A stretch of DNA of 64,000 nt from contig CAZGFQ010000001.1 in assembly GCA_964525185.1 (NCBI GenBank), positions 29,486 through 93,485 of the forward strand, in the 5' to 3' direction. Both the position numbers and the translations under genes were made by a program. The notes below the pieces were generated by a model. That model ran no database searches and had not been told where the DNA came from. It was given only the letters and a program-made list of their open reading frames with translations. Position 1 is the first letter of the stretch, and the number at the start of each line of letters is the position of its first letter. Origin of the DNA: an uncultured bacterium (lineage in GTDB: Bacteria > Fidelibacterota > Marinisomatia > Marinisomatales > UBA1611). This document shows, in pieces, positions 1 through 64,000 of this stretch.

Positions 1-326
1 TGTCCTGCCTGTATGCCTACTACGTGAGGTGTATAAACACATCCTTTTTGGTCAAGAACAACATGTTTTGATGGTGCCGCTGATGGAGTTGCTCCATCTG
101 AAACATACACAAGGACATTTTTTAAACCACCATTTCCATCAACAAGGAGCCATTCCTTTTTTGGTGGTGTTGTATTGTTGGCAACACAGACTGGGTCAGC
201 AGCAATTTTCAGTGGTTTCATTTTAGGCACTTTTCCTTCAAATGTAATTTTACCTGATACATCGCCACCAAGTAACACAGATACATTCAGTAAAAGGCCC
301 ATACTAATTATTAATGATTTTTTCAA
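1..326 (-). CDS. Secreted protein, N-terminal part only (gene runs off the window start); possibly cupredoxin-like
   Basis: The minus-strand frame is open from the window edge to TTG at 326..324, with GGAGG (332..336) 5 nt upstream. The product starts (M)KKSLIISMGLLLNVSVLLGG (signal-peptide-like) and continues ...VVLDQKGCVYTPHVVGIQAG. It is absent from the ORF track because it is truncated. The cupredoxin idea rests on memory of similar N-termini and is weak. Confidence 0.5.
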   Translation of the reverse strand, partial: MKKSLIISMGLLLNVSVLLGGDVSGKITFEGKVPKMKPLKIAADPVCVANNTTPPKKEWLLVDGNGGLKNVLVYVSDGATPSAAPSKHVVLDQKGCVYTPHVVGIQAG

Positions 327-390
327 AATTCCCTCCAAGATTTGTACAAATTTAGTAGCAGAAGTTAATAAATGATTTGGAAAAAGCGAG

Positions 391-430
391 ATAAAAAAGA
401 GCGGGATTAAAAATCCCCGCTCTTTTATTT
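391..430 (-). terminator. Rho-independent terminator after the 440..1705 gene
   Basis: Stem AAGAGCGGG (397..405) pairs with CCCGCTCTT (416..424) around a 10-nt loop. On the minus strand a T-run follows it (complement of the A-run at 393..398). Confidence 0.6.
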
Positions 431-439
431 TTCGCCAGT

Positions 440-1705
440 TTAGTGAGGTGCACCGGCTCCCAACCAACGACCAATAAGGTCAACAGCTGTAGTCATTTCA
501 CCTTCAACTGGGTCCCAAACGTCTGGACCGTCTCTATTTTCTTCACTTAACAGAAATGGTGCGTTTGGAGGCATTCGGTTGTCACGAAGACGATGCTTAA
601 TCCGACTGCTTCCCCAATCAATATCTGTTGCAGAAGTTAATGCAGTTTTGGTACCATTTAGTACTGGATGTTCTCCACCATCTGCACCATAGATAAACCC
701 ATCATATGAACTTAAATCCATTAAATGATAAGATTCATCAATATTGCCCCAATGGCATTCTACACATGGGGTACTATTGGTAAACCACATATTGTCGTCA
801 GTAAAAAATGGTAAAACATCGCTATTGAATGTTAAACCATCATCTCCAGCATAAGTAAATGGATCATCACCACCTACATTTAGATCGCCACCAGCTTTAA
901 GGTCTTCAACCCATGCTTCAATGAGCCCTAATGCATTAGGTACATTGTCGGGATCATCCCAACTTGTATACTGAATGGGTCTAATGACCGAAACAACACC
1001 ATCGCTGACACTAATATCTGGACCAAGGCGATTACTTTCGTCTCTCAAGAATTCCCATGCAGGTGCTTGAGGCATTCTGTTATTTCTCAAACGAGATCTT
1101 AACATGGCATTGTCCCATTCATAATCAGTATTTCCTGTCACGCTTTCACCAAATAATGGGTGACCACTACCATCTAGATTATCAGGATCTGGATCAGCTC
1201 CATACATCATACCTTCGAATGTACCAAGGTCCATTACATGCTTCGAATGAAGTTCTTCTTCATCATTTGCATAATGGCACCAAGTACATGCATCAGAACC
1301 GGGGAACCAGAAATTATCCGATGTAAACATGGGGTTAATATCTAGTGTATAGTCATATGAAGATCGCGATTCTGCAGTTACACTGATGATGATGCTTGCG
1401 CTTGCTCCTGATTCATCACCAACAACTGCAATAATAGCAGTCCCTTCAGAAATACCTGAAACTGTACCACCAGAAACGGATGCGACATTTTCATCACTAG
1501 ATGCCCAAGTATAACTTCCATCTGTACCATTATTGGTTGTTGCACTTACAGATACGCTACTACCACGAGCCACTGACGCTAATGCCGGGCTTACGGTAAG
1601 ATATACGCCTGCAGCTCCATCTGCTCCAGCCGGACCTTCGCAAGCCCAATTGGTCAGACTGAAAACTGTCAACAAGCTTATAACAGCTATGTTTGTTTTT
1701 TTCAT
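440..1705 (-). CDS. Secreted Big_2 (bacterial Ig-like) protein with two tandem c-type haem modules (CTWCH, CVECH)
   Basis: It has a signal peptide (MKKTNIAVISLLTVFSLTNWA). A Big_2-like stretch reads VSPALASVARGSSVSVSAT...YTWASSDENVASVSGGTVSGISEGTAIIAVV. Two internally repeated modules each carry CXXCH ... R(L)R(N/D)NRMP, and the C-terminus ends WLGAGAPH, like PSCyt1-type domains. A GGAGG sits 6 nt upstream of the ATG. Confidence 0.8.
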   Translation of the reverse strand: MKKTNIAVISLLTVFSLTNWACEGPAGADGAAGVYLTVSPALASVARGSSVSVSATTNNGTDGSYTWASSDENVASVSGGTVSGISEGTAIIAVVGDESGASASIIISVTAESRSSYDYTLDINPMFTSDNFWFPGSDACTWCHYANDEEELHSKHVMDLGTFEGMMYGADPDPDNLDGSGHPLFGESVTGNTDYEWDNAMLRSRLRNNRMPQAPAWEFLRDESNRLGPDISVSDGVVSVIRPIQYTSWDDPDNVPNALGLIEAWVEDLKAGGDLNVGGDDPFTYAGDDGLTFNSDVLPFFTDDNMWFTNSTPCVECHWGNIDESYHLMDLSSYDGFIYGADGGEHPVLNGTKTALTSATDIDWGSSRIKHRLRDNRMPPNAPFLLSEENRDGPDVWDPVEGEMTTAVDLIGRWLGAGAPH

Positions 1706-1777
1706 CTACTCCTCCTTTTTTAGGATCCTATTGTATTACCCTTGTGGATAATTCTTATTTGAAATGGAAACATATTT

Positions 1778-2929
1778 TTAAAAGAAAAACTGTGTTTCAA
1801 AATAAATTTGATCTTCATTGTCTGCATCATAAATATCCAAATTTGGCGCAGTACGGTAACGGTAAAAAATGGATGCTTGAAGATATTGGATAGGAAATAA
1901 TTCTAAACCAAAAGTCCAACGATCTCTTTCCTCAGTTGTCCACTTTGTCATCGGGTCCCAATGATCCCATGAAATTTTTAAATTCACTCCCTGGTAAAGG
2001 CGTGTATCAAGTGATAAATAAGTCATGGATTGGTCACCCACTTCATCATGTTTACCAAAATCACTCACTCCACTTCCATCTATATCTTTTTTCTGAAACA
2101 AATTTTTCTCAAACATCCATGTAAAAATCCCGTGGTTTCCACCAGCCAAAATTCCTGATACATATTCCGTTTGTTCATCGCCTTTATTAAATGAGAAAGA
2201 ACCACCAAATCTGAATCTTCTAAAAACCATAGAGCCTATTGTTGTAATTTGTTTATCAACAGCAGATGCATTTTGTCCATTTCCAACCGCTGTTATTAGA
2301 CTAAATGGACCTGGTTCAATACCAATTTCATATGCTGCTTCTTGTTTTCCATAAGAATTGAATCCTGTTTTCTGACGGATATATGATCCATCACCACCAT
2401 CATCTAATAATCGAAGACCAAAGGGCATCATAACTCTTCCAAATTTGATGTAACTATTTAGGGGCAAATTATAAACCATAGCAAATGCTTCACGATTAGC
2501 AGCTCCTGGAGCAAAATTTTCATCGATGTAAAATAACATGCGATCTGGTACTGCAGAAATTTCGAGATAAACATTTGCTTCAGGCATTGTAATTGAATTG
2601 TTATATCGCGGATCACCATCTTGACCAACTATATTTCGTGTCGAATCAGTTCCAATAATTGTTTTATTGGCTACACGAAAATTTGTCCCAATAGAAAAAT
2701 ATTCATTTATCATATTAGTGAACATGCCACTTTTACTTTTCGATTTAGCTTGAAAAGTTGGAAGGTTAGTTTGAGAATAAACAAAACCAAACCCCGTTCT
2801 TTTTCCGCCACCCGTTTTATTGACATGACATTGAGAGCATTTATACCCGGTTCTAACAGCTATATATGGTTCTGCTGATAAATTAGAAATTCCGATAAGA
2901 ATTATTGCAAGTATGATTAATTTTTTCAT
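1778..2929 (-). CDS. Fused monohaem cytochrome-porin, Cyc2-like architecture
   Basis: A signal peptide is followed by a single CSQCH at residues 31-35 (…YKCSQCHVNKTGGGKRTGFG). The remaining ~330 aa show alternating-hydrophobic beta-strand patterns and the protein ends in aromatic ...YFETQFFF, typical of outer-membrane barrels. The assignment is by architecture only. Confidence 0.55.
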   Translation of the reverse strand: MKKLIILAIILIGISNLSAEPYIAVRTGYKCSQCHVNKTGGGKRTGFGFVYSQTNLPTFQAKSKSKSGMFTNMINEYFSIGTNFRVANKTIIGTDSTRNIVGQDGDPRYNNSITMPEANVYLEISAVPDRMLFYIDENFAPGAANREAFAMVYNLPLNSYIKFGRVMMPFGLRLLDDGGDGSYIRQKTGFNSYGKQEAAYEIGIEPGPFSLITAVGNGQNASAVDKQITTIGSMVFRRFRFGGSFSFNKGDEQTEYVSGILAGGNHGIFTWMFEKNLFQKKDIDGSGVSDFGKHDEVGDQSMTYLSLDTRLYQGVNLKISWDHWDPMTKWTTEERDRWTFGLELFPIQYLQASIFYRYRTAPNLDIYDADNEDQIYFETQFFF

Positions 2930-3721
2930 TTATTCCGGAGCTCCAATTAGTACCCAAGTTTTAATTTGTTCTATTCTTTTGTTAGACAGGAAAGGGGGAC
3001 CATCTCGAGGCATTCTATCACCTTCTATATCTACACCAACCACTTTTTTTACGAGGTAACTCACATTTGGATACCATGGGTTGACTCTCAATAATTCGGG
3101 TACTTCAAATGCGGCATAATCCACTAATTGTTCATACGCCACTTCTTTTGTATTTAATAATAATTCGCCTGCCCCACTAGATGTGAGATGGCATGAACAA
3201 TTTTTATCAATAATATCATCATATACTATATCCCATGCGGATTCATCACTTATATCTAACGTATTGGAGAATGAACCAGTAGAATCAGGGTTTTCTAAAC
3301 TATTCCAAATGAAATCAACTTGTCCAGATGAACCATTTTCTCCATCAAATTCAATCCAAACTACAATTGAATCAGAACCTAATATTTCATCCCCAGAAGA
3401 AATGCCTTCAACCGATTCAATATTTCCTGTTAGAGTGATATCATTAATTGATAATGCTTCTGTCCCTGTATTTTTTAGGACAGTAACAACTTTTAATTCA
3501 TCACTACCTTCTTTAAATGGGATATCACTTAAGGATGTTAATGATATATCTAAGTGGCCAGCTTGGGGAACGAATGGTGTGCCATCAGGTTTAAGTTCAG
3601 AACCATCTCCCGCAAAAGATATTCCCATGGGGTCTCTCCAATCATCACCGCCACAGGAAATACATAATAATGCAATCATGAAAAGAGATATAATATTAAT
3701 TATTCTTAAGTCATTTTTCAT
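2930..3721 (-). CDS. Lipoprotein with C-terminal PSCyt1-like cytochrome domain carrying CSCH (CXCH) instead of CXXCH
   Basis: The signal/lipobox-like N-terminus is LFMIALLCISCGG. The C-terminal ...NCSCHLTSSGAGELLLNT...GDRMPRDGPPFLSNKRIEQIKTWVLIGAPE matches the remembered PSCyt1 pattern (C..CH...L.L...MP...L....I..WI..GA). A 4-nt ATGA overlap links it to the upstream gene, and it directly abuts the downstream gene. Confidence 0.7.
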   Translation of the reverse strand: MKNDLRIINIISLFMIALLCISCGGDDWRDPMGISFAGDGSELKPDGTPFVPQAGHLDISLTSLSDIPFKEGSDELKVVTVLKNTGTEALSINDITLTGNIESVEGISSGDEILGSDSIVVWIEFDGENGSSGQVDFIWNSLENPDSTGSFSNTLDISDESAWDIVYDDIIDKNCSCHLTSSGAGELLLNTKEVAYEQLVDYAAFEVPELLRVNPWYPNVSYLVKKVVGVDIEGDRMPRDGPPFLSNKRIEQIKTWVLIGAPE

Positions 3722-4638
3722 TGTGTTAACTCATAATCTTTTTTAAATAATTTGTAAATCAAGCTTTCCTTTTCACGTTGATCTAAGACATAATAGACAA
3801 GAGCCCATTTTCTCATTTGAAAATAAGTGTACATATCTTCTTCAGATTTATTATAAAGTTCATCCCCAGTAATTGACTTCTTAGCCCATGAGTCAAAAGC
3901 TTTAATATCGTCTTCCGAATACACAGCTTCTAAGTTGCTATAATCTCCAACAATATCTTCTCGAGCAAATCCAAAAATATCATCATCATATCCTGGCATG
4001 GGCGTCCCAGTCAATCCAGTTGAAAAAGTTCGATAAACATCAATTGGATCACTTCCTCCCTTAAAAGGATCGTGAGCAAAATCAGGAGGTACTATTGGAT
4101 TTCCCCAATCATTGACTAACTCATCAGATGTTGGTCCATCAGCATTCCCCTCTGGGCCATGACAGCTGAAACATTCCATGAGACGATATACCATTTGTCC
4201 ATCCTGAACTAATTCATCCGTTTTTTCTGGTACGACTGATGGAAGTTTTACTTCAGGAGCAGGTGTTTGAATAGTGAACTTTTCTGCAAAAGTTTTAATA
4301 TAGGATGTAACGTCAGCAACATCCTGTTCATTTAATATATTCTCCCAAGCGGGCATAGAAGTTCTAGTTACGCCATTTCGAATTGTTTTATGGATATTTT
4401 CATCTGTTGGAAGCGATCCTGATGGTGTCGTTCTAAAAAGGTATTTCCCTTTTGTAAAGTCTCGTGGAAGGGGAGATAGAACTATTGCAGCTGGACCATT
4501 TCCATTACCCGACATGCCATGGCACCCACTACAATTTGATTGGTATATTAATTTACCTTTATTTATATCGGGTAAATTATTTGCATTTCCAATGGTAATG
4601 AATATGGCAAATATTGAAATTATTTTAAATTTTTCCAT
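3718..4638 (-). CDS. Periplasmic dihaem class-I c-type cytochrome
   Basis: It has a signal peptide and two class-I modules: CSGCHGMSGNGNGPAA...TSMPAW and CFSCHGPEGNADGP...GTPMPGY. Confidence 0.85.
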   Translation of the reverse strand: MEKFKIISIFAIFITIGNANNLPDINKGKLIYQSNCSGCHGMSGNGNGPAAIVLSPLPRDFTKGKYLFRTTPSGSLPTDENIHKTIRNGVTRTSMPAWENILNEQDVADVTSYIKTFAEKFTIQTPAPEVKLPSVVPEKTDELVQDGQMVYRLMECFSCHGPEGNADGPTSDELVNDWGNPIVPPDFAHDPFKGGSDPIDVYRTFSTGLTGTPMPGYDDDIFGFAREDIVGDYSNLEAVYSEDDIKAFDSWAKKSITGDELYNKSEEDMYTYFQMRKWALVYYVLDQREKESLIYKLFKKDYELTQ

Positions 4639-5050
4639 TCGATCCTTTCAATGCTAATTCTTTAAAAGAAACATTACTTAGTATTTGATTGATTTCATTT
4701 TCAACTCGGTGCATCACATTTTGAAGTGGCTTACATTGATGTTGCCTACCACAATCTTCAAAATTCGTATCTTGACAATCAATCATATGCATTTCTCCTT
4801 CAAAAACCTCAATGACGGATTTCAACGATATATCACTGGGTGATTTAAGCAACTTATATCCACCATGAGTTCCTCGTATAGATTCCACAATATTATTTTT
4901 TACGAGTTGTTGTAAAATTTTGGAAAGGAACTCTTCTGGGAGATTTAATGCATCAGCAATTTCATGTTTGCTTTTTAAGTATCCTTTTGGATTAGAAGCG
5001 AAAAAACTCACCACTAATATGCCATAGTCACATGCTTTACTAATACCCAT
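4625..5050 (-). CDS. Rrf2-family transcriptional regulator (IscR/NsrR-like, three-Cys cluster motif)
   Basis: MGISKACDYGILVV...HEIADALNLPEEFLSKILQQLVKNNIVESIRGTHGGYKL is a typical Rrf2 wHTH. The CQDTNFEDCGRQHQC motif (C-x7-C-x5-C) suggests Fe-S binding. I prefer the ATG at 5050 over the track start at 5101 because Rrf2 proteins begin at this helix. A 14-nt overlap links it to the downstream cytochrome gene. Confidence 0.85.
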   Translation of the reverse strand: MGISKACDYGILVVSFFASNPKGYLKSKHEIADALNLPEEFLSKILQQLVKNNIVESIRGTHGGYKLLKSPSDISLKSVIEVFEGEMHMIDCQDTNFEDCGRQHQCKPLQNVMHRVENEINQILSNVSFKELALKGSNGKI

Positions 5051-5135
5051 AAATGTTTCTTTATTACTCCTTGATTCGTATAATGGACAAAATGAGTCCA
5101 CTTTCGATAAGAAAATATAGAAACTGAATATTAAA

Positions 5136-5169
5136 GTTAGATTAGAGTTAGATTAGAGAATTCTAATCT
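5136..5169. promoter_or_regulatory. Candidate operator: GTTAGATTAGA x2 tandem plus inverted repeat AGATTAGA-N4-TCTAATCT
   Basis: Two perfect 11-bp direct repeats lie at 5136..5146 and 5147..5157. An inverted repeat spans 5150..5157 / 5162..5169. The core GATTAGAGAATTCTAAT (5151..5167) recurs at 15301..15317 with one mismatch. The site lies upstream of the Rrf2 gene. Confidence 0.4.
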
Positions 5170-5234
5170 TTAGGCTAGCGCAAATGAGAGTTTTTTATAA
5201 ATTATTGAGAGATATCAGGAAAAGTGATTATCAA

Positions 5235-5558
5235 TTAATCAATTTTAATGTTATATAATTCTTCGAAAAGATCTGTTTTCATGATTCGTATTGCATCCCA
5301 AGTCAATTTTGTACATACTCGGGCACATACCTGACATCCAATGCATTCATCAAATCGTACTTGTACAGGTGGTATGGGTGAACCATATTTTTCTATTGGT
5401 ACTGGCTCAATACAATCTACGGGACAAAATGGAACACACGCCTGACAGCCAGTGCAATTATCTTCATCCACAATAGCCATAACTTTGGGGCGTTTTTTCT
5501 TTAGGTTTGGGACATCTGGTAATTCAGGAATCCCCTTAAAATGATTGTAAACTGCCAT
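5235..5558 (-). CDS. 2x[4Fe-4S] ferredoxin
   Basis: It carries CTGCQACVPFCP and CIGCQVCARVC motifs. Confidence 0.85.
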   Translation of the reverse strand: MAVYNHFKGIPELPDVPNLKKKRPKVMAIVDEDNCTGCQACVPFCPVDCIEPVPIEKYGSPIPPVQVRFDECIGCQVCARVCTKLTWDAIRIMKTDLFEELYNIKID

Positions 5559-5630
5559 TAATATTCTCTTCTTAGAACTGGAAATTTACACAGCTATATT
5601 ATTTTTCCTTCTTTTTTTTTGGGGATAATG

Positions 5631-7163
5631 CTAAAAACGATATGTCAACCCAAAATAGCCAAAAGACCTTGTATAATCTGCATCTTTTGAATAATCAATA
5701 CTTGTATACATGTTTAAATATTTACCTATTTTTTTTGAAATACTGATAGAGAATGTATGCTGTGTAAAATCATTCCAATTATTTCCGAACCCAAAAGTAT
5801 ATATTTCATAATCAGCATTAAAAAAACCATTTCTCAAAATGGGCTTGGAAATACCCCATTTATTTTGGAAACCTTTTAACAATTGATTTTGAATCATAAT
5901 ACTATTCCAATCAATCGATAAGCCATTTTGCGTTGGGTTAGTTCTATAATTGAATGAACGTACAGAAGAATATTGATCTGTCCCAGATTCTCTTCTGAAA
6001 TTGGATCCTAATTGAAGGATGCCCCAACGTTTTGTTTGTACTTTGAAGGCGTTATACCATCCATTTTTTAATTCGGACTGAAATAAAGAATCTGGCACTA
6101 AAATTTGAGATTGTTGATAAATAATTTGTTGGCGAGATGTATACCGAGATCGAAAAGTTATTTTTCGGGTTAATTTAATTTTAAGTGAAAATTGTGAAAA
6201 TGTTGATTCAAGTATTTCTCTGTTATAAACAGGATTATTTCTGTAAAAATCGAATGTTTGATACAATTTGACGGATAATTGATTTATGGGAGAATAGGAC
6301 ATTTTTGAATAGATGAATTCACGATCAATATCTGATCCAGCGTATTGCCCAACAAAAGCAATGCTACCTGTAAAATGGTGTTTCGGAAATTTGACTTTTG
6401 AAAAAAGTCCTAATTTTTTTATGTTTGTATTGAATTGGTACGATTCTGGATCTGGTTGAAGTCCACCCAAACCACCAATAATAATATTTTTCATGAGCGG
6501 GGATGTTGCTAATAAACCATCTGTGGCACCAATGCCTGAAAGTTCTGATGCAAAAACTCTCCCCAATTGAAAGAATGGTCCTTTATTTTTTATACCAAAA
6601 CTTGCTCGAGCTTGGTAAAGGGTAAATTGTTGATTTTGTAAATTGCTTCTTCCATAAATACCTATTTTAAAATGTTTTAGAGCTGGAGCACTTAATCCAT
6701 ATTGCAATGTTCCAATTCCTGATTGTTCTGAGACTCCGTCGGGAAGCGATTGAATTGTGGACCGAATGGATAAATGCCCCGATTGATTCAATTTCAGTTT
6801 TTCTTTCTCAGGTTTTTGAGGTTGATTAGTGGCAGGAGCAATTGGACTATCTGGAATAATTACATTGGTTTTTTCAAATTGAACTCGATCACCTATTTGA
6901 ATGGATTCTATAGGAACAAGGGGGGAAGAGACGGATGAATTTTTAGCTGAATGGGTGATGACCAAATCGCCTATAATTTCTGATCGGCGGAAAAGTTGAA
7001 GTGTATCCCCTACAGAAACCCCCTGTGAAGTTCCAATATCACAATACACTTGGTCTGCTGTCAAGTAAGTGACTTTTCCCTGCCCCGTAATGATTTCCAT
7101 ATTCTGTCCAAAACCAATCGCTAACAGACATATAAAAAGATTCTTTTTTAAAATATTAATCAT
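5631..7163 (-). CDS. Outer-membrane beta-barrel protein (putative porin partner of the multihaem cytochromes)
   Basis: The preferred start is the ATG at 7163 (MINILKKNLFICLLAIGFGQ is signal-peptide-like), giving an 8-nt overlap with the upstream gene. The track start at 7277 would overlap it by 120 nt. The body has long alternating-hydrophobic segments and the terminus is ...YFGLTYRF. No family was recognised. Confidence 0.6.
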   Translation of the reverse strand: MINILKKNLFICLLAIGFGQNMEIITGQGKVTYLTADQVYCDIGTSQGVSVGDTLQLFRRSEIIGDLVITHSAKNSSVSSPLVPIESIQIGDRVQFEKTNVIIPDSPIAPATNQPQKPEKEKLKLNQSGHLSIRSTIQSLPDGVSEQSGIGTLQYGLSAPALKHFKIGIYGRSNLQNQQFTLYQARASFGIKNKGPFFQLGRVFASELSGIGATDGLLATSPLMKNIIIGGLGGLQPDPESYQFNTNIKKLGLFSKVKFPKHHFTGSIAFVGQYAGSDIDREFIYSKMSYSPINQLSVKLYQTFDFYRNNPVYNREILESTFSQFSLKIKLTRKITFRSRYTSRQQIIYQQSQILVPDSLFQSELKNGWYNAFKVQTKRWGILQLGSNFRRESGTDQYSSVRSFNYRTNPTQNGLSIDWNSIMIQNQLLKGFQNKWGISKPILRNGFFNADYEIYTFGFGNNWNDFTQHTFSISISKKIGKYLNMYTSIDYSKDADYTRSFGYFGLTYRF

Positions 7164-7962
7164 GTTCACTCCCTGATGGGTGGCATTGATAACAAGCATT
7201 AGAATTATAAATATATCCCGATTCATCATCATGTTCATCGTCCATTTTACTTTGACGATGATCATGGCATACCCCATTTAAACCACAGGAAAATTCAGTG
7301 TAATCATTGGGATTAATATGACATTCTGCCGTGCAGGAAGTCCACTCATTTCGATGCTTTCCATTATATATAGGAAATAAAATATCATGATGTGACATAT
7401 CAATGGGTGACCAGGACCATGTGTTATGGCAAAGAATACAATCGGTATTATCAGGATGATTTCCAGCAATAATACTTTCTGATATTTCGGATTGATGGCA
7501 ACCATCACAATCCGTAGGCAACCAAGATGACCAGTTTTGTGAATTGGTTTGATGGCATTGGTTGCACAAGAGTGATTGATGCATTCCTGCCAATGGGAAT
7601 AGAGTCAATTCATGGTTGAAACCGGAAACAGACGTTTCCCAACTAATGGGAGAATGACATCGCTCGCAATCTAATCCATTTGCTTCTTGATGAATATCGA
7701 AATGGCAGTCACTACATTCAGTTGATTGATTTGAAAATTGATGTTTTTCTTCAACTGTATTTCCAATATGACATTGAATGCAATCAGCAAATTTATGTTG
7801 CCCTAACAATGTATATCGTGTTGTATTATGGTTAAAAAGTGGCTCATGAGATAAAGGTAGCCATGATTGTTCTCCATGGCAATCTGAACAGTCCATTGTT
7901 GTAATAATTTGATTTTGACTTAAACCAATAGTCAGTGTTAGCGTAATCATAATCCAAATCAT
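7156..7962 (-). CDS. Multihaem c-type cytochrome, 8 CXXCH + 1 CX3CH
   Basis: By manual count the motifs are CSDCH, CIQCH, CSDCH, CERCH, CNQCH, CDGCH, CILCH and CYQCH, plus CTAECH. It has a signal peptide and a 4-nt ATGA overlap with the upstream gene. Its N- and C-terminal modules are paralogous to those of the 925-aa cytochrome. Confidence 0.9.
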   Translation of the reverse strand: MIWIMITLTLTIGLSQNQIITTMDCSDCHGEQSWLPLSHEPLFNHNTTRYTLLGQHKFADCIQCHIGNTVEEKHQFSNQSTECSDCHFDIHQEANGLDCERCHSPISWETSVSGFNHELTLFPLAGMHQSLLCNQCHQTNSQNWSSWLPTDCDGCHQSEISESIIAGNHPDNTDCILCHNTWSWSPIDMSHHDILFPIYNGKHRNEWTSCTAECHINPNDYTEFSCGLNGVCHDHRQSKMDDEHDDESGYIYNSNACYQCHPSGSEHD

Positions 7963-10736
7963 TTGAATATTGGTTTATTATATTTCTTTTGTTTTTTAAT
8001 CCAAAAACGTAATAAATCACCGTCATCTCCATCATCTTCACTTCCATTCGGATGACAATTATAGCAGGCAGAACTTTCATAAACATAATCCGATTCTTCG
8101 TCATGTTCATCATCCATTTCACTTTGATCATGGTCGTGACAAACACCGTTTAACCCACACGAAAAATCCGTATAATCATCTGGATTGACATGACATTCCG
8201 CCTCGCAGCTGGTCCATTCATCCTCGTGTTCTCCTGAATAAATGGGGAAGTAATCCCCATCATGATCAAAGGTCACATCATCCCAATCCTCCGTGGTATG
8301 GCAGGCTTCGCAATTGGTGGGATCCCCATCATTATGCTCTTCATAAAAATCTTCCATATGACAAGATGCACACCCCTCGGTAATAGATGAATGATTAAAA
8401 TCGACGTCTTCCCAATCTGATGTTGAAGTATGGCATTGTTCACATTCGGTTGGGAATCCATCATCATGTTCTTCTTCAAAATCCGCCATGTGGCAATCTG
8501 CACATCCTGTTGTGATGTTGGTATGTTCAAAGGTTGCTCCTTCCCATGTATCTGTTCCTGTATGGCAATTTTCACATGTTTCAGAAAAACCTTGTCCAGT
8601 TGTATGGGGCGGATTTGACGCATTTTGGTAATCCACAAAATGGCAGGTGGCGCAAGGCGCACTCAAAGTATGAGCATAAATATCAGGCGACCAACCTAAA
8701 GGATTATGACATTCTTCACAAATATCAACAGAATATCCATAAACACTATGGTCAGGATCAGTTGTTTCATTAAAATCGGATAAGTGACATTGGCCATCCT
8801 GACATGAATTTGGTGTATTATTAATAATATTATTGATGTGACAATCATTACAGTCAGTCGTTAAATGTAATCCAAACAGAATAAAAGATGTTTGATCTTC
8901 TGTATGGGGAAACGGATCAATAATCCATTCCGAGGAATTGGGGTGGCAGAGCGCACAATCTGTGCTAATATTATTATTGCCATGGATTGGATCAGTACTA
9001 TTTTCATGTTCCGGAGTATGACATTCTTGACAATTTGTTTCTGTGAAATTGACATGATCAAAAATCAATTCTTCCCAAGATTGATCCGCATGGCATAACG
9101 CACAATTGTTGTTTATATTATGAGATGTATGGTTATAATCTGACGTTGTGGAATTGGTTGTAGCCAACCCACCATCAATATGGCATCCAGAGCAGTCTGA
9201 TGGTAAATCAAAATTTCCAACATCATGGCATTGTTCACAATCGATTAAAGCGTGGGCTCCACCAAGAGGAAAGTCTGTTAAGGAATGGTCAAATTCTGCC
9301 CCTTCCCATGTTTCAGTTGAATGGCACACTTCACAATTTTGACTATATTGGTCATCTGAATGAGATGGAGAATCAGGATAAACAGATGTGCCTGTTTCAT
9401 TAAAATCTTGCTCGTGACAAGACCAACAGTCGTTGGGTGTATTATTGTATATTTCATTTACATGACAGGATTCGCAATTAGTAGTAAGGTGTGCACCTGT
9501 CAAAAGATAATCTGTTTGTGAGACTGTATGGGTGAAGGGCGAAATAGTCCACGATTCTGTTGTGGCATGACATACTTCACAATCGGGACTGATATTTCCA
9601 TCAGCATGTGGTGGGTTGATGGAATTGATTTGTTCGGGAATATGGCAGGATTTGCAATCCGTATTGGTAAAATTGATATGATTAAAAATAAGTTCAGCCC
9701 AATGTGATCCCACGTGGCAGTTTTCACAGGTTTCATTGATTTGATGTGACTCATGATCATAGTCCGATTGGAGAGAATTTGTCGAAGCTAATCCGCCATC
9801 AACATGGCACCCAGCACAATCCATTGGAAGATCATAATTCCCGTCGCCGTGACATTGGTTACAGGTAATTGTATTATGCGCATCTAGAAGTGGGAATTCC
9901 GTTTCATTATGATCAAAAACTGCACCTTTCCATGTGCTCGTTGAATGGCATGCTAAACAATCTTGAGAATACCCAGCTTCAATATGACTTGGAGCATCAG
10001 GGAAAACGGATGTTCCTGTTTCGATAAATTCTGTTTCATGGCAGGACCAACAATTTTCCGGAAAATCATATGTTCCCCCCGAATGACATTTAGCACATGG
10101 GGTAGATTTATGGGCTCCATCTAAAATAAAATCTGAAACTAATTCATGGACAAACGTAGATGGTGTCCAAGATGATTGACTCGTTGAATGGCATTCTTCA
10201 CAGTCAGTATTTAGTCTTGATTCGATGTGAGCTGGATTTGTGGAACGATCATAATCAAGCCGATGACAATCATAACAATCAGTCGGGGTCAAATCAAAGT
10301 TTGTCATAGGTGTTTCTGTGTGGCATTCCCGACATAGTGTTTGTTTATGAGAGCCTAATAATGAAAATTGTGTTAATTCATGATTAAATGTCTTAGTTGT
10401 GACTTGCCAGGAATCATTTCCATGACATTGAGCGCAGTCATTTCCTAACTTATTTTTATGTACATCCAGATGGCATGATGAACATTCATTTTCATCTAGA
10501 CTAAATTGATGCTTTTCAGCCACGGTATTTCCTTGGTGGCAAGATGCGCAATCTTGAATACGATGACTCCCTTGCAATGGGAAATTGGTTATTGAGTGGG
10601 AGAACCCTTTTAAACTCAATGTAGTCCAATCATCTCCGCCATGACAATCGCTACATTCAAGCCCAGCCACATTGAGTTCTTGATTCTGAGCAGAAATAGT
10701 CCATTGCAATAGCATGATTAAAAAGAACCTTTTCAT
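7959..10736 (-). CDS. Giant multihaem c-type cytochrome, 32 CXXCH + CX4CH + CX3CH
   Basis: It has a signal peptide (MKRFFLIMLLQWTISAQ). By manual count there are 32 canonical CXXCH motifs, plus CQDGQCH (residue 645) and CEAECH (residue 844). F.H..T.F.L.G.H....C..CH units recur throughout, and a 4-nt ATGA overlap is present at both ends. Confidence 0.9.
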   Translation of the reverse strand: MKRFFLIMLLQWTISAQNQELNVAGLECSDCHGGDDWTTLSLKGFSHSITNFPLQGSHRIQDCASCHQGNTVAEKHQFSLDENECSSCHLDVHKNKLGNDCAQCHGNDSWQVTTKTFNHELTQFSLLGSHKQTLCRECHTETPMTNFDLTPTDCYDCHRLDYDRSTNPAHIESRLNTDCEECHSTSQSSWTPSTFVHELVSDFILDGAHKSTPCAKCHSGGTYDFPENCWSCHETEFIETGTSVFPDAPSHIEAGYSQDCLACHSTSTWKGAVFDHNETEFPLLDAHNTITCNQCHGDGNYDLPMDCAGCHVDGGLASTNSLQSDYDHESHQINETCENCHVGSHWAELIFNHINFTNTDCKSCHIPEQINSINPPHADGNISPDCEVCHATTESWTISPFTHTVSQTDYLLTGAHLTTNCESCHVNEIYNNTPNDCWSCHEQDFNETGTSVYPDSPSHSDDQYSQNCEVCHSTETWEGAEFDHSLTDFPLGGAHALIDCEQCHDVGNFDLPSDCSGCHIDGGLATTNSTTSDYNHTSHNINNNCALCHADQSWEELIFDHVNFTETNCQECHTPEHENSTDPIHGNNNISTDCALCHPNSSEWIIDPFPHTEDQTSFILFGLHLTTDCNDCHINNIINNTPNSCQDGQCHLSDFNETTDPDHSVYGYSVDICEECHNPLGWSPDIYAHTLSAPCATCHFVDYQNASNPPHTTGQGFSETCENCHTGTDTWEGATFEHTNITTGCADCHMADFEEEHDDGFPTECEQCHTSTSDWEDVDFNHSSITEGCASCHMEDFYEEHNDGDPTNCEACHTTEDWDDVTFDHDGDYFPIYSGEHEDEWTSCEAECHVNPDDYTDFSCGLNGVCHDHDQSEMDDEHDEESDYVYESSACYNCHPNGSEDDGDDGDLLRFWIKKQKKYNKPIFK
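8805..10052 (-). repeat. In-frame tandem duplication (2 x ~208 codons, 8 CXXCH each) inside the 925-aa cytochrome gene
   Basis: Residues 229-436 (CWSCHETEFIETGTSVFPDAPSH...) align colinearly with residues 437-644 (CWSCHEQDFNETGTSVYPDSPSH...). A third, truncated copy starts at residue 645 with CQDGQCHLSDFNETTDPDH. Confidence 0.8.
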
Positions 10737-12139
10737 CGGATATCACCCGTGAGTTTGTGACAATCAACGCACCGGCTTGGGATAGGTTGATAGCGCGTAA
10801 ATATTCCCACCTCATCTCGTTCAGTTGGGTGGCAATCTTGACAAGGAACATTTTGATGTTTTCTGTCTAAAGGGAATTGGGTTGAATCGTGTTGAAATTC
10901 TATAGTATTAAATGATGCTGATATGTGGCAAGATTCACATGTATTATTGTAATGAATCGCAAATTGATTTCGGTGTTCATCTTTATGACAAATTTTGCAT
11001 TCCGGGTTTTCCCATGTAAACTGAATTTGTGATTTTCCCGATTTTGTCTGGTAGGGTTTATGACATTGATTGCACGGAACTGCCATATGCCCACCATCCA
11101 ATACAAAACGCGAAATAAGGTGCATAGAAAAAGTAAATGTGGTTGGTTTAAATCCATTTACGGTATGACATGCAGCACAATCGCCTCCATCTTGTCTTCG
11201 GGTAAATTGTCCTTCATGATAATCGGCATGGCACGCTTGACAAGAAAGGTATAAGGGGAGAGTACCTGCTAAAGTTTGGTTATGGCAATCCATGCATTTC
11301 ACATTTGCATGTTTTCCGTCCAATGGGTATTTCGTTTTGGAATGATCAAAAGATTTTGTTTTTTTCCAATTTTCTGTGATGTGGCAGGATTCACATTTAT
11401 TCCCGTAACTGCCTTTGTGATAATCAGTATGGCATGAAGTACAGGATTCAAAATCGATTCCGGTAAGTTGCTGAACGGGTGGATTCCAATCTAAATGTTT
11501 TGTATGACATTTTTCGCAATCCACTTTTTTATGGGCTCCAGTCAGATGAAATTGAGAATTTTTATGATTAAAAGATTTGGATGCATCGGTCCAATTATTC
11601 ACATTATGACATGATTGACAATCAGATCCAACTTCACCTTTATGAATGTCACTATGGCAACTTTGGCAATCTTGAGATAAACCTAAAAAAGTGCGATCTA
11701 ATACAGGGAATGTGGTATTTTCATTTGCCCATTTGATGATAGGTTCCCAGACAATATTTTCTGCAGAGTGACATTCTCCACATTTAACTTTTCTATGTTT
11801 ACCTTCTAATCGATATCCCGTTTCATTATGGTCAAATTTGGCCATATTTTTTGGCCAAAATACCAATTCAAATTCTTTTCCATTATGATCGGAGTGGCAT
11901 AGACCACAATCTTTTTTTCGATCATCCCGATGATAACCCTTGTTTTGGTCCATCTTAATTTTCAAAGGTGTATGGCATTTTACACAGCCATCTGAAATTT
12001 CTTTTTTACCCAACTCATGACATTGGACGCAATTGGAGGTGCCTTCCAAATCCGCGTGGTATTTGGATAAAGGTCCAGGGGAAAATTGACTAAATATTAC
12101 CGATGTCATCATCATGAATTGAAGGATCAGTTTTTTCAT
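10733..12139 (-). CDS. Multihaem c-type cytochrome, 17 CXXCH
   Basis: The count of 17 CXXCH motifs is manual. The ATG at 12139 gives a signal peptide (MKKLILQFMMMTSVIFSQ), whereas the track start at 12166 is a TTG. Confidence 0.9.
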   Translation of the reverse strand: MKKLILQFMMMTSVIFSQFSPGPLSKYHADLEGTSNCVQCHELGKKEISDGCVKCHTPLKIKMDQNKGYHRDDRKKDCGLCHSDHNGKEFELVFWPKNMAKFDHNETGYRLEGKHRKVKCGECHSAENIVWEPIIKWANENTTFPVLDRTFLGLSQDCQSCHSDIHKGEVGSDCQSCHNVNNWTDASKSFNHKNSQFHLTGAHKKVDCEKCHTKHLDWNPPVQQLTGIDFESCTSCHTDYHKGSYGNKCESCHITENWKKTKSFDHSKTKYPLDGKHANVKCMDCHNQTLAGTLPLYLSCQACHADYHEGQFTRRQDGGDCAACHTVNGFKPTTFTFSMHLISRFVLDGGHMAVPCNQCHKPYQTKSGKSQIQFTWENPECKICHKDEHRNQFAIHYNNTCESCHISASFNTIEFQHDSTQFPLDRKHQNVPCQDCHPTERDEVGIFTRYQPIPSRCVDCHKLTGDIR

Positions 12140-12172
12140 TTGGTGCACATTCAGGTTGCGTGTCAAGACACA

Positions 12173-13039
12173 TTAACCATAACTCTCATGCGTGATTTGC
12201 TTTTTCTCAATCCCCAAGCCATCCAGAGAAAGCAAGACAGATTCCAAAAATCTGGGGGCAGGGGCAATTCCTTCTTTTCGTGCAGAGATCTTTTCATATT
12301 TTGATATACCCGGACCGCACAAATAAATCTGTGGGTGGTCCATTTTAGCCAATTCTCGTTCAATCCGTTCAGGGGTGATTCTGCCTGTTTGATAGGGAAG
12401 ATTAAATCCATCCGGTTCTTCACGAGTGAATAAAAAATCAACCGTTAATTGATCAGGGAATTCCATTTGTAAATCGATCAATTGTTTTCCAAAAATGGTA
12501 TTGTTCCAAGATTGATTGCTATAAACCAAGGTGTGTTTGATATCCGGGTAAAATTTTAAGGCATATTTTAATATACTATAATTGGGGACAATACCACTTC
12601 CTGCACAAATGTGTAGAATTTCGCTGGGCAAGGGTTCATTTTTTGGCAATGTGTAAGGTCCCGTAAATCCGGTCACTATCATTTTTGAACCTTTGTGCGT
12701 TCTTTTCGCAAGGATTGGAGAAAGGAGAGGCGGATACTTGGATTTTCCCGGATAATACATTTCTTCTTTGATGGTAATAGCCAGATATTTTTCATCTGGA
12801 GAACTGGATAAAGAATAAGCTCTCGGACTTTCCTTTTTACCTTTTTTATCTTCCAAAAAAGCCGTCCATCTTTCCAATGCTACAAATTGATGGGGATCAA
12901 TGGTCAAAAAATGCCCTGGTTCATAATCCAATAAATCATTCCCGGTAAACAGAATTAATGTTGTTGTATCAGGCGTCTCTTCGATTACATCTGCGACCAT
13001 GATTTCAAGTTTTTTTATTTTTTTACGATTTGTGCTCAT
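12173..13039 (-). CDS. Ferredoxin-NADP reductase-like FAD/NAD(P)-binding oxidoreductase
   Basis: It carries RAYSLSS (the RxYS FAD motif), the ICAGSGIVP nucleotide-binding motif and LCGPG near the C-terminus. There is no signal peptide. Confidence 0.8.
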   Translation of the reverse strand: MSTNRKKIKKLEIMVADVIEETPDTTTLILFTGNDLLDYEPGHFLTIDPHQFVALERWTAFLEDKKGKKESPRAYSLSSSPDEKYLAITIKEEMYYPGKSKYPPLLSPILAKRTHKGSKMIVTGFTGPYTLPKNEPLPSEILHICAGSGIVPNYSILKYALKFYPDIKHTLVYSNQSWNNTIFGKQLIDLQMEFPDQLTVDFLFTREEPDGFNLPYQTGRITPERIERELAKMDHPQIYLCGPGISKYEKISARKEGIAPAPRFLESVLLSLDGLGIEKKQITHESYG

Positions 13040-13077
13040 GCTTAAAATAGCTTCTCTTATAGTATTAACGACTGAAA

Positions 13078-14391
13078 CTAAGCCTTTGCTTCAACTTTTT
13101 TCCCAAATTCAATCCCGATAGAATTAAGCAGAGGAAAGGGTAATTCACCACCGGCGAATATAAATGTATAATCATTTTCTAATTCAACGGAAGAATCGGG
13201 AGTTTGCAAGGTGACTGTGGTGTTCGTAATTTTTTTTGGATTAGAATTTAAAACAGCTTTCAATAATCCATTTGAAATTGCTTCTTCAATATGGGATTCA
13301 TTTCTCGCTTTCAGGCGAAAGAAATTTTCCTTCCGATAAGAAATGGTTACCTCATTCCCCTCCTGATGGGCAAGTCCCAGAGCAGCTTCAATGGCACTAT
13401 CTCCACCGCCAACGACTAAAAGTTTTTTATGTTTATAGGTTTCTGCATCAATGAGCTTATACATCACTTTCCCTAATTCTTCTCCTGGAATGCCTAATTT
13501 CCTAGGAGTTCCTCTTCTGCCCAAAGCTAACACGACTCTGGAAGCCGAGGCGGGGCCAGAAGATGTTTCTATCGTAAAATTCCCTTGTTCGCCTGCAATT
13601 CCTTTCAATTGATGATTTGAAAGTAATCGAACTTTTTGTTCTCGGATAACTTTTTCCCAAATTGCCAATAAATCTTCTTTTTCATATTCGCCTTTTTCCA
13701 AAGCGCCAAATAAAGGTAATTCTACTGGCTGAACCAATACCAACTTTCTTCTTGGATATTGCAAGATGGTTCCACCGGGTTGATCCTGATCCAATACTAA
13801 ATAATTGAGGCCCAATTCCTTAGCTCGCAATCCTGCGGACAACCCAGCAGGCCCTGCACCAATAATGACTACATCAAATTCAGCTTTTGAACTTTCATCC
13901 TTATTGCGATGTATATGATCCACAGCCGTAACGCCATGGCTGATGGCATTTTTAATTAAGGCTAAACCGCTCAATTCACCAATAATATAGAGCCCTGGAA
14001 TATTGGTTTCAAAATCGTCCGATAATTGAGGAATATCTTCTCGTTGACTGATATCTCCTAATCCAATTTCAATCCCAGAAACCGGACACGCTTCAGCGCA
14101 TTTTCCATGTCCTACACAATGGCTGCCGTGAATGATAGTTGCTTTCCCGTCAATCAATCCCAAGACTGTACCTTCTGGACACGCATCCACGCAAATACCA
14201 CACCCAATACATAGCGATTGATTTATGATCGGATGTTGTAACAAAGCTTTATCTTGTCTTTTTGCGCGGGTTTCCTCGAGTCGTTTTCGGGTAAGAGCGT
14301 CCTTTTTTTTCATGGTTTGAATGTAGGGAATCAAAAAAATAAGGATAATCATAATGCCGATTCCCCATGAGAGTAATAATTCTGTATTCAT
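13078..14391 (-). CDS. Membrane-anchored Fe-S flavoprotein (ferredoxin domain + FAD/NAD(P) pyridine-nucleotide-disulfide-oxidoreductase-like domain)
   Basis: It has an N-terminal TM helix, CIGCGICVDACP, and CVGHGKCAEACP (His in place of the second Cys), followed by DVVIIGAGPAGLSAGLRA and LLVVGGGDSAIEAA dinucleotide folds. The ATG at 14391 overlaps the upstream stop by 1 nt; the track start at 14403 is a GTG. Confidence 0.8.
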   Translation of the reverse strand: MNTELLLSWGIGIMIILIFLIPYIQTMKKKDALTRKRLEETRAKRQDKALLQHPIINQSLCIGCGICVDACPEGTVLGLIDGKATIIHGSHCVGHGKCAEACPVSGIEIGLGDISQREDIPQLSDDFETNIPGLYIIGELSGLALIKNAISHGVTAVDHIHRNKDESSKAEFDVVIIGAGPAGLSAGLRAKELGLNYLVLDQDQPGGTILQYPRRKLVLVQPVELPLFGALEKGEYEKEDLLAIWEKVIREQKVRLLSNHQLKGIAGEQGNFTIETSSGPASASRVVLALGRRGTPRKLGIPGEELGKVMYKLIDAETYKHKKLLVVGGGDSAIEAALGLAHQEGNEVTISYRKENFFRLKARNESHIEEAISNGLLKAVLNSNPKKITNTTVTLQTPDSSVELENDYTFIFAGGELPFPLLNSIGIEFGKKVEAKA

Positions 14392-15257
14392 CAAAACACC
14401 CACGTATAACCCATGGCAACGACCACGGTAACATGAATAATCATGATAACAATCATCGTGTATGCAAATGGCTTATGAATCACATGCCAATAATGAAAAA
14501 GAGAATGGGCTGCAGACCAAAATGCAATTTGTCGATCCATTTTAACAATTTGACGTAAAGAATGCTTAAAAGATTTCATATCGGAATCTGAAACAGAAGC
14601 GGATGATTGAATATCTTTTTTAATTTTTTGCCATTTGAACCAACCGGTAATATCCATAAAAAGGATAGTAAAAATGCCCCATAACCCTCTTTTTTCAATT
14701 TGATCTGCACCAGATAAATCTCGGATGTGGTTAATGGTTTGGTTAGAAATACTAAATTTATTTTGAAAAGTTTGAATGATGTTCGAGAGATTGTCTTTGA
14801 ATTCATCTCTTGTTAATTCTTTCCCACTGACACGATGAGGAATCTTGATATAGATATAACGTCCGATAAATCCACTGGAAGCCACAGCTACCATGGACCA
14901 ATAAGAGATAGAAACCAAACCACCAAATTTAAAAGCTGTATGAAAGGTGACGAGAATAGGTCCAGCTATTCCGAGAAAAATATGATAATTAAGCCATGTA
15001 GGCAATTTGCCCCATTTCTTAAAAATTCCAACACGCTTTCTCAGGGAATACGCAAACATAATGATCATCATTAAACTACCTGCAATTCCAAGTCCATGAC
15101 CAATAAATCCACCTGGTTTCCACGCGCGATGAAGAGCAATTCGGGGACGATCAATCATGGATGCACCATAATAGTCCCCCGCCGTCAGTAAAATCCACAC
15201 AACAAACCCAAAGGTTATGAATGAAAAAAAGGTAATGATATATCGATGGATATTCAT
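14391..15257 (-). CDS. Six-TM membrane protein with two H-x13-H pairs (candidate dihaem-b, ferric-reductase/NOX-like transmembrane domain)
   Basis: One TM helix reads YHIFLGIAGPILVTFH and the last reads HKPFAYTMIVIMIIH, each with two His exactly 13 residues apart. The preceding LRKRVGIFKKWGKLPTWLNYHIFLG resembles the ferric-reductase domain motif. A loop of ~100 aa separates TM4 and TM5. Confidence 0.55.
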   Translation of the reverse strand: MNIHRYIITFFSFITFGFVVWILLTAGDYYGASMIDRPRIALHRAWKPGGFIGHGLGIAGSLMMIIMFAYSLRKRVGIFKKWGKLPTWLNYHIFLGIAGPILVTFHTAFKFGGLVSISYWSMVAVASSGFIGRYIYIKIPHRVSGKELTRDEFKDNLSNIIQTFQNKFSISNQTINHIRDLSGADQIEKRGLWGIFTILFMDITGWFKWQKIKKDIQSSASVSDSDMKSFKHSLRQIVKMDRQIAFWSAAHSLFHYWHVIHKPFAYTMIVIMIIHVTVVVAMGYTWVF

Positions 15258-15288
15258 AACAAAAGTTACTTTAACAATTATGATAAAC

Positions 15289-15325
15289 AGATTAAAATTT
15301 GATTAGAAAATTCTAATATTAGAAT
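15289..15325. promoter_or_regulatory. Candidate operator in divergent promoter: TTAGA-N4-TCTAA-N2-TTAGA, includes perfect 16-bp palindrome ATTCTAATATTAGAAT
   Basis: GATTAGAAAATTCTAAT at 15301..15317 matches 5151..5167 at 16/17 positions. ATTCTAATATTAGAAT at 15310..15325 is a perfect palindrome. The site is centred between the gene starts at 15257 (-) and 15370 (+). Confidence 0.4.
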
Positions 15326-15369
15326 GGCAGTTATTTATACTATTCAGATGTAAATTAATAGATGAATCA

Positions 15370-16059
15370 TTGGAGCAGTTTGTGCACATTCTCATCATAG
15401 AAGATGAATCTTTTATTGGCGAACATATAAAATCGTCTTTGATAGATCGTGGGTTTTCCTGTAAATGGTTTCAGAATGGGGAAGATGGATTAGAGTCCGC
15501 TGTAGTGGATTCTTATGATTGTATTATTCTGGATAGACGCCTTCCAGATATGGAAGGGTTGGATATTTGCAAAGAAATTCGATATCAAGGCATCAGTACC
15601 CCCATTATTATGTTAACAGCAATGGCGGATATTGACCAAAAAGTGGAGGGGTTGAATGCTGGAGCGGATGATTATATGACTAAACCCTTTTCTGCCGATG
15701 AATTGATTGCACGGTTAAATGCCGTTGTACGTCGAATTACATTCCAAAAAAAACCAATACTTCAATTATCGAATGTAGAATTAAATCCATTAAAACGAAC
15801 TGTAAAAGTGGATGGCAAATTGATTACAATGTCAAATCGAGAATTTATATTATTACAATATTTAATGCACCATGGAGGAAAACCATTAACACGGAGTCAA
15901 ATATTTGATCATGTATGGGGTGATTCCGGAGGTTCCGAATCTAATGTAGTTGATGTATATATAAATTACATTCGTAAAAAAATTGATATAAATCCAAAAA
16001 TGGATTCGCACATTATTACAATGAGAGGATATGGGTATAGGTTCAATGAAGATGCCTAA
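15370..16059 (+). CDS. OmpR-family response regulator
   Basis: A receiver domain (ILIIEDE...ILDRRLPDMEGL...TA..D) is followed by a winged-helix output (LSNREFILLQYLM...VWG...NVVDVYINYIRKKI...TMRGYGYRF). The track start is a TTG, and an in-frame GTG at 15382 is an alternative. Confidence 0.9.
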   Translation: MEQFVHILIIEDESFIGEHIKSSLIDRGFSCKWFQNGEDGLESAVVDSYDCIILDRRLPDMEGLDICKEIRYQGISTPIIMLTAMADIDQKVEGLNAGADDYMTKPFSADELIARLNAVVRRITFQKKPILQLSNVELNPLKRTVKVDGKLITMSNREFILLQYLMHHGGKPLTRSQIFDHVWGDSGGSESNVVDVYINYIRKKIDINPKMDSHIITMRGYGYRFNEDA

Positions 16060-17434
16060 ACTTACACTTCATGCTAAAATTGTTCTTTGGTCTTCATTGG
16101 TTGTTGGCATCATTCTAATTGTGTTTAGTATAGAATCCATTTTATTAATTAGGAATAAATTAGGTGAGGATGTAGATCATAGATTAGAATCGGAAGCACA
16201 CGAAATAATTCAAACATTTGGATTAGTAGATGGACAAGTAAAAATTATACATGAATTTGAATGGGAAGAACCTCACCACGTTTCTGAAGAAGATGCTATA
16301 TACATTTTATACGCAGATGAAACTCGAAAAGAAATAATAAGGTCGAAAAATTATTTAGGAAAAGCATCTCCTATTTCGTCTATTTCATTTGATTCCTTAA
16401 ATACAACATTCAAAACACATATAGTTAATGACATAAAAATCCGTTTTGCAGCAAAACCTTTTAGTTTTAATGAGACACATAAAGGTTGGCTCATAACAGG
16501 AATGACTTTTGATGGATTGAACCATGTTCAAAATGTTATTTTGGGTGTATATGCCTTTATTTTTCCGCTTGCAATGCTCATCGCTTTTTTAGGCAGTTCA
16601 GTTGTGGCTAGAAAAGCACTTGAACCTGTGTTAGATATATCAGAAACAGTTCGACATATTCATTCTCGTAATTTAGATCAAGAACTCAATGTTTTGGATT
16701 CAAAAGATGAAATTGCCCATTTAGCAGATACAATAAATGATCTACTCAAACGATTGCGCATAAGTTTTAAAACTATTCGCCAATTCACAGCTAATGCTTC
16801 TCATGAATTAAAAATACCATTATCTATCGTTAAGGCAGAATTAGACCAATTACAAAAAGTAGATCAAAATACGTTAAAAAACGAATCTTTAGAAAGAACT
16901 AAACTTGAATTAAATCGAATGGCGAAACTTATTGGTGACTTGTCAACGCTTGCGAAAACGGATACAAAACAAATCATGATCAATAAACAAACCGTTTGGC
17001 TAAACGATATAATTCATGATGAAATTGAACGATATCGACCTACATCAAATGAGAAAAATATTGCATTAGTTGTAGATAAATTACCATCAGTTTCAGTGCA
17101 TGCTGACCCTCACTGGATGCAGGTTTTAGCATCAAACTTACTTGATAATGCTATTAAATTTTCACCTAATGGTTCAACCGTTAACATACACATTATTGAT
17201 AAAGATAAACAATTTTATGAATTAAGTATTACAGATAACGGCCCTGGAATTCAGGATACTGAAATTGAGAATGTAACACGTAGATTTTATCGATCTGAAC
17301 CGGCTAATAATATATCAGGTAGCGGTTTAGGATTATCAATAGTGGAATGGGTTGCGAAATCTCATGGAGGAGAAATTGTTTTTAAAAATAATGATGGCGG
17401 TGGATTAACCGTCACTCTCACGATTCCAAAATAA
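16031..17434 (+). CDS. Sensor histidine kinase (2 TM, periplasmic loop, HAMP, HisKA, HATPase_c)
   Basis: It has the H-box FTANASHELKIPLS, the N-box LLDNAIKFSP, and G-boxes DNGPGI and GSGLGLSIV. Alternative starts lie at 16046 and 16052. Confidence 0.9.
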   Translation: MGIGSMKMPKLTLHAKIVLWSSLVVGIILIVFSIESILLIRNKLGEDVDHRLESEAHEIIQTFGLVDGQVKIIHEFEWEEPHHVSEEDAIYILYADETRKEIIRSKNYLGKASPISSISFDSLNTTFKTHIVNDIKIRFAAKPFSFNETHKGWLITGMTFDGLNHVQNVILGVYAFIFPLAMLIAFLGSSVVARKALEPVLDISETVRHIHSRNLDQELNVLDSKDEIAHLADTINDLLKRLRISFKTIRQFTANASHELKIPLSIVKAELDQLQKVDQNTLKNESLERTKLELNRMAKLIGDLSTLAKTDTKQIMINKQTVWLNDIIHDEIERYRPTSNEKNIALVVDKLPSVSVHADPHWMQVLASNLLDNAIKFSPNGSTVNIHIIDKDKQFYELSITDNGPGIQDTEIENVTRRFYRSEPANNISGSGLGLSIVEWVAKSHGGEIVFKNNDGGGLTVTLTIPK

Positions 17435-17435
17435 T

Positions 17436-17594
17436 TTATTTTAGTAAATAAGTTTCAATTACCCATCCCGAACCAAAAATAATTCCTCCAGCTAATAAGA
17501 GTTTAGGGTCCATTAAAGCAGGAAATTTGATTATAAATCCAATCCCAATCACGGTTATACCTAAAATTTCTAAAGCTTTTGCTAAATAATACAT
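17436..17594 (-). CDS. Small (52 aa) two-helix membrane protein, not in ORF track
   Basis: The ATG at 17594..17592 overlaps the TAA of the upstream 157-aa gene by 1 nt (TAATG). The product is MYYLAKALEILGITVIGIGFIIKFPALMDPKLLLAGGIIFGSGWVIETYLLK. It fills the whole gap to the kinase stop. Confidence 0.4.
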   Translation of the reverse strand: MYYLAKALEILGITVIGIGFIIKFPALMDPKLLLAGGIIFGSGWVIETYLLK

Positions 17595-18067
17595 TATAAA
17601 GCTTCATCCATTTCATTTATAAGAGAAATTTGCTCCCTAAAGGCAGTGTTTTTTATTTTTAAAGCATAAAAGTGATATACAATACCTAAAAGAAATAATT
17701 GCCCATGAAGCCATCCTATAGAAAAGTCATTATCAGCTGCACCGCCTAAAATAAAAATGGTTCCAAATATTAGAACTGTTAAACTAACATGTTTATAAAT
17801 TGGACCTTTAATTTTAGCCATACTGATTTGAAATGTTTGCGCTTTTTCTAATTGGGCAATAAGTGGTTTATATGCTTTTGATGTTGCAATAAAAAAATAC
17901 AGAACCAATGTTTCCGTGAATGATAAAATTATCATAGTAACAGTAGCAATTCGGGGGTGATTAACCCCAAAAATAGTTTGGTGTGTTACACCCGCATATC
18001 CTGTCAATACGAGTAAAAGGGTCGTTAAGCCCATTAGGGCATAACATGAAATTAAAAATATCCACAT
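17594..18067 (-). CDS. Four-TM membrane protein, unknown function
   Basis: The ORF has an ATG start and four hydrophobic segments. No family was recognised. Confidence 0.6.
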   Translation of the reverse strand: MWIFLISCYALMGLTTLLLVLTGYAGVTHQTIFGVNHPRIATVTMIILSFTETLVLYFFIATSKAYKPLIAQLEKAQTFQISMAKIKGPIYKHVSLTVLIFGTIFILGGAADNDFSIGWLHGQLFLLGIVYHFYALKIKNTAFREQISLINEMDEAL

Positions 18068-18111
18068 TTATTATTTATCCTTTAAATAAGAAGGCGGGAA
18101 TTTCGAATAAA

Positions 18112-19038
18112 ATGAACTTAAAAAGGAATGAAAAGATCATGAGTTCTATTCAAAATGTCGTTTTAATATTCCGTGTGAAAAAGAAGTTACAATTACACCA
18201 ATGGCTAGGATTCTTATTATTCATAAATATTATTGCCTGTTCGGAAAAAACTACTTATTCGGTCATTGGCACAGTATCCGACATTCAAATGGAGGAAAAA
18301 ACAATCATAGTTCGACATGATTCTATTCCCGGACTCATGATGTCTATGACGATGCCATTTCATGTAAAACACATTAAAGAAATAGAACACCTAACTCTCG
18401 GTGATAGCATTCATTTCGATTTCATTTGGATGGATGATTCACCTTATATCGAAAATGTAAATGTTGTGGGTAAAGGAGCTAGATTTGATGAAAATGATGT
18501 AGATGATTTTTGGGAAGAAGAATCATTTAAAAAAAGTTTAGGTGATATTATTGATAATGGATCATTTCTCAATGAAAAAGGGGAATTGGTACAATTGTCT
18601 GAATCTGACGGTTCATTTAGAATTATTTCTTTTATATTTTCTCGTTGCCCAATGCCAAATTTATGTCCAGCCATTGTTTTCAAAAATCAATACCTTGCCA
18701 GTGCTTTCAAGGATCATAATCAAGTTGAACTCATTATGATAAGTTTTGATTATGCATATGATTCACCTAAAATATTGATGGAAAAATATGGATCTGCCGT
18801 TTCACCATTTCCGCAATGGCATATATGGTCAAGCCAGAATCATTCATCAGATATAATGTGGTTAGCCAAACAAACTGGATTTGAATTTTGGGGTGTTGAG
18901 CAGAATCAAATAGGACATAATTTGCGCACGATTATATTAGATCCGAATCGTCGATGGATTAAAACATATGTAGGTGATCAATGGCGTGGCAAAGACATTA
19001 AAAATGACCTACTTCAAATAATGAAAATCTATAAATAA
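18112..19038 (+). CDS. CusF-like copper-binding domain fused to SCO1/SenC-type thioredoxin-fold copper chaperone (lipoprotein)
   Basis: The lipobox-like sequence is LFINIIACSEK. VIGTVSDIQMEEKTIIVRHDSIPGLMMSMTMPFHV...LGDSIHFDF is CusF-like (M.M.M.F). It is followed by FIFSRCPMPNLCP (a CxxxxxCP variant of the SCO CxxxCP motif). The start is uncertain (18112 or 18139); the track start at 17983 overlaps the divergent gene. Confidence 0.7.
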   Translation: MNLKRNEKIMSSIQNVVLIFRVKKKLQLHQWLGFLLFINIIACSEKTTYSVIGTVSDIQMEEKTIIVRHDSIPGLMMSMTMPFHVKHIKEIEHLTLGDSIHFDFIWMDDSPYIENVNVVGKGARFDENDVDDFWEEESFKKSLGDIIDNGSFLNEKGELVQLSESDGSFRIISFIFSRCPMPNLCPAIVFKNQYLASAFKDHNQVELIMISFDYAYDSPKILMEKYGSAVSPFPQWHIWSSQNHSSDIMWLAKQTGFEFWGVEQNQIGHNLRTIILDPNRRWIKTYVGDQWRGKDIKNDLLQIMKIYK

Positions 19039-19070
19039 AAAAGCCCCAGCAGATGCTGAGGCTTTTTTGT
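19038..19070. terminator. Bidirectional terminator between convergent genes
   Basis: The sequence AAAAAGCCCCAGCAGATGCTGAGGCTTTTTT forms an imperfect 9-bp stem flanked by an A-run and a T-run. It lies between the stops at 19038 (+) and 19089 (-). Confidence 0.55.
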
Positions 19071-19088
19071 CATTTTTTGATTTATAAT

Positions 19089-22085
19089 TTACCACTCATC
19101 TTCATCGTCCCATTCGTCCTCATCGTCATCACTTTCTTCTTCATCAAAATTATATCCATTTTCGTCAAAATACTGTTTCACAATATTAGTAATATCTTTT
19201 TGACCTTTCATAGCCCAAATGAAATCACGAATCCCTTCTAACATTGCAGTTGTATCGCCATCCAAAGCTATTAAATGTTTTCCATAAATATCCGAAGCAT
19301 ATTCATCTTCAAATAAATCAGGTGTGGGGAGGAAAGGAGCTGGCATTTTTGTTCCGGGCATAATGACCATCGGATCTTTTAACCAATCAACAATCCATTC
19401 AGCACGAAGGCGATCTTTTGCCATGGCTAAATTGGGCGCCCAAGCTTGAGCACCTTGAATAGGGAATGTTGAACCATAGAAATGGCAATTGTTACATGCT
19501 CCAAAATCTGCACTTGCTAACTTTTCGCCTGCTTTATACTTACCCGAAATAGAGACAGAATGATCTGACTCATACGCAAGCAATTGATTGTCAGCATACT
19601 GGAATGAACGAATAATAGAATTCCATTGGTCATCTGTCATATTAAAAGAAGGCATCCGAACTTGTAGATTCGGTCGAATGGTTGTTGGCGCATTAAAGAA
19701 ATTAAATAACCAGTCGGGTTGTGTTTTACTGCCTTGTGTATTCAAGTTTGGTGGAGAAAAATCTGCAGGTCCGATTACATCAGCAATTTGGCCACCAAAA
19801 TTGTCAATAATATGGCATCCTTGACAGTTAAACTCTTTAATAAGTTTTCGCCCTTCATACACAAGTTCATCACTCACATATTGATCGGCTTGCATTTTAG
19901 GACTCACTTCATTTTCTGTAAAACTCAAAATGGCAGTCACAAGCGCTTCAACTTCTATGTCACTGAAAGCAAAGTTTGGCATTCTCAATTTATCTTCAGC
20001 AGGTGACTCTTTCCCATGATCAAAAATTCTAGGGTTCTCCAATTTCCGTGTAAACCAGGCATGATTTACATGTTCAATGTCATGGATATAACCGAAATCA
20101 AGTTTAACAACTGGTTTTGATCCTTCGAATGTTAATTCAGTCCCAATTGGTTTTGCATCTTCATATCCGGGAATATTGTGGCATCCAAAACATCCGTAAT
20201 ATCGGAAACTTTTATCAGCAACATATTCCATTTTCTCATCATGAGACATATTTGCTAATGTAGATTTTGCAAATGCTTCAGTATTCATTTTAGATAACCA
20301 ACCAAAAGCAATAGTGTCTAATTGTGCTTTATCTAATTCAATATTATCCATTGCTTCAAATTCAGGATTTGTAAAAGATCTTAAGTAGGCTGTAATATCT
20401 TTTGCTTCTTGGTCCGATAATCTTAAATCGGGCATACGAGTTCCCGGCCAATAATCACTAGGATTTTTAATCCAATTGTATACCCATTCAGCGGATCCTT
20501 TTGACCCAAGGCCAATCAGATTTGGCCCATGGTCCTTAAGAATAGACTCAATAGAAATATCTTCAGTCATATTTTCAGATTCCGGTTCAACTATATGACA
20601 ACCACGACACCCAACGGCATTAAAAAGTTCCTCACCTTTAACCGCATCACCCATAAATCTATGATCGTTTTCTGTCGATACTTCTTTCCCATTAGGGAAC
20701 AAATAATGAACCATAGTCATAATTTCAGTATCATTACGTTTTACCATGTCTGAACTAGAATTATTATCCTGTCCAAAGAAATGTGGCATTCGAGTGTTAT
20801 GTCTGAATTCTCTTGGAGCTTTTATCCACTTTGCTGTCCAATTTTTATCTAATTTTTCAGATACTTTACCTAGATCCGGCCCTGCTTTTCTGCGTTCTTC
20901 ATATCGTTGAATTAAGTGGCACCCATTACATCCACTCTTTTCGATGAGAGATAGTCCAAGTGTGAGTTTATCAGCATCATTGATATAAGCTTCTTTTTGA
21001 TGACACTTAAAACAGCTTGCTTCGGTATAACTAGACGGAAGCATTGGCTGTAACCAATGATGCATTTTCTCCCAATCATACTCTTCTTCCCATCGCTCTT
21101 TTTCTTCTTCAGAGTCGGGCATATGAACGGCAGAAACGAAGGAAGTTCCTCGCGCACGTCCAGAGTGACAGCCTGTACAACCAAATTCCGTCATTGGATG
21201 TGGAGATGCTGAACTTAAATATGTGTCCAAATTAGGATGCGTTCTATAAGGTTGTTCTGCTTCAGCAAAATCTGGATTTGTAATACCTAAATGACAACTG
21301 GTACATCTATCCACTGATGGAACTTGTGTGAAATTCACATTGTACTTGATGTCTGGTACAACAATTTGTTTAACCTTGTAATACGGATTCATAAAATCAA
21401 GAATAGGTAAATCACGGACTAAATCACCCACTTTATTCATGAATGACATATGTTTTCTATCTATTTTTTCTAACTTATTTTGAACAAGTAACACATCAGC
21501 CAATACACGATTTAATTCTTCTGTAGAAGCTTTTACCTCGCTATTCATTTCTTTTATAAGTTTTTCAGTATTTGCAATGTCTGTTTCAGTTGCTTCTTTT
21601 TTTAATTTATATGAATGAAGCAGGTCCTTTGCCTCATCAAATAAGAGTCTATTTTCAGCCGAATGGTCTTCACCATGATCTGAACCATGGGTATTATCTT
21701 TTTCTACTAAATACTTTAAAGCATCAATTTCTGAATTTTGACCTTGGTAATCCATATTATGTTTATAAAAAATACCATTTAAAGTCACTAATCGAGCGTC
21801 TAGGGAATCGGCTAAATGTGTTTTAGCATCTAAATTATTTTGTGCATCCTGAGCTTTTTCTTCGTAGGAGACACGTTCATTTTTAACCGTCTCAAGCTCT
21901 TCAGCTAATTCAGCTTCTGCCATTTGAATTTCAAGTTGTCTGAAATTCCGTTGGTAGACTTTGTATTCGTCGTCATTATCATCAATAAACATCCAAACAA
22001 ATGAAATCATAAAAAGGATGCTTGAAAGGGCGAACCATTTATTAAGTTGATGAATATTCCAATATCTTTCGTCGTTTTTAAACAT
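19089..22085 (-). CDS. Membrane-anchored octahaem c-type cytochrome of the Rieske/cyt b complex (TM + coiled coil + 3 haems + 5 class-I-like monohaem domains + acidic tail)
   Basis: By manual count there are 8 CXXCH: CTSCH, CTGCH, CFKCH, CNGCH, CRGCH, CFGCH, CQGCH and CNNCH. The N-terminal TM is FALSSILFMISFVWMFI, followed by a ~190-aa heptad-rich segment. Five repeats carry W(I/L)K.P....(T/V)(R/K)MP. The tail is EEESDDDEDEWDDEDEW. The gene lies 8 nt downstream of the cyt b gene. Confidence 0.85.
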   Translation of the reverse strand: MFKNDERYWNIHQLNKWFALSSILFMISFVWMFIDDNDDEYKVYQRNFRQLEIQMAEAELAEELETVKNERVSYEEKAQDAQNNLDAKTHLADSLDARLVTLNGIFYKHNMDYQGQNSEIDALKYLVEKDNTHGSDHGEDHSAENRLLFDEAKDLLHSYKLKKEATETDIANTEKLIKEMNSEVKASTEELNRVLADVLLVQNKLEKIDRKHMSFMNKVGDLVRDLPILDFMNPYYKVKQIVVPDIKYNVNFTQVPSVDRCTSCHLGITNPDFAEAEQPYRTHPNLDTYLSSASPHPMTEFGCTGCHSGRARGTSFVSAVHMPDSEEEKERWEEEYDWEKMHHWLQPMLPSSYTEASCFKCHQKEAYINDADKLTLGLSLIEKSGCNGCHLIQRYEERRKAGPDLGKVSEKLDKNWTAKWIKAPREFRHNTRMPHFFGQDNNSSSDMVKRNDTEIMTMVHYLFPNGKEVSTENDHRFMGDAVKGEELFNAVGCRGCHIVEPESENMTEDISIESILKDHGPNLIGLGSKGSAEWVYNWIKNPSDYWPGTRMPDLRLSDQEAKDITAYLRSFTNPEFEAMDNIELDKAQLDTIAFGWLSKMNTEAFAKSTLANMSHDEKMEYVADKSFRYYGCFGCHNIPGYEDAKPIGTELTFEGSKPVVKLDFGYIHDIEHVNHAWFTRKLENPRIFDHGKESPAEDKLRMPNFAFSDIEVEALVTAILSFTENEVSPKMQADQYVSDELVYEGRKLIKEFNCQGCHIIDNFGGQIADVIGPADFSPPNLNTQGSKTQPDWLFNFFNAPTTIRPNLQVRMPSFNMTDDQWNSIIRSFQYADNQLLAYESDHSVSISGKYKAGEKLASADFGACNNCHFYGSTFPIQGAQAWAPNLAMAKDRLRAEWIVDWLKDPMVIMPGTKMPAPFLPTPDLFEDEYASDIYGKHLIALDGDTTAMLEGIRDFIWAMKGQKDITNIVKQYFDENGYNFDEEESDDDEDEWDDEDEW

Positions 22086-22093
22086 ATGTCACT

Positions 22094-23212
22094 CTAAATG
22101 TTGAAGAACCATTCGGGAATGGCTATGATGTATTTAAGATTAAATAACCAACGCATATACATTTTAATGGGTAATGATAACATGGATAAACCAAATAGCA
22201 TTAGAAATGTATATCGCACTGGACCGATTTCCTGAAAATAATTTTTTAACCAGGATTTAGCCAATATGATTGGCAGGACGCCCATATAACCAATCATAAC
22301 TACAAAACCCATGCTTTCTCTCAGTAATATATTGGAAGGCATACCAGTCTCTAACATTTTTACCCAAATATATTCAGATAAATTGACATTGTTCAAAGGT
22401 ACAACTTTATGTGCATCCCAATATTCGAATGGGCCAAAGAAATTCCAGTTTGGACCACGGAAAAAAGTTCCAATAACAATTAGAAACAGCCATAAAACAA
22501 CCCATCCATACATAAAAATAAACATCCCTATACGACGTTCTTTGAAAGAATAATAGCCATCACCTTTTTTATTTATATCCATATAAGGGATTGCCATCAT
22601 TCCAATAATGATAAACATTGGAAATACAATACCAGCAATCCATGGATCGAAATACACAAGCATTTCTTGTAATCCTAAGAAATACCACGGCGCTTTTGAT
22701 GGGTTTGGTGTTGCTGCAGGATTAGCGGGTTCTTCTAATGGCGCTGCCACTAAAATGGACCAAACAATTAGAAACACCATAAACAAAATCAGAGCAATAA
22801 ATTCTATGTAAACTAAATCAGGCCAGACCAATACTTTATCATCTGGATCATTGTATTCCATAGGTTTAAGACCATTTTCTAATCGATCATCATTTTGATA
22901 TGCTTGATACATACTCCACCAAATCGTGATAAACATAGAATAGATCATTAGAATAATGGGGAAATTATCTGCCTTTGTTAGGGTAACATTGAAATTTTCA
23001 TCGAAATATCCGACGACAAAAAAGAAGGTAATGGCAATCATTCCACCATAAAACCCTGGTTTTGTCCATAGACGCCAAATTCCAAATTTCCGATGTATTT
23101 TTTCAAACCAATCTGTTGGTGGAAATACAAATGGAAAAGCAACAGTCAGAAACGTAAAGCTAACCGTTGGGGCTGAAAGAATATCAATTATATCTTTAAA
23201 TGTTTGAAGCAC
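22094..23212 (-). CDS. Cytochrome b C-terminal subunit (subunit-IV-like, extended, multi-TM)
   Basis: KAPWYFLGLQEML is a variant of the PEWY Qo-site motif, and extra TM helices lie on both sides. The GTG start has a GAGG 8 nt upstream. Confidence 0.8.
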   Translation of the reverse strand: MLQTFKDIIDILSAPTVSFTFLTVAFPFVFPPTDWFEKIHRKFGIWRLWTKPGFYGGMIAITFFFVVGYFDENFNVTLTKADNFPIILMIYSMFITIWWSMYQAYQNDDRLENGLKPMEYNDPDDKVLVWPDLVYIEFIALILFMVFLIVWSILVAAPLEEPANPAATPNPSKAPWYFLGLQEMLVYFDPWIAGIVFPMFIIIGMMAIPYMDINKKGDGYYSFKERRIGMFIFMYGWVVLWLFLIVIGTFFRGPNWNFFGPFEYWDAHKVVPLNNVNLSEYIWVKMLETGMPSNILLRESMGFVVMIGYMGVLPIILAKSWLKNYFQEIGPVRYTFLMLFGLSMLSLPIKMYMRWLFNLKYIIAIPEWFFNI

Positions 23213-23233
23213 AAGAAACCTCGTAATTTGAGT

Positions 23234-24025
23234 TTAAAGTGGACCTGAAATGCCGCCATCTTTCCGGATTCTCCAGAAATGTACAGCCATCAAAATCATC
23301 ACAATGAATGGAACACCAATACAGTGTAAAACATAGAAGCGCAACAAAGATGCTTCCCCAACAAATCGCCCACCTAATAAGGCAAAACGAACATCCGAAC
23401 CTGCATGGACCAAATTTATATCCCCAATCGCCAATAATGATGCTCCCGGCCCTTCACTTCCAATGAATGGATGAGCACGTGCCATATTTGTTCCAACTGT
23501 AATAGCCCAAATCGCTAATTGATCCCATGGAAGTAAATATCCAGTGAATGATAAAAACATGGTTAAAGTCATAAGCAGCACACCAACACCCCAATTGAAT
23601 TCTCTTGGTGGCTTATATGACCCAGTCATAAATACACGGAGCATATGCAACCATACTGTTAAAACCATTGCATGGGCACCCCAACGATGTAATTCACGCA
23701 TTATACCAAGTGGCACTTGTTCTGCCATGTCGATAATATCAGTATATGCATATTCAACCGTTGGTCTATAATAAAACATGAGAAGTATTCCAGTAATGGT
23801 AAGAACAATAAATAGGAAGAAGGATAACCCCCCCATACACCATGTATACCCAACTTTAACAGCATGTTTGGGTATGCGAGCAGGGTGAAGGTGGAGGAAG
23901 ACACTCCCTAAAATCGCTTGCATGCGTTGACGTCTTGAACGAGGAACACCAGATCGAATAATTGATTTCCAAACTTGAGATTCTCCCATTCTTTCTAAGA
24001 ATGATTTTTTATTTTTATTTTCCAT
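23234..24025 (-). CDS. Cytochrome b N-terminal subunit (b6-like)
   Basis: The signature stretch is ...HLHP...GGLSFFLFIVLTITGILLMFYY...RELHRWGAHAMVLTVWLHMLRVF..GSYK.PRE.NW..GV......FTGYLLPWDQ. Confidence 0.9.
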   Translation of the reverse strand: MENKNKKSFLERMGESQVWKSIIRSGVPRSRRQRMQAILGSVFLHLHPARIPKHAVKVGYTWCMGGLSFFLFIVLTITGILLMFYYRPTVEYAYTDIIDMAEQVPLGIMRELHRWGAHAMVLTVWLHMLRVFMTGSYKPPREFNWGVGVLLMTLTMFLSFTGYLLPWDQLAIWAITVGTNMARAHPFIGSEGPGASLLAIGDINLVHAGSDVRFALLGGRFVGEASLLRFYVLHCIGVPFIVMILMAVHFWRIRKDGGISGPL

Positions 24026-24043
24026 ATTGCTTTAGAATTCCTA

Positions 24044-24592
24044 TTAAACTTTTAAGAAGGATTCGGCATTTTCCCATTCGCCTTTTTCCCATTTGAAACT
24101 TTTTGTTTTATCTACAAGTATTTGACCGTCGGTTGCAACCGAAATTTTATATCGTTCCAAAGGTCGAGGGGCAGGTCCTTCAAAATTAATTCCAGTCATA
24201 CGAAAACCACTTCCGTGGCATGGACATTTAAATTTATTTTCCGTACCTAACCAATTAGGCGTGCACCCTAAATGTGTACAAACAGTTGAAAGAGCAAAGA
24301 TGGATTCTTCATCTCTAACCATCCACACATTATATTTCTTTTTATATCGAGTGTCCACAAAATTTGAAGCATAATCGTTGGGAAATCCTGCTTTAAAAGT
24401 TTGAGGTGGCTCAAATAATACGTTTGGAAAAAGAAAACGAACAATGACGGTGAAAAATCCACCCGTTGCGGCAGAAAATGCAATCCAACCCACTGTCATC
24501 CATCGGAAAAAACCGCGGCGTCCAAGCGCATTATCATCTTTTTCTGCTGGAGTTACAGAAGCAGGCGGTGTTGTTTTTATGTCTTCAGTCAT
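24044..24592 (-). CDS. Rieske [2Fe-2S] subunit
   Basis: It has CTHLGC and CPCHGS cluster boxes and an N-terminal GRRGFFRW twin-arginine-like anchor. Confidence 0.9.
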   Translation of the reverse strand: MTEDIKTTPPASVTPAEKDDNALGRRGFFRWMTVGWIAFSAATGGFFTVIVRFLFPNVLFEPPQTFKAGFPNDYASNFVDTRYKKKYNVWMVRDEESIFALSTVCTHLGCTPNWLGTENKFKCPCHGSGFRMTGINFEGPAPRPLERYKISVATDGQILVDKTKSFKWEKGEWENAESFLKV

Positions 24593-24595
24593 AAT

Positions 24596-25471
24596 TTAAA
24601 TAACCCTATTGTATGCTGATTTTAATGATTTTATTGCTGCATCGCGAATAGACAAATTGGGCTCGGATGTAGCAACTTTTGCTAATTGATCTTCAAATTG
24701 ATTGTCGGGGAATTGCGCTGCAATATGTATCGCTACAAGCATTGCTTGATTTTTTTCGCTTTCATCAACTTCTGGAAAGGATTCAAAGTAGGATCTATCC
24801 ATTAAATTGGTAATGATATGATTTCCGGAATGGTCGCCCATTTTGGCTAATGCTATTGCAGAATCCCAACGAATATTTGGTTCTTCATCATCTAATAATA
24901 TTTTTAATGTAGGAATAGATTCTAAATGGCCAATTTTACCTAATGCAATAGTGGCGGCTAATCGTTCTTCCACAATTTTTGAATTCAGAGATAATTGATT
25001 CAACGGCTGCACTGCATCAGAATATTGAATCATTCCGATGGCTTGAATCGCCGCTAAACGTGACATACGATCTTCATCGGATAACCCAGTTAATAGTGTT
25101 AGACCAAAAATATCCCGTCCAGTTTGCCCCATTGCTAAAGCTAAATAAGTTCGAACTTTGACATTATCATGAATAGATTTATTATAGGCTGAAATCATTT
25201 GATTATTGAAATCCATCTCTTCAGGAATTAAATCTGGTTGGGATAATATTTTAGATAATTCATAGGCAGATTGCCATCGTTTAGATGCTGATCCTGCTCT
25301 AACATCATTTAAATAGTCATAAGCATTGTTGGATTCAAATGTAATAAATTTGAAAAGTAGAAAAAACACAGCACCAAAAATAGCAATCATAAAAGGAACT
25401 AGAAAAAAAGAATAAAATAAAACATATATCCTGCTATTCTCTTTTGCATTTAATTTATCTTTTATGCTCAT
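24596..25471 (-). CDS. Membrane-anchored HEAT-repeat protein
   Basis: An N-terminal TM is followed by repeated ..R..A..ALG.IG...A...L..LL.D motifs (PBS-lyase/HEAT-like). It lies 3 nt upstream of the Rieske gene. Confidence 0.75.
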   Translation of the reverse strand: MSIKDKLNAKENSRIYVLFYSFFLVPFMIAIFGAVFFLLFKFITFESNNAYDYLNDVRAGSASKRWQSAYELSKILSQPDLIPEEMDFNNQMISAYNKSIHDNVKVRTYLALAMGQTGRDIFGLTLLTGLSDEDRMSRLAAIQAIGMIQYSDAVQPLNQLSLNSKIVEERLAATIALGKIGHLESIPTLKILLDDEEPNIRWDSAIALAKMGDHSGNHIITNLMDRSYFESFPEVDESEKNQAMLVAIHIAAQFPDNQFEDQLAKVATSEPNLSIRDAAIKSLKSAYNRVI

Positions 25472-25624
25472 TTAAGTTTTATCCGATGTTGGTTCAATTT
25501 TGTTCCACATAATATTAAGACGTTTTTCCAATTTTCTAACTTTACGTTTCATAGAAAAAATTTCACTCACTAGGAGTAAAGCAAAAATAAATGTTAATAC
25601 TGTTATTAAAGGAAAAATATTCAT
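25472..25624 (-). CDS. Small (50 aa) single-TM protein, not in ORF track
   Basis: The product is MNIFPLITVLTFIFALLLVSEIFSMKRKVRKLEKRLNIMWNKIEPTSDKT. Its ATG overlaps the stop of the upstream small ORF (ATGA at 25621..25624), and its TAA abuts the ATG of the HEAT-repeat gene. Confidence 0.4.
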   Translation of the reverse strand: MNIFPLITVLTFIFALLLVSEIFSMKRKVRKLEKRLNIMWNKIEPTSDKT

Positions 25625-25776
25625 TTTTCACCAGCAACTTGATTTGAATCATTTTTTAATTGTAGCCCCAGTAATATTGGGAAAAAGAATAATATGACCA
25701 ATCCAACAATAAGAATACCAACTGCCCAGTGCATGTGATCCATCAACCATGTAAGTGTTAACCATTCGAAATTCAT
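25621..25776 (-). CDS. Small (51 aa) membrane protein
   Basis: The ATG at 25776 gives MNFEWLTLTWLMDHMHWAVGILIVGLVILFFFPILLGLQLKNDSNQVAGEK. The track start at 25833 is a TTG. Confidence 0.35.
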   Translation of the reverse strand: MNFEWLTLTWLMDHMHWAVGILIVGLVILFFFPILLGLQLKNDSNQVAGEK

Positions 25777-25889
25777 TTTATAAAACCCAATATACCATTG
25801 TGATATAAAAAAGAAGTAATAAGGTTGAAACAACCATAGAAATCCATTGTGAACGACTTATTTTAGGCGTTGAACTATTGGGGCTCATA

Positions 25890-27191
25890 TTATGATTTTG
25901 CTCTTTTGGCTTTTACAACAGCCGATTTAATTTTTCCACGAAGCACTTTATTTTCAAGAGCATTAATTTCATCTATATTTCCCGCAACACCATCCGCAAC
26001 TAATCGATTGATTAATTCTTCATCTGATTCTTGTGGTGCATCATTTGCAACAGGTTGCATTTCCTGTATCTCTGGCATAGGAGGCCTTTCTGCTTTACCT
26101 CGATTAATTTTAACAACTAATGCTTTTGCCTTACCACGTGTTGCCTTGTTATCAATACCATTAATGTATTCTTTATCCCCATCTAATGCTTTATTAACAG
26201 CAATGGCAATGATATCATCAGCACTTAATTCAACTGCAGATCCAGACGCTTGGGCTGCGCCGCCTTCTGGTTTCTCTGGTTTTGGAGGGATGACACCTGT
26301 CCTTTTGGCTTTTACAACACCAGCTTTTGCCATGCCGCGAATAGGCTTTTCTGAAATAGAATTAATAAAATCCATATTCCCTTCCATACCCATATTAATG
26401 GCGTATGCAATATAATCTTCTCGAGATCCAAAACCACCAAATTGAGATGCACCTGATTGTCCGCTTTCACCTTCTTCATCAGACTGAGTAAAATCAACTT
26501 TGGGTACAATGGATTCTAACGTTATAAGTGTCTGTGCTTCTCTTTTATAAAATTTGAAAAGCGATAAAAATGAAAAGAGCCCTTTACTGTGTTTTTTGTA
26601 ATTAATTAATACTCCCTTTTCGTGAGATTCGAGGGATATAGTTATTTGTTCAGTATATAATGGACTAAAGCGCATTTCGAGGACTAATTCTTTTTCTTTT
26701 TCGATAGAAACAATTTTGCAATTGAAATATGTGGATAAAGAAAAGGGTCTTATTTTAAAAAGTGTTCCTGCTTTTAAATCAATTCGATCAAATGAATATT
26801 GAGTTACATATCGATCTGTTTCAACAACAGGTAATGCACGTTGGACTCTTGGCATCCATACATTCAATAATTGGAGAGAAGTTATTGCTCTCCATAGAAT
26901 ATCTGATGTCGTTGAGAAAAATCGTTGTATTTGACAGTCAGCCACAAATGGAGCATAAGAAGCATTTGCAAAATGAGTTTCAGGAGTTGGGAATTCTGGA
27001 GATTGGTAATTAGGTGATAACCGAGTTATACCTGATAAATCAATCTCATGTGACGTATAATGATTTATACATCCATCAGCAGTTTCAACTTCAAACCGCG
27101 TTGGATAGTGATATATCTTCTTTAAGGTTCCTTCTTCTCCCGTTGAAAGAACGGTGCAGGTTGTCCCTAAATCGACCTGATGTAAACTCAT
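25890..27191 (-). CDS. Protein with SRPBCC-like middle domain and three C-terminal ~40-aa basic repeats
   Basis: The central region (ILWRAITSLQLLNVWMP...FKIRPFSLSTYFNCKIVSIEKEKELVLEM...) resembles a START/polyketide-cyclase fold. Three repeats end in RG(M/K)(A/I)K(A/S).VVK(A/I)(K/N)R. The family is not recognised. Confidence 0.6.
   Translation of the reverse strand: MSLHQVDLGTTCTVLSTGEEGTLKKIYHYPTRFEVETADGCINHYTSHEIDLSGITRLSPNYQSPEFPTPETHFANASYAPFVADCQIQRFFSTTSDILWRAITSLQLLNVWMPRVQRALPVVETDRYVTQYSFDRIDLKAGTLFKIRPFSLSTYFNCKIVSIEKEKELVLEMRFSPLYTEQITISLESHEKGVLINYKKHSKGLFSFLSLFKFYKREAQTLITLESIVPKVDFTQSDEEGESGQSGASQFGGFGSREDYIAYAINMGMEGNMDFINSISEKPIRGMAKAGVVKAKRTGVIPPKPEKPEGGAAQASGSAVELSADDIIAIAVNKALDGDKEYINGIDNKATRGKAKALVVKINRGKAERPPMPEIQEMQPVANDAPQESDEELINRLVADGVAGNIDEINALENKVLRGKIKSAVVKAKRAKS
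25902..26420 (-). repeat. Three in-frame repeats (period ~66-67 codons) in the C-terminal third of the 433-aa protein
   Basis: Residues 258-297, 325-364 and 390-430 share the pattern I..A(I/V)N....G....IN.I..K..RGKAKA.VVKAKR. Confidence 0.7.
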
Positions 27192-27362
27192 ACTCTCTTC
27201 AATTAAATTTATTGTTTGTTGATATTAACATTGATAACTCCAATTATGGTATCAAATGCAGACGCAGAAGGTATTAAGATAATACCTTAAATAAAAAAAA
27301 ATATTTCATTTTTATGCGTATGGTTTTACGATCAAATAAATGATTAAATTATTTGTCTATTT

Positions 27363-28295
27363 ATGAAATATTTTTCACGATTTTCAACCTTAACCACTCT
27401 ATTAACTTACATCTTGATTTTTGTTGGCGGTTTAGTTCGTGTATCAGGTGCAGGAATGGGCTGTCCCGATTGGCCAAAATGTTTTGGTCGGTGGATTCCA
27501 CCCACGAGCCTTGATCAATTACCAACCGATATTGATCCAGCTCAATTTAATATAGTATTAGCATGGATTGAATATTCTAATCGATTAGTGGGCGTTGTGA
27601 TAGGACTCATGATTACAGCCACTTTGATTCTCGCATATAAATATTATAAAAATGAAAAAAAAGTTTTAATACCTATTTTCATTTCTTTTATTATGGTGGG
27701 TCTTGTAGGTTGGCAGGGGAGTCAAGTTGTCGGGACTGTCCTTAATCCACTGACTGTTTCATTGCACATGGTACTCGCATTATTTGCAATAACCTTTTTA
27801 ATCATTGGAACCCAAAATGCTTATTATTTAGCATATCCTGTTGAAGAAAAGGATAGTTATTATCCGTGTAAAATGAAATATGGCTTTTTGGCGATGGGAA
27901 TCTCATTATTCTTAGAAATTATTTTAGGGACAGAATTAAGAGCTGGATTAGAAATGGTTCGAAAAGATAATCCTCTTGTAGAAAGTGTCTTATTACTCAA
28001 AATGTTAGGACCCTTTAAATATATTCATACAGTTTTGGGCGTAATACTTGCTGGGGTTTCTTGGTGGATATGGTATCATTTTACACAGAAAAGTGAAAAT
28101 GCTTCCATGACAACACAAAGAGCAAGTTTAGCCATAATGGGGTTAGTGTTGATTCAAATTGTTGTTGGAGAACTAATGGTATTTTCAAGTGTGAATCCCA
28201 TTTATCAATTATTTCATATGTGGAGCGCAACGTGGGTTTTGGGACTCCTTATAGTTGAATACGGGGCATGGAAACGATCGGGAGATTTAAATTGA
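27363..28295 (+). CDS. ctaA: Haem A synthase (COX15/CtaA)
   Basis: It has the GAGMGCPDWPKCFG motif, and the 8-TM profile contains conserved His residues. Confidence 0.85.
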   Translation: MKYFSRFSTLTTLLTYILIFVGGLVRVSGAGMGCPDWPKCFGRWIPPTSLDQLPTDIDPAQFNIVLAWIEYSNRLVGVVIGLMITATLILAYKYYKNEKKVLIPIFISFIMVGLVGWQGSQVVGTVLNPLTVSLHMVLALFAITFLIIGTQNAYYLAYPVEEKDSYYPCKMKYGFLAMGISLFLEIILGTELRAGLEMVRKDNPLVESVLLLKMLGPFKYIHTVLGVILAGVSWWIWYHFTQKSENASMTTQRASLAIMGLVLIQIVVGELMVFSSVNPIYQLFHMWSATWVLGLLIVEYGAWKRSGDLN

Positions 28296-28891
28296 AAAAA
28301 GAAACGATCCTATTATCTTTCATTTTGGTGCTTGGACTTATGATTATTGGGGCAACGTGGGTTGTTAAACAAGCATCTCAAGCACAATCATCTGCTATAC
28401 CTATTTTAAACAAAGTTCCATCTTTTGCGGCAACATCTCACTTAGGAAAGCCATTTACCGAAAATAGCCTTATTGGAAAAATCACTATTGTAGATTTTAT
28501 GTTTACCCAATGTACCGGTCCATGCCCGATGATGTCTTCAAATATGAAAAACCTTTATGATCAATATGCAAATGTGGAACAAGTTCAATTCGTTTCCATT
28601 ACAGTAGATCCAGCAAATGATAATATTGAAACATTGGCGGCTTATGCAAACGCCCACCAAGTTACGGATCAACGGTGGCAATTTTTACGTGCCGAAAATC
28701 CCCAAGTAGAAGAATTAAGTCAAAATGGATTTAAATTATACGCAAAGGAGCTACCTGTAGGCCATGCCATTAAATTTGTATTGGTAGATGATAAGGGGAA
28801 TATTCGTCAATATTATGATGGATTAGAAGAAGCGAGTATCGCTATCTTGCGCACGCATATTAACCAATTAGTTAAAGATTTGAATTCATAA
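28268..28891 (+). CDS. SCO1/SenC copper chaperone
   Basis: It has FMFTQCTGPCP (CxxxCP) and a thioredoxin fold. An alternative TTG start at 28292 has a GGAGA 6 nt upstream. Confidence 0.85.
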   Translation: METIGRFKLKKETILLSFILVLGLMIIGATWVVKQASQAQSSAIPILNKVPSFAATSHLGKPFTENSLIGKITIVDFMFTQCTGPCPMMSSNMKNLYDQYANVEQVQFVSITVDPANDNIETLAAYANAHQVTDQRWQFLRAENPQVEELSQNGFKLYAKELPVGHAIKFVLVDDKGNIRQYYDGLEEASIAILRTHINQLVKDLNS

Positions 28892-29772
28892 TGGAAAAAG
28901 TATATAAACCAGCCCCGACACGAATGAGTGCATATATAGAGCTAACAAAGCCACGTATTACACTGTTAGTTGTTATTACAACTGCGTTTGGTTTTTATTT
29001 AGGAGGGCGTGGATTCCATGGTTTTTTCCCACTTGTGTATGTACTTGTTGGGACTGCTCTTGTTTCGGCTGGTGCAGGAGCAATAAATCATTATATGGAG
29101 CGGGAAACGGATCGTCTTATGATTCGCACACGGAATCGTCCAATTCCTGCTGGAATCCTTCAACCTGAAGAAGTATTTTGGTTTGGATTTATTCTAATAT
29201 TTTCTGGTGTATTTGTTCTTCTGGCTTTTGCCAATTTATTAACATCTTTTATGGCGTTATTAACAGCATTTCTTTACATATTTGTTTATACACCTTTAAA
29301 AAAAGTAACCTGGTTGAACACATCAATTGGAGCGATACCAGGATCGATTCCACCTTTGGGCGGGTGGGCCGCAGCAACAGGACAATTAGACCAAGCCGCT
29401 TGGGTTTTATTTGCCATTATGTATTTATGGCAACATCCCCATTTTTATGCGATTGCACAATTATGTAAACAAGATTATGCTCGTGCCGGGTTACAAATGT
29501 TGCCTGTATTAGAAGATTCTCTCAAACGAACAAATCGCCAAATATTGTGGCATTCAATATTATTAATACCCATTTCTGTTTTGCCATCCTTATTAGGCAT
29601 TTCAGGATCTGTCTACTTCTTGGGTGCAGGAATTATGAGTATTGGATATATGATGGCTGGCCTACCCATCTTTCAAAGAGATCAACTAAAACGTGCTAAA
29701 TTTTTATTAAAAGTATCTGTTCTTTATTTGCCTGCTCTGTTTGCCTTAATTATTATTGATTTAACCACTTAG
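28891..29772 (+). CDS. ctaB: Protohaem IX farnesyltransferase (haem O synthase)
   Basis: It has UbiA-family motifs (NHYMERETDRLMIRTRNRPIP..G) and a multi-TM profile. A TAATG overlap links it to the upstream gene. Confidence 0.9.
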   Translation: MEKVYKPAPTRMSAYIELTKPRITLLVVITTAFGFYLGGRGFHGFFPLVYVLVGTALVSAGAGAINHYMERETDRLMIRTRNRPIPAGILQPEEVFWFGFILIFSGVFVLLAFANLLTSFMALLTAFLYIFVYTPLKKVTWLNTSIGAIPGSIPPLGGWAAATGQLDQAAWVLFAIMYLWQHPHFYAIAQLCKQDYARAGLQMLPVLEDSLKRTNRQILWHSILLIPISVLPSLLGISGSVYFLGAGIMSIGYMMAGLPIFQRDQLKRAKFLLKVSVLYLPALFALIIIDLTT

Positions 29773-29783
29773 ACCAATTCTAC

Positions 29784-30302
29784 ATGAAAAATAATGATCA
29801 ATTCTGGATAAGGATTATATATATCCTGTCGGTTATTCTTACCCTTGCCGTTGCTTTTCTAATTTTAGGACCAAGACCTGATGGATTGGAAGGAGCAGTG
29901 GATGTATCTTTTTTACCAAAAGTGAATGCAATTTTAAATGGGGTGACAACACTTTTATTAATTGTGGCTTATGTGCTAATTCTAAGACGGAAAATTGTTT
30001 TGCACAAAAAGGTTATGTTATCATCCTTCGGTACATCAACAGCATTTTTAGTGAGCTATGTGATTTACCATTGGTTTAAAAGTGGGCCCAAGTTATATGC
30101 AGGAGAATGGACAACATTCTATTATTTTATTTTATTTAGCCATATCTTATTAGCTATGGTCATTATTCCGATGGCATTGATTACATTATATCGCGGATGG
30201 AATAACCAATTAGGGAAGCATAAGTACATTGCCAGAATTACTCTTCCACTATGGTTATATGTCTCTGTTACAGGTGTTGTGATTTATTTGATGTTGTATT
30301 AA
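29784..30302 (+). CDS. DUF420-type membrane protein (oxidase-assembly associated)
   Basis: It is a four-TM protein of ~170 aa placed after ctaB, as in many cta clusters. The family assignment is from memory. Confidence 0.65.
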   Translation: MKNNDQFWIRIIYILSVILTLAVAFLILGPRPDGLEGAVDVSFLPKVNAILNGVTTLLLIVAYVLILRRKIVLHKKVMLSSFGTSTAFLVSYVIYHWFKSGPKLYAGEWTTFYYFILFSHILLAMVIIPMALITLYRGWNNQLGKHKYIARITLPLWLYVSVTGVVIYLMLY

Positions 30303-33300
30303 TTAACATTTAAATATTTAACCAACCCTCCAAATTCCGGATCAATTTGAAATCCCATTTTATAAAAGAATTTTTCATGGAAAAATCCAACCGTTGCGTG
30401 AGTAATTCCACGAGCATTTAACCGATTAAAACATTCATCCATCAATTTCTGGCTTAAATTATTCCCTTGAAATGCTTTCTTAACAACAACCCACTCAAGG
30501 TGGACATGTTTAGATGAAATGTTTTTCCAAAATACACCGCCTGCTAATTGATTTTGTTTATCGAATAAAAATAAAAATTCATGATTTGCCTGAAAAAGTG
30601 CATTCAAATCTGCTTCCATTAAAACAGAATGAAATTTAGCAATTTCTTTAGGCTTAAATGGGGGCCGAACACGATATAATTGATGGTTGGAATCCTCAAC
30701 TTGTACAACAAGATCTAATTTTTCTGTTTCACCCATTTCCAAAGATACAAGTTCAATATAATCTCCAGATTCAAGATTCCTGAAAAGCATTTTAGCGAGG
30801 AAAAATTCTTCATCTTCTGAAAGTTTAATTTCATTTTTTATATATTGAATTCGTTGAGCAATAGACAAAGGGTCCATTTTCTTATTTCGTAGATTTTGTA
30901 TGATTTCTTTAAAGGCTTCAGTTAATTCATGAGACGATTGTTTAAAACAAGTCATCATAAAAAAGCGCACTCGAGTTTCGGGATAATCTTCTATAAGTGT
31001 ATCTAAATGGTAGTCTTGGTATAGTTCTTCCAATATAGATGAACGGGCACTTCGGGTTGCATCCGTATTAAGTTCAAGCCAGCGTTCATATCGAAGGGAT
31101 GCAAATACAACTGGTTTTGTTAAAACACCTATTTCTTTTGTTTCTGTAATAAATTGTTGAATACGTTCGGCTGTGCAATTCAATTCTTCAAATTGTATTC
31201 GAATGGACTTATCATCCATAGCATGAATCAATTTTTCAAGCATTGGAATACCTTGGTTCACGGTGGCTACTCGAAGAGTACATGTGAAAATAATTTCCCA
31301 ATCTGCCATTCTTTTTAGGCCAGGAAATTGTTTTTCTGTTTCTAAAATAAATTGCTGGAAAAGTGTTAAATAAAGAGTGGAAATTGATTGCTCTGGCTCT
31401 CTATCTGAGATTGAAATTAATCTTCGGCCACGAGAATAATCGTGTTCGGGTATAATTAAATTTCGTGGTGATGGATTTTTAATATTTAATGTAAAATGGG
31501 ACCGGCTCCAAAATTCTAAATATGTGTATATACCATTCCACATAAAATGTAGCCAACGCATTTGCCACCGATCTTCAGCACGTTTGTTTTGAATTTCAAC
31601 ACGATTTCTTTCTAAATATTGATGGAGAGTTTCTCCTGAAATATATTCTTCAGTGTACACATCATATTCCGGCCAATATCCCCCAAAATCTTCCACAAGT
31701 TTATCATCTTTGTATGCAGGACCCATGAGAATCAGCCATCGCGTTTCATCTTCTAAAAAGGATCGATCTAATTTTTCATTTACGTTAATAACAAAATTAT
31801 GAATTCCCAATGTACGAGTTCGTACAAGGATTCTAAAAACACTTTTTCCATGCCTAGATCCCAAGTGAGACACCCAAATACCTTTTAATGGAATATCATC
31901 CAATTGGATTAAACAATGATTTGAAAATATAAATAAAGCCTCTCTTAATAGAGTTGTACCCATAAAGGCGTGCAATATATGTTCTTTATGTTTTTGGCGA
32001 ACATTATTATCAAAATCTAGTACCTGTTCCCATGAATATTCTTGTCCCGTTTCTCTGTCAACAGATAAAGTAGCCACAGGTCCCAGCCATCGCCTAAACC
32101 CGTTGATTAATGCAAAATGCGATTTTTGCGCGGTAGATTTTATACGGTTTGGCACATTCGCAATTTGCCACCATGATAATTCTGCACGAGCCCAAGAAAA
32201 TCCGGTAGGATGTTGAATACCAAAATCTGATACCATAAGCAATAATGTTTGAAGAAATCCCAGCCCAATTGAATCTAATTCATTTAATCGATTCCGATAT
32301 TCATATAATGCACGAATGATACTTTTGTAATGGGGTTCCTTCATTCGTTTAGACTGTATAGAAAATCCTGTGGATACATTCTGTGTCCGGAAAGAATAAA
32401 AGGCATCCTTCAATAATTCGAAAAACATATCTCCCGATAATAAGGGCAATAGTATTTCAATCATGTCTATTTTAAAACGAGGATTTGGATGTTTAAAAAA
32501 TTGTATACATGTTTCCCGGATTAATTGTTTCCATTGAGAATTGGATTGGTCTATTAATTCCCTGAGCGGTTTGAAACATGTTTTATCTCCATGTATGTAT
32601 GCTTGAATCAAAGTATGGAATTCTTTTAATTGAGTAAGCCCTTTGTCTAATTCTTTATGCCGATACCCATCATGTTCAAATAAAGATTGATTAGCAATAA
32701 CATGTATACCTTGATAATTATCAAATTCCCTCAATCTAAATAATAAGTCGCCACAAAAGGATACAAATGATTCATTCCCAAGCCATAAATGCGGGCTTTT
32801 TATGAAAGGTTGAAAATCGAAAAAGGAGTCTTCAATTTCATATTGAAAATCGCCAATTTGAATTATGTTTTCTTTCCAGGAAAAAGACAAATTCCCGTGT
32901 TCGGATTGAGTCAAAAGATAGTCCCCATCCCAGGATAGGGTAGTTCTCGGAATACCAAGCTCTCTTAATAGCCAAATTGGAATTCTTATTTCATTTTTCC
33001 CCTGATATAGATTGATATAATTTTTTCGATACATGGGAACAATAACATCGCCAAAATTTTCTAATACTTTTTTCCGGTTAAAAGAATTCTTATTGGTTAA
33101 TTCTCCATAATCTTTACTGAAATCTCTTTGAATAACAGCAAAATTGACAATGCGTTCAAACGATGAAAGAAAACTGTTTACAGATAATATTAATGAACTG
33201 AAATAATGTCGTATCCCCTCCCGCGATGCTTGATCAAAATTGAATAATGTATTAGCTGTATCGGGATAAATGAGGACAGTGTTGAATTCTTGGCCGTCAC

Positions 33301-34885
33301 CAACGAGAAAAATAGATTTTATTGATTCAAAATCTTGAAACAGATTTTCAATTTTTTGTGGTGCAATTGTTTGTCCTCGGCTATTCTTATATATGTCTTT
33401 TTTCCTATCAACGATGAAAAAATGACCATTTTTTTCCTCGAAAATATCGCCAGTGTGGAACCAACCATTCTTAAGTAAAGGTATTTCATTTTTCCCAAAA
33501 TAACCAATTGAAATATATTCACCGCGTAAAAGTAATTCATTGTCGTCTGCTAATGCCATTTCAATACCCGGTAAAGGTTTTCCAACAGAGTCCGGAGCAT
33601 AATCGTTCGGAGGTGTCATAGAAATCCCTCCCGAAGCTTCCGTCATGCCATATCCGCTCATTAAATGAATACCCCGATCTTGGAAAAATGAGAAAATATC
33701 TGGATCCAAATATCCGGCTCCAGCGAGACCCCATTTTAAATGTTCGCCTGTTATTTCTTTCAATAAATCTAAAACTTGATTGTCATTTAACTGGTTTGCA
33801 TTTCTCTTTAATTCAATCATATCATACATTTGAACCCATCGTTTTGGAATACTTATAAAAACGGAAGGTTTGGCTAAGCGAAATCCTTGAAGAATTGAAT
33901 TAAATGCAGGTGACTCAGAAAATGTATATGTAGCGCCCCAATAGATTGCTCCCATTAATTCAAAAAAACGACCAAATGTATGAAATAATGGCAGGTAGCA
34001 TAAAAATACATCTGTATTTCCAACTTCTGGAAGCGCCAATGCTCGTGCAAACCGTTTAGAAACCATATTCACATGGGAGAATGAAATCCCTTTGGGAAAG
34101 TCTGTTGTCCCAGACGTATATAGTACGGTAACGGGGTCATCCACATTTATGTCATTGAATTGATCAATTGTTCGGATCGGTTCCGATGTGTGTACTAAAT
34201 CGAGAAAAGATTCCCAGTGATACTTGGTATGTATATATTGTTCTTTTCCAGATACGGCAATTATCTGAACTGATGAGTGATCTGTATAAATGGCATTCCA
34301 CTTTTGTGCTGCACTTTCACTGCTAATAAATAGGTGTGTAACGCCAGAATGATTTAATGTATAAGATAAATGTTCTTGAGTTAAGTTTATGGGAAGAGGA
34401 ACAACAGTTACGCCAGAAATAATACAAGCGAGATCCACCATAGATGTTTTAACCTGATTTGGAGAAAAAATGCCCACAATTATAGGACCATCTGAAAGAG
34501 CTTTTATTGATTCACTTATATGGCATACTTGATTCCATACCTGAGAATAAGAGAAGGAGTGAAGTTCATCTTTCTCAATAAATTGCAATAATGGTTTATC
34601 CCCGTATAGCAGTACTCTTTGTAGAAATAATTTTCCAAAGTGAAATTGGCTTTTCCGAATCAATTTAACAATAATTTTAAACCATTCATTATGATTATTA
34701 TGATTAGAAAATAGGTGAGCAACGGCTGAATGGTGGCATTTATCTAGGAAAAAATATATATCTTCAGATGAAACGTCTTTATCCAAAAGTTCATGAGCCA
34801 AATCAATGATTAATGGCTTACTTTTGCCATTCAAGTTTTTCGGTTCAAATGCATTTGAAATAACATCTTTCATGAGCAATTCCAT
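30299..34885 (-). CDS. 1528-aa fusion: long-chain acyl-CoA-synthetase-like adenylating domain + ~770-aa unknown region + C-terminal GNAT acyltransferase
   Basis: The N-terminal ~620 aa carry LYTSGTTDFPKG, GYGMTEASG, WFHTGD, DRKKDIYK and ELTNKNSFNRKK (ACSL-type motifs). The last ~130 aa are GNAT-like (HLEWVVVKKAFQGNNLSQKLMDECFNRLNARGITHATV). The middle has no recognised domain. Confidence 0.8.
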   Translation of the reverse strand: MELLMKDVISNAFEPKNLNGKSKPLIIDLAHELLDKDVSSEDIYFFLDKCHHSAVAHLFSNHNNHNEWFKIIVKLIRKSQFHFGKLFLQRVLLYGDKPLLQFIEKDELHSFSYSQVWNQVCHISESIKALSDGPIIVGIFSPNQVKTSMVDLACIISGVTVVPLPINLTQEHLSYTLNHSGVTHLFISSESAAQKWNAIYTDHSSVQIIAVSGKEQYIHTKYHWESFLDLVHTSEPIRTIDQFNDINVDDPVTVLYTSGTTDFPKGISFSHVNMVSKRFARALALPEVGNTDVFLCYLPLFHTFGRFFELMGAIYWGATYTFSESPAFNSILQGFRLAKPSVFISIPKRWVQMYDMIELKRNANQLNDNQVLDLLKEITGEHLKWGLAGAGYLDPDIFSFFQDRGIHLMSGYGMTEASGGISMTPPNDYAPDSVGKPLPGIEMALADDNELLLRGEYISIGYFGKNEIPLLKNGWFHTGDIFEEKNGHFFIVDRKKDIYKNSRGQTIAPQKIENLFQDFESIKSIFLVGDGQEFNTVLIYPDTANTLFNFDQASREGIRHYFSSLILSVNSFLSSFERIVNFAVIQRDFSKDYGELTNKNSFNRKKVLENFGDVIVPMYRKNYINLYQGKNEIRIPIWLLRELGIPRTTLSWDGDYLLTQSEHGNLSFSWKENIIQIGDFQYEIEDSFFDFQPFIKSPHLWLGNESFVSFCGDLLFRLREFDNYQGIHVIANQSLFEHDGYRHKELDKGLTQLKEFHTLIQAYIHGDKTCFKPLRELIDQSNSQWKQLIRETCIQFFKHPNPRFKIDMIEILLPLLSGDMFFELLKDAFYSFRTQNVSTGFSIQSKRMKEPHYKSIIRALYEYRNRLNELDSIGLGFLQTLLLMVSDFGIQHPTGFSWARAELSWWQIANVPNRIKSTAQKSHFALINGFRRWLGPVATLSVDRETGQEYSWEQVLDFDNNVRQKHKEHILHAFMGTTLLREALFIFSNHCLIQLDDIPLKGIWVSHLGSRHGKSVFRILVRTRTLGIHNFVINVNEKLDRSFLEDETRWLILMGPAYKDDKLVEDFGGYWPEYDVYTEEYISGETLHQYLERNRVEIQNKRAEDRWQMRWLHFMWNGIYTYLEFWSRSHFTLNIKNPSPRNLIIPEHDYSRGRRLISISDREPEQSISTLYLTLFQQFILETEKQFPGLKRMADWEIIFTCTLRVATVNQGIPMLEKLIHAMDDKSIRIQFEELNCTAERIQQFITETKEIGVLTKPVVFASLRYERWLELNTDATRSARSSILEELYQDYHLDTLIEDYPETRVRFFMMTCFKQSSHELTEAFKEIIQNLRNKKMDPLSIAQRIQYIKNEIKLSEDEEFFLAKMLFRNLESGDYIELVSLEMGETEKLDLVVQVEDSNHQLYRVRPPFKPKEIAKFHSVLMEADLNALFQANHEFLFLFDKQNQLAGGVFWKNISSKHVHLEWVVVKKAFQGNNLSQKLMDECFNRLNARGITHATVGFFHEKFFYKMGFQIDPEFGGLVKYLNVN

Positions 34886-35066
34886 CCAATAAAGTTAGAG
34901 AAAAGTATAATTCATTCTTAATGAAACATGTGGAAAATAATTAAATAATATTAATGATGGTTTAATGGCATAATAAAAAATGCGATTGTCCCATCAATGA
35001 ACTGCACTAAATTTCTACCTGATACATAACATATGAATCAACAGAATAACATTCATCCATATAAAA

Positions 35067-36698
35067 ATGTCTGAGATTAATCAACTCAAACAACGTATTT
35101 CCCAATTACAGGGAAGAATAGCCCATCTAAATGAAATTGGTATTGCCCTTTCATCTGAAAAAAATACGGATAAACTTTTTGAGATGATTTTAGATGCAGG
35201 TAAAAAAATTACAAATGCAGATGGCCGTACACTGTACATGAAGAATCAAGATGGTAATCTTGATTTCAAAATATTATTAAATGAAACTATGAACACACAT
35301 GTGGGTGGTACATCCGGTGTTGAAATTCCATTTTATCCAGTCAAATTATGGTTGGATGAACATACACCAAATCATGCTAATGTGTCTGCGTATGTTGCAT
35401 TGACAGGAAAAACAGTTCATATTGATGATGCTTACGAAGAAGATGGCTTTGATTTTTCTGGTACAAAAGGGTTTGATAAAAAAACAGGATTCAGATCAAA
35501 ATCATTTTTAACGGTTCCATTGAAAAATCATGAAGATGACATTATTGGAGTAATGCAACTCATTAATGCACGAGATAAAGAAGGAAATGTCATACATTTT
35601 TCAGATGAAATGCAGGAGCAAGTGGAATCCATTGCATCTCAAGGTGCTGTTGCTTTAACCAATAAAAAGCTTGTTGAAGAATTAAAAACTTTATTTGAAG
35701 CATTCATAAAACTGATTGCTGTGGCCATCGATAAAAAATCTCCATACACGGGCGGACACTGTGAACGAGTCCCCATTATAACTATGATGCTTGCAGATGC
35801 AGTTGAAAAAGTAGACTATGGAAAGTACAAAGATTTTTCAATGAATGATGATGAACGCTACGAATTATATATTGCAGCATGGTTGCACGATTGTGGAAAA
35901 GTGGCTACACCACCACACGTTGTTGATAAAGGTACAAAGCTTGAAACAATTTATGATAGAATTGGTCTCATTGATACACGATTTGAAATATTGCGCCGTG
36001 ATGCGAAAATCAAATATCTTGAACAAAAGGCAGGGTTATTTGAAGCAACAGAAGAAACAATTCAAAAAATTGAAGATGATTACCGTGCTCAATTAAAACA
36101 GATTGATGAAGACCAGGCTTTTATAAAGCTCGTGAATCATGGAGGCGAATTCATGGAAAAAGATCTTCAAGAAAGAGTTTTAGATATTGCTAAATACCCA
36201 TATATCGAAAATGGAGTTGAAAAACCATTTCTTAGTGCAGATGAAGTTACTAATCTGAATATTCCAAAAGGAACTTTAACAGATGAGGAACGCACTATCA
36301 TTAATGATCATATTGTTATTACCATTGATATGCTTGAAAAACTTCCATATCCAAAACAATTAAAAAATGTACCTGAATTTGCAGGTGGACATCATGAAAA
36401 AATGGATGGAACAGGATATCCAAAAGGACTTAAAGGTGACCAAATGTCTGTCCAGGCAAAAATGATGGCCATTGCAGACATTTATGAGGCATTAACTGCG
36501 GCAGACAGACCTTATAAAGATGGGAAAAAAATATCACAAGCCATGCGAATCATGGGGTATATGAAAAATGATTATCATATTGACCCTGACTTATTCGAAA
36601 TATTTGTAAAAGAAGGTATCTATAAAAAATATGCAGGTGAATATGTAGATTCTATCCAGATTGACCAGGTTCAGGAAGGCGATTTCACTCTTTCATAA
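35067..36698 (+). CDS. GAF + HD-GYP domain protein (putative c-di-GMP phosphodiesterase)
   Basis: A GAF-like N-terminal half is followed by the HD motif LHDCGKV and GGHHEKMDGTGYPKGL. Confidence 0.85.
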   Translation: MSEINQLKQRISQLQGRIAHLNEIGIALSSEKNTDKLFEMILDAGKKITNADGRTLYMKNQDGNLDFKILLNETMNTHVGGTSGVEIPFYPVKLWLDEHTPNHANVSAYVALTGKTVHIDDAYEEDGFDFSGTKGFDKKTGFRSKSFLTVPLKNHEDDIIGVMQLINARDKEGNVIHFSDEMQEQVESIASQGAVALTNKKLVEELKTLFEAFIKLIAVAIDKKSPYTGGHCERVPIITMMLADAVEKVDYGKYKDFSMNDDERYELYIAAWLHDCGKVATPPHVVDKGTKLETIYDRIGLIDTRFEILRRDAKIKYLEQKAGLFEATEETIQKIEDDYRAQLKQIDEDQAFIKLVNHGGEFMEKDLQERVLDIAKYPYIENGVEKPFLSADEVTNLNIPKGTLTDEERTIINDHIVITIDMLEKLPYPKQLKNVPEFAGGHHEKMDGTGYPKGLKGDQMSVQAKMMAIADIYEALTAADRPYKDGKKISQAMRIMGYMKNDYHIDPDLFEIFVKEGIYKKYAGEYVDSIQIDQVQEGDFTLS

Positions 36699-36965
36699 AT
36701 GAAAAAACAGTCTATCATTTCAATGTCGCGAAATGAATTAAAGGTATACATTGAAGAAATCCAAAATGAACTACAAATCAAACTTACACAAGGGAAAAGC
36801 ATAGATGAATTCCTTGATTCAACTGATTTATTTGATGAATTTGAAACAATCCTTCCAGATAAAGAATTCGGTATATTCGTTATTACTATTTTACACAATA
36901 TTAAAAAAGAAGGTGTATTGAATTCTATCCTTGATATGATAGAAATATCTACCAGAGAATTATGA
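36699..36965 (+). CDS. Hypothetical 88-aa protein
   Basis: The ATG directly follows the upstream stop, and a 4-nt overlap links it to the downstream transporter gene. No family was recognised. Confidence 0.45.
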   Translation: MKKQSIISMSRNELKVYIEEIQNELQIKLTQGKSIDEFLDSTDLFDEFETILPDKEFGIFVITILHNIKKEGVLNSILDMIEISTREL

Positions 36966-38764
36966 CCATTGAAATAGGAATCGTATTATTCTTACTTGTG
37001 GGGACGTTTACTTTATTCGTCACAGAAGTGTTCCAAATTGAAGTCACTGCTCTATTGACTTTGTCTGCTATACTTGTACTTGGATATATTTCCCCAACAG
37101 ATGCAATTGAAGGATTTTCAAATCCAGCAGTTATTGTTATTGGATGTTTATTTATATTAAGCCATGCATTACAAAAATCGGGTGTATTAGAATATTTTGT
37201 TGTAAAAATTAATAAACTGGTCTCCAAGTCACTTTCTTTGGGATTGACTGTTTACCTACTTTCAATTGCATTAGCGTCTGCTGTTGTTAATAATACAGCC
37301 ATTGTTGCTATTTTTATGCCCGTAACCATTCGGATCGCAGGTCGATACAAATTAAGCCCATCCAAAGTATTGATTCCATTGAGTTATGCTGCCATATTCG
37401 GTGGAACATTAACATTAGTCGGAACATCGACAAATTTATTGGTAAATGCAATCTATATGGCTTCCGGAAATTACGAGCCGATGGGTATGTTTGAATTTGC
37501 TCGATTAGGATGGATTAATTTAGTAGTTGGTTTGGCTTATTTAGCGTGGATAGCTCCCAAATTACTTCCATCTAGAACGGTGACTTCAAGTTTAACAAAA
37601 AATTATCATTTGGGGGGCTATTTAACTGAAATGATGGTTGTGGCTGGGTCTCCCATGATTGGGAAATCGTGTTTACAACGAGGAATAAATCAACATTATG
37701 ATGTGATGGTTTTAGATATTCAAAGGGATAAGAAACTTATAACGACCAATATTCGTAATACGGAACTTCAAGCAGGTGATATTTTATTTGTACGTGGGTC
37801 GCTAGACGATTTTTTACGTATGAAAGAAGTAGAAAAAATCAATTTATTAACGGATGAAAAGTTGACTCAAAATGAACTTGAACAAGATGACAATATTTTA
37901 ATTGAATGTATTTTAACCGATAGATCTGACATGGTAGGAAGAAGCTTAATGGAGTTGAATTTTCGACGGAAGTTTGGAGCATTTGTTTTAGCTATTCGTC
38001 GAGAAGGATCATTGATTCGTAAAAAAATTGCTCACCTTGTTCTTCGATCATTTGATGCCTTATTAATTTATGGTCCAATAGATAAAATCCAAGAAATGGG
38101 ACACAATGGTGACTTTATTGTATTAGAAGAGTATGATACTTCCCTAAAGAAAAAGAAAAATTGGTGGGTGGCTACTGTGGTAATTTTACTCATTGTTTTT
38201 TTAGCTGCACTTGGAATTGTTCCCATTTTAAAAGGCGCCATTTTAGGAGTTGTTTTATTATTTGCATTTAGAGTCATTACACCTAACGAAGCGTATCAAG
38301 CAATTCATTGGCAAGTGATTGTCATGATCGCTGCTCTCATTCCATTGGGAAAAGTAATTCAAACTACAGGTACAGCAGATTGGATTGGACAATCAATCAT
38401 TTCATTTGTCCACAATGCACCCATAGAATATCAGCCTGTATTGCTACTTGCATTAGTTTACTTAATAACAGTTATTTTAACAGAAGTATCATCTAATGCA
38501 GCAACCGCTATTATTATGGCTCCAATTGCAATTGCAATAACTGCACAGTTAGGGCTGGATGCTAGGCCTTATATTTTTGCAGTATCTTTTGCTGCATCAG
38601 CTTCATTTATTACTCCCGTTGGATATCAGACGAATTTGATGGTATATGGCCCTGGAGGATATAAATTTTCCGATTATATGCGAGTCGGTTTCCCTCTCGC
38701 AATAACGTTTTGGCTTTTAGCAACTTGGATTATACCAAAACTATGGCCACTTGTGGCATTATAA
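36962..38764 (+). CDS. SLC13/DASS-family permease with two central TrkA-C (RCK_C) domains
   Basis: Multi-TM halves flank a soluble ~200-aa insert with two RCK_C-like repeats (...AGSPMIGKSCLQ... and ...DRSDMVGRSLMEL...). Confidence 0.85.
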   Translation: MTIEIGIVLFLLVGTFTLFVTEVFQIEVTALLTLSAILVLGYISPTDAIEGFSNPAVIVIGCLFILSHALQKSGVLEYFVVKINKLVSKSLSLGLTVYLLSIALASAVVNNTAIVAIFMPVTIRIAGRYKLSPSKVLIPLSYAAIFGGTLTLVGTSTNLLVNAIYMASGNYEPMGMFEFARLGWINLVVGLAYLAWIAPKLLPSRTVTSSLTKNYHLGGYLTEMMVVAGSPMIGKSCLQRGINQHYDVMVLDIQRDKKLITTNIRNTELQAGDILFVRGSLDDFLRMKEVEKINLLTDEKLTQNELEQDDNILIECILTDRSDMVGRSLMELNFRRKFGAFVLAIRREGSLIRKKIAHLVLRSFDALLIYGPIDKIQEMGHNGDFIVLEEYDTSLKKKKNWWVATVVILLIVFLAALGIVPILKGAILGVVLLFAFRVITPNEAYQAIHWQVIVMIAALIPLGKVIQTTGTADWIGQSIISFVHNAPIEYQPVLLLALVYLITVILTEVSSNAATAIIMAPIAIAITAQLGLDARPYIFAVSFAASASFITPVGYQTNLMVYGPGGYKFSDYMRVGFPLAITFWLLATWIIPKLWPLVAL

Positions 38765-38798
38765 TAAATGTGTAACCTTATTTTAATAATTCTATCTA

Positions 38799-39395
38799 AT
38801 GAATAATCATTTGGACGAAAAAACACTGATTGAAAATGCTGTGAATGGCGACCAAAATGCCATGGCAGTGTTAGTCGAATCTCACTCAGCTCGAATTTAT
38901 AGTTTAGCAATTAAATTGCTACAAAACGAAGAAGATGCTGAAGATATTCTTCAAGAAACATTTATTATTATGATGAAAAAATTGAATACATTTTCTGGAA
39001 AATCAAGCCTATATACATGGCTATATCGGATTGCAACAAACCTCGCTTTAGGTAAATTGCGAAGTAAAAAAATTGTTAACCCAAATGATGATATTGATAA
39101 TTTGAGTGAATCGAGTTATCTTGGAAAAGATATTCGAAAATGGGTAAACCCAATGGAAGAAGAGCAAGATCAATCTTTAATGAAATCGTGTTTAGAGCAA
39201 GCAATTTCAAAGTTACCTGATTCGTATCGGTCTGTTTTTATTATGAGAGATGTGGAAAAAAATTCAACGAGACATACTGCGGAAATATTGGGTCTTACAG
39301 AAGCAAATGTAAAAGTAAGATTAATGAGAGCCCGCCTTTATTTGAGAGATAGATTAGCTGAAAATATGAAATGCGTGGATGTAATACCAACCTAA
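38799..39395 (+). CDS. ECF-type RNA polymerase sigma-70 factor
   Basis: Region 2 (EDAEDILQETFIIMMKKL...YTWLYRIATN) and region 4 (RSVFIMRDVEKNSTRHTAEILGLTEANVKVRLMRAR) are present. Confidence 0.9.
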   Translation: MNNHLDEKTLIENAVNGDQNAMAVLVESHSARIYSLAIKLLQNEEDAEDILQETFIIMMKKLNTFSGKSSLYTWLYRIATNLALGKLRSKKIVNPNDDIDNLSESSYLGKDIRKWVNPMEEEQDQSLMKSCLEQAISKLPDSYRSVFIMRDVEKNSTRHTAEILGLTEANVKVRLMRARLYLRDRLAENMKCVDVIPT

Positions 39396-39646
39396 TGAAA
39401 TCTCATAAACATAATCATAATGATCATATTATAGAACTAGTTCAAAAACACTTGGGCAGAGATTTGGGTGCTAAGGCAAAGGGCGAATTAAAACACCATA
39501 TTGAGGAATGCCCAGATTGTAAGGTGTATGTCGATAGTGTTGAAGAAACTGTCAAGTTATATAAAAGTATTGATAATGCAACCGATATCCCATCGGACGT
39601 ATCTAAAAGATTATTTAAAGTTTTAAATTTAAAAAAGGATTCATAA
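39395..39646 (+). CDS. Anti-sigma factor, zf-HC2 type
   Basis: It carries the H...HHIEECPDC motif. The ATG at 39395 overlaps the sigma stop (TAATG). Confidence 0.7.
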   Translation: MKSHKHNHNDHIIELVQKHLGRDLGAKAKGELKHHIEECPDCKVYVDSVEETVKLYKSIDNATDIPSDVSKRLFKVLNLKKDS

Positions 39647-40011
39647 TGGCAAGACTTATATTAATTCCATCTGAGCATACCGATACTTCCCAAGTAGGTG
39701 GGAGCCATTTTGGACGCGCAAAATGGTATGTTTTAATGAATGAAAGTGGCGATGTAGAATTGGCCATTCCAGGTGGTCCATCCACTGGTCACGGGTTAAT
39801 ATTTAAACATCTAAAGGATGAATTACCTGAAGCGGTACTTATTACAGGAGCAGGGACACATGCATTCAAAGTAATGGAAAAATGGGGCGTGCCTCCCAGC
39901 CATTATCCGCAAGGCGTTTCCATGAAGGATGCAACTGTTGCCTATTTTGAAAATAAATTATTACCTTTCAAAGAGGAAGAAGCACATGCTTGCAAAACAC
40001 ACGTACATTGA
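39646..40011 (+). CDS. NifB/NifX-family (dinitrogenase FeMo-cofactor-binding fold) protein
   Basis: SHFGRAKWYVLMNESG...AVLITGAGTHAFKVMEKWGV matches the remembered Nitro_FeMo-Co pattern. Confidence 0.65.
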   Translation: MARLILIPSEHTDTSQVGGSHFGRAKWYVLMNESGDVELAIPGGPSTGHGLIFKHLKDELPEAVLITGAGTHAFKVMEKWGVPPSHYPQGVSMKDATVAYFENKLLPFKEEEAHACKTHVH

Positions 40012-40204
40012 AGATTTAGTTCGTGACTATCCTGAAGTTGTTCGTCCTTTAGCTGAAAAAGGGTTAATCTGTATTGCCTGTGGTGAACCCGTCTGGGGTA
40101 CTTTAGGCGAATTGGCAGAAAGTAAAGGGATAACACATATTGATACTATTATAGAAGAATTGAATTCAATTATTTCAGAAAAAAGAGAGGAAATTACTCA
40201 ATGA
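39986..40204 (+). CDS. DUF1858 / hybrid-cluster-protein-associated redox disulfide protein
   Basis: The ATG at 39986 has an AGAGGA upstream. The product reads IEDLVRDYPEVVRPLAEKGLICIACGEPVWGTLGELAESKGI, with a C..C pair. Confidence 0.6.
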   Translation: MLAKHTYIEDLVRDYPEVVRPLAEKGLICIACGEPVWGTLGELAESKGITHIDTIIEELNSIISEKREEITQ

Positions 40205-40617
40205 TTAAATCAATATTTTTACTTGTTGCATTGGTAGGAACGGGACTTTGGATGTATAGTGGTCAAAATGCCATTCTATCAGATGGGCAAAAATATTCCA
40301 TAGAAAATATACCAAATATTTCAGTCGAAGATGTTATTTCTAAAATTGAAAATAATGAAAATATTCTTATACTAGATGTAAGAACAAAGGGTGAATATAC
40401 CGGCTCACTTGGACATATAGATAATTCAATATTGATACCAGTACAAGAGTTAGGATCTAGATTATCTGAAATGAAACTTTATAATGAAAAAGAAATTATA
40501 GTTGTATGTCGAAGTGGGAATAGAAGCCGAACTGGTACAATGATTCTCATGAATGCAGGGTATCGTGCTATCAACATGCTTGGGGGAATGAAAGCGTGGA
40601 ACAAAAAGAAAAATTAA
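40201..40617 (+). CDS. Rhodanese-domain sulfurtransferase, membrane/secretion anchored
   Basis: The active-site loop is VCRSGNRS and an N-terminal hydrophobic segment is present. An ATGA overlap links it to the upstream gene. Confidence 0.85.
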   Translation: MIKSIFLLVALVGTGLWMYSGQNAILSDGQKYSIENIPNISVEDVISKIENNENILILDVRTKGEYTGSLGHIDNSILIPVQELGSRLSEMKLYNEKEIIVVCRSGNRSRTGTMILMNAGYRAINMLGGMKAWNKKKN

Positions 40618-40823
40618 ATAAGCTCAAACAACGACTTCCTAAATTACTTTTGGGAGGATTTGTCGGAGCAAGTATAGGTTATATTTATTATTATTTTATT
40701 GGGTGTAATTCAGGGCATTGCTCCATTACAGGTAATCCAATTAATAGTACAGTCTATGGCGCATTTGTAGGCTTTTTATGGATGTGGCCTGTAAAGAAAA
40801 AAAATGGAGAAACTAAATCATGA
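40596..40823 (+). CDS. Small membrane protein with GCNSGHC motif
   Basis: It has two hydrophobic helices flanking GCNSGHCSITGNP. The start is a GTG, and an ATGA overlap links it to the downstream gene. Confidence 0.5.
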   Translation: MEQKEKLNKLKQRLPKLLLGGFVGASIGYIYYYFIGCNSGHCSITGNPINSTVYGAFVGFLWMWPVKKKNGETKS

Positions 40824-41206
40824 AATATGGTTATTCAAAAAAAGTAAATCTATCTATGGATAGTGCAGAATCGAATATTCGAAAATCATTAATGGATGTG
40901 GGGTTTGGGGTATTAACTGATATAGATGTACAGCAAGCAATGAAAGAAAGGCTGGGTGAATCTTTCAGACCGTATAAAATTTTGGGAGCTTGTAATCCTC
41001 CCATTGCATTTAAAGCATTATCGGAAGAAATTGAAATTGGATTATTGTTGCCATGCAATGTCGTTTTATGGGAAAATGATGATAAAACTGTAACAGTCGC
41101 TGCAATAAATGCAAAATCTATGTTGTCAGTTACTGAGCGAAATGATTTGGCTGAAATGGCGGACCATATTAATGGCTTATTACAGACGGCAATTGATGCC
41201 GTATGA
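40820..41206 (+). CDS. DUF302-domain protein
   Basis: GFGVLTDIDVQQAMKERLG...YKILGACNP is the typical DUF302 core. Confidence 0.8.
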   Translation: MKYGYSKKVNLSMDSAESNIRKSLMDVGFGVLTDIDVQQAMKERLGESFRPYKILGACNPPIAFKALSEEIEIGLLLPCNVVLWENDDKTVTVAAINAKSMLSVTERNDLAEMADHINGLLQTAIDAV

Positions 41207-41292
41207 CGGATGCATTATCCATCATCCTTATTTTTGGTGCTTGGTATTTAGTCAATAAAGTCATTTTACCAAAGCTTGGAGTCCCAACATGA
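41203..41292 (+). CDS. Possible 29-aa single-TM peptide, not in ORF track
   Basis: An ATGA overlap links it to the DUF302 stop. The product is MTDALSIILIFGAWYLVNKVILPKLGVPT. Confidence 0.3.
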   Translation: MTDALSIILIFGAWYLVNKVILPKLGVPT

Positions 41293-41365
41293 CAAGTGCC
41301 ATATATTCCGTGTGAAGAAAAAAAATTAGAACAAAAAAACATTCCAACAGAAAGAGAAAACCATC

Positions 41366-41575
41366 ATGCCGATGTTTGATTATAAATGTGAAAAGTGTGA
41401 TACAATATTTGACGAATTAGTCCCATCAAGTGATACGCCAGACACAGATATTGTTTGTCCGAAATGTAAAGAAAAACAAGCAAAAAGATTATTGTCTGCA
41501 CCTGTAGTTGCTGTGGGTGGCGGTCAAAATGTTTCATCTGGAGGCAGTTGTAATCCAACTTCTGGCTTTTCCTGA
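41366..41575 (+). CDS. FmdB-family zinc-ribbon protein
   Basis: MPMFDYKCEKCD...VCPKCK is the CxxC...CxxC signature at the N-terminus. Confidence 0.75.
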   Translation: MPMFDYKCEKCDTIFDELVPSSDTPDTDIVCPKCKEKQAKRLLSAPVVAVGGGQNVSSGGSCNPTSGFS

Positions 41576-41670
41576 GCCAGCTAGTATCTGCGGTCGCAGA
41601 TTTCCCAATAGCAATTGATTAATTGAATTCAATTATTCCTTAAGGATTAGTATGTTTTCGGTTAAATTAA

Positions 41671-43041
41671 TTGCTTGTGAAAGAACTTAAAAAATCTCGT
41701 TTAGACTCCTTTCTAAATAATCCTCCGAAAGCACTTTGGACCTTAGCAATTCCTGTTATGGCAGGAATGGGGATCCAAACACTTTATTCCATTGTTGATA
41801 TGATTTTTATTGGGCGCCTCGGAGGCGACTCTATCGCTGCTGTTGCATTTAATATGCCATTATTTTTCCTAGTGCTTGGATTAACGATGGGGTTAGGTTC
41901 TGGAGTAACAGCTTCGGTTGCTCGTTATATCGGTGCCAAAGATAAAAAGAATGCAGATAATAGTGCTGAACATGCTATTTTGTTAGGGTTAGCCATTAGT
42001 GTTGTTTTAACAACCCTTGGATTTTTATATGGTCAAGAAATGCTCATTAAGTTAGGAGCCACAGAATCCATTGTTGATTTATCATGGTCCTATTTAAAGA
42101 TTATTTGTTTTGGATTACCATTTATGGTTTTTTCTGCCTTCTTCAGATCTATATTAGCTGGCGAAGGTGATATGAAATTCCCCATGATGGTTGCAGGATT
42201 AGGTACTGTGTTAAATATTATATTTGATCCAATATTTATTTTTACTTTAAATCTTGGAGTTGCTGGTGCTGCTGTGGCAACGGTTATTAGCCAACTTATT
42301 GTATTTGCTGTATTTGTATATATGCTCTTTTTTAAAGATCATGCTTATATCACATTTAACCTAAAAGATTTTACATTTTCAAAATCGTTGTTAGGCGAAA
42401 TTATTAAAATTGGGTTACCAGCATCCATGTCCATGGTGATTATGGCAACAGGGCAAGCTGTATTTAATAAAATACTAATCCATTATAATGCTGAATCCGT
42501 TGCAGCCTACCAAGTGGCAGGACGATTGGATATGTTAGTCTTTTTACCCATTATGGCTATTGCACATGGATTAACTACATTAGTGGGTATGTTTTTTGGT
42601 GCCAAAGAAACGGATAAATTGAAAGAAATAGTAAAATATGGAATAACACGTTCTGTATTGGTAACTATTGGAACTTCATCAATTGTATATATTTTAGCTC
42701 CAACCTTAATTCGAACATTTACTCCAGAACCTAACATACAAAGTATAGCTATAAAATATTTAAGAATAATGGCTTTTGCCTATCCATTTGTTGCTGTTGC
42801 TATGGCAAGTGGACGCATTATGCAAGGATTAGGGAAAGGATTACCCATGCTAGTAATAACTGTTATCCGTGTCTTAATAGTATCATCTCTTTTATCATTA
42901 TATTTTGCTTTTATACTCGACAAACCTGTTGAATATGTATGGTATGCTATGGTGATTTCAACGTTTGTTTCTGCGACGATTAGTGTTACATGGGTACGGT
43001 CAGTGTTCAAAAAAACTGTTAATCCATTATTAGAGAAATAA
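41671..43041 (+). CDS. MATE-family efflux transporter
   Basis: It has a 12-TM profile and a MATE-like N-terminus (...ALWTLAIPVMAGMGIQTLYSIVDMIFIGRLG). The start is TTG or GTG. Confidence 0.85.
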   Translation: MLVKELKKSRLDSFLNNPPKALWTLAIPVMAGMGIQTLYSIVDMIFIGRLGGDSIAAVAFNMPLFFLVLGLTMGLGSGVTASVARYIGAKDKKNADNSAEHAILLGLAISVVLTTLGFLYGQEMLIKLGATESIVDLSWSYLKIICFGLPFMVFSAFFRSILAGEGDMKFPMMVAGLGTVLNIIFDPIFIFTLNLGVAGAAVATVISQLIVFAVFVYMLFFKDHAYITFNLKDFTFSKSLLGEIIKIGLPASMSMVIMATGQAVFNKILIHYNAESVAAYQVAGRLDMLVFLPIMAIAHGLTTLVGMFFGAKETDKLKEIVKYGITRSVLVTIGTSSIVYILAPTLIRTFTPEPNIQSIAIKYLRIMAFAYPFVAVAMASGRIMQGLGKGLPMLVITVIRVLIVSSLLSLYFAFILDKPVEYVWYAMVISTFVSATISVTWVRSVFKKTVNPLLEK

Positions 43042-43320
43042 GTGTCACTCGCTTCCAAACAAGAAATTCAATCTGCACTATCCACTTTAGATGGGTGGAA
43101 TTATCAAGAAGGAAAAATTTCAAAAGAATTATCATTTACTTCCTATATGAAGGGTATAGAATTTGTAAATACGCTTGCAATAAAGGCAGAAGAAGTTAAT
43201 CATCATCCCGATCTAGAAGTTGGTTGGTGTAAAGTAAAAGTGACGTATACATCTCATGATCAAGGGGGCGTGACTCACCAATGTATATCAATGGCAAAAA
43301 TGGTAGAAAACCTTATATAA
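43042..43320 (+). CDS. Pterin-4-alpha-carbinolamine dehydratase
   Basis: It carries ...FVN.LA..AE..NHHPD......V.V...SH..GG.T. The start is a GTG. Confidence 0.85.
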   Translation: MSLASKQEIQSALSTLDGWNYQEGKISKELSFTSYMKGIEFVNTLAIKAEEVNHHPDLEVGWCKVKVTYTSHDQGGVTHQCISMAKMVENLI

Positions 43321-43341
43321 ATTTGATAGTACGATATTAAG

Positions 43342-44268
43342 ATGGACACATTTATTGGACTTATTCAGGAAAGTATTAGTGGCATTGCACTTGGTTCAAT
43401 CTATGCACTTATTGCATTAGGGTTTACTCTCATTTATAAAGCTACTGAGGTCGTAAATTTTGCTCAGGGTGAATTAATGATGGTTGGTGCCTATATCAAT
43501 TTCTATTTTGTAACTACTTTTATGGCACAATCTGGTGAACCGACTATTGGTGTATTTTTTCTAGCATTTGCAGGTAGTATACTTTTTGCATTTGTATTTG
43601 GTTGGGTTTTAGATTGGGTCATTAATCGTCCGTTGAAAGATGAACCTATTTTTTCTGTAATAATGGCCACAATTAGTTTATCCATTATTCTTCGAGCCCT
43701 CGTTGCAATGATAGCTGGTCCCATGAGTTTAATTCCATATTCACCTTTTGGAAATAAAGTATTATCGTTAAATGGAATCATTATATCTGCATTGGATTTA
43801 TCAATCATAATAAGCGCCATCATTCTTGTTGTCATATTTTATTATTTTTTCAATAATACGAAGTGGGGTGTTGCAATGCAGGCAACATCGGAAGATCCTA
43901 TAGCCGCACAACTCATGGGAATTCCTGTTAAACGTGTTTATGGCCTTGTTTGGATATTTTCTGCACTTGTTGCCACCATAAGTGGAATATTGTTAGCGCC
44001 TCGTATGTCTTTATTAGATACTTCCATGGGCTTTTTGGGTCTAAAAGCATTTCCTGCTGCTGTTTTAGGCGGTTTTGGTTCTATTGCTGGTGCCATAGTG
44101 GGCGGTATTATTATGGGAGTCATAGAAACCATAAGCATGGGAACATTGTCTTTCCATTTTGAATGGATAAAAGAAATGAATGATATTATTGTATGGATTG
44201 TATTGATTGCAGTTTTAATGGTTAAACCGGATGGTTTATTTGGCGAAGAAAAGGTAAAAAAAGTCTAA
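43342..44268 (+). CDS. Branched-chain-amino-acid-type ABC transporter permease (LivH-like)
   Basis: The N-terminus is LivH-like (...GSIYALIALGFTLIYKATEVVNFAQGE) and the profile is multi-TM. Confidence 0.9.
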   Translation: MDTFIGLIQESISGIALGSIYALIALGFTLIYKATEVVNFAQGELMMVGAYINFYFVTTFMAQSGEPTIGVFFLAFAGSILFAFVFGWVLDWVINRPLKDEPIFSVIMATISLSIILRALVAMIAGPMSLIPYSPFGNKVLSLNGIIISALDLSIIISAIILVVIFYYFFNNTKWGVAMQATSEDPIAAQLMGIPVKRVYGLVWIFSALVATISGILLAPRMSLLDTSMGFLGLKAFPAAVLGGFGSIAGAIVGGIIMGVIETISMGTLSFHFEWIKEMNDIIVWIVLIAVLMVKPDGLFGEEKVKKV

Positions 44269-45299
44269 TGAAGGGGCGCTACGAAGACGAAAACCTATCC
44301 TGGATACCCATTTTAATTATTGGCATTTTCCTTCTTCCATTTATGTTGAAAGGAATAACCTTTAGTTATAAATATTATTTATTTGTATTAAATATGGCTG
44401 GGATTTATATCATTTTGACGGTTGGACTTGATTTATTAAGTGGCTATACAGGCCTCATATCATTGGGACACGCAGCCTTTTTAGCTATTGGTGCATATAC
44501 GTCAGCCATCCTGGTAGATCAGGTTGGAATTCCATTTATTTTATCGTTAGTGATTTCCCCATTAATCGTGGGAATTTTTGGATTTTTAATTGGGTTTCCT
44601 GCATTAAGAATAACAGGTATGTATCTTGGATTAACCACAATGGGCTTTGGGTTTATTGTAAAACGACTTATAATTGCATTAAGAGTATGGACGCAAGGTG
44701 CAGGAGGTTTAGAAGTATCTCCACCAACCATTTTTGGATTCACATTTAATTCGGATTGGGATAATTATTTTCTCATTTTCACATGTGCCATAATTGCTGT
44801 TGTTGTTGGCCGACGAATCGGAAAATCAAAAATTGGACGTGCTTTTATGGCTATACGTGATTCCGAACAAGCAGCGGAAGCAACGGGTGTTCATTTAGCT
44901 AAATATAAAATGTTAGCCTTTTTCATATCAGGTGTATTTGCTGGATTTGCCGGAGTTTTATTTGCACACACAAGCCATTTTATTTCCACAGATCATTTTG
45001 ATATTTTATTATCCATTTATTTTATCATTATGATTCTTGTAGGCGGTGTAAGCTCAATTTATGGAGCAGTATTAGGAACACTTTTTATTGTTTTATTAGA
45101 CTATTTATTTGTACCAGAATTAAAAGATTTAATTCATGGCGTTTTAAATATAGAAGGAGGTGATATACAATCACTTCTGTTTGGGCTCATTATGTTTTTA
45201 TTTATCATATTTCAACCAACAGGATTATATGGGATGTGGATTAAAATGAAAATATATTGGAAATTATTCCCCTTTAACCCGAAGAAAAGACTTATTTAA
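44268..45299 (+). CDS. Branched-chain-amino-acid-type ABC transporter permease (LivM-like)
   Basis: It carries GYTGLISLGHAAFLAIGAY (LivM-like). A TAATG overlap links it to the upstream gene. Confidence 0.9.
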   Translation: MKGRYEDENLSWIPILIIGIFLLPFMLKGITFSYKYYLFVLNMAGIYIILTVGLDLLSGYTGLISLGHAAFLAIGAYTSAILVDQVGIPFILSLVISPLIVGIFGFLIGFPALRITGMYLGLTTMGFGFIVKRLIIALRVWTQGAGGLEVSPPTIFGFTFNSDWDNYFLIFTCAIIAVVVGRRIGKSKIGRAFMAIRDSEQAAEATGVHLAKYKMLAFFISGVFAGFAGVLFAHTSHFISTDHFDILLSIYFIIMILVGGVSSIYGAVLGTLFIVLLDYLFVPELKDLIHGVLNIEGGDIQSLLFGLIMFLFIIFQPTGLYGMWIKMKIYWKLFPFNPKKRLI

Positions 45300-45319
45300 T
45301 GAATAACCAAGGAGGTATC

Positions 45320-46486
45320 ATGAAAAAAGCAACTGGATTATTTATCCTAATGGGACTATTGGTCGTGGGATGCGGAAATCGCGCATCAGCACCAGGTGTT
45401 TCTGAGGATAAAATATTAATTGGAAATGTCCAGGATTTAAGTGGACCGATGAAGGAACTAGGTGCAGTTTTGCCTGCCGGTTCAAATCTCTATTTTCGAT
45501 ATGTAAACGAAAATGGTGGTGTTCACGGTCGTCAAATCGAAATGAAAGTGGAGGACCATCAGTATAATCCACAAAAAGCTGTGGCAGCTGCAAAGAAATT
45601 GATTGAGAAAGATCAAGTTTTTTGCCTGTTCCAAGTGATTGGAACATCGCCGTGTGAAGCTATTCGACCCATTTTAGCTGAATCAGGCACGCCGCTTGTG
45701 GCACCTGCAACACAGTCTGGATCCATGTCGGATATGTCTCGTGAAGCGGCAGATCTTATTTTCCATACAGATACGGGCTATGACAAACAGACTAGAATTC
45801 TTGTGGATAATATTCTTGTAGATGATGTGAATGCTAAAATTGGCCTTATTTACCAAGATGATGATTATGGCGAAAATGTTTTGAAAGGTGCAGCTGTTGC
45901 GGAAGCAAATACAGGTGCAGCTATTCAAAAAGAAGCTTACCAACGTGGCGCAACAGATTTTGCGGGTCAAGTAGCCAATTTAATGAAAGGTGGGGCCACT
46001 CATGTCATTATTGCTGGTGTGGTGAAGGAACCTATCATTGTAATGAAAACCGCAGCAGCGATGGGATATGCTCCTAAGTTTTATGGAACAAGCCCAACGA
46101 TGGATCATAGAGTTTCATTAGCAGCAGGGCCAGCAGGAGAAGGATTTACATCTGCTAATTTTGCAAGTTTGTGGAATTCTGATGCTGAAGCGGCAGTACT
46201 TTACCGTGAACTTTGTGAAAAGTATGAAGTGCCAGAACCATATATGGGTATGTACCATTTTTATGGTTTTATTACAGCTCAAGTATTAGTAGAAGGATTA
46301 GAACGTGCTGGACAATACCCAACCCGCGAACGTCTAGTGAATGGACTTGAAACATTAAACAATTGGGACGGTGGAGCATTTCCACCAATTACATACAGTC
46401 AAACGGATCATGCTGGTACAGAATCTGTGATTCTTGTAAAAGTTAAAGATGGTGTTCAAACTGTTATAACTGATTGGATCGAATAG
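45320..46486 (+). CDS. Periplasmic substrate-binding lipoprotein (LivK/type-I PBP-like)
   Basis: The ATG at 45320 has a GGAGG 5 nt upstream. The lipobox is LLVVGCGN, and the fold is type-I PBP-like. Confidence 0.85.
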   Translation: MKKATGLFILMGLLVVGCGNRASAPGVSEDKILIGNVQDLSGPMKELGAVLPAGSNLYFRYVNENGGVHGRQIEMKVEDHQYNPQKAVAAAKKLIEKDQVFCLFQVIGTSPCEAIRPILAESGTPLVAPATQSGSMSDMSREAADLIFHTDTGYDKQTRILVDNILVDDVNAKIGLIYQDDDYGENVLKGAAVAEANTGAAIQKEAYQRGATDFAGQVANLMKGGATHVIIAGVVKEPIIVMKTAAAMGYAPKFYGTSPTMDHRVSLAAGPAGEGFTSANFASLWNSDAEAAVLYRELCEKYEVPEPYMGMYHFYGFITAQVLVEGLERAGQYPTRERLVNGLETLNNWDGGAFPPITYSQTDHAGTESVILVKVKDGVQTVITDWIE

Positions 46487-46504
46487 AGTTAAAATATATC
46501 TGAA

Positions 46505-46535
46505 GAAGACCCTGGGGAACCAGGGTCTTCTTTAA
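46505..46535 (+). terminator. Strong hairpin + T-tract between the binding-protein gene and the ATPase genes (intra-operon terminator/attenuator)
   Basis: GAAGACCCTGG (46505..46515) pairs with CCAGGGTCTTC (46520..46530) around a GGAA loop, followed by TTTAAT. Confidence 0.6.
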
Positions 46536-46539
46536 TATT

Positions 46540-47301
46540 ATGGCTGACCTAAATATAAATAATCTTCGAATGCAGTTTTCCGGCGTTGTGGCGTTGGATG
46601 ATGTTTCATTATCGGTGAATGGAGGAGAAATATTTTCTCTCATTGGATCAAACGGTTCGGGAAAATCAACAATGTTTAATTGTATTAATGGATTTAATCG
46701 CCCTCAAAAGGGGACCATTGAATTTGATAATATTAATTTATTAACAAAGCAACCTCATGAAATTATTCAAAGTGGTATTGCTAGAACATTTCAAAATATT
46801 CAAAATATTCCTTTCATGACCGTATTGGATAATATTTTGCTTGGTGCTCATCATCGTATTGACCCAAAGGCTACAATAAAAAGGTGGTTGAGTCGAAGTC
46901 AAAGAGAAGCTGAAGAAGCAATGGGGCTAGAGATATTAGATTTTTTAGGGATTGTGAATTATGAACAAAAATACATGACGGGCCAACCTTATGGTATTCA
47001 AAAATTAACCGAAATAGCGCGCGCATTAGTAGGAAAACCAAAATTAATACTTATGGATGAACCTGCTGCAGGGATGAATGATCAGGAAACGCATGAAATA
47101 GCCAAAATAATTTCTGAAATCAGGGATGAACTCGGTATTACTGTTCTTGTTGTGGAACATGATATGAGTCTTGTTATGAGTATTTCTGATCGTGTTTGTG
47201 CTCTCGATTCTGGAAAAATATTAGCTATGGGTAAACCAGATGATGTTAAAAATCACCCTGATGTGATTAAAGCATTCTTAGGAGATTCTGACGATGCTTA
47301 A
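46540..47301 (+). CDS. ABC transporter ATP-binding protein (LivG-like)
   Basis: It has Walker A GSNGSGKST, a signature-like QPYGIQKL and Walker B LILMDEPAAG. Confidence 0.9.
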   Translation: MADLNINNLRMQFSGVVALDDVSLSVNGGEIFSLIGSNGSGKSTMFNCINGFNRPQKGTIEFDNINLLTKQPHEIIQSGIARTFQNIQNIPFMTVLDNILLGAHHRIDPKATIKRWLSRSQREAEEAMGLEILDFLGIVNYEQKYMTGQPYGIQKLTEIARALVGKPKLILMDEPAAGMNDQETHEIAKIISEIRDELGITVLVVEHDMSLVMSISDRVCALDSGKILAMGKPDDVKNHPDVIKAFLGDSDDA

Positions 47302-48037
47302 ACTGGTTGGTGTAGAAACATATTATGGTAAAGTAAAGGCCCTTCATGGTGTTTCTCTTGAAGTAAAAAAAGGACAGTTGGTTACAATTCTTGGAGCAAA
47401 TGGTGCAGGGAAAACGACCATCTTGAAAACCATTAGCGGTTTAGTAGAACCCGAGCAAGGAACGATTCATTTTGAAGAGAAACGTATTGATAGATTGGAT
47501 CCAGAAAAAATCGTATCAATGGGAATTGGGCACGTACCTGAATGGAGACGAATCTTTCCGGAGTTAACGGTTGAAGAAAATTTATTCATGGGCGGGTTTC
47601 TCATAAAAGAAAAAGACCTTTTGTATGATCGAATGCAGGAAGCATTTCGCCATTTTCCAATTCTAGAAAAACGAAAAGATCAAAAAGCAGGAACAATGAG
47701 TGGAGGGGAGCAACAAATGTTGGCTATTTCTCGTGCTCTCATGATAAAACCCAAATTATTATTGTTAGACGAACCTTCACTTGGTTTATCCCCTTTATTG
47801 GTGCAAGATATATTTGCTACTATCAAAGAGTTGCATAAATCTGGAGTTACCATATTGCTGGTGGAACAAAATGTAAATCGTGCTTTATCCATTGCAGATT
47901 ATGGGTATGTATTAACGACAGGTAAAATATTCTTAAGTGGAACATATGAAGAATTATTAGATGAAGAAAAAGTACGTGAACAATATTTAGGCGAAGGCAA
48001 ATATGTAAGACGATCTAAATTGTGGAGTGGCGGGTAA
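47294..48037 (+). CDS. ABC transporter ATP-binding protein (LivF-like)
   Basis: It has Walker A GANGAGKTT, the signature MSGGEQQ and Walker B LLLLDEPS. Confidence 0.9.
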   Translation: MLKLVGVETYYGKVKALHGVSLEVKKGQLVTILGANGAGKTTILKTISGLVEPEQGTIHFEEKRIDRLDPEKIVSMGIGHVPEWRRIFPELTVEENLFMGGFLIKEKDLLYDRMQEAFRHFPILEKRKDQKAGTMSGGEQQMLAISRALMIKPKLLLLDEPSLGLSPLLVQDIFATIKELHKSGVTILLVEQNVNRALSIADYGYVLTTGKIFLSGTYEELLDEEKVREQYLGEGKYVRRSKLWSGG

Positions 48038-49869
48038 TGATAGACCTTACAATCTATAATACAGTTCCAAAATTATTTTGGTATCACGTTGAAAATAATG
48101 GCGACAAAATATCCATTTGGAGAAAAGAAAAAGGATTATGGGAATCCAAAACGTGGGCAGAATATGGTGAATATGTAAAAGATATCGCAAATGCACTACT
48201 TGATGCAGGGGTTCAGCGTGGCGATAAAGTATCCATTATTAGTTTAACTCGTTATGAGTGGGTGGTTGTTGATTTAGCAATTATGTCCGTTGGTGCAGTG
48301 ACTGCTCCAGTGTACCCATCAAATACAGAAGAACAGGTACAGTATATTGTTGAGCACAGCCAATCCAAATTTGTCTTTGGGGAAGATCAAGAACAATTAG
48401 ATAAAATGATAGACATTTGGCCCAATTTACCAGAAGTGGCTCAATTGGTAATTTTTGATAAATATGTTCCAAAAGAAATAGATCATGTAATGACTTTGGG
48501 CTCTTTTCGAGAAAAAGGAAAAATTTATGGTGAACAAAATCCGGATGAATTAAAAAATAGAATAAACGAGGGTGACCCAGAAGATTTGATTAGTTTTATT
48601 TATACTTCCGGAACGACTGGGAACCCCAAAGCTGGAATGATTAATAGCCGAAATGTATTAGCTGTTGTGAAACATTTACCTACTATTTATGGAATTTCCG
48701 AAAATGATACATCGATAGCTTATTTACCTTTATCACATATTGCAGAACGTGATTTAGGACATTTTATGAAATTATGTTCTGGAAATATTACAATATTTGC
48801 AGAATCTCTAGAAGATATGGCGGCCAATTTACGACAGACCGGGCCAACAATTATGTTTGGGACGCCTCGTGTATTTGAAAAATTTTATGCTAGAATTAGC
48901 TCTGGCGTAAAGGATGCAACATGGTTACAAAAAACTATATTTAATTGGGCGATAGATGTGGGGAAGCAATACACTCATAAAAAAGATGATGGGGACTCTC
49001 CTTCACTGTATTTAAAATGGAAACATGTCATTGCCCATTTTCTTATTTTCCAAAAGGTACACGATATATTTGGTGGAAATATCCGATTTATGATTTCAGG
49101 TGCCGCACCCATTTCTCCAAATATTGTCCATTTTTTCCATTGGGTTGGCTTGGATATTTATGAAGTATATGGCATGACAGAAACGACCGGGTTAATTTCG
49201 GCCAATCAAATGGGAAGAGCAAAAATTGGTTCTGTTGGTGAAATATATTTGGATACAGAAGTCAAAATTGCTGAAGATGGGGAAATCTGTTCACGTGGGC
49301 CACAAAATATATCTGGCTATTATCGAAATGAAGATGCTACAAATGAATTATTAGTAAAAGATGATGAAGGAAACGAATGGCTTCATACTGGCGATGTAGG
49401 ACATATTGATGAAGATGGATACTTGTTTATCACCGATAGGAAGAAGGATTTGATTATTACCGCAGGTGGAAAAAATGTTGCTCCCCAAAATATAGAGAAT
49501 CTGATGAAAACAAGTGCCTATATTTCCCAAACCATGGTTTACGGTGACCGTAAACCATATTTAACGATGCTCCTTACTTTGGATGAAGATGAAATTGCAA
49601 AATTTGCAAGAGATCGAAAAATATTATATCAAGATTTAGCTGATTTATCCAAGAAGCAAGAAGTAATAGATTTGCTTCACCATGAAATTTCTACATTAAA
49701 TAAAGAATTAGCTAGTTATGAGTCCATTAAAAAATTCCATATTCTTGAAGAAGAATTGGATCAAGATAAAGATGAAGTAACACCAACTCTCAAGGTAAAA
49801 AGAAAAGTGGTTATTGCCAATTATCAATCATGTATTGATCAAATGTATGGCTCATCAAAAAGTGATTAA
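48037..49869 (+). CDS. Long-chain acyl-CoA synthetase (AMP-forming)
   Basis: It carries YTSGTTGNPKG, YGMTET, WLHTGD, DRKKD and TPTLKVKRK. The ATG at 48037 overlaps the upstream stop (TAATG); the track start is a GTG. Confidence 0.9.
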   Translation: MIDLTIYNTVPKLFWYHVENNGDKISIWRKEKGLWESKTWAEYGEYVKDIANALLDAGVQRGDKVSIISLTRYEWVVVDLAIMSVGAVTAPVYPSNTEEQVQYIVEHSQSKFVFGEDQEQLDKMIDIWPNLPEVAQLVIFDKYVPKEIDHVMTLGSFREKGKIYGEQNPDELKNRINEGDPEDLISFIYTSGTTGNPKAGMINSRNVLAVVKHLPTIYGISENDTSIAYLPLSHIAERDLGHFMKLCSGNITIFAESLEDMAANLRQTGPTIMFGTPRVFEKFYARISSGVKDATWLQKTIFNWAIDVGKQYTHKKDDGDSPSLYLKWKHVIAHFLIFQKVHDIFGGNIRFMISGAAPISPNIVHFFHWVGLDIYEVYGMTETTGLISANQMGRAKIGSVGEIYLDTEVKIAEDGEICSRGPQNISGYYRNEDATNELLVKDDEGNEWLHTGDVGHIDEDGYLFITDRKKDLIITAGGKNVAPQNIENLMKTSAYISQTMVYGDRKPYLTMLLTLDEDEIAKFARDRKILYQDLADLSKKQEVIDLLHHEISTLNKELASYESIKKFHILEEELDQDKDEVTPTLKVKRKVVIANYQSCIDQMYGSSKSD

Positions 49870-50300
49870 TCTATATCTTTTTTAAAGTGTGTCGCACGAC
49901 GAGCGATTGAAAATCCGACTTTTTCGTGCGCCTGAATACTGAGCGGATAATCTTGAGTTGTATCCGAAGCCATTTCGGTACATCCATTTTCTTTTGCCCA
50001 CAACTCAGCCTGATTGTATAACGCCACTCCGAAACCGTTTCCTTGATAATTAGGTTTCACATACCACCCTTCCACATAACCTATTTTATTTGATTTACAG
50101 CCTATTGCTTTTTCTTTAATGGATAAATCTAAAAAGCCTATAGGAATCGAATTTTTATAATAGATCCAACTTATTTGTTTAGGATCTTGAAGTGCTTTTT
50201 TACAATCAGGTAAAAGTTCATCGACAGTATGCATTGGCCATAATTCTGCTTGGAGAGATACAAGAGTGTTTAGAGCAACGATTTGAACTTCTTTAATCAT
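49866..50300 (-). CDS. GNAT-family N-acetyltransferase (AAC(6')-like sequence features)
   Basis: The core is WYVKPNYQGNGFGVALYNQAELWAKENGCTEMASD. The preferred start is the ATG at 50300. Confidence 0.7.
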   Translation of the reverse strand: MIKEVQIVALNTLVSLQAELWPMHTVDELLPDCKKALQDPKQISWIYYKNSIPIGFLDLSIKEKAIGCKSNKIGYVEGWYVKPNYQGNGFGVALYNQAELWAKENGCTEMASDTTQDYPLSIQAHEKVGFSIARRATHFKKDID

Positions 50301-50303
50301 CAA

Positions 50304-51341
50304 TTAACTATCTGAATTGTTTAATTTATTCTCTAATGTGAGAAATGACTGTTTAAAATGATGAATCATACCCATCTTTGTTTCAATTGATTGTAAGCTG
50401 GCTTGAATTCCATTTAATACGAGATGTTTTATTATTTTAATATTGAATTGGAATGTATCTACAATGTTTAAATATTCATCAGTCAAGGTTGTGCCAAACA
50501 TAGGAGGATCATCTGAATTAATTGTGATGCATAATCCTTCTTCTAATAATTGAGGTAATGGATGTTTGTCAAATGATTCGACGACTCCAAGTTTTACATT
50601 GCTTGTTGGGCAAACTTCTAATGGTATTTGATGATCTCTCAAGTATTGGACTAATTCTGGATCTTTAATACAACGAACACCATGACCAATTCGAATGGCA
50701 TGAAGTGAATTTAAGGATCCCCAAATACTTTTGGGACCTTCCGTTTCACCTGCATGAGGAACACTGGCTAAATCGAATTTTTTTGCCCTTCGAAAAATAG
50801 ATTCAAATAATTCTGGTGGATGTCCAATTTCTGGTCCCCCTAACCCAAGTGCGACTATTCCATTTTCCATATTACGAATTGCCCAATTGACTAACTCCAT
50901 TCCTTCATCTATATCTCTTTTTTCACGCGACATATCAGGAATAAGACGTAATGTTACACCTAATTCTTTTTCTGCATCAAACCGGGCTTTATTTATGGCA
51001 TTTAATTGATCGTCTAAGGACACCTTATGCTTGTGGTCCAATGGGGTAAAAGTCACTTCAGAATATTGAATATTTTGTCGAGCTTGATTCGTTAAAAAAT
51101 CTCTACTAATTAACTCAAAATCTTCCGGTGTTTGTAAACATTCACCGATGATTCTATAAATATCAATAAAATGATTAAAATCTGTAAATGAATACCATTT
51201 TTCTATATCATCTAATGTAGTTACGGGGATGGATACATTATTTTTTTCTGAGAGCTTAAGAAGTGTTTTGGGTTGAATAGACCCTTCCAAATGCACATGC
51301 AATTCTACCTTTGGCATTTCACGAATAAATGAGTGAAGCAT
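50304..51341 (-). CDS. add: Adenosine deaminase
   Basis: It carries ELHVHLEGS, ...HAGE... and NSDDP metal/catalytic motifs. Confidence 0.9.
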   Translation of the reverse strand: MLHSFIREMPKVELHVHLEGSIQPKTLLKLSEKNNVSIPVTTLDDIEKWYSFTDFNHFIDIYRIIGECLQTPEDFELISRDFLTNQARQNIQYSEVTFTPLDHKHKVSLDDQLNAINKARFDAEKELGVTLRLIPDMSREKRDIDEGMELVNWAIRNMENGIVALGLGGPEIGHPPELFESIFRRAKKFDLASVPHAGETEGPKSIWGSLNSLHAIRIGHGVRCIKDPELVQYLRDHQIPLEVCPTSNVKLGVVESFDKHPLPQLLEEGLCITINSDDPPMFGTTLTDEYLNIVDTFQFNIKIIKHLVLNGIQASLQSIETKMGMIHHFKQSFLTLENKLNNSDS

Positions 51342-51343
51342 AT

Positions 51344-51760
51344 TTATAATTCTTTTCTAAAAAAGATTTCACCTATTCCATTATCATTTATATTGGATAA
51401 TAAACCCAATTCTTTAAAGCCAATATGTTTATGCCAAGCTTGAGGTTCAGGTTCATTTTCCATGGATGAACTAATGTAATATGTATGCTCATGTAATTTT
51501 AATACATCTTCAAGGAATGATAATAATTCTTTTCCAATTCCTTGTTTTCGGTATCTACTTTTAACCATGATTAAAGATAAGAAAGGTAAGTGTCCCCACA
51601 TAAGCTCATATCGTATATGCCCAACATGCTTTCCGTCAAATACTGCAACCATAATGTGTCGGGACCGAATTTGATGCATTAAAACGTCATCTTTTAACGG
51701 ATGTTGCCAATGGAGATATTCAAAGTCTGATTCTTCCGCAAATCGAACAGATATGTTCAT
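51344..51760 (-). CDS. GNAT-family acetyltransferase
   Basis: It carries SRYRKQGIGKELLSFLE. The ATG at 51760 overlaps the upstream TAA (TAATG); the longer track ORF overlaps the SDR gene. Confidence 0.7.
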   Translation of the reverse strand: MNISVRFAEESDFEYLHWQHPLKDDVLMHQIRSRHIMVAVFDGKHVGHIRYELMWGHLPFLSLIMVKSRYRKQGIGKELLSFLEDVLKLHEHTYYISSSMENEPEPQAWHKHIGFKELGLLSNINDNGIGEIFFRKEL

Positions 51761-52494
51761 TAGACTGATACGAGTTTTATTAGCCAGCGAGGAAGAAACC
51801 TGAAAATAGGAACAATTATATTCCATTGCCATGGCAGGATATATTTTCGTTTTCCTTTATGAATAGCATTGGCGATTTTTCCAGCAGCCGTTTCAGAATC
51901 CATGAGAAATAACATTTTAAATGAATGTCCAGCAGTCATTTCTGTCGCAATCCAGCCAGGGAAAACAACTGTTGTAGAAATATTATGACGAGATAAACTA
52001 TAATCCCAACTATCTCCTATAACTCGAACAGCGGCCTTAGAACCAGAATATCCCCCATGCCCAATTAAACCACGTGTTCCTGCGATTGAGCTGATGATGC
52101 ATATTTGGCCAGATTTTTGTTCTTTCATGGATGGTATAAATGGAATAACGGTATTCGTTACTCCCAAAATATTGATTGATAAAATTTTATTAATAGTGGA
52201 TGCATCTCCAGATGATAATTTATCTGTACCCCCGACACCAGCATTTGCAATTACCGTATCGATAGTTCCAGTTTGTTCTAAAAAAGTATTAGCTGCTTTT
52301 TGTACATCATCTCGGTTAGCCACATCCAGAATGAAAGAGATGGGATTCCCACCTAATTCTTTCACTTTATCTTCAACTGCCTTAAGACGATCTTCTCGTC
52401 GCGCAACAAGCCCAACGGTGTCACCCTTTTGCGCATAATAGTATGCTAATGATTCACCAATTCCACTACTTGCACCTGTAATAAATATGTTCAT
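51760..52494 (-). CDS. Short-chain dehydrogenase/reductase (SDR)
   Basis: It carries TGASSGIG, NAG and YSGSK motifs. Confidence 0.9.
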   Translation of the reverse strand: MNIFITGASSGIGESLAYYYAQKGDTVGLVARREDRLKAVEDKVKELGGNPISFILDVANRDDVQKAANTFLEQTGTIDTVIANAGVGGTDKLSSGDASTINKILSINILGVTNTVIPFIPSMKEQKSGQICIISSIAGTRGLIGHGGYSGSKAAVRVIGDSWDYSLSRHNISTTVVFPGWIATEMTAGHSFKMLFLMDSETAAGKIANAIHKGKRKYILPWQWNIIVPIFRFLPRWLIKLVSV

Positions 52495-52595
52495 TATGAT
52501 TTTTCCGGAAAGTATTATATATAAATTTAAACCAAGGGTTCATTCATTCCGAGAATTGTAGTACCGTTATTTAATTAATGGCGAACATTTATATG

Positions 52596-52964
52596 TTATG
52601 GTTTACTGGGGTTTAAAACTTTGTATTCTTCATCAGTAAGAATTCTTGATACAGTCATAAACCTTAACCCTAAAGGGATTTCTAATGAAAAGCTTGACCC
52701 TCTGCCTTCTGATACATCAATAGTAATATGAGAGCCCTTGTAATATTCGAACTGATCTTCTGACATATAAAAATCACATCCATGTATATTCCCTATACAG
52801 AGGTCTCTAGACCCCACTATAAAATCACCTTTTTCAAAACACATTGGTGCCGAGCCGTCACAGCAACCACCACTTTGATGAAACATAAGATCACCATGCT
52901 TTTCTCTAAGCTGGTCAATTACATCCTTAGCTTTTTCTGTTACACTTACTCTTTCTAATGTCAT
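52596..52964 (-). CDS. DUF779-domain protein (commonly linked to aldehyde dehydrogenase genes)
   Basis: It carries the MFHQSGGCCDGSAPMC motif and is ~120 aa long. Confidence 0.75.
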   Translation of the reverse strand: MTLERVSVTEKAKDVIDQLREKHGDLMFHQSGGCCDGSAPMCFEKGDFIVGSRDLCIGNIHGCDFYMSEDQFEYYKGSHITIDVSEGRGSSFSLEIPLGLRFMTVSRILTDEEYKVLNPSKP

Positions 52965-52976
52965 AATTCTCTCTTA

Positions 52977-53004
52977 GAGCGGGCAGTAAAAAAACTGCCC
53001 GCTC
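52977..53004. other. 11-bp perfect intercistronic hairpin
   Basis: GAGCGGGCAGT (52977..52987) pairs with ACTGCCCGCTC (52994..53004). It lies between the aldehyde dehydrogenase stop and the DUF779 start. A T-tract follows only on the plus (non-coding) strand, so its role is unclear. Confidence 0.4.
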
Positions 53005-53016
53005 ACGGTTTTTTAT

Positions 53017-54510
53017 TTAAAAGAACCCTAATGGATTTTTATCATATGATGTTAACACATTTTTTGTATGACGATAATGATCGAGCATCATTTTATGTGT
53101 TTCTCTACCAATACCAGATTTTTTATATCCACCAAATGAAGCATGTGCTGGGTATGCATGGTAACAGTTACACCAAACACGACCTGCTTCTATTCCACGG
53201 GACATAGATTGCATTTGATGAATGTCTCGAGTCCAAACACCAGCGCCTAATCCATATAGCGTATCATTGGCAATTTCCAATGCTTCAGCTTCATTTTTAA
53301 AAGTAGTAACACTTAATACCGGACCAAAAATCTCTTCTTGGAATATGCGCATTTTGTTATTTCCTTTAAAAACAGTTGGTTTGATATAATACCCGTCTGG
53401 ATAAACTTCATTATTATAAGCTTCTCCACCAATGAGCACTTCAGCACCTTCTTGTTTTCCAATATCAATATAATTTAGGATTTTCTGATACTGGTCATTA
53501 GATGCTTGAGCTCCCATCATGGTTGATCCTTCTAGGGTATCACCCATCGTAATTGCTTCTATACGCTTTAGAGCTCGTTCCATGAAAGCATCATAGATGT
53601 TTTCTTGTATTAATGCTCTTGATGGACAAGTACATACTTCACCTTGGTTGAAAGCAAATAGGACGAGCCCTTCGATTGCTTTATCAAGGAAATTATCATC
53701 TTCTGCCATAACACTATCAAAGAAAATATTTGGTGATTTTCCACCTAACTCCAATGTGAATGGGATAATATTTTCAGAAGCATACTGCATGATAAGTCGA
53801 CCAGTTGTAGTTTCACCTGTGAAGGCAATTTTCTTTACATCTGGATGAGTTGCGAGTGGTTTACCTGCTTCGGGACCAAATCCGTTTACTACATTGATTA
53901 CTCCTGCAGGAAGTAAATCCGCAATAGCTTCAATTAATAGTAGAATAGAGACAGGTGTTTGTTCCGCAGGTTTTATTACAACACAATTTCCTGCTGCTAA
54001 TGCTGGGGCTAATTTCCAAGCAGCCATTAGAATTGGAAAATTCCAAGGAATAATTTGTCCAACCACACCAAGTGGTTCATGGATTTCCATTGAAACTGTA
54101 TTAGCGTCAAGATCGGATACTTCACCAGATTCAGAACGGATCACTCCTGCGAAATATCTAAAATGATCAATAGTTAATGGAATATCAGCGGCCATCGTTT
54201 CCCGAATAGCTTTCCCATTATCCCACGTTTCTGCAAGAGCAAGTGCCTCTAGGTTTTCTTCTATACGATCTGCTATTTTGTTTAGAAGAGTGGACCTCTC
54301 CGTGGCAGATGATTTATTCCATGCAGAGGCTGCTTTCCATGCAGCCTTAACAGCTAAATCAATATCGTTTTTATTTGATTTTGGTACTTTAGATATGAAG
54401 CTTCCATCTACAGGTGAATTATTTTCAAAATATTCACCGTCAACAGGCGCTACCCACTCACCACCAATATAATTGTCATATTGAGGTTTAAAATTGGGTC
54501 TATTAGACAT
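53017..54510 (-). CDS. NAD(P)-dependent aldehyde dehydrogenase
   Basis: It carries [15 protein letters not shown] and the catalytic-Cys context QGEVCTC. A GGAG lies upstream of the ATG. Confidence 0.9.
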
Positions 54511-54579
54511 AATCTATCTCCTTTTGTTTTATTGTTATTGATTCCCGCTATTAAGTAATTGTAAATCACAATCTCCAAA

Positions 54580-55692
54580 TTATAGTTTTATAAATATCTT
54601 TTTCCGATAAAGCCAAAAAAGGACAAGCCACCATCCAATAACATGGGTTAATGCAAAAAGGAGAGACCCATTGATATCTCCTGCAAAAGGTTGAAAAACC
54701 GTTTTATACAAATAGCCATACCCTGATGTTAATTGCCCATCTAAATTAAATTTAATTTTTAATATCGTTTTTGCCCAAAGGCCGGATCCAACAAAAATAA
54801 ATAATGAATTTGTTCCAAATACTTCAAATACCCAGAAAGGTTTTTTCCAAGATTTTGCATCAATTATAAATGTTAATCCTGCTAATACAAGAAAAGCTAA
54901 TCCACTTGTGAATAAAACATAAGTACTTGTCCAAAGAGCTTTATTGATTGGAAAAATAAAACCCCAAATCCAACCAATAGAAATCAAGGCCAATCCAAAT
55001 ACAGACATTCGTTTAGCACTTTCAGAATATTTTTTTGTTGTTTGCAACATACCACCTGCAAGATAGCCTAACAATACAGTACCAATAGAAGGGAGTGTAC
55101 TCAAAATACCTTCAGGATCAAAAGGGAGTCCTTTTCCATGCCATAAATGATTTTCACCTAAAAACCACATATCAAATGTGCGAATAACATTCGAATCGAC
55201 ACTGTATGGATCACCGGTGCCGCCAAACCATAATAATCCCCAGTAAAATAATAGTAACCCTGATAGAATTTGAATAATATGTTTAAAATTAAAATTGATT
55301 ACAAGGATTGAACTTATACCATAAGCGAGTGCAATTCGTTGCAAGACACCCATAATACGAAATGTAGACCAATCCCAATTTTGCCTAATAAAAGGAAAAG
55401 CATTTATAAGTAATCCTGCAATAAATATGGAAACAGTTCGCCAGAATACGTGGTAATAAAACTCTTTTGAATCATAATGATGCCAGCGAACAAATGCGAA
55501 ACGCATGGATGTACCCATTATGAATAAGAAAAATGGAAATACGAGATCTGTTAATGTACAGCCATGCCAATTTGCATGGAGAAGGGGAGAATAAACATTT
55601 GCCCAACTCCCGGGATTATTAACCAAAATCATCAGAGCAATGGTCATGCCACGAAACACATCAATCGAATAGATTCGCCTTGGTTTAGTCAT
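54580..55692 (-). CDS. Transmembrane acyltransferase, heparan-alpha-glucosaminide N-acetyltransferase-like (DUF1624/DUF5009)
   Basis: The N-terminus is RIYSIDVFRGMTIALMILVNNPGSW, and the protein has about 10 TM segments. Confidence 0.7.
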   Translation of the reverse strand: MTKPRRIYSIDVFRGMTIALMILVNNPGSWANVYSPLLHANWHGCTLTDLVFPFFLFIMGTSMRFAFVRWHHYDSKEFYYHVFWRTVSIFIAGLLINAFPFIRQNWDWSTFRIMGVLQRIALAYGISSILVINFNFKHIIQILSGLLLFYWGLLWFGGTGDPYSVDSNVIRTFDMWFLGENHLWHGKGLPFDPEGILSTLPSIGTVLLGYLAGGMLQTTKKYSESAKRMSVFGLALISIGWIWGFIFPINKALWTSTYVLFTSGLAFLVLAGLTFIIDAKSWKKPFWVFEVFGTNSLFIFVGSGLWAKTILKIKFNLDGQLTSGYGYLYKTVFQPFAGDINGSLLFALTHVIGWWLVLFWLYRKKIFIKL

Positions 55693-55705
55693 TCATAAAG
55701 CCTGA

Positions 55706-57538
55706 TTAATTCAATTTGGATAAACTTCGATTCCAAATAAGATAAAAGCCTATGCCTGCTGCTCCAAATAGTAAAACAGCATAACTGTAATTAAGAAAAA
55801 TTAAATTTCCAATGCCAAATGTAAGACCATAAATCATCATGACGCCTGCGATCCATTGGATAAGGAATCCATGTGTTAATGGTTGCATTGTATGTTCAAA
55901 TCCCGATGCTATTGGTTTCCACCAGCCACCGGGTTGGACACGCTTATAAAAAGCAGTTAAAGTTTCATTCGACTCAGGTTCTGTTAACAATGTAGCTGTA
56001 ACCCACGCTATTATCGCTAATGGAACTATAATCATTAGTTTATGATGGACCTGCAATGAAATACCAAACAGAATGGGTGATGAACCGAATAATTCATATG
56101 AATTTCCTGCTGCAATTGTTTGGCTCCAAGCTAACACTTCTAAAGAAATTGTAATAATAATGGATGTTGCCAACGCGGTGATTTCACTCCATGCATTAAT
56201 ACGCCACCAAAACCAACGAAGGATTAGAACAAGTCCAATACCCGCCCCCATGGAAAAGATAAATTCCCATGCTTTTGAAATGCTTTGCATTTTCATGGCT
56301 GTAAAAGCAGCTAATACCATTAACACGACTGTAAATATTTTACCAACAAGAACGTAATGCTTTTCTGACTCATTTGGTTTAAAAAAGCGTTTATAGATAT
56401 CATTAATCATATAGGATGAACCCCAATTGAGATGTGTATCAATGGTAGACATAAATGCGGCAAGAAAAGAGACGATAAGAATGCCTTTCATTCCAGGCCC
56501 AAGTAATGAATTCATCACCAAAGGGTATCCCGCTTTTACGCCCAACTCAGAGTAAGATTCAGGTATGATTGGAAATAGAACAATTGACACAACAGCTACA
56601 ATAATCCAAGGCCAGACACGTAATGCATAATGCGCTGTATTGAACCAAAGTGTGGCTAATAACGCATGGCGTTCATTTTTAGCTGATGACATTCGTTGGA
56701 TAATATACCCACCACCATCCGTACTATGATTACTCCACCACATGACTGTAATAAATATCATAAATTTAGAAAAAGGAGATTCCCAAAATGCACCTGTTGT
56801 TACGCCCGCATCAGGAGCAGGTGGAATAAATTTAAGTGTATTATTATGAACAGCATCTGAGCCTAATAAGGATGATAATTTTGCGAGTAATGGTTCCATG
56901 CCACCCACAGCACTCACAGCTATAATTGCTAATGCAATAGATCCAAACATGGCAATCAAGAACTGAACAAGATCAGTAACAACAACCCCCCAAAATCCAG
57001 ATAAAATTGCGTAAACCAGTGCAATTATAACGCAAATCCATACAGCAGTCCATTTATCCATATTCAGCATAACAGATATAATGGATGCCATTGCATTAAT
57101 GACCCAGCCCATGACGATAAAATTGTATAAAATGGCAAAATAGCTTGCTTTAAATGCACGTAAAAATGCTGCTGGTTTTCCACTATACCTTATTTCTAAT
57201 AATTCATTATCTGTTAAAACTTTTGCTCTACGCCACAATCTTGAAAAAAGAAAAATGCTTAAAATAGATCCAAGAACCATATTCCACCAAAACCAATTTT
57301 GCCATATTCCCGGTCCTCTTACAAATTCAGTAATGGCTAAAGGTGTATCAGCAGCAAATGTGGTTGCTACCATGGATGTTCCAACAATCCACCAAGGTAA
57401 AGACCTTCCCGAGAGAAAATATTCTTCTGTGCTAGAAGATGCTCGTTTTGAAAAATAGATTCCAACACCAAGCGAAAAGGCGATGTAAGAAATGATAATG
57501 GTCCAGTCAATCCAGTGTAAAGCAATAGCATCAGTCAT
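55706..57538 (-). CDS. Sodium:solute symporter (SSS) family transporter
   Basis: It is a ~13-14-TM protein with the SSS-like EEYFLSGRSLPWW N-terminal motif. Confidence 0.85.
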   Translation of the reverse strand: MTDAIALHWIDWTIIISYIAFSLGVGIYFSKRASSSTEEYFLSGRSLPWWIVGTSMVATTFAADTPLAITEFVRGPGIWQNWFWWNMVLGSILSIFLFSRLWRRAKVLTDNELLEIRYSGKPAAFLRAFKASYFAILYNFIVMGWVINAMASIISVMLNMDKWTAVWICVIIALVYAILSGFWGVVVTDLVQFLIAMFGSIALAIIAVSAVGGMEPLLAKLSSLLGSDAVHNNTLKFIPPAPDAGVTTGAFWESPFSKFMIFITVMWWSNHSTDGGGYIIQRMSSAKNERHALLATLWFNTAHYALRVWPWIIVAVVSIVLFPIIPESYSELGVKAGYPLVMNSLLGPGMKGILIVSFLAAFMSTIDTHLNWGSSYMINDIYKRFFKPNESEKHYVLVGKIFTVVLMVLAAFTAMKMQSISKAWEFIFSMGAGIGLVLILRWFWWRINAWSEITALATSIIITISLEVLAWSQTIAAGNSYELFGSSPILFGISLQVHHKLMIIVPLAIIAWVTATLLTEPESNETLTAFYKRVQPGGWWKPIASGFEHTMQPLTHGFLIQWIAGVMMIYGLTFGIGNLIFLNYSYAVLLFGAAGIGFYLIWNRSLSKLN

Positions 57539-58787
57539 AGATTTTTTCTAACTCCGTTGATTTAAAATAATGGTTTAATATTTCTTTAGTTGAATATTGG
57601 TTTAATGCCATTCCTAATGCTCCAATTTGGCAAAGTCCAGCTCCATGTCCCCAGCCGGCACCGTGGAACGTTATTTTGTCAATATTTGAATGGCTGTCTA
57701 AAGATATTTTCATAAAAAAAGCAGAACTAAACATAAAATTGGGATGAAGCACACGTCTAATTTCGTATTCAGAATCTAATATAATTATTGACTCAATTCC
57801 TTTTAATTGTCCTTTTATTTCTAGCTGTATAATTCGACCTGAAAGTCCACGCTTTAATGGTTTTATAGATTGTAATGAGTCAAATGGATTATTTGTTTTA
57901 TTTGAAATGAGTTTTATTAATTCGTCTCGGTTAAAGGCGGCATCCCATCGAAAATAGGATCCGGATTTATCTACATGGCCTAAATAGTGATGTAACTCAT
58001 TTTCTGGTACTGTTTTCGGGCTACAAAAGCAGTCTGAATCTTGCCAATACCAGTGTTGAAACTTTTCATCTGATTGTAAATCAGGTAGGGTTGGGTTTGG
58101 ACTGTCATGTATAGCTGTCAAGTAAGGTTTGGCAGATTCTTTCCAGACATAGTCGTTCCTTTCTGATACTCCTCCGCAGGATTTTGAATATCGCGTATCA
58201 CAAATGGCTTGGTTGTGCATTATAACTTTTCCACGTGTGGATAGAGATGCTTTTTTGGCTTTTTCAGTTAAATTTCCCATTCCCTGATATCGTTGACAAC
58301 AATCGTCATTGCAGGCATCAAGTCCTAAGTGCGCATGCTTTTGTTCGTCTGCGGCTAAGAGCCAAGATCGTGCCGCAATCGTTTGTGCTTCAAGCAATGC
58401 AGGTGGACATTCACCGCTCATTTCTGATGTGGCTACACACATTAGATATTGTTCCAATGGAAGTTGATTTATCACAAAAAGGCATCCATCTTTGATGGAA
58501 ATATCTACATCCCCCAATACTTGAATAGAAATATGTTTTTCCCAATGAAACCCACGTCCGGCTCTAACAGGATGAATTGTAAAGGTTGAATCAGTACTTG
58601 ATTGATTAAAATGAATTCTCGGTAATGGATTTCCGTCTAATAATAAAGTGTCTTTTTGAACTAATATTTGATGTTCAATTTTTGACTCACTGCTTTTAAT
58701 TGTAACACTTTTTTGTTGGTCTTCGGGTAAAACTAACCCGATGGATACATTGGGTTCTATTGTTGGGATTTGACCTTTTATTAGCAT
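57531..58787 (-). CDS. SpoIID/LytB-domain protein
   Basis: It carries YLMCVATSEM...ALLEAQTIAARSW and a C-terminal GHGAGLCQIGA. An 8-nt overlap links it to the downstream gene. Confidence 0.75.
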   Translation of the reverse strand: MLIKGQIPTIEPNVSIGLVLPEDQQKSVTIKSSESKIEHQILVQKDTLLLDGNPLPRIHFNQSSTDSTFTIHPVRAGRGFHWEKHISIQVLGDVDISIKDGCLFVINQLPLEQYLMCVATSEMSGECPPALLEAQTIAARSWLLAADEQKHAHLGLDACNDDCCQRYQGMGNLTEKAKKASLSTRGKVIMHNQAICDTRYSKSCGGVSERNDYVWKESAKPYLTAIHDSPNPTLPDLQSDEKFQHWYWQDSDCFCSPKTVPENELHHYLGHVDKSGSYFRWDAAFNRDELIKLISNKTNNPFDSLQSIKPLKRGLSGRIIQLEIKGQLKGIESIIILDSEYEIRRVLHPNFMFSSAFFMKISLDSHSNIDKITFHGAGWGHGAGLCQIGALGMALNQYSTKEILNHYFKSTELEKIYD

Positions 58788-58789
58788 TT

Positions 58790-59968
58790 TTAAGATGCGT
58801 TATATTGATGAAAAGCATCGACACCTGCACCTAAAGCAGGGGCATCACGTAGTTGAGAAAGTGTAAATAGATTTTCTAATCCAAATTTTAAATAATGATT
58901 TTTGGCTTTTTGATCAAGTGTTTGACTATTAGAAATAAATGTTTTGAGATGACCTAAAAAAGGGTCCCAAAGAAAAGTGGATGTTTTTGATTTGTCCATC
59001 AATGTGCCGAGGCGTTGGCCAATGATTAATTGATCAAATACGTTGCCTAAAAAAGGATGAGATTGCTCAAGTGGTGCTCTATTAGGATTTGCAAACTCAA
59101 AAGGGGATTGCCAGCCACAGAATAATGTTTCAATTCTTTCATAAAAGAGGTGTGCTAATGTTAAACTCACTAATTCTAAAGTTTCTTTAGCGTTGTTATT
59201 TCCATTTATTGCATATTCAAGAATTTGAGTTGGATAGATTGCATCTCTATTCAATTCTTCTACGGAAATTCCAGAGATTTGACCATAGATAAATTGAATT
59301 CCGCCAGCTGAGGCAAATCGTTCTAATGATAACCCATCTTGTGTTTTTATCTCCCAAGATTTGGCTAACCAAGTTTTTGTCTTATCCAAAGGAAGAAGTT
59401 CTCCATTACATTTTAATGCGTCTGCTGCACCTGTTCCTCCACCAAGATAATATCCAAACTGACACTTTGTAAAAGCTCCGCCCGAAGCATATTCTTCGCC
59501 TATTCCACAATAATCTGCATCACTCCCTAGTTGGGAAATAGAAGCAGCCAATGGAATATTCAATTGAGATAAATTTTCTTCTAATTGATCGCAAAAATGT
59601 GGGATTCTGGGCCCATTAGCCATAGCAACAATACCACGCATATCAGTGGTTTTAAGTCCAGGCATTCCTATGCCTAGGAGTACTGGCTCCCCAGAATGAA
59701 TATGATGAATTACATTGGCGAATGTTTGAATAATAGCATTACCTTGCTTTATTTCACTTTCAGTTAATTGAATATGATTCATATCCATTTCACTTAATTG
59801 TGTTTGGATGTCGACTGGAGAAAAACCAGAATTGAAAAAATTCTGATTTATATATTGATCTGCATAATGGGCTTGCCCCAATGAAAATGTGTTGCCATTA
59901 TGCTCGATATCCCAAGCACTTACTTTGGTCGCACCGCCATCGATTCCGATAATTTGAATAGAACTCAT
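58790..59968 (-). CDS. BadF/BadG/BcrA/BcrD-type ATPase (N-acetylglucosamine-kinase-like)
   Basis: It has IGIDGGATK as the phosphate-1 motif and an ASKHA-like layout. Confidence 0.7.
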   Translation of the reverse strand: MSSIQIIGIDGGATKVSAWDIEHNGNTFSLGQAHYADQYINQNFFNSGFSPVDIQTQLSEMDMNHIQLTESEIKQGNAIIQTFANVIHHIHSGEPVLLGIGMPGLKTTDMRGIVAMANGPRIPHFCDQLEENLSQLNIPLAASISQLGSDADYCGIGEEYASGGAFTKCQFGYYLGGGTGAADALKCNGELLPLDKTKTWLAKSWEIKTQDGLSLERFASAGGIQFIYGQISGISVEELNRDAIYPTQILEYAINGNNNAKETLELVSLTLAHLFYERIETLFCGWQSPFEFANPNRAPLEQSHPFLGNVFDQLIIGQRLGTLMDKSKTSTFLWDPFLGHLKTFISNSQTLDQKAKNHYLKFGLENLFTLSQLRDAPALGAGVDAFHQYNAS

Positions 59969-59971
59969 AGG

Positions 59972-61480
59972 CTATTGATTTAACTTTATTCGTCTTTGAA
60001 TTGCTTCTAGGCGCATGTGATCTTTTGCTTCATCATTTCGATCAATGACAATCTGATCTATGGCATGATCCGTTCCACCAGAGTGACGTATCACTTCATA
60101 AATGGGATCATAAATACGCCCAATACGATAATTTTCAGAAATTCGCATTACCATGTCATAATCTTCGCCATAATTCCGCGAATAGGGTGTTTCATTCATT
60201 TCAAAAAAACCAATATCTTTTATAACTTGAATAGGAATGGATCGTGGGGCACCGGCACCATTTATTCGTAATAAATTATTTCGCCCATTATCATCTGTCC
60301 ATTCATCGTGTGTTACGACTGGAATTTCTTCCATCCGACTCAATGAATCATCATCCTTTTCCCATACTTCATACGAACCAATAACCATTCCGATGGTAGA
60401 ATCTGATTCATACACATTCATTATCTTTTCCACAGCATCAGGCTTGAGTCGATCATCTGAATCAAGTTGAACGTAATATTGACCATTTGCATTTTGTGCT
60501 CCTAAATTTAGGCAATATCCAATATTATTTATATCTGTTACAAACAATCTTACTTCAGGTTTGGTTGAATCATACTTTGAACCATTTCCCATATATGCTT
60601 CCACAGCTGAAACGGTTGGATCTTCGGGCCCGCCATTTACGACAATGATTATTTCAATATTTTGGACAGTTTGAGCGAGAATACTTTCGATAGCTGTTCC
60701 AATAAAATCGGGTCGATCATTGACTGGAATAATAATGGATGCTGTGAGCTCTGTATCCGTTTTTGGAACTTGCTTATAATGTGCATCTGGTTTTAAATAG
60801 GCACCAATTCTATCTAAATGGTTTGAGAGAATAGATTCTGCTTCTTCTTGCTGCTCTTTTCCGGCTAACAAATAATCAAAAACATTTGTGCCGCCTGATT
60901 GTGCTTCTACTGAATAAAGACTCCCAGAATAACGATTCGCAATATGGGTTAATTGCGAATTTTCAGACAATTTTAATCTTAAATCATATAAATGATTGAA
61001 ATTAACAGACTCGTCCATTCCCCCAACGGATTCCAATTTATGTTTATTAAATAAAAACACTTTCCCATAATCTTGATTATCTCTGACTCTTCCCTGATGG
61101 TGTTTTAATAGTCGAATTTCAGAAATGGTTTCATTGTCGATTAAGTCGTAGTCACTATAAAACATCCCTGTATTGGGGAATCTTTCTTTACTAATGGAGA
61201 AGAGACTTATGATTGAAGATGATAAAACAATGGGGGCTGTTCGATTATCAATATAGAGAATCATGTCTGCATTGGATTGGGATACTGCATTATTAAATTG
61301 ATTCGGAAATCCATTATCGTCGGTGCCTATAGGAATATAACCATCAGGAAGGTCACCTTGTTTGTTTTCAGTAAAAATAAAAACCTGATTGGGCGATTCA
61401 GATTGATTAATTATAGAATCAAACATATTAGTGTGTTTGTCTCCATCTTTTGGCATATGTAAAAAAACGTCAGTTTTCAT
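59972..61480 (-). CDS. Family-2 glycosyltransferase with a degenerate N-terminal GT-A-like half
   Basis: The C-terminal half carries SIIIPVNDRPDFIGTAIESILAQT...QLDSDD. The N-terminal half shows only remnants of the fold. Confidence 0.75.
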   Translation of the reverse strand: MKTDVFLHMPKDGDKHTNMFDSIINQSESPNQVFIFTENKQGDLPDGYIPIGTDDNGFPNQFNNAVSQSNADMILYIDNRTAPIVLSSSIISLFSISKERFPNTGMFYSDYDLIDNETISEIRLLKHHQGRVRDNQDYGKVFLFNKHKLESVGGMDESVNFNHLYDLRLKLSENSQLTHIANRYSGSLYSVEAQSGGTNVFDYLLAGKEQQEEAESILSNHLDRIGAYLKPDAHYKQVPKTDTELTASIIIPVNDRPDFIGTAIESILAQTVQNIEIIIVVNGGPEDPTVSAVEAYMGNGSKYDSTKPEVRLFVTDINNIGYCLNLGAQNANGQYYVQLDSDDRLKPDAVEKIMNVYESDSTIGMVIGSYEVWEKDDDSLSRMEEIPVVTHDEWTDDNGRNNLLRINGAGAPRSIPIQVIKDIGFFEMNETPYSRNYGEDYDMVMRISENYRIGRIYDPIYEVIRHSGGTDHAIDQIVIDRNDEAKDHMRLEAIQRRIKLNQ

Positions 61481-61569
61481 AGGAATATATTTTTATATAA
61501 CTCTTATTATGATTCAAAATACAATTGTGTAAAATACAGATGGATTGTTAAACAATATTAGTCTTTTTC

Positions 61570-62361
61570 ATGAAAAAATTCATTCCAATCATTTTATACC
61601 TTTTTGCGACATTCAGCTACGGTGCATCGCAGGAAACTGTCCAAATATTCAGTTCGGCGATGGAAAAAGATATTCCCGTGTTGATTGTTTTACCGGATGA
61701 GTATGAAGGAAACCCTGGCGAAATGAATGCCGTATTTTTACTCCATGGTTATGGTGGCAACTACTTGAATTGGTCTAATCACACAAATCTAGAAGAAAGG
61801 GCAGATCGTTTTTCCATGATACTTATTTGTCCCGATGGAAGCCCAAATAGTTGGTATCTGGATAGTCCGGTGGATTCATCCAGCCAATATGAAACATTCA
61901 TGATTCAAACTTTAATCCCGAGTCTAAAAGAAAAATATCGTATAAATCAAATAGGTATTACCGGATTAAGTATGGGCGGACATGGATCACTCTATTTAGC
62001 CATTAGACATTCGGAAATATTTGATGCAGTCTCAAGTATGAGTGGAGGGGTAGATTTAACCTATTCTACAGTGAAGTGGGAAATTGCCTCCAAAATTGGA
62101 TTATTCGAATTATACCCTGAACGATGGAAAAATCATTCAATTATACATATGGTTGATTTAATTCAAGATGGATTTATGCCTATATTGATTGATTGCGGTT
62201 ATGAAGATTTCTTTATTGATATAAATAGAACATTACATCATCGATTAATCGAGCGAAAAATTCTACACACATACATTGAAAAACCAGGTGGCCATAGTTG
62301 GGAATATTGGGTGAATGCTTTAGACGAACATTTGTTGTTTTTTCAAAATCGTTTCGAGTAA
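61570..62361 (+). CDS. Secreted alpha/beta-hydrolase esterase (esterase-D/CE1-like)
   Basis: It has a signal peptide, LLHGYGGN, the GLSMGGHG nucleophile elbow and a C-terminal GGHSW. Confidence 0.8.
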   Translation: MKKFIPIILYLFATFSYGASQETVQIFSSAMEKDIPVLIVLPDEYEGNPGEMNAVFLLHGYGGNYLNWSNHTNLEERADRFSMILICPDGSPNSWYLDSPVDSSSQYETFMIQTLIPSLKEKYRINQIGITGLSMGGHGSLYLAIRHSEIFDAVSSMSGGVDLTYSTVKWEIASKIGLFELYPERWKNHSIIHMVDLIQDGFMPILIDCGYEDFFIDINRTLHHRLIERKILHTYIEKPGGHSWEYWVNALDEHLLFFQNRFE

Positions 62362-62416
62362 TATTTATGTTAAATCTTTAACTTTAATGCTTACAGAAAT
62401 GAGAAATATCACATCC

Positions 62417-64000
62417 ATGCCTAAACCGATTATTATATCTTTTTTACTATCCACAGTCCTGATGATTAATGGATGCGGTGGAACGATTCCGGAACAATCA
62501 AAATCATCGGAATTATCTTGGGCGGAAGAAACTTTATCCATGCTTTCTTTACGAGAGAAAATCGCCCAAATGATGATTTATCACATGAATATGCGTTTCA
62601 AAGATGTGTCGGAATCAAAGTGGGAAAACATTCAATCGCTCATAAAAACAGATGGAATTGGTGGCATTCATTTATGGTATGGTGATGGAAGTAGTTCTGT
62701 GGCAATGATGAATGAAATGCAACAGCAATCTAAAGTACCAATCATTTTTGATGCAGATATAGAATATGGGCTCAATCAAAGATTCCCATCCGGAACAGAC
62801 TTTCCACCTTTAATGGCCATTGCTGCAACCGGGAATCCTGAAAACGCTTATGCTGTAGGAGCGATTGTTGCCAATGAAGCTCGTTCAGTTGGCATTCATT
62901 GGAATTTATCTCCTGTAATGGATGTAAATAATAATCCTGATAACCCAATAATTAATGTTAGATCATTTGGAGAAGATCCAGATTTGGTAAGTGACTTTGG
63001 TGTACCTTATATGAAAGGGTTGCAAGATAATGGCATGTTAGCTACCGCTAAACATTTCCCTGGCCATGGAGATACAGAAACGGATTCTCATTCATCTCTC
63101 GCCATGATTCCAAGTGATTCTGCGAGACTTTGGTCCGTTGAAATTCCACCATTCCAAAAGATGGCAGACGAAGGAGTGGACGCTATTATGGTTGCTCATG
63201 TTCATGCGCCAGATTATCAAATGGGTGCAGAAGATCCAGCCACATTATCTTCATTTTGGATTCAAGACGTTTTACGAAATCGTATTGGTTTTAAAGGAAC
63301 GGTTATTACCGATGCGATGGGAATGGGTGGAATTGTAAAAAATTATTCCAAATCCTACGCCTTGATAAAAACAATTCAAGCGGGTAGTGATGTTATTATT
63401 CAAAATTACGATTTAAAAGGTGCAGTAGATGTTGTAGAAACCGCTGTATTGAATGGGAGTATCTCCGAAGAACGAATTAATCAATCTGCATTAAAAATGT
63501 TAAGAATGAAGGAAAAAGTGGGACTCCATAAACAATCAAATATAAACCTTCAACATGCGAGAACAATATTAAATGATAAAGAGCATAAATCAACTGCGCG
63601 TAGAATCGCGTCCGAAGCAATTACATGTGTAAAATTGGCTAAAGATTTATTACCCCTTTCAGCAACGCAAACTGATACGTTATATGTCATTGATTTATAT
63701 GATTCTGAGAATAATCATAGCCAATCCAAAATAACAAAAGCATTAAAATCTGAAAGGATTGTGCTTCATTCCTTTCAAGTGGAAGAATCGGATTCCAAAC
63801 AATCTTTAGAATTAATTGTAAGTCAAATTCCTAAAAATGCTCGCGTTTTAATCAATGCTTTTGCTGTACCAAAGGCATGGAAAAATCGAATATTTCTCCC
63901 TGAAAATGAAACAGATTTTGTAAATCTGCTGATAGAAAAAACAAATAGAATCATTTTAGCGAGTATGGGTACACCGTATCTCATTCAAGAATTTCCGGAT
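62417..64000 (+). CDS. Glycoside hydrolase family 3 lipoprotein (beta-N-acetylhexosaminidase/NagZ-like), 3' end outside the window
   Basis: The frame is open from the ATG at 62417 to the window end (528 codons, checked by hand). It has the lipobox LMINGCGG, KHFPGHGDTETDSH and ITDAMGMGG. It is absent from the ORF track because no stop lies in the window. Confidence 0.85.
   Translation, partial: MPKPIIISFLLSTVLMINGCGGTIPEQSKSSELSWAEETLSMLSLREKIAQMMIYHMNMRFKDVSESKWENIQSLIKTDGIGGIHLWYGDGSSSVAMMNEMQQQSKVPIIFDADIEYGLNQRFPSGTDFPPLMAIAATGNPENAYAVGAIVANEARSVGIHWNLSPVMDVNNNPDNPIINVRSFGEDPDLVSDFGVPYMKGLQDNGMLATAKHFPGHGDTETDSHSSLAMIPSDSARLWSVEIPPFQKMADEGVDAIMVAHVHAPDYQMGAEDPATLSSFWIQDVLRNRIGFKGTVITDAMGMGGIVKNYSKSYALIKTIQAGSDVIIQNYDLKGAVDVVETAVLNGSISEERINQSALKMLRMKEKVGLHKQSNINLQHARTILNDKEHKSTARRIASEAITCVKLAKDLLPLSATQTDTLYVIDLYDSENNHSQSKITKALKSERIVLHSFQVEESDSKQSLELIVSQIPKNARVLINAFAVPKAWKNRIFLPENETDFVNLLIEKTNRIILASMGTPYLIQEFPD

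Follow-up and report, generated by a model that had tools for sequence, protein, structure and literature searches.

A Cyc2-like cytochrome-porin module beside a cupredoxin and a cytochrome c oxidase in a marine Marinimicrobia genome

A compact set of haem-protein genes headed by an Rrf2-type regulator, found in an uncultured Marinimicrobia bacterium, raises the question of whether pelagic members of this group can draw electrons from dissolved iron at the outer membrane. The genes lie at the left edge of a 64,000-nt stretch of contig DNA (the window), and a first-pass annotation had likened them to the rus operon of Acidithiobacillus ferrooxidans, which has the order cyc2-cyc1-cup-coxBACD-rus. 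We reanalyzed the locus by profile and structure searches, followed the contig beyond the window edge and compared related loci.

Operon layout and the Rrf2 regulator

Five genes at window positions 440-5050 encode, in order, an Rrf2 regulator, a dihaem cytochrome c, a monohaem lipoprotein, a Cyc2-like cytochrome-porin and a Big_2 dihaem protein; all five and the gene that follows are on the minus strand. The gene order, the haem motifs and the Rrf2 cysteine pattern reported by the first-pass annotation were all present, as were the junctions it gave: a 14-nt overlap between the Rrf2 and dihaem cytochrome genes, a 4-nt overlap between the latter and the lipoprotein gene, and exact abutment of lipoprotein and porin genes. 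A 72-nt gap separates the porin and Big_2 genes. The terminator it had noted 3' of the Big_2 gene was also found, as an intrinsic-type hairpin with a 12-bp G+C-rich stem and a U-run (~395-426, minus strand; fold z = -3.4). Four Marinimicrobia loci carry a hairpin at the equivalent place, with different stem sequences. Genes that overlap or abut, the terminator behind them and an operator-like repeat that is conserved are the signals pointing to an operon, and we give about an even chance to the joint reading that positions 440-5050 form one five-gene operon and work as proposed below. Beyond the terminator, directly upstream of the ribosome-binding site of the next gene, lies the perfect palindrome ATTTGTACAAAT (340..351), identical in one relative (L004) and with one mismatch in two others (L002 and L003).

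The first gene (4625..5050, minus strand) encodes a 141-aa Rrf2-family protein (PF02082, E 1.3e-31; NCBIfam rrf2_super, 104 bits), with its likely start at the ATG at 5050 of an open reading frame that extends to 5101. Its sequence, with a wHTH domain, Asp8 and cysteines arranged as Cys92-x7-Cys100-x5-Cys106 that are invariant in nine Marinimicrobia Rrf2 proteins, favors the earlier suggestion of an Fe-S-type regulator. An Asp at position 8 is also reported for S. coelicolor NsrR (PMC5411485). The wHTH domain and three conserved cysteines are shared with NsrR, RirA, IscR and the SUF regulator, but the protein scores under every equivalog cut-off (best, SUF regulator at 80 bits and RirA at 77 bits), its CX7CX5C spacing differs from the CX6CX5C of its own paralogue and, unlike those of known Fe-S Rrf2 regulators, its target operon would be respiratory.

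Upstream of this gene is a candidate operator (5151..5168, minus strand), the inverted repeat GATTAGAATTCTCTAATC, after which come direct TCTAATCTAAC repeats. The arms of the inverted repeat are kept in two relatives, L004 and L010; its center varies. A second copy of the inverted repeat with two mismatches was located at 15301-15318, upstream of a neighboring multihaem cytochrome operon, against a chance expectation of 0.2 matches. A second conserved palindrome, TGGAC-N7-GTCCA (5084..5100, minus strand), separates the repeat array from the Rrf2 start and is kept in L004, L010 and also the same-genus genome G001, which carries a deletion described below. In our proposal, the Rrf2 protein is of the Fe-S type, represses or activates the operon and probably binds the conserved inverted repeat at 5151-5168; the operon may respond to iron or redox state.

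The cytochrome-porin and its haem partners

The fourth gene (1778..2929, minus strand) encodes a fused monohaem cytochrome-porin. Keffer et al. 2021 and McAllister et al. 2020 define Cyc2 partly by a length of at least 365 aa and a 16-stranded porin domain. The window protein has a signal peptide with a hydrophobic leader, CSQCH at residue 31 as its sole, N-terminal CXXCH, a length of 383 aa and, in an AF2 model (pLDDT 80, pTM 0.79), 16 long strands. The protein ends in FFF. Foldseek searches with the model gave 242 PDB matches at E <= 1e-3, among them OprP (rank 5) and OprO (rank 46); the best 50 of the 242 were all outer-membrane porins or porin-derived entries. A signal peptide, one CXXCH, a 16-strand barrel, an OprP/OprO-like fold and a terminal aromatic residue are features reported for Cyc2 (PMC8406198; PMC13692758).

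Both published Cyc2 signature motifs are absent from this protein. In place of AXPXFAR[Q/K][T/Y] upstream of CXXCH (screened in published work as PXFAR[Q/K][T/Y]), it reads AEPYIAVRT, with Phe changed to Ile, Arg to Val and Gln/Lys to Arg, a deviation common to all 54 aligned family members (consensus AEPY[IL]A[VM]R[TS]). Shortly after CXXCH, PXL is replaced by GGGKR, of which Gly40, Gly41 and Arg44 are invariant across the family (GG(G)xR). Comparison of the family alignment (A3) with motif-bearing proteins (A5) by hhalign gave 95.7% and E 8.6e-9 over the N-terminal 166 columns only, that is, the haem domain and first strands, and set GGGkR of the family against GPnL; A5 is a proxy reference from a Nitrosomonas/methanotroph clade with the exact motif AMPSFARQT-x3-CSSCH (L084), not a set of validated Cyc2 sequences. 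Searched against the genome, the A5 profile had the window porin as its single match (E 0.004), and this is the only gene of its type there. The first-pass label of a Cyc2-like protein holds for fold and single haem motif, is favored by the N-terminal profile match to the proxy set and fails for both signature motifs. Because these are absent, we treat the porin as a member of a sister family, not canonical Cyc2, and the published evidence for Fe(II) oxidase activity carries over weakly.

Leader, single CXXCH, 16-strand porin and a similar length are shared with Cyc2 of A. ferrooxidans, Cyc2PV-1 of Mariprofundus and Cyc2TAG1 of Ghiorsea. The window family differs in its hosts, mainly FCB-group phyla, Gemmatimonadota, Planctomycetota and Steroidobacteraceae, and in pairing with a small monohaem (lipo)protein. 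It would be filtered out of the published Cyc2 tree (PMC8406198). We surveyed 80 loci from about ten phyla, with counts given out of 81. Monohaem protein and porin form the constant core, the monohaem gene standing directly upstream of the porin gene in 56/81 loci; in 41/81, a gene for the dihaem cytochrome c is also present upstream of the porin, and a Big_2 protein lies downstream of the porin in nine.

In the window, the constant partner is a putative 263-aa lipoprotein (2930..3721, minus strand) with a C-terminal cytochrome-c-like domain containing CSCH. In other lineages, the position of this motif is taken by CXXCH, CX3CH, CX4CH or CXCH, and a KSB1 homologue matches Cytochrome_CBB3 at E 3e-5. 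We are not aware of any case of haem attached at CSCH, so the lipoprotein may bind no haem here. The periplasmic dihaem cytochrome c (306 aa, 3718..4638, minus strand; CSGCH and CFSCH) matches Pfam Cytochrom_C at E 7e-18 (Cytochrom_C/CBB3). Assignment to the c4/Cyc1 type was rejected, as cytochrome c4 matched at E 0.002 versus E 5.2e-52 (residues 26-221) for PDB 6H5L chain B, the dihaem partner of an HAO-like octahaem protein in K. stuttgartiensis. Both proteins are small soluble electron shuttles; the window cytochrome differs in an extra C-terminal tail of ~85 residues and in context, an outer-membrane porin module versus anammox nitrogen metabolism. The last operon gene (440..1705, minus strand) encodes a 421-aa Big_2 protein (PF02368, E 3e-7) with two CXXCH modules, CTWCH and CVECH, at residues 140 and 314. 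A 'PSCyt1-like' label given earlier had to be dropped, since PF07635 matched neither the lipoprotein nor the Big_2 protein, even at E <= 10, and reached 12.9 bits with the KSB1 homologue, below the cut-off of 22.

The altered haem pocket, with GGGKR for PXL and IAVR for FARQ, bears on the electron donor. At marine redoxclines, the same porin-cytochrome design might instead accept electrons from Mn(II), from reduced organic or humic shuttles, from a sulfur compound or from some similar reduced donor. The closest relatives, judged by isolate names alone, look like MAGs from 150 m in the Black Sea and from Saanich Inlet. We consider such a donor rather unlikely: the operon lacks any enzyme typical of Mn or sulfur oxidation, and Fe(II) oxidation is the only biochemistry known for this architecture (PMC8406198; PMC13692758). 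Fe(II) is kept below as the probable donor.

Cupredoxin, oxidase and comparison with the rus operon

The gene truncated at the window edge, of which the first ~108 codons are included (1..326, minus strand), starts with TTG at 326 behind GGAGG and runs on to C1:29116 of the contig. Recovering all 231 codons from the continuing contig bore out the earlier guess of a cupredoxin: the protein has a cupredoxin fold and every ligand of a type-1 copper site. The ligands His121, Cys159, His162 and Met165, all outside the window, do not vary among 21 sequences drawn from several phyla, and the C-x2-H-x2-M spacing of CDVHPWM is that of amicyanin. None of the Pfam cupredoxin models matched at E <= 0.01. 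The AF2 model (pLDDT 88.7), which also contains a CarboxypepD_reg-like beta-sandwich, matched pseudoazurin, amicyanin, plastocyanin and the NirK T1 domain with a Foldseek probability of 1.0 and TM-scores on the target of 0.58-0.71. Directly after the cupredoxin gene, outside the view of the first-pass annotation, follow coxA (C1:27264-28985; best match CtaD_CoxA), coxC (C1:26655-27251), coxD (C1:26343-26648) and coxB (C1:25071-25910; CuA motif intact), encoding an A-family cytochrome c oxidase.

With a blue-copper protein and an oxidase directly after the operon, the parts list matches that of the rus operon: an outer-membrane haem-porin, a dihaem cytochrome c, a type-1 cupredoxin and an aa3-type oxidase with CuA, all four kinds within 7 kb. 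The idea of a functional analogue is partly supported by this list, the cupredoxin and the adjoining oxidase; it does not extend to a canonical Cyc2, the porin being of the sister family, or to a c4-type dihaem protein, the window cytochrome resembling 6H5L chain B. Further differences are two extra haem proteins, an Rrf2 regulator at the head, a cupredoxin fused to the CarboxypepD_reg-like sandwich that did not have rusticyanin among its best 50 fold matches, and a neutral-pH marine host with a heterotroph-type genome. The rus operon is one transcription unit, whereas the terminator-like hairpin would divide this locus into two, which counts against the proposed link of module and cupredoxin.

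How tightly, then, are the two units tied? Across the survey, 18 loci contain both the cupredoxin and the Cyc2-like gene; in about ten loci, from Calditrichota, KSB1, Rhodothermales and Fibrobacterota, the cupredoxin gene is an immediate neighbor of the module. A second Marinimicrobia lineage and one Calditrichota locus repeat the order module, cupredoxin, cox and CtaA. In most other phyla, a terminal oxidase was not found within 10 kb. Linkage to Rrf2 and oxidase is mainly limited to Marinimicrobia. G001, which is syntenic at 86-88% nucleotide identity, lacks window positions 596-5051, from the Rrf2 start through most of the Big_2 gene; the final ~50 codons of that gene are still there, as are the cupredoxin and oxidase genes. 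This clean deletion indicates that the five genes behave as one accessory unit plugged into the core respiratory chain. Cupredoxin and oxidase belong to that core chain and not to the module: they occur in 39/61 relatives versus 14/61 for the porin, and are present in most relatives without the module. As they survive its deletion, their adjacency to it could be partly incidental.

This independence, together with the dividing terminator, would also fit a non-respiratory module with the oxidase as a mere neighbor, one that senses or detoxifies by oxidizing incoming Fe(II), reducing reactive species at the envelope or reporting the external redox state; in other phyla, the module stands under sigma-54 response regulators and not beside oxidases. 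However, five proteins devoted to redox chemistry, with at least five haem-binding motifs among them, would be a costly outlay for a sensor. The cupredoxin gene also adjoins the module in several phyla even where no oxidase is nearby, and rearrangement in two Marinimicrobia lineages has left the order of module, cupredoxin and cox intact. We therefore attach little probability to this reading and favor a respiratory role.

A proposed electron path and its meaning for the host

The remaining question is the direction of electron flow. Elsewhere in the window, Pfam confirmed the Rieske/cytochrome b and haem-A synthesis genes named earlier and identified others beside them: on the minus strand, a Rieske protein (24044-24592; PF00355), a split cytochrome b (23234-24025 and 22094-23212; PF00033 and PF00032) and a 998-aa multihaem cytochrome c (within 19089..24592; PF00034), and on the plus strand, CtaA (haem A synthase, 27363-28295; PF02628), SCO1 (28268-28891; PF02630), CtaB (haem O synthase, 28891-29772; PF01040) and a DUF420 protein (within 27363..30302; PF04238).

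The closeness of the Rieske/cytochrome b complex and the large multihaem cytochrome would suit a module running outward, from the quinol pool through these proteins to the haem proteins and porin and on to Fe(III), Mn(IV) or humic substances, or in either direction depending on conditions. The module moreover adjoins a PCC3-like multihaem porin-cytochrome operon bearing the same inverted repeat, G001 lacks both, and in most phyla an oxidase is not adjacent. Against this, the design known from Fe(II) oxidases is one haem buried in a porin at its periplasmic end, reductases using multihaem wires instead, and class-I-type cytochromes c with a blue copper protein are typical high-potential carriers feeding oxidases. 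Module and PCC3-like operon, furthermore, do not strictly co-occur in relatives. Outward flow thus appears unlikely to us.

We instead propose, with the same roughly balanced confidence as for the operon, that the module is an accessory outer-membrane electron-entry unit feeding O2 respiration, probably from Fe(II). In the modeled structure, the 16-strand barrel would hold a single c-haem at its periplasmic N-terminus and receive electrons from a donor located at or inside the pore, most likely dissolved Fe(II). From there, we infer a path through the small haem lipoprotein to the soluble dihaem cytochrome c, with possible participation of the Big_2 dihaem protein, and on through the type-1 cupredoxin to CuA of CoxB in the A-family oxidase encoded immediately downstream. 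The great scarcity of Fe(II) in open-ocean water counts against this choice of donor.

For the host, an 'uphill branch' suggested in the first-pass annotation is unsupported, as RuBisCO was not found in the genome. This leaves lithoheterotrophy at most; the module would supplement heterotrophy and not support autotrophy. More broadly, and only tentatively, pelagic Marinimicrobia (SAR406) at oxic-anoxic interfaces may gain energy by using O2 to oxidize a reduced metal, dissolved Fe(II) or another, through a Cyc2 sister family that would act only together with its partner, a small haem lipoprotein in which the haem motif has drifted to CXCH. The module would be a plug-in that strains acquire and shed as a block.

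Operon layout and the divergent porin-cytochrome

The source genome is a 2.24-Mb Marinimicrobia metagenome-assembled genome (97.9% complete), of which the window covers C1:29486-93485 (contig CAZGFQ010000001.1). On the minus strand of window positions 1-5169, we recovered the gene order, haem motifs, CX7CX5C Rrf2 regulator, gene overlaps, abutment and hairpin reported in the first-pass annotation. The five-gene module, all on the minus strand, encodes an Rrf2 regulator (4625-5050; PF02082, E = 1.3e-31; Cys92-x7-Cys100-x5-Cys106), a 306-aa dihaem cytochrome c (3718-4638; CSGCH and CFSCH), a putative 263-aa lipoprotein (2930-3721; CSCH), a 383-aa fused cytochrome-porin (1778-2929; a single CSQCH at residue 31) and a 421-aa Big_2 protein (440-1705; CTWCH and CVECH). 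Going down the module, the first two gene pairs overlap by 14 nt and 4 nt, the third abuts exactly, and 72 nt separate the fourth. The best match of the dihaem cytochrome is chain B of PDB 6H5L (E = 5.2e-52), an entry cited for HAO of K. stuttgartiensis, rather than cytochrome c4. The earlier label of the lipoprotein as PSCyt1-like was discarded because Pfam gives it no support; kinship of its haem domain with the Big_2 haem modules was likewise rejected, the similarity being marginal (E = 0.022). Genes noted nearby for Rieske/cytochrome b (22094-24592) and for haem-A synthesis (CtaA-SCO-CtaB, 27363-29772) are real. In addition to the clusters on C1, contigs C20, C32, C7 and C28 carry several more clusters of multihaem cytochrome genes, single ORFs having as many as 17 CXXCH.

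In the predicted structure of the 383-aa protein (pLDDT 80, pTM 0.79), a short haem segment at the N terminus precedes 16 long strands. Foldseek matched this model to 16-strand porins, among them OprP (rank 5) and OprO (rank 46), both reported as templates for Cyc2 (PMC8406198; PMC13692758). Keffer et al. define Cyc2 by AXPXFAR[Q/K][T/Y] before CXXCH and PXL after it, and filtered their Cyc2 tree on the first of these motifs (PMC8406198). The 383-aa protein fails both motif tests, a deviation common to all 54 of its aligned relatives. When 401 Pseudomonadota genomes were searched, the profile of the porin family gave just four weak matches, with no named iron oxidiser among them. One of the four (genome G222) is a Cyc2-type protein that carries the exact motif (AMPSFARQT-GMP-CSSCH) and belongs to a family named 'cytochrome C' in Nitrosomonas and methanotrophs. 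This Nitrosomonas/methanotroph family, chosen by its motif, served as the Cyc2 side of a profile-profile comparison, which linked it to the porin family with 95.7% probability (E = 8.6e-9) over the haem domain and first strands. In the reverse search, its HMM retrieved the 383-aa gene as the sole match in the genome. Pfam and NCBIfam models match neither the 383-aa protein nor the Cyc2-type one with the motif, which makes the silence of these databases on the former uninformative. Porin fold and profile similarity to the motif-bearing family favour the original Cyc2-like call, the absence of both published motifs speaks against a canonical Cyc2, and we conclude from these comparisons that the 383-aa protein probably represents a homologous yet distinct sister family of Cyc2.

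In a library of 1.8 billion proteins, the porin family comprised 377, 1071 and 2144 clusters (50% identity) at E <= 1e-30, 1e-10 and 1e-3, respectively. Motif-based Cyc2 surveys would miss it because it fails the published filter, and surveys relying on HMM score alone may label it canonical Cyc2. 'Cyc2-like' genes have already been listed for FCB-group genomes in metagenome surveys, in phyla other than Marinimicrobia; we found no literature report of Cyc2 in Marinimicrobia.

Cupredoxin, oxidases and putative operators

A G+C-rich 12-bp hairpin followed by a U-run (~395-426, minus strand) lies after the Big_2 gene; across four loci its position is kept and its sequence is not. The following gene starts with TTG at 326, preceded by GGAGG, and runs out of the window. 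On the contig it is complete (C1:29116-29811, 231 aa), and the possible cupredoxin suspected from its N terminus was borne out when the whole gene was checked for type-1 copper ligands: His121, Cys159, His162 and Met165 are invariant in an alignment of 21 homologues from several phyla. The ligand loop, CDVHPWM, has the C-x2-H-x2-M spacing of amicyanin. In the AlphaFold model (pLDDT 88.7), the predicted fold matches pseudoazurin, amicyanin, plastocyanin and the T1 domain of NirK (probability 1.0), and a CarboxypepD_reg-like beta-sandwich flanks the cupredoxin domain.

Directly downstream of the cupredoxin gene lie coxA, coxC, coxD and coxB; CoxA matches a cytochrome c oxidase subunit I model best, and CoxB retains the CuA ligands. 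Farther along the same contig, outside the window, is a second aa3-type set, coxB-coxA-coxC-coxC (C1:18801-25061; L001:3801-10061), headed by a second Rrf2 gene (CX6CX5C) and followed by a gene for an SCO-like protein, with an FNR/CRP-like regulator placed divergently between the two oxidase loci.

The module's Rrf2 protein keeps three cysteines and has Asp at position 8, the residue reported as fourth cluster ligand in S. coelicolor NsrR (PMC5411485). Upstream of its gene is the inverted repeat GATTAGAATTCTCTAATC (5151-5168), the arms of which are kept in two relatives while the centre varies. A copy with two mismatches occurs at 15301-15318, ahead of a PCC3-like multihaem operon, and the two share the core TTAGAA-N-TTCTAA. 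The presence of the same inverted repeat upstream of both operons suggests that they may be controlled by one regulator. Between the terminator hairpin and the ribosome-binding site of the cupredoxin gene is a palindrome, ATTTGTACAAAT (340-351). Four loci of Marinimicrobia (the window, L004, L002 and L003) conserve it, and it may serve as an operator of the cupredoxin-cox unit.

Distribution, partners and a natural deletion

We retrieved 80 further loci with the porin family using the pattern G[YFL]KCSQCH, derived from a narrower alignment and with canonical Cyc2 beyond its reach; counts below are out of 81, including the window locus. These loci belong to Marinimicrobia, Latescibacterota, Calditrichota, KSB1, Fibrobacterota, Gemmatimonadota, Rhodothermales, Planctomycetota, Steroidobacteraceae and others. 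The constant partner is a homologue of the haem lipoprotein, encoded directly upstream of the porin gene at 56 loci, for which we found no description in the literature. A dihaem cytochrome c lies upstream at 41 loci, a cupredoxin within the locus at 18 (directly adjoining the module at about ten, from Calditrichota, KSB1, Rhodothermales and Fibrobacterota) and a Big_2 dihaem protein at nine. Only Marinimicrobia and one Calditrichota locus have oxidase genes within 10 kb of the module, and only Marinimicrobia have an Rrf2 gene at the locus; elsewhere the module often carries instead a sigma-54-dependent response regulator (22/81 loci, some 2 kb ahead of the porin gene). In a second lineage of Marinimicrobia, which is widespread in metagenomes from the ocean, the module sits in a compact island ordered cytochrome b and c, Rrf2, dihaem c, lipoprotein, porin, Big_2, cupredoxin, Rrf2, coxBACCD, CtaA.

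The haem position of the partner protein (window 3188-3199; homologues in L002-L081) differs by lineage. It is mostly CXXCH, with CX4CH in Gemmatimonadota, CX3CH in some loci and CXCH (CSCH/CTCH) in Marinimicrobia, Entotheonella and one Planctomycetia locus. In Steroidobacteraceae (L073:7493-8335), the partner carries a CopC/Big_5 domain behind the cytochrome domain. At two loci from KSB1-like genomes (L011, L012), a membrane protein of ~600 aa downstream of the porin matches cytochrome bd subunit I (E = 3e-25) and may be an alternative membrane acceptor; further cytochromes c and a cupredoxin also follow the module there.

Among 61 relatives, the porin family is patchy (14/61) and, inside the family-level group, confined to the window's own genus. 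The cupredoxin occurs in 39 of the same 61, and we therefore rejected it as a module-specific gene. One genome of the genus (G001, contig C28; L094/L095) is collinear with the window at 86-88% nucleotide identity and lacks two stretches. The first, window 596-5051, extends from the Rrf2 start codon into Big_2 and leaves the final ~50 Big_2 codons fused to the Rrf2 upstream region. The second, 5891-17429, corresponds to the adjoining PCC3-like multihaem conduit, of which a porin fragment with stop codons remains. These two clean deletions amount to a natural double knock-out of the Cyc2-like and PCC3-like operons; strict co-occurrence of the two was rejected when relatives were compared. Since the genes for ferredoxin, cupredoxin, oxidases, Rieske/cytochrome b and haem A synthesis are still present in G001, the five genes behave like a single accessory unit that connects to a core respiratory chain.

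Proposed electron path and possible implications for Marinimicrobia

The most economical reading of the module is inward electron flow. An external reductant would reduce the haem of the barrel, from which electrons would pass to the lipoprotein and dihaem cytochrome c, perhaps including the Big_2 protein, and on through the cupredoxin to CuA and the aa3 oxidase, with O2 as acceptor. To our knowledge, Fe(II) is the only substrate known for the fused cytochrome-porin architecture, and by this analogy it would be the likeliest donor; given the altered haem pocket of the porin, the donor may also be a different one. RuBisCO was not found in the 97.9%-complete genome. Calvin-cycle autotrophy was accordingly rejected, the 'uphill' branch proposed in the first-pass annotation is unsupported, and for the host no more than lithoheterotrophy can be claimed.

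The porin family, with about 377 clusters (E <= 1e-30) in some ten phyla, has its own constant partner protein, and the G001 deletion allows strains that carry the module to be compared in situ with strains that lack it. In the dark ocean and in oxygen-deficient waters, Marinimicrobia rank among the most abundant uncultured bacteria; they are usually regarded as heterotrophs. If the module is indeed an entry point wired to the cupredoxin and aa3 oxidase, their repertoire would gain metal-driven lithoheterotrophy, tying them to iron cycling at redoxclines.

Follow-up and report, generated by a model that had tools for sequence, protein, structure and literature searches.

The window analysed here, a stretch of 64,000 nucleotides from the genome of a marine SAR406 (Marinimicrobia) bacterium, encodes a haem-porin, in which a single c-type haem-attachment motif is fused to a predicted 16-strand outer-membrane barrel. 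In every locus examined its gene lies beside those of other electron carriers, and the protein probably carries electrons across the cell surface. Its family is large and without annotation, comprising about 2,140 clusters at 50% identity, and as judged from sequence comparison it is separate from Cyc2 and previously undescribed. We put at about even the chance that this haem-porin provides the redox entry point, at the outer membrane, to a periplasmic chain of cytochromes and copper proteins, with Fe(II) as the likeliest candidate substrate.

The haem-porin gene and its product

The open reading frame (Table 1) is real and lies on the minus strand, which the sequence-only reading of this DNA had left unstated; the plus-strand translation of the same interval is riddled with stops. 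Conceptual translation gives MKKLIILAIILIGISNLSA followed by EPYIAVRTGYKCSQCHVNKTGGGKRTGFGF...IYFETQFFF, confirming the earlier description of a 383-residue protein with a signal peptide, a single CSQCH (residues 31-35) followed by VNKTGGGKRTGFG, and an FETQFFF end. Cleavage of the signal peptide is predicted before E20, and conservation in the family alignment begins at A19/E20. The CSQCH motif, located 11 residues into the mature chain, is the only CXXCH in the protein by regular-expression count, and C31 and C34 are its sole cysteines. No Pfam or NCBIfam model matched the haem-porin at E 0.1 or better, and no PDB sequence matched it at E 10 or better.

The amphipathic beta-strand segments noticed earlier correspond in an AlphaFold2 model (pLDDT 83.5, pTM 0.83) to 16 strands between residues 78 and 382, and the 16-strand barrel that had been proposed as a structural check was thereby obtained. 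As assigned by DSSP, strands 1-8 occupy residues 78-92, 111-127, 131-140, 144-155, 159-166, 197-204, 209-216 and 227-235, and strands 9-16 occupy residues 239-249, 253-266, 269-282, 300-312, 315-325, 335-344, 350-360 and 373-382; residues 14-30 are modelled with low confidence. Foldseek matches of the model were 16-strand porins, including VhChiP, OmpT, OprP (2o4v), PorB, OprO and OmpF (E 1e-12 to 1e-9, TM about 0.6), and the model shows the general features of such porins, namely 16 antiparallel strands, a C-terminal aromatic residue (...QFFF) and a long loop after strand 5. By its position in the model, this loop is the counterpart of the L3 constriction loop in general porins. It contains four invariant residues (P169, G171, R173 and R185) and two near-invariant ones (D176 and T188) in the family alignment, and may fold into the lumen and help to hold the haem.

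Table 1. Features of the haem-porin locus, with positions numbered from the first nucleotide of the window
Feature	Position	Strand	Basis or remark
Haem-porin gene	1778..2929	minus	ORF and translation, 383 aa; stop codon 1778-1780
Predicted Sec-type signal peptide, residues 1-19 (MKKLIILAIILIGISNLSA)	2873..2929	minus	n-, h- and c-regions; end A-x-A-like, LSA
Haem peptide, family-defining, residues 19-51 (AEPYIAVRTGYKCSQCHVNKTGGGKRTGFGFVY)	2777..2875	minus	Column frequencies, 223 members
CSQCH haem-attachment motif, residues 31-35	2825-2839	minus	
Predicted 16-strand beta-barrel, residues 78-383, C-terminal Phe (FETQFFF)	1781..2698	minus	DSSP on AlphaFold2 model
Long conserved loop between strands 5 and 6, residues 167-196 (MPFGLRLLDDGGDGSYIRQKTGFNSY)	2342..2431	minus	Non-strand in AlphaFold2 model
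FoxE-type lipoprotein gene, 263 aa, upstream and abutting	2930..3721	minus	Its stop codon starts at 2930
Dihaem c-type cytochrome gene, 306 aa, two CXXCH	3718..4638	minus	Pfam Cytochrom_C, Cytochrome_CBB3
Rrf2-family regulator gene	4625..5101	minus	Pfam Rrf2, 1.3e-31; first gene of the unit in Marinimicrobia
Lipoprotein gene, 421 aa, downstream of the porin gene	440..1705	minus	Pfam Big_2, then two FoxE-type haem domains
Terminator-like hairpin and T-run	403..417	minus	23 nt past the stop of the 421-aa gene; consensus match only
Cupredoxin-like / CarboxypepD_reg-type protein, 5' part of gene, cut at window edge	1..313	minus	Translation ...GDVSGKITFEGKVPKMKPLKIAADPVCVANN...

Gene neighbourhood and direction of electron flow

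The haem-porin gene is embedded in a compact unit whose junctions overlap or abut (4625/4638, 3718/3721 and 2929/2930), the dihaem cytochrome gene overlapping that of the 263-residue lipoprotein by 4 nt. The hairpin beyond the 421-residue lipoprotein gene is the sole terminator-like site in positions 1-5800 and probably marks the end of the transcription unit, as judged from its consensus match. A sigma-70 promoter scan returned fewer sites than shuffled sequences and was uninformative. The Rrf2 regulator contains a three-cysteine cluster (C..x..C..x..C, residues about 109-124), and its nearest NCBIfam models are the SUF regulator, RirA, CymR, IscR and NsrR. As a whole, the window forms a respiratory island: it also encodes cytochromes with 8, 17 and 32 haems, a further putative barrel and a cytochrome b complex.

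Both lipoproteins that flank the haem-porin contain domains homologous to FoxE, a dihaem cytochrome that oxidises Fe(II) in Rhodobacter ferrooxidans (PMC10654088). The 421-residue protein matches FoxE (PDB 5mab) with E 2.7e-13 and 52.9 bits, both domains being aligned, and has the two CXXCH domains and the R-M-P methionine-ligand motif of FoxE-type dihaem proteins (CTWCH and CVECH, with NRMP after each). The 263-residue protein has one C-terminal FoxE-type cytochrome domain (...RMP...W..GAP), and its family profile matches both FoxE haem domains (PDB 5mab, E 2.5e-7). Its motif is CSCH (C-X-C-H) and not CXXCH, as in the other Marinimicrobia copies, and in this phylum the protein may bind haem in an unusual manner. 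The 306-residue dihaem cytochrome matches chain B of PDB 6h5l, the cytochrome partner of a Kuenenia HAO-like protein, with E 5.2e-52.

The FoxE-like neighbours lend Fe(II) oxidation some independent support, and Fe(II) is plausible as the leading candidate substrate; the sequence of the haem-porin itself points to neither Fe(II) nor another substrate. The widespread PSCyt1 domain is a relative of the FoxE-type domains, as indicated by precomputed matches that are faint or weak, so that homology to FoxE marks a fold family rather than a function.

The neighbourhood was compared across nine loci from several phyla, comprising the window and eight others (identity 35-69%), and all nine have the order dihaem cytochrome c, FoxE-type monohaem protein, haem-porin. 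Frequent neighbours of this triad are a FoxE-like dihaem lipoprotein, cupredoxins and an aa3 oxidase. The Rrf2 gene holds the same position in L121-L123, and orthologues of the 421-residue protein are encoded downstream of the porin gene in L121, L127 and L128. Multi-domain cupredoxins adjoin the triad in L124, L125 and L129, and CDxHxxM-type copper proteins occur in L121, L127 and L129. The truncated gene at the window edge encodes a product that matches that of L121:10675-11376, which bears a CDVHPWM blue-copper-like site. In L121, the 69%-identical Marinimicrobia locus, the cupredoxin-like gene is followed by an Rrf2 gene and an aa3 oxidase cluster. The oxidase cluster of this locus lies 2.5 kb downstream, and RuBisCO lies 6 kb away in L128.

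Electron-transfer chains, including those of c-type cytochromes, are reversible, and gene content therefore does not fix the direction of flow. Electrons from a bc-type complex and from periplasmic cytochromes and cupredoxins could pass out through the haem and reduce a dissolved extracellular acceptor of high potential, such as Mn(III)/Mn(IV) species, chelated Fe(III) or iodate. The multihaem cytochromes, second putative barrel and cytochrome b complex of the window are typical of extracellular electron transfer and would fit such export, as would the abundance of Marinimicrobia in oxygen-deficient waters. However, small cytochromes and cupredoxins, rather than multihaem wires, are the partners conserved across phyla, L121 and L124-L130 lack the multihaem cluster, and an aa3 oxidase or RuBisCO nearby in relatives is more in keeping with electron uptake. 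Characterised relatives are limited to Cyc2 (by architecture) and FoxE (by homology), both of them Fe(II) oxidases, and we regard outward flow as unlikely, if worth keeping in view.

Relationship to Cyc2

Cyc2 has been defined and screened for by the motif AXPXFAR[Q/K][T/Y] upstream of CXXCH (Keffer et al. 2021, PMC8406198), which ends five residues before CXXCH and has been called 'unique to Cyc2'. A PXL motif four residues downstream of CXXCH has been noted as well (PMC8406198). FeGenie additionally requires a length of at least 365 aa (quoted in PMC8406198). The haem-porin has the signal peptide, the single N-terminal CXXCH, the length (383 aa) and the 16-strand barrel expected of Cyc2. It differs in both motifs, having AEPYIAVRT in the same register as AXPXFAR[Q/K][T/Y], in which A, P, A and T are kept and I stands in place of F, V in place of R and R in place of Q/K, and CSQCH-VNKT-GGG where Cyc2 has PXL. 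A regular expression for the canonical Cyc2 motif found nothing else in the window.

For profile comparison, Cyc2 reference genes were retrieved by scanning genome contigs for degenerate DNA encoding PXFAR[QK][TY]x3CXXCHx4PXL, and surrogate HMMs, which are not FeGenie's own, were built from 89 motif-bearing Cyc2 sequences from Zetaproteobacteria, Gallionella, Sideroxydans, Chlorobium, Nitrospira, Bacteroidales and Brocadiales. The haem-porin scored 7.4, 1.7, 4.2 and -2.4 bits against these models, whereas the Cyc2 subgroups scored 33-98 bits against each other. The sequence-only reading had proposed a Cyc2-type protein, on the understanding that the proposal would lapse if Cyc2 profiles gave no significant hit. 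With scores of at most 7.4 bits from the surrogate HMMs and with the defining motifs replaced, the fused monohaem cytochrome-porin architecture in that proposal is supported and membership of the Cyc2 family is not.

A true but highly diverged Cyc2, sharing ancestry over the whole fused protein and oxidising Fe(II) as Cyc2 does, would account for the common architecture, size and placement of the motif at the mature N-terminus, for the identical spacing of AEPYIAVRTgykCSQCH and AxPxFAR[QK][TY]xxxCxxCH with A, P, A and T in common, and for an OprP/OprO-type 16-strand barrel in both. Comparison of the family with canonical Cyc2 by hhalign likewise gave probabilities of 97% (global) and 93.5% (local). 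Set against this are the family-wide replacement of the defining FAR and PXL residues, the low HMM scores, and the confinement of the weak hhalign signal (93-94%, P about 1e-7, haem motif in register) to the signal peptide and haem region, the barrel-only comparison being non-significant (probability 9% local, P 0.83 global). With the signal peptide removed and C/C/H held constant, the contribution of the flanks is only some 3 sd above the shuffles (30.5 for the real alignment against 20.1 +/- 3.5), of which 1 in 200 scores as high as the real alignment. The single 'barrel' match is to the Gallionella/Zeta-type group; at 3% identity, it fits a shifted hairpin as well, which indicates generic beta-hairpin periodicity. 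A diverged Cyc2 of this kind, with ancestry shared over the full length, appears distinctly improbable, and homology of the haem-porin family with Cyc2 is not claimed from these comparisons. The high hhalign probability was rejected as proof of homology, since splitting, reversing and column shuffling traced the score to the signal peptide and the CXXCH anchor.

Family conservation and the role of the haem

The family occurs in Marinimicrobia, Calditrichota, KSB1, Gemmatimonadota and Bdellovibrionota, and each of the 240 homologues found is labelled 'hypothetical'. CXXCH is kept in all 225 full-length members examined, with one copy in 217 and two in 8. Its C, C and H are invariant, and E20, G28, G40, G41, R44 and G48 are invariant or nearly so. 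The family consensus is A-E-P-Y-[LI]-A-[VI]-R-T before CXXCH and GGG-x-R after it, with column frequencies among 223 members of 0.98 for E, 0.99 for P, 0.91 for Y, 0.96 for G, 1.00 for each of C/C/H, 0.96 for N, 1.00/0.97/0.95 for GGG and 1.00 for R.

The family alignment has no invariant Met or His besides H35. Candidates for a sixth haem ligand, if there is one, are Y22, Y134 and K162; to judge from the alignment, the haem could be five-coordinate, which would suit it better to ligand binding or catalysis than to simple electron transfer. In addition, the lumen-facing and L3-like residues R85, D136, R146, E147, R173, R185, E201, E274 and N316 are unusually conserved for a porin, and the porin part of Cyc2 has been described as poorly conserved (PMC8406198). 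Both features would fit a non-respiratory function of the haem, in a sensor or gated channel, in a surface peroxidase or detoxifying enzyme, or in a specific ion channel plugged by the haem peptide. However, every locus examined encodes two to three periplasmic c-type cytochromes, often with cupredoxins, which is hard to explain without electron transfer, and a peroxidase would still draw on a cytochrome chain; a non-respiratory function accordingly seems very unlikely.

An ordinary porin with a fortuitous CXXCH would explain the resemblance of the barrel to general porins, but this is effectively refuted by the placement of the only two cysteines in the motif, the near-invariance of the motif and at least 12 flanking positions in the 225 relatives, which span at least five phyla, and the conserved cytochrome gene neighbourhood.

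Proposed mechanism of electron uptake

In the favoured reading, that of a redox entry point, the haem-porin would be exported by Sec and its signal peptide removed before E20. The cytochrome c maturation system would join haem to C31 and C34, with H35 as the proximal ligand, and BAM would insert the barrel by means of the C-terminal Phe signal. The haem peptide would then lie within the periplasmic opening of the barrel or at its edge, packing against the strongly conserved L3-like loop and a lining of invariant Arg, Asp and Glu residues, and a small dissolved redox substrate entering through the pore would exchange an electron with the haem. From there the electron would pass to the co-encoded periplasmic carriers, which comprise the two FoxE-type lipoproteins (one monohaem, one dihaem), the dihaem cytochrome c and, in relatives, cupredoxins, and which would deliver it to a terminal oxidase or a bc-type complex. 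With Fe(II) as the likeliest substrate, the haem-porin would be a functional analogue of Cyc2.

Possible implications for iron oxidation in uncultured lineages

Cyc2 is the main current genetic marker for Fe(II) oxidation in genomes and metagenomes, in which it is recognised by motif and HMMs. The haem-porin family is found mostly in uncultured lineages, including SAR406, a group whose abundance in the dark ocean and in oxygen-deficient zones is among the highest. If a second haem-porin family does the job of Cyc2, marker surveys would systematically miss a capacity for iron oxidation or other extracellular redox reactions. A broader proposal, which we advance tentatively and as a possibility short of the expected outcome, is that the haem-porins constitute a second fused cytochrome-porin family, either independent of Cyc2 or diverged from it beyond recognition, and that together with obligate FoxE-type and dihaem partners they form an unrecognised outer-membrane electron-uptake module in Marinimicrobia (SAR406) and the other four host phyla, with Fe(II) as the best guess. 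Such a module would probably be invisible to marker-gene tools, because it is without the Cyc2 motif and has near-zero scores with Cyc2-type HMMs. Among the papers retrieved in searches on Marinimicrobia together with Cyc2, FoxE or extracellular electron transfer, none assigns such a gene to the phylum.

A strict linkage to FoxE-type proteins would connect Cyc2-like entry at the outer membrane with FoxE-like periplasmic oxidation, which have so far been treated as unrelated. We know of no dedicated outer-membrane partner of FoxE, and the haem-porin would supply FoxE-type proteins with one. The small size, single haem and confident structure prediction make the family tractable for expression and spectroscopy.

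Comparison with known systems

General 16-strand porins and the phosphate-specific OprP/OprO (2o4v, 4rjw) share with the haem-porin the 16 antiparallel strands and the long loop after strand 5, with Foldseek E 1e-12 to 1e-10 and TM about 0.6, but are only about 10% identical to it and have neither a haem peptide nor a cytochrome gene context. The MtrAB, MtoAB and PioAB systems also combine an outer-membrane barrel with c-type haem for the passage of electrons across the outer membrane. These consist of two proteins, with a 26-strand barrel around a decahaem wire, whereas the haem-porin is one polypeptide with 16 strands and one haem. A single haem cannot span the membrane as a wire, and the substrate must therefore reach the haem. 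A role as an MtrB-like sheath was rejected, 16 strands being too few for holding a cytochrome.

Likeness to FoxE of R. ferrooxidans SW2 (PDB 5mab, encoded in foxEYZ) concerns the neighbours and not the haem-porin itself, with two such domains in the downstream 421-residue protein and one in the upstream 263-residue protein. Unlike FoxE, these neighbours are lipoproteins and have an additional part, either Big_2 or a beta-rich region at the N-terminus. Neither foxY (PQQ protein) nor foxZ (transporter) was found in the window operon or in L121-L130, and the Marinimicrobia monohaem copy differs further in its CSCH. Cyc572 of Leptospirillum has been described as another cytochrome-porin fusion (PMC10654088). 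Compared by description and not by sequence, it shares the fusion of a haem motif to an outer-membrane barrel, and differs in its hosts (acidophilic Nitrospirota) and context.

The closest architectural parallel is Cyc2 itself (A. ferrooxidans; Mariprofundus ferrooxydans PV-1; FeGenie clusters 1-3), which likewise has a signal peptide, a lone CXXCH some 11 residues from the start of the mature chain and, in the same protein of about 380-480 aa, a 16-strand barrel of the OprP/OprO type; OprP and OprO have served as templates for modelling Cyc2 (PMC8406198). The two also share motif spacing with the A, P, A and T positions. They are distinguished by the family-wide substitution of [LI]A[VI]R and GGG-x-R for FAR[Q/K] and PXL, by the lack of HMM-level or detectable barrel similarity, and by a barrel and L3-like loop that are far better conserved in the haem-porin than reported for Cyc2. 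The hosts differ as well, being Marinimicrobia, Calditrichota, KSB1, Gemmatimonadota and Bdellovibrionota for the haem-porin, and its neighbours are FoxE-type cytochromes and a Kuenenia-type dihaem cytochrome in place of Cyc1 (c4). In both cases, nonetheless, the gene adjoins those of periplasmic c-type cytochromes and, in some relatives, of copper proteins and an aa3 oxidase, a combination that parallels the Acidithiobacillus rus operon with its cyc2-cyc1-cup-cox-rus layout.

Architecture and distribution of the haem-porin

The target gene lies on the minus strand (the plus-strand frame across the same interval contains many stops) and encodes a 383-aa protein. A typical Sec signal peptide (MKKLIILAIILIGISNLSA) opens the chain, CSQCH occupies residues 31-35 with VNKTGGGKRTGFG directly behind it, and FETQFFF forms the C-terminus, all of which had been reported in the sequence-only reading and are present in the translation. 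C31 and C34 are its only cysteines, and CXXCH occurs exactly once. Its closest relatives (90%, 85% and 69% identical) derive from marine metagenomes and MAGs bearing the name Candidatus Marinimicrobia, which makes a SAR406/Marinimicrobia genome the very probable source of the window; the window has a G+C content of 35.9%.

The target had no match among Pfam and NCBIfam models or, by sequence, among solved structures, and its family has no model in either of the curated domain libraries scanned (Pfam-A and NCBIfam). A word-indexed search recovered 240 homologues, every one labelled 'hypothetical', and a profile of 117 of them matched 2,140 representative clusters at E <=1e-3 and 1,053 at E <=1e-10 (clusters at 50% identity; 1.84 billion proteins), with named hosts in Marinimicrobia, KSB1, Gemmatimonadota, Bdellovibrionota and Calditrichota. 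CXXCH is present in 225 of the 225 full-length members examined, within a near-invariant peptide (A-E-P-Y-[LI]-A-[VI]-R-T-G-x-K-C-S-Q-C-H-V-N-x-T-G-G-G-x-R-T-x-F-G-x-x-Y). The target's haem peptide CSQCHVNKTGGGKRTG (residues 31-46) is similar to CAQCHTVEKGGKHKTG, the haem segment at the N-terminus of mitochondrial-type class I cytochrome c, but lacks the P-N-L that comes next in the latter; the likeness may hint at where the fused peptide came from.

An AlphaFold2 model built from the family alignment without haem (mean pLDDT 83.5, pTM 0.83) has 16 beta-strands across residues 78-382, the N-terminal haem peptide being of low confidence. A long non-strand segment between strands 5 and 6 (residues 167-196) sits where general porins have the L3 constriction loop and is second only to the haem peptide in family conservation (P169, G171, R173, D176, R185, T188). 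Every Foldseek match of the model in the PDB was a 16-strand porin, the best being VhChiP and OmpT, with OprP (2o4v) at rank 4 and OprO (4rjx, 4rjw) at ranks 13 and 15 (E 1e-12 to 1e-10, TM about 0.6); OprP and OprO are the templates on which Keffer et al. modelled Cyc2 (PMC8406198). The invariant CXXCH peptide, the 16-strand model and the OprP/OprO-type matches thus support the fused monohaem cytochrome-porin architecture proposed in the sequence-only reading.

Relationship to Cyc2

Cyc2 has been defined by a single CXXCH, a length of at least 365 aa, a 16-strand porin, the motif AXPXFAR[Q/K][T/Y] five residues before CXXCH, which was called unique to Cyc2 and used as a screen, and PXL four residues past CXXCH (Keffer et al. 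2021, PMC8406198). The target has the first three features. In the register of the motif it reads AEPYIAVRT, keeping A, P, A and T with FAR[Q/K] replaced, and it has GGG in place of PXL; both replacements are common to the whole haem-porin family.

Reference HMMs were built from 89 full-length proteins, taken from 120 genomic loci with the canonical motif (Zetaproteobacteria, Mariprofundus, Gallionella, Sideroxydans, Chlorobium, Nitrospira, Bacteroidales, Brocadiales and others). The subgroup HMMs scored 33-98 bits against one another, 7.4, 1.7, 4.2 and -2.4 bits against the target and at most 17 bits against any haem-porin family member, while the family HMM scored at most 15 bits against any canonical Cyc2. 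The assignment to Cyc2 made in the earlier reading therefore falls, the lack of a significant match to Cyc2 profiles being the outcome it had itself named as refuting, on a profile verdict that rests on these 89 motif-bearing proteins as surrogates for the genuine FeGenie HMMs. Judged on these comparisons, the target has the architecture of Cyc2 but falls outside the Cyc2 family under its published definition.

Operon and conserved neighbourhood

The first four genes of the operon, from the Rrf2 regulator to the haem-porin, overlap or abut, and the region's only terminator-like hairpin lies just past the 421-aa gene. The 306-aa dihaem cytochrome matches chain B of PDB 6h5l from Kuenenia stuttgartiensis (E 5e-52), the cytochrome partner in an HAO-type structure. 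Two neighbours are homologous to FoxE, the dihaem cytochrome that serves as Fe(II) oxidoreductase in the phototroph Rhodobacter ferrooxidans (PMC10654088): the 421-aa protein combines a Big_2 domain with two haem domains, which align to the two FoxE domains of PDB 5mab (52.9 bits, E 2.7e-13), and the single domain of the 263-aa protein matches 5mab through a six-orthologue profile (E 2.5e-7), these FoxE-type domains being related to the widespread PSCyt1 domain.

The FoxE-type haem domain of the 263-aa protein has C-S-C-H (CXCH) at residues about 175-178, as does its 58%-identical Marinimicrobia orthologue in comparison locus L121; conserved in two genomes, this motif, one residue shorter than usual, is not a sequencing error. 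Orthologues in loci L124-L130 have the usual CXXCH (CTLCH, CVRCH, CTSCH, CIECH, CTECH, CTQCH). The Rrf2 regulator, which has a three-Cys cluster, stands at the operon head in Marinimicrobia only; sigma-54 activators or two-component systems adjoin the dihaem cytochrome, FoxE-type and haem-porin genes in its place in other phyla (L125, L127, L128). In the window, a gene for a small 2x[4Fe-4S] ferredoxin sits just upstream of the operon.

Features of the window and of comparison loci (L-numbers)
Feature	Location	Strand
Recurrent blue-copper-like protein (5' end only)	1-313	-
Terminator-like hairpin	417-403	
421-aa lipoprotein	1705-440	-
Haem-porin (target)	2929-1778	-
Haem peptide	2777-2875	-
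263-aa lipoprotein, one FoxE-type domain	3721-2930	-
306-aa dihaem cytochrome c	4638-3718	-
Rrf2 regulator	5101-4625	-
Ferredoxin	5235-5558	-
Second outer-membrane-type cluster	5631-12166	-
548-aa putative large barrel	within 5631-12166	-
8-CXXCH cytochrome	7156-7962	-
32-CXXCH cytochrome	7959-10736	-
17-CXXCH cytochrome	10733-12166	-
Oxidoreductase and b561-like genes	12173-15257	-
Split cytochrome b region	19089-24025	-
petD-like gene	22094-23212	-
petB-like gene	23234-24025	-
263-aa lipoprotein orthologue	L121:7210-8004	
Recurrent blue-copper-like proteins	L121:10675-11376, L121:4248-4967, L124:9174-9932, L129:5323-6027, L127:8977-9531	
Duplicated haem-porin module	L126:5154-9146	

Eight further loci, with haem-porins 35-69% identical to the target, were compared. 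Linkage to periplasmic cytochromes is obligate: the order dihaem cytochrome c, FoxE-type monohaem protein, haem-porin is kept in all eight, and the Big_2/FoxE-like dihaem gene comes after the haem-porin in L121, L127 and L128. Multi-domain cupredoxins (CTITGHxxxGM sites) precede this triad in L124, L125 and L129, and copper proteins of the CDxHxxM type border it in L121, L127, L129 and at the window's cut edge. The Marinimicrobia locus L121 (69% identical) has an Rrf2 gene together with an aa3 oxidase cluster (COX2-COX1-COX3-COX3-COX4-CtaA) 2.5 kb downstream, and RuBisCO is 6 kb off in L128.

In several phyla the module has beside it a recurrent protein of about 180-250 aa that carries a blue-copper-like site (H-N-[VT]-H ... 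C-D-x-H-x-W-M) as well as a CarboxypepD_reg-like domain. The module is in tandem duplicate on the Bdellovibrionota contig L126, in the order dihaem cytochrome c, FoxE-type gene, haem-porin (P0107), second FoxE-type gene, second haem-porin (P0104).

Other redox clusters in the window

The second outer-membrane-type cluster, whose putative barrel ends in FGLTYRF and has no Pfam match, resembles a porin-cytochrome conduit in layout and is absent from the syntenic Marinimicrobia locus L121. Right after its multihaem genes come an NAD-binding oxidoreductase, a 441-aa FeS/flavin pyridine-nucleotide-disulphide oxidoreductase and a cytochrome b561-like membrane protein, which could be the inner-membrane or cytoplasmic end of the conduit. 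The split cytochrome b genes precede one for a 998-aa protein that has class I cytochrome c domains and 8 CXXCH motifs, and this set may make up a bc-type complex whose cytochrome subunit is unusually large; a corresponding pair (372 aa and 1013 aa) adjoins the haem-porin operon in L121.

Proposed function and alternative explanations

Haem would be attached to the haem-porin by the Ccm system and would lie within the lumen of the barrel or at the mouth on its periplasmic side, against the L3-like loop and an invariant charged lining (R85, D136, R146, E147, K162, E201, E274, N316, E343). As a single haem cannot bridge the membrane, a small dissolved substrate would have to diffuse into the pore, and electrons would be handed on to lipoprotein and soluble cytochromes or to cupredoxins, then to an oxidase or bc-type complex. 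By analogy, Fe(II) is the best candidate substrate, since Cyc2 (by design) and FoxE (by homology) are both Fe(II) oxidases. The sequence itself fixes neither substrate nor electron direction; that the same device runs outward, reducing a high-potential extracellular acceptor, is unlikely.

That the target is a very divergent true Cyc2 is rather improbable. Alignment of the two families by hhalign gave a probability of 93.5% (local) or 97% (global), with no score for a reversed-alignment control, and the signal resides in the cytochrome region alone (probability 94%, P 1e-7, 38 columns); the barrel by itself gave no significant match (probability 9% local, P 0.83 global). Once the signal peptide was cut off and the C/C/H columns were held fixed, the score was 30.5 against 20.1 +/- 3.5 for column shuffles, 1 of 200 of which reached it. 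The haem peptide thus appears faintly similar to that of Cyc2, and common ancestry of the two families is left neither demonstrated nor refuted. A 60-column 'barrel' match to Gallionella/Zeta-type Cyc2 was rejected as generic beta-hairpin periodicity, because it has 3% identity and a shifted hairpin matches too.

H35 excepted, the family has no invariant Met or His, so a sixth ligand is not assignable and the haem could be five-coordinate; a non-respiratory role for such a haem, as sensor, peroxidase or gated channel, is quite improbable in a gene kept beside cytochromes at every locus compared. A chance CXXCH motif is practically out of the question in a peptide so uniformly retained.

The haem-porin family is best classed as a second family of fused cytochrome-porins, distinguished by a motif and a set of conserved partners peculiar to it. 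A literature search found no paper that describes it or gives Marinimicrobia a Cyc2-like or FoxE-like gene. The design itself is already known; the family is large and phylogenetically broad, with members in an uncultured group that is ecologically dominant, and marker genes as currently used for mapping iron oxidation probably overlook it. Its partner set, comprising the outer-membrane haem-porin, small c-type cytochromes, blue-copper proteins and an aa3 oxidase, parallels the cyc2-cyc1-cup-cox-rus scheme seen in the Acidithiobacillus rus operon, with non-orthologous parts.

Follow-up and report, generated by a model that had tools for sequence, protein, structure and literature searches.

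An operon for a candidate PCC3-type electron conduit with a conserved Fe-S flavoprotein in an uncultured Marinimicrobia bacterium

Organization of the operon

The window, a 64,000-nucleotide stretch of contig CAZGFQ010000001.1 from an uncultured Marinimicrobia (Fidelibacterota) bacterium, carries a run of eight co-directional genes (g1 to g8) on the minus strand, from 15257 down to 5235. The remaining open reading frames listed in this interval are short and embedded within these genes. The original prediction had described a run of nine genes; the same-strand arrangement was confirmed, but only eight open reading frames were found, and the prediction itself listed eight products. The genes and the adjacent regulators, the latter assigned by Pfam, are:

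15370-17434, plus strand: two-component system (OmpR-type response regulator and HAMP histidine kinase), divergent from the operon
14391-15257, minus strand: g1, 288 aa, inner-membrane protein, predicted dihaem-b transmembrane electron carrier
13078-14391 (longest ORF to 14403), minus strand: g2, predicted membrane-anchored cytoplasmic Fe-S flavoprotein
12173-13039, minus strand: g3, 288 aa, soluble FNR-family flavoprotein, lineage-specific accessory
10733-12166, minus strand: g4, 477 aa, cytochrome with 17 CXXCH motifs and signal peptide
7959-10736, minus strand: g5, 925 aa, giant cytochrome with 32 CXXCH motifs and signal peptide
7156-7962, minus strand: g6, 268 aa, cytochrome with 8 CXXCH motifs
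5631-7163 (ORF as listed to 7277), minus strand: g7, 510 aa, predicted outer-membrane barrel protein with signal peptide
5235-5558, minus strand: g8, 107 aa, 2x[4Fe-4S] ferredoxin, lineage-specific accessory
4625-5101, minus strand: Rrf2-family regulator, directly downstream of the operon

Inspection of the junctions bore out the tight linkage claimed earlier (a 1-nt, two ATGA and an 8-nt overlap, with gaps below 75 nt). The TGA stop of g1 (14393-14391) and the ATG of Met5 of g2 at 14391 have one base in common, ATGA overlaps connect g4 with g5 (10733-10736) and g5 with g6 (7959-7962), and the stop of g6 overlaps the ATG of g7 (Met39, 7163) by 8 nt. The remaining intergenic gaps measure 6-72 nt.

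The divergent two-component system is a possible regulator of the operon, and the same arrangement is found in L001, a relative with a 75% identical barrel protein. On the other side, a class-I cytochrome c gene (3718-4638) comes after the Rrf2 gene, and then three genes without assigned function that extend to 440, the last with a Big_2 domain. The Rrf2/cytochrome c block is not conserved beyond the closest relatives, L001 and L008, and therefore lies outside the conserved core. The operon is located within an aerobic respiratory island comprising a bc complex and haem A synthesis, with an aa3 oxidase in L001.

Conservation across loci

Altogether 80 related loci were collected, and co-occurrence was counted in the 37 that had at least 9 kb of flanking sequence. 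All 37 carried homologues of g1 and g2 together with a 17-20-haem cytochrome, a giant cytochrome and a barrel protein, which upholds the proposed functional link of the flavin, Fe-S and dihaem-b genes to the cytochromes and the barrel. The conserved five-gene core is thus g1, g2, g4, g5 and g7. Loci with this set come from about 10 phyla, including Marinimicrobia, Calditrichota, KSB1, Zixibacteria, Gemmatimonadota, Acidobacteriota, Cytophagia and Ignavibacteriales, and Emticicia oligotrophica, a cultured species, has it on a plasmid (EMTOL_RS21090-21110). The set is kept across three different gene orders, and one locus (L082) contains two cytochrome and barrel pairs.

The other genes are more restricted. 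The g3 protein combines FAD_binding_6-like and NAD_binding_1 domains (NAD_binding_1, 9e-9) and gave weak NCBIfam matches to the reductase modules of PaaE, flavohaemoprotein and NqrF. It occurs in 7 of the 80 loci. The earlier emphasis on a NOX-like pairing of g1 with this FNR-like protein was therefore misplaced, since it is g2, the Fe-S flavoprotein with a TrxR fold, that accompanies g1 universally. The g8 protein matches Fer4_21 and Fer4, has two CxxCxxCxxxC motifs, and is confined to L001 and L008.

Multihaem cytochromes and outer-membrane barrel

Recounting of the canonical CXXCH motifs gave 17 in g4, 32 in g5 and 8 in g6, or 57 altogether, exactly as predicted. There are additional CX3CH motifs in g5 and g6 (one each) and a CX4CH motif in g5. 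Shuffling each protein's own residues yielded on average 0.14-0.40 CXXCH motifs and never more than 4, so the observed counts are far above chance. The three proteins have signal peptides, no TM helices were found in them, and they contain 27-30 residues per haem (28 in g4 and 27 in g5), similar to known haem wires.

The likely start of g4 is Met10 at 12139. The protein matches Cytochrome_C7, c3 and MtrC/MtrF domain II/IV profiles, with a weak PDB match to the dodecahaem protein GSU1996 (3OV0). Homologues with 17 or 20 haems were found in 36 of the 37 long loci, and in the last one as well once the region upstream of g1 was counted. We predict that g4 is a conserved "periplasmic" haem wire. 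The g5 protein has no PDB sequence relative, and its homologues vary in length and carry from 16 to more than 67 haems. It is presumed to be extracellular. The g6 protein is a short paralogue of g5, built from its N-terminal and C-terminal modules (g5 residues 3-218, 39% identity, and 714-900, 42% identity). It is found mostly in Marinimicrobia loci (8-9 haems) and in some Calditrichota (10 haems).

The g7 protein consists of a signal peptide, a small N-terminal beta domain (approximately residues 21-102), a linker and a beta-barrel. The LTYRF ending reported previously is present, and the reported length of 510 aa applies if translation begins at Met39, the ORF as listed encoding 548 aa. In the AF2 model (pLDDT 84.5), DSSP assigns 22 strands, and g7 is confidently predicted to be an outer-membrane barrel whose C-terminal residue is aromatic. 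In agreement with the original prediction, sequence searches of Pfam, NCBIfam and the PDB yielded no family for g7, and the best Foldseek matches in the PDB were FimD/PapC usher pores and general porins (TM about 0.45). Homologues in other phyla, including Emticicia, are 20-26% identical.

Inner-membrane protein and Fe-S flavoprotein

The two H-x13-H pairs noted earlier in g1 (H92/H106 and H261/H275) are unchanged across 33 homologues. Invariant in the same set are W88-x3-H92-x13-H106 on TM3, S128-G-x-x-G132 on TM4 and W257-x3-H261-x13-H275 on TM5. The AF2 model (pLDDT 79) has five long TM helices, with TM3 and TM5 parallel. According to this model and to hydropathy and charge, the proposed 6-TM topology is best replaced by five TM helices with a helical insert of about 110 residues between TM4 and TM5, probably on the cytoplasmic side. 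Foldseek found no solved relative of the model. Pfam matches in the family were all below threshold (DUF4405 in 16 of 33 members, Ferric_reduct and Ni_hydr_CYTB in 5 of 33 each), and it is from these and the motifs that a dihaem fold is predicted. Haem b is bound by related DUF4405 and MsrQ-like proteins (PMC11334425). Apparent fusions involving g1 seem to be artefacts of assembly.

The g2 protein begins with a TM helix and further contains a ferredoxin domain of the 2x[4Fe-4S] type (Fer4_10, 8e-11) and a TrxR-fold FAD/NAD(P) domain (Pyr_redox_3, 1.1e-42), with YpdA/Bdr, TrxR and TrxR-type FNR as its closest solved relatives. Its likely start is Met5 at 14391, where most homologues begin, the longest ORF starting from a GTG at 14403. 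All 66 sequences examined share the motifs CxxHxxCxxxCP, GxGPxG and GGGDSA without change, and no Cys outside the Fe-S domain was found in this family. The FAD and NAD(P) fingerprints in a flavin domain devoid of redox-active Cys suggest that g2 is not a disulfide reductase. The single TM helix (residues 2-32) is followed by 10 K/R within 27 residues, and no Tat motif was found, suggesting that the catalytic part resides in the cytoplasm. Judged by its sequence, g2 points to NAD(P)H, not quinol, as the cytoplasmic partner. Consistent with the original prediction, Pfam and NCBIfam profile searches of the products revealed no NapC/NirT-, ImcH- or CbcL-type protein.

Relation to PCC3

The original prediction considered this kind of conduit undescribed. 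However, the combination of a membrane protein, two large cytochromes and a porin has been published as PCC3, with a 5-TM inner-membrane protein carrying two HX13H motifs, cytochromes of about 21 and 34 haems, and a porin (He et al., 2017, PMC5566968). The authors likened the membrane protein to ferric-reductase/NOX domains. PCC3 was reported in Proteobacteria only, including Fe(II)/Mn(II) oxidizers. Our operon has the same architecture and membrane-protein signature, but adds g2. Homologues of the g1 family also occur among proteobacterial inner-membrane proteins (hhalign probability 99.6%, E 1e-23), where the neighbours on either side are a 7-haem cytochrome and a membrane-anchored reductase of the FAD/NAD/[2Fe-2S] type. 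The proteobacterial proteins thus adjoin another NAD(P)H reductase, suggesting that membrane proteins of this kind acquired a different flavoprotein there. The FNR part of a proteobacterial membrane reductase resembles g3 (23% identity, 291 aa). In the literature, we found no description of a flavoprotein like g2 linked to such conduits, and no paper on such a system in Marinimicrobia or other non-proteobacterial phyla. The link to g2 and the occurrence in these phyla are apparently new.

Discussion

We consider it moderately probable that the operon encodes a PCC3-type trans-envelope conduit that exports electrons, independently of quinone, from NAD(P)H to an acceptor outside the cell. Anchored to the cytoplasmic side of the membrane by its TM helix, g2 would oxidize NAD(P)H at its FAD domain, and single electrons would pass through its two Fe-S clusters, one with an invariant His ligand, to the inner haem b of g1 (H92/H261), a contact suggested by the co-occurrence of the two proteins. 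Electrons would continue via the outer haem b (H106/H275) to the 17-haem g4, cross the outer membrane through the 22-strand g7 holding part of g6 and/or g5, and leave via the 34-haem g5. Obvious candidate acceptors are particulate Fe(III)/Mn(IV) oxides, humics or a partner cell. In this lineage, g3 and g8 may provide a second NAD(P)H/ferredoxin input.

The outward direction is inferred from established bioenergetics. The potentials of NAD(P)H and haem, together with the inside-negative membrane potential, favour outward electron flow, and the dihaem succinate:menaquinone reductase of Bacillus moves electrons outward likewise. Against export, NAD(P)H-driven electrogenic transfer conserves no energy by itself.

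The same proteins could work in reverse and take up electrons from Fe(II), Mn(II), reduced humics or a partner cell, as hypothesized for PCC3 of iron oxidizers by way of a quinone-reactive membrane protein (PMC5566968). From g4, soluble c-type cytochromes and a terminal oxidase would receive the electrons, or g1 would hand them on to the quinone pool, with g2 ancillary or reducing pyridine nucleotide. The shared architecture and signature with PCC3 of Fe(II)/Mn(II) oxidizers fit this direction. The class-I cytochrome c, bc complex, haem A biosynthesis genes and aa3 oxidase nearby in this genome and close relatives would also suit electron uptake to O2. However, these respiratory surroundings are not kept elsewhere (L002, L004 and L088 have unrelated neighbours), whereas a flavoprotein of NAD(P) type, located in the cytoplasm, is the partner conserved throughout. 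Reduction of NAD(P)+ by inward flow through a dihaem b protein would presumably oppose both redox and membrane potential. Moreover, PCC3 has never been shown to oxidize iron, and its proteins were largely uninduced on Fe(II) minerals. Uptake therefore seems unlikely to us.

Slightly more doubtful still is a route through quinone, in which g2 would be a dedicated NAD(P)H:quinone reductase, like the NDH-2 of the Listeria flavin-based pathway, and g1 a quinol dehydrogenase feeding g4, like the HydC/FdnI-type domain of CbcL. The operon would then contain a new quinol dehydrogenase and not a quinone bypass. Quinone reactivity of the PCC3 membrane protein was proposed by He et al. (PMC5566968), g1 weakly resembles Ni_hydr_CYTB (19.6 bits versus a cut-off of 30.1), and g2 and NDH-2 belong to the same broad Pyr_redox superfamily. 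Several features of g2 argue the other way. Its invariant two-cluster ferredoxin domain adjoins the membrane anchor, a position that suits one-electron transfer to haem, whereas to our knowledge NDH-2 enzymes have no Fe-S domain. Furthermore, two unrelated membrane-anchored Fe-S flavoproteins pair with the g1 superfamily, a tight linkage not expected if both merely reduced the quinone pool.

Finally, the cytochromes might form a periplasmic electron store or a reductase of soluble substrates, with the barrel serving as a substrate channel or blocked by its own N-terminal domain. On g5-type proteins, neither a lipobox nor a T9SS domain nor any other signal for export was found that would support surface exposure, g7 does carry that small domain of unknown role, and there are weak NCBIfam matches to the selenite/tellurite operon proteins ExtN and ExtO, but we regard this as very improbable, given that these matches (28-30 bits) are far under the cut-off of 200, that every complete locus has inherited the barrel together with cytochromes, L082 even in two pairs, that 22 strands make a much wider barrel than small solutes require, and that a span from 16 to more than 67 haems is expected of a surface-exposed wire.

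If electron export from NAD(P)H is indeed the function of the operon, its products would form a wire of about 60 haems, leading from a cytoplasmic flavoprotein via a two-haem inner-membrane protein to an outer-membrane barrel.

Organization of the operon

Eight co-directional genes on the minus strand, numbered g1 to g8 in the order of transcription, make up the operon; the nine genes of the original prediction were a miscount.

Genes of the operon
14391-15257, minus strand: g1, 288-aa membrane protein with five transmembrane (TM) helices
13078-14403, minus strand: g2, Fe-S flavoprotein, probable start Met5 (ATG at 14391)
12173-13039, minus strand: g3, FNR-family flavoprotein
10733-12166, minus strand: g4, cytochrome with 17 CXXCH motifs
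7959-10736, minus strand: g5, cytochrome with 32 CXXCH motifs
7156-7962, minus strand: g6, cytochrome with 8 CXXCH motifs
5631-7163 (counting from Met39), minus strand: g7, outer-membrane-type barrel
5235-5558, minus strand: g8, 2x[4Fe-4S] ferredoxin

The junctions are as originally described: neighbouring genes share a single base at 14391 (TGATG), the four bases ATGA at 10733-10736 and again at 7959-7962, and 8 nt at 7156-7163. The other intergenic gaps measure 6-72 nt. Motif counting also bore out the 17, 32 and 8 CXXCH motifs of g4, g5 and g6, and added two CX3CH motifs and one CX4CH motif in the operon cytochromes; residue-shuffled versions of the three proteins contained on average fewer than 0.5 haem motifs each. 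A scan for sigma-70 promoters and terminators, not built for FCB-type promoters, gave sites no more frequently than in shuffled sequence, and Rfam and tRNA scans of the window returned no matches.

A five-helix membrane protein with two histidine pairs

The membrane protein g1 had been described as having six TM helices. The AF2 model instead contains five (residues 2-31, 51-74, 85-107, 114-137 and 224-281), in agreement with hydropathy and charge distribution. TM4 and TM5 are separated by a helical insert of about 110 residues, which we place in the cytoplasm because of its positive-inside charges. Three motifs are invariant in 33 homologues: W88-x3-H92-x13-H106, S128-G-x-x-G132 and W257-x3-H261-x13-H275. 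The two H-x13-H pairs, H92/H106 on TM3 and H261/H275 on TM5, are predicted to ligate two haems b and follow the pattern of the Ferric reductase/NOX family (PF01794, Ferric_reduct). Three more histidines are invariant: H54, where TM2 ends on the periplasmic side, and H255 and H258, where TM5 begins on the cytoplasmic side.

The profile match and the six helices expected of a NOX/Ferric_reduct protein are both lacking in g1. PF01794 was matched at E<0.01 by 5 of 33 family members, below threshold. DUF4405 (PF14358) was matched at E<0.01 by 16 of 33 (best 4e-5), again sub-threshold, and the window's g1 did not match it; DUF4405 proteins bind haem b and resemble MsrQ (PMC11334425). Against Ni_hydr_CYTB, g1 scored 19.6 bits (cut-off 30.1). 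A search of PDB sequences with the g1-family profile gave no match, and a Foldseek search of the PDB with the AF2 model gave no match better than E = 0.6, for which the long helical insert is the probable cause. The superfamily is large: 4140 clusters (50% identity) fall within E<=1e-3, and 839 within E<=1e-30. Three database proteins (P0246, P0270 and P0272) that look like a truncated g1 joined to a multihaem cytochrome or a Pyr_redox_3 segment were rejected as probable frameshift or assembly artefacts, since TM5 is missing from all of them.

An anchored Fe-S flavoprotein

From its N-terminus, g2 consists of a TM helix, a K/R-rich stretch, a ferredoxin domain for two clusters and an FAD/NAD(P) domain of the TrxR fold (Pyr_redox_3, 1e-42). 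A Tat motif was looked for in g2 and not found. The closest solved relatives are YpdA/Bdr, TrxR and TrxR-type ferredoxin-NADP reductases. A role as a YpdA/TrxR-like disulfide reductase was nevertheless rejected, because all 7 cysteines lie within the Fe-S domain (residues 65-106), leaving the flavin domain without any. Scores against TIGR04018 (160 bits, cut-off 339.9) and TIGR01292 (76, cut-off 343) fell far below the cut-offs.

The second Fe-S motif (residues 96-107) is invariantly CxxHxxCxxxCP in 66 family members, pointing to a putative His-ligated cluster; some members lack the second cysteine of the first motif. In some hydrogenases, a His-ligated Fe-S cluster is found where electrons enter or leave the protein. 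Profile matches identify g3 as an FNR-family flavoprotein and g8 as a 2x[4Fe-4S] ferredoxin.

Cytochromes and barrel

All three cytochromes begin with a signal peptide; none contains a TM helix or a lipobox, and their motifs predict one haem per 27-30 residues. With 17 motifs in g4 (20 in many relatives) and 34 in g5, these two contain 27-28 aa per haem. g6 is a shortened copy of g5 in which only the N-terminal module (39% identity) and the C-terminal module (42% identity) remain. In other phyla, too, it is these terminal modules that are conserved among the giant cytochromes. Both the retention of the termini in g6 and their conservation across phyla suggest that they could be docking parts, with the middle as an extensible spacer.

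The AF2 model of g7 (pLDDT 84.5) shows a small N-terminal beta domain and a 22-strand barrel, with FimD/PapC usher pores and general porins as the best structural neighbours in Foldseek. As originally stated, the barrel matches no recognised family: Pfam, NCBIfam and PDB sequence families gave no match. The barrel-family profile matched PDB sequences weakly, with a TsaP/FlgT-like hit to the N-terminal domain (E 0.022) that serves as a lead only.

Distribution of the cluster

Named homologues of g7 and g1 are from Marinimicrobia (= Neomarinimicrobiota/Fidelibacterota). The close relative L001, with a barrel 75% identical, has the same eight genes. In other Marinimicrobia, g8 is missing and g3 is replaced by a small Haem_bd protein. 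This protein (PF14376, 150-160 aa, one CXXCH) lies between g1 and g2 in many Marinimicrobia (for example L002 4063-4515 and L004 8867-9358), a position that holds no such gene in the window, and may be a periplasmic-side monohaem link.

A scan of one genome per GTDB species detected g1 relatives in 492 species, and ORFs and homologues were mapped in the best 80 loci. All 37 of the loci with at least 9 kb beyond g1 contained g1, g2, a 17/20-haem g4 homologue, a giant cytochrome of the g5 type (16 to more than 67 haems) and a g7 homologue. The proposed linkage of a flavin/Fe-S/membrane module to cytochromes and a barrel is thus general. The NOX-like pairing of g1 with g3 is a local elaboration of a more general pairing of g1 with g2: among the best 80 loci, g3 was present in 7 and g8 in 1. 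The genes occur in three orders: g1-g2-g4-g5-(g6)-g7, g2-g1-g4-g5-g7 and g1-g4-g5-g7-g2.

Hosts include Calditrichota, KSB1, Zixibacteria, Gemmatimonadota, Acidobacteriota, Cytophagia, Ignavibacteriales, Marinamargulisbacteria and an alphaproteobacterial MAG, among others. Outside Marinimicrobia, median identity to the window proteins declines from the cytoplasm outward (g2 44.5%, g1 40.6%, g4 38.4%, g5 32.6%, g7 24.1%). A cross-phylum barrel profile search with a word prefilter returned 19 proteins, all from Marinimicrobia/FCB. In the Bacteroidota members, a T9SS C-terminal domain was sought in the giant cytochromes as a sign of export, and none was found.

Individual loci vary. L082 (3937-13938) has two outer cytochrome and barrel pairs before g1-g2-g4, and L076 (1722-10861) has g1 at the cluster end. 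A TPR protein lies between g2 and g4 in L006 and L074, and the giant cytochromes there reach at least 60-67 haems; in L006 the gene call gives a protein of 2518 aa.

The cultured Emticicia oligotrophica DSM 17448 carries the cluster on plasmid pEMTOL02 (L088 8884-21468), directly after a gene for a 1028-aa ccsA cytochrome-maturation protein and before one for a GW-domain protein. Its genes, EMTOL_RS21090-21110, include one for a 1001-aa cytochrome, and the products are annotated only as hypothetical, "NAD(P)-binding" or "cytochrome c3 family". Genes for a Rieske protein, a DUF5777 barrel, YceI and a cytochrome c are nearby. This self-contained plasmid copy implies horizontal mobility. In a tblastn search of plasmids with g4, Emticicia and otherwise only weak matches were returned.

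Relationship to PCC3

The original prediction took the conduit architecture to be undescribed. However, the overall layout has been published, though uncharacterised, as PCC3, a porin-cytochrome cluster type defined in Proteobacteria by He et al. 2017 (PMC5566968). The PCC3 membrane protein has about 300 aa, five TM helices, SGXXG on TM4 and WX3HX13H on TM3 and TM5; the authors likened it to ferric-reductase/NOX domains and guessed that it was quinone-reactive (PMC5566968). With 288 aa and five TM helices, g1 reproduces the published motif definition residue for residue. In Sideroxydans lithotrophicus (Slit_1446-1449; further reference proteins Slit_0867-0870), PCC3 runs from the membrane protein through the periplasmic and the extracellular cytochrome to the porin, an order which, the flavoprotein apart, is that of the window cluster. 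The adjacent pair of high-haem cytochromes, presumed periplasmic and extracellular, has its counterpart in g4 and g5, and the outer-membrane barrel, according to AF2 and Foldseek, probably in g7. Median haem numbers in PCC3 are 21 and 34; the corresponding cytochromes of the present clusters have 17-20 and from 16 to more than 67, and both systems need few residues per haem.

There are also differences. PCC3 has four genes and no flavoprotein, whereas the membrane-anchored Fe-S flavoprotein is always present here. The reported PCC3 hosts are all Alpha-, Beta- or Gammaproteobacteria, in contrast to Marinimicrobia and other, mostly FCB, phyla. Unlike PCC3, the Marinimicrobia clusters include an extra 8-9-haem cytochrome, and the window's lineage also the FNR-like protein and the ferredoxin. 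Proteobacterial PCC3 relatives were sought in plasmids and protein databases, and only FCB-type relatives were returned. By comparison with the published description of PCC3, the window cluster is PCC3-like in its architecture and membrane-protein motifs.

A "gigantic porin-multihaem cluster" of Lentimicrobium, with 61 and 20 haems and without synteny to characterised PCC modules (PMC13013709, 2026), is probably of the same type, because its haem numbers and phylum fit.

Comparison with other electron transfer systems

MtrCAB/MtoAB with CymA (Shewanella, Sideroxydans) follows the same logic: electrons enter at an inner-membrane protein, a periplasmic decahaem cytochrome is lodged in a large barrel, and a further cytochrome lies outside. 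The mtrC-mtrA-mtrB order is resembled by the operon's outer cytochrome, small cytochrome and barrel. In contrast, the operon has neither a lipoprotein signal nor a NapC/NirT protein. Against MtrA/DmsE (TIGR03508), operon cytochromes scored 40.6 and 50.2 bits (cut-off 192.2), and g7 has no MtrB/PioB family match and 22 strands versus 26. The quinol dehydrogenases were correctly reported as absent: none of the eight products has a NapC/NirT (CymA), ImcH or CbcL-type match in Pfam or NCBIfam, the CbcL type being a HydC/FdnI b-type domain fused to a multihaem one. The Geobacter Pcc (OmbB-OmaB-OmcB) likewise places a barrel beside an octahaem and a larger outer cytochrome, the latter with atypical CX3-4CH motifs; here, however, the outer cytochromes are much larger, g5 and g6 have no lipobox, and ImcH and CbcL are missing.

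The NOX/FRD and MsrQ-Fre systems share with the cluster the H-x13-H pairs on TM3 and TM5 for two haems b (predicted in g1) and outward flow from a cytoplasmic NAD(P)H flavoprotein (proposed for the cluster). In MsrQ-Fre this flavoprotein is also a separate polypeptide, and the acceptor is periplasmic. In contrast to NOX/FRD, g1 has 5 and not 6 TM helices, the main flavoprotein g2 has a TrxR fold with Fe-S clusters and not an FNR fold, and the acceptor would be a multihaem chain on across the outer membrane. The dihaem succinate:quinone and fumarate reductases of Bacillus subtilis and Wolinella succinogenes likewise combine a flavin, an Fe-S chain and two stacked haems b that take electrons through the membrane, but they are unrelated proteins with another substrate, and at the far end they meet a quinone and not a cytochrome c.

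Reductase trios on proteobacterial plasmids

A tblastn search of plasmids with g1 also matched Alteromonas, Qipengyuania, Methylophaga and other Proteobacteria.

Trio loci on proteobacterial plasmids
L089 7935-12654: trio locus
L090 6890-10734: trio locus
L092 7034-10811: trio locus

In four inspected loci, a membrane-anchored FAD_binding_6/NAD_binding_1/[2Fe-2S] reductase is followed by a membrane protein of about 250 aa and, in three of them (not in Methylocystis), by a 7-8-haem cytochrome. The membrane proteins share SGFxGRY and HX13H motifs with g1, and profile-profile comparison with the g1 family gave a probability of 99.6% (E 1e-23, 212 columns). These trios are the third group of Supplementary Table 6 of He et al. 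2017 (PMC5566968).

Like g1-g2-g4, the trios combine an NAD(P)H-type membrane-anchored cytoplasmic Fe-S flavoprotein with a periplasmic multihaem cytochrome. Unlike the window's cluster, they have an FNR-type flavoprotein with [2Fe-2S] and a Met/His-rich periplasmic region, and neither barrel nor giant cytochrome. The Qipengyuania and Methylophaga trios are followed by a DUF1622 gene and have metal-resistance neighbours (a heavy-metal-responsive regulator, a P-type ATPase, DUF411), and the Alteromonas trio adjoins hydrogenase genes. The trio may serve to reduce metals in the periplasm with electrons from NAD(P)H.

Genes around the operon

Features flanking the operon
440-5101, minus strand: Rrf2 regulator, 306-aa class-I cytochrome c, 263- and 383-aa proteins without Pfam match, 421-aa Big_2-domain protein (downstream of the operon)
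17983-19038 and 27363-30302, plus strand: copper/oxidase assembly genes (CusF+SCO1 fusion, then CtaA (haem A synthase), SCO1, CtaB (UbiA family), DUF420)
19089-25471, minus strand: cytochrome bc-type complex (Rieske protein 24044-24592, cytochrome b 23234-24025, HEAT-repeat protein, 372-aa protein without Pfam match)
19089-22085, minus strand: 998-aa multidomain cytochrome c of this region with class-I, FixO-like and c7-like segments, an unusual bc partner
30299-34885, minus strand: 1528-aa protein, AMP-binding (acyl-CoA synthetase-like) at the N-terminus, GNAT acetyltransferase at the C-terminus

The roughly 800 middle residues of the 1528-aa protein gave no match at E<=1e-5. The genes at 440-5101 also follow the cluster in L001, where an aa3-type oxidase operon lies just past them. 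L008, which ends early, has Rrf2 and the start of the cytochrome c; none of these genes was seen downstream in the more distant loci inspected.

Direction and source of electron flow

The best-supported model, and the one towards which we lean, is electron export from NAD(P)H to an extracellular acceptor via g2, g1, g4, and g6/g5 in g7. NAD(P)H would reduce the FAD of g2, and electrons would move on to its two Fe-S clusters, to the inner haem b of g1 (H92/H261) and to the outer one (H106/H275). From there, g4 would pass them to g6 and/or g5 inside the barrel g7, and the extracellular part of g5 would deliver them to the acceptor. By established bioenergetics, both the redox potentials and the membrane potential should favour flow in the outward direction and oppose an inward reduction of NAD(P)+. 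Since the export path would conserve no energy by itself, its role would be that of an electron sink or of reductive metal-oxide dissolution.

Electron uptake, as proposed for PCC3, would be compatible with the aerobic neighbourhood, namely the Rieske/cytochrome b complex, the haem A synthesis genes and the aa3 oxidase of L001. However, this respiratory neighbourhood was not kept in the other loci inspected, and we give it less weight as evidence because it is not conserved beyond the closest relatives; uptake appears unlikely. A relay in which g2 reduces quinone and quinone reduces g1 would suit the quinone-reactive role guessed for the PCC3 membrane protein. The tethering of two unrelated NAD(P)H-type Fe-S flavoproteins beside g1-type proteins, here and in the trios, argues that the electron source is a cytoplasmic reductase and not the quinone pool, and we regard the relay, too, as unlikely. 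A purely periplasmic role for the cluster is considered very improbable.

Implications

Export from NAD(P)H admits a broader, more tentative interpretation: the cluster could do in two-membrane bacteria what the NADPH ferric reductases do in eukaryotes. Working without quinone, it would be an NAD(P)H:extracellular-acceptor oxidoreductase in which one unbroken wire leads from the cytoplasm to the cell surface by way of the flavoprotein, its two Fe-S clusters, the two haems b and some 60 haems c, and it would have spread horizontally through at least 10 phyla. To our knowledge, the known diderm routes of extracellular electron transfer all start at the quinone pool (CymA, ImcH, CbcL). A conduit that starts at an NAD(P)H flavoprotein would couple metabolism to the outside differently, as a redox valve or a reductive metal-solubilising device and not as a respiratory branch. 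By membrane-protein homology, the role proposed for the PCC3 inner-membrane protein would, if this is true, also be revised.

We found no literature linking Marinimicrobia to such a system or to extracellular electron transfer. MAG labels of the relatives (BS150m, NIOZ-UU, SI0xx) we take to denote the Black Sea and Saanich Inlet. In the Black Sea redoxcline, a site of Mn and Fe oxide cycling, Marinimicrobia contributed about 30% of the 16S reads. The plasmid-borne cluster of the cultured Emticicia strain makes experiments possible.

The findings extend PCC3-like conduits to abundant marine and other non-proteobacterial phyla, and the universally linked flavoprotein g2 changes the likely bioenergetic meaning of the system. 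If the broader interpretation is true, the abundant Marinimicrobia of oxygen-deficient waters could pass electrons to particulate Mn/Fe oxides or trade them with partner cells.
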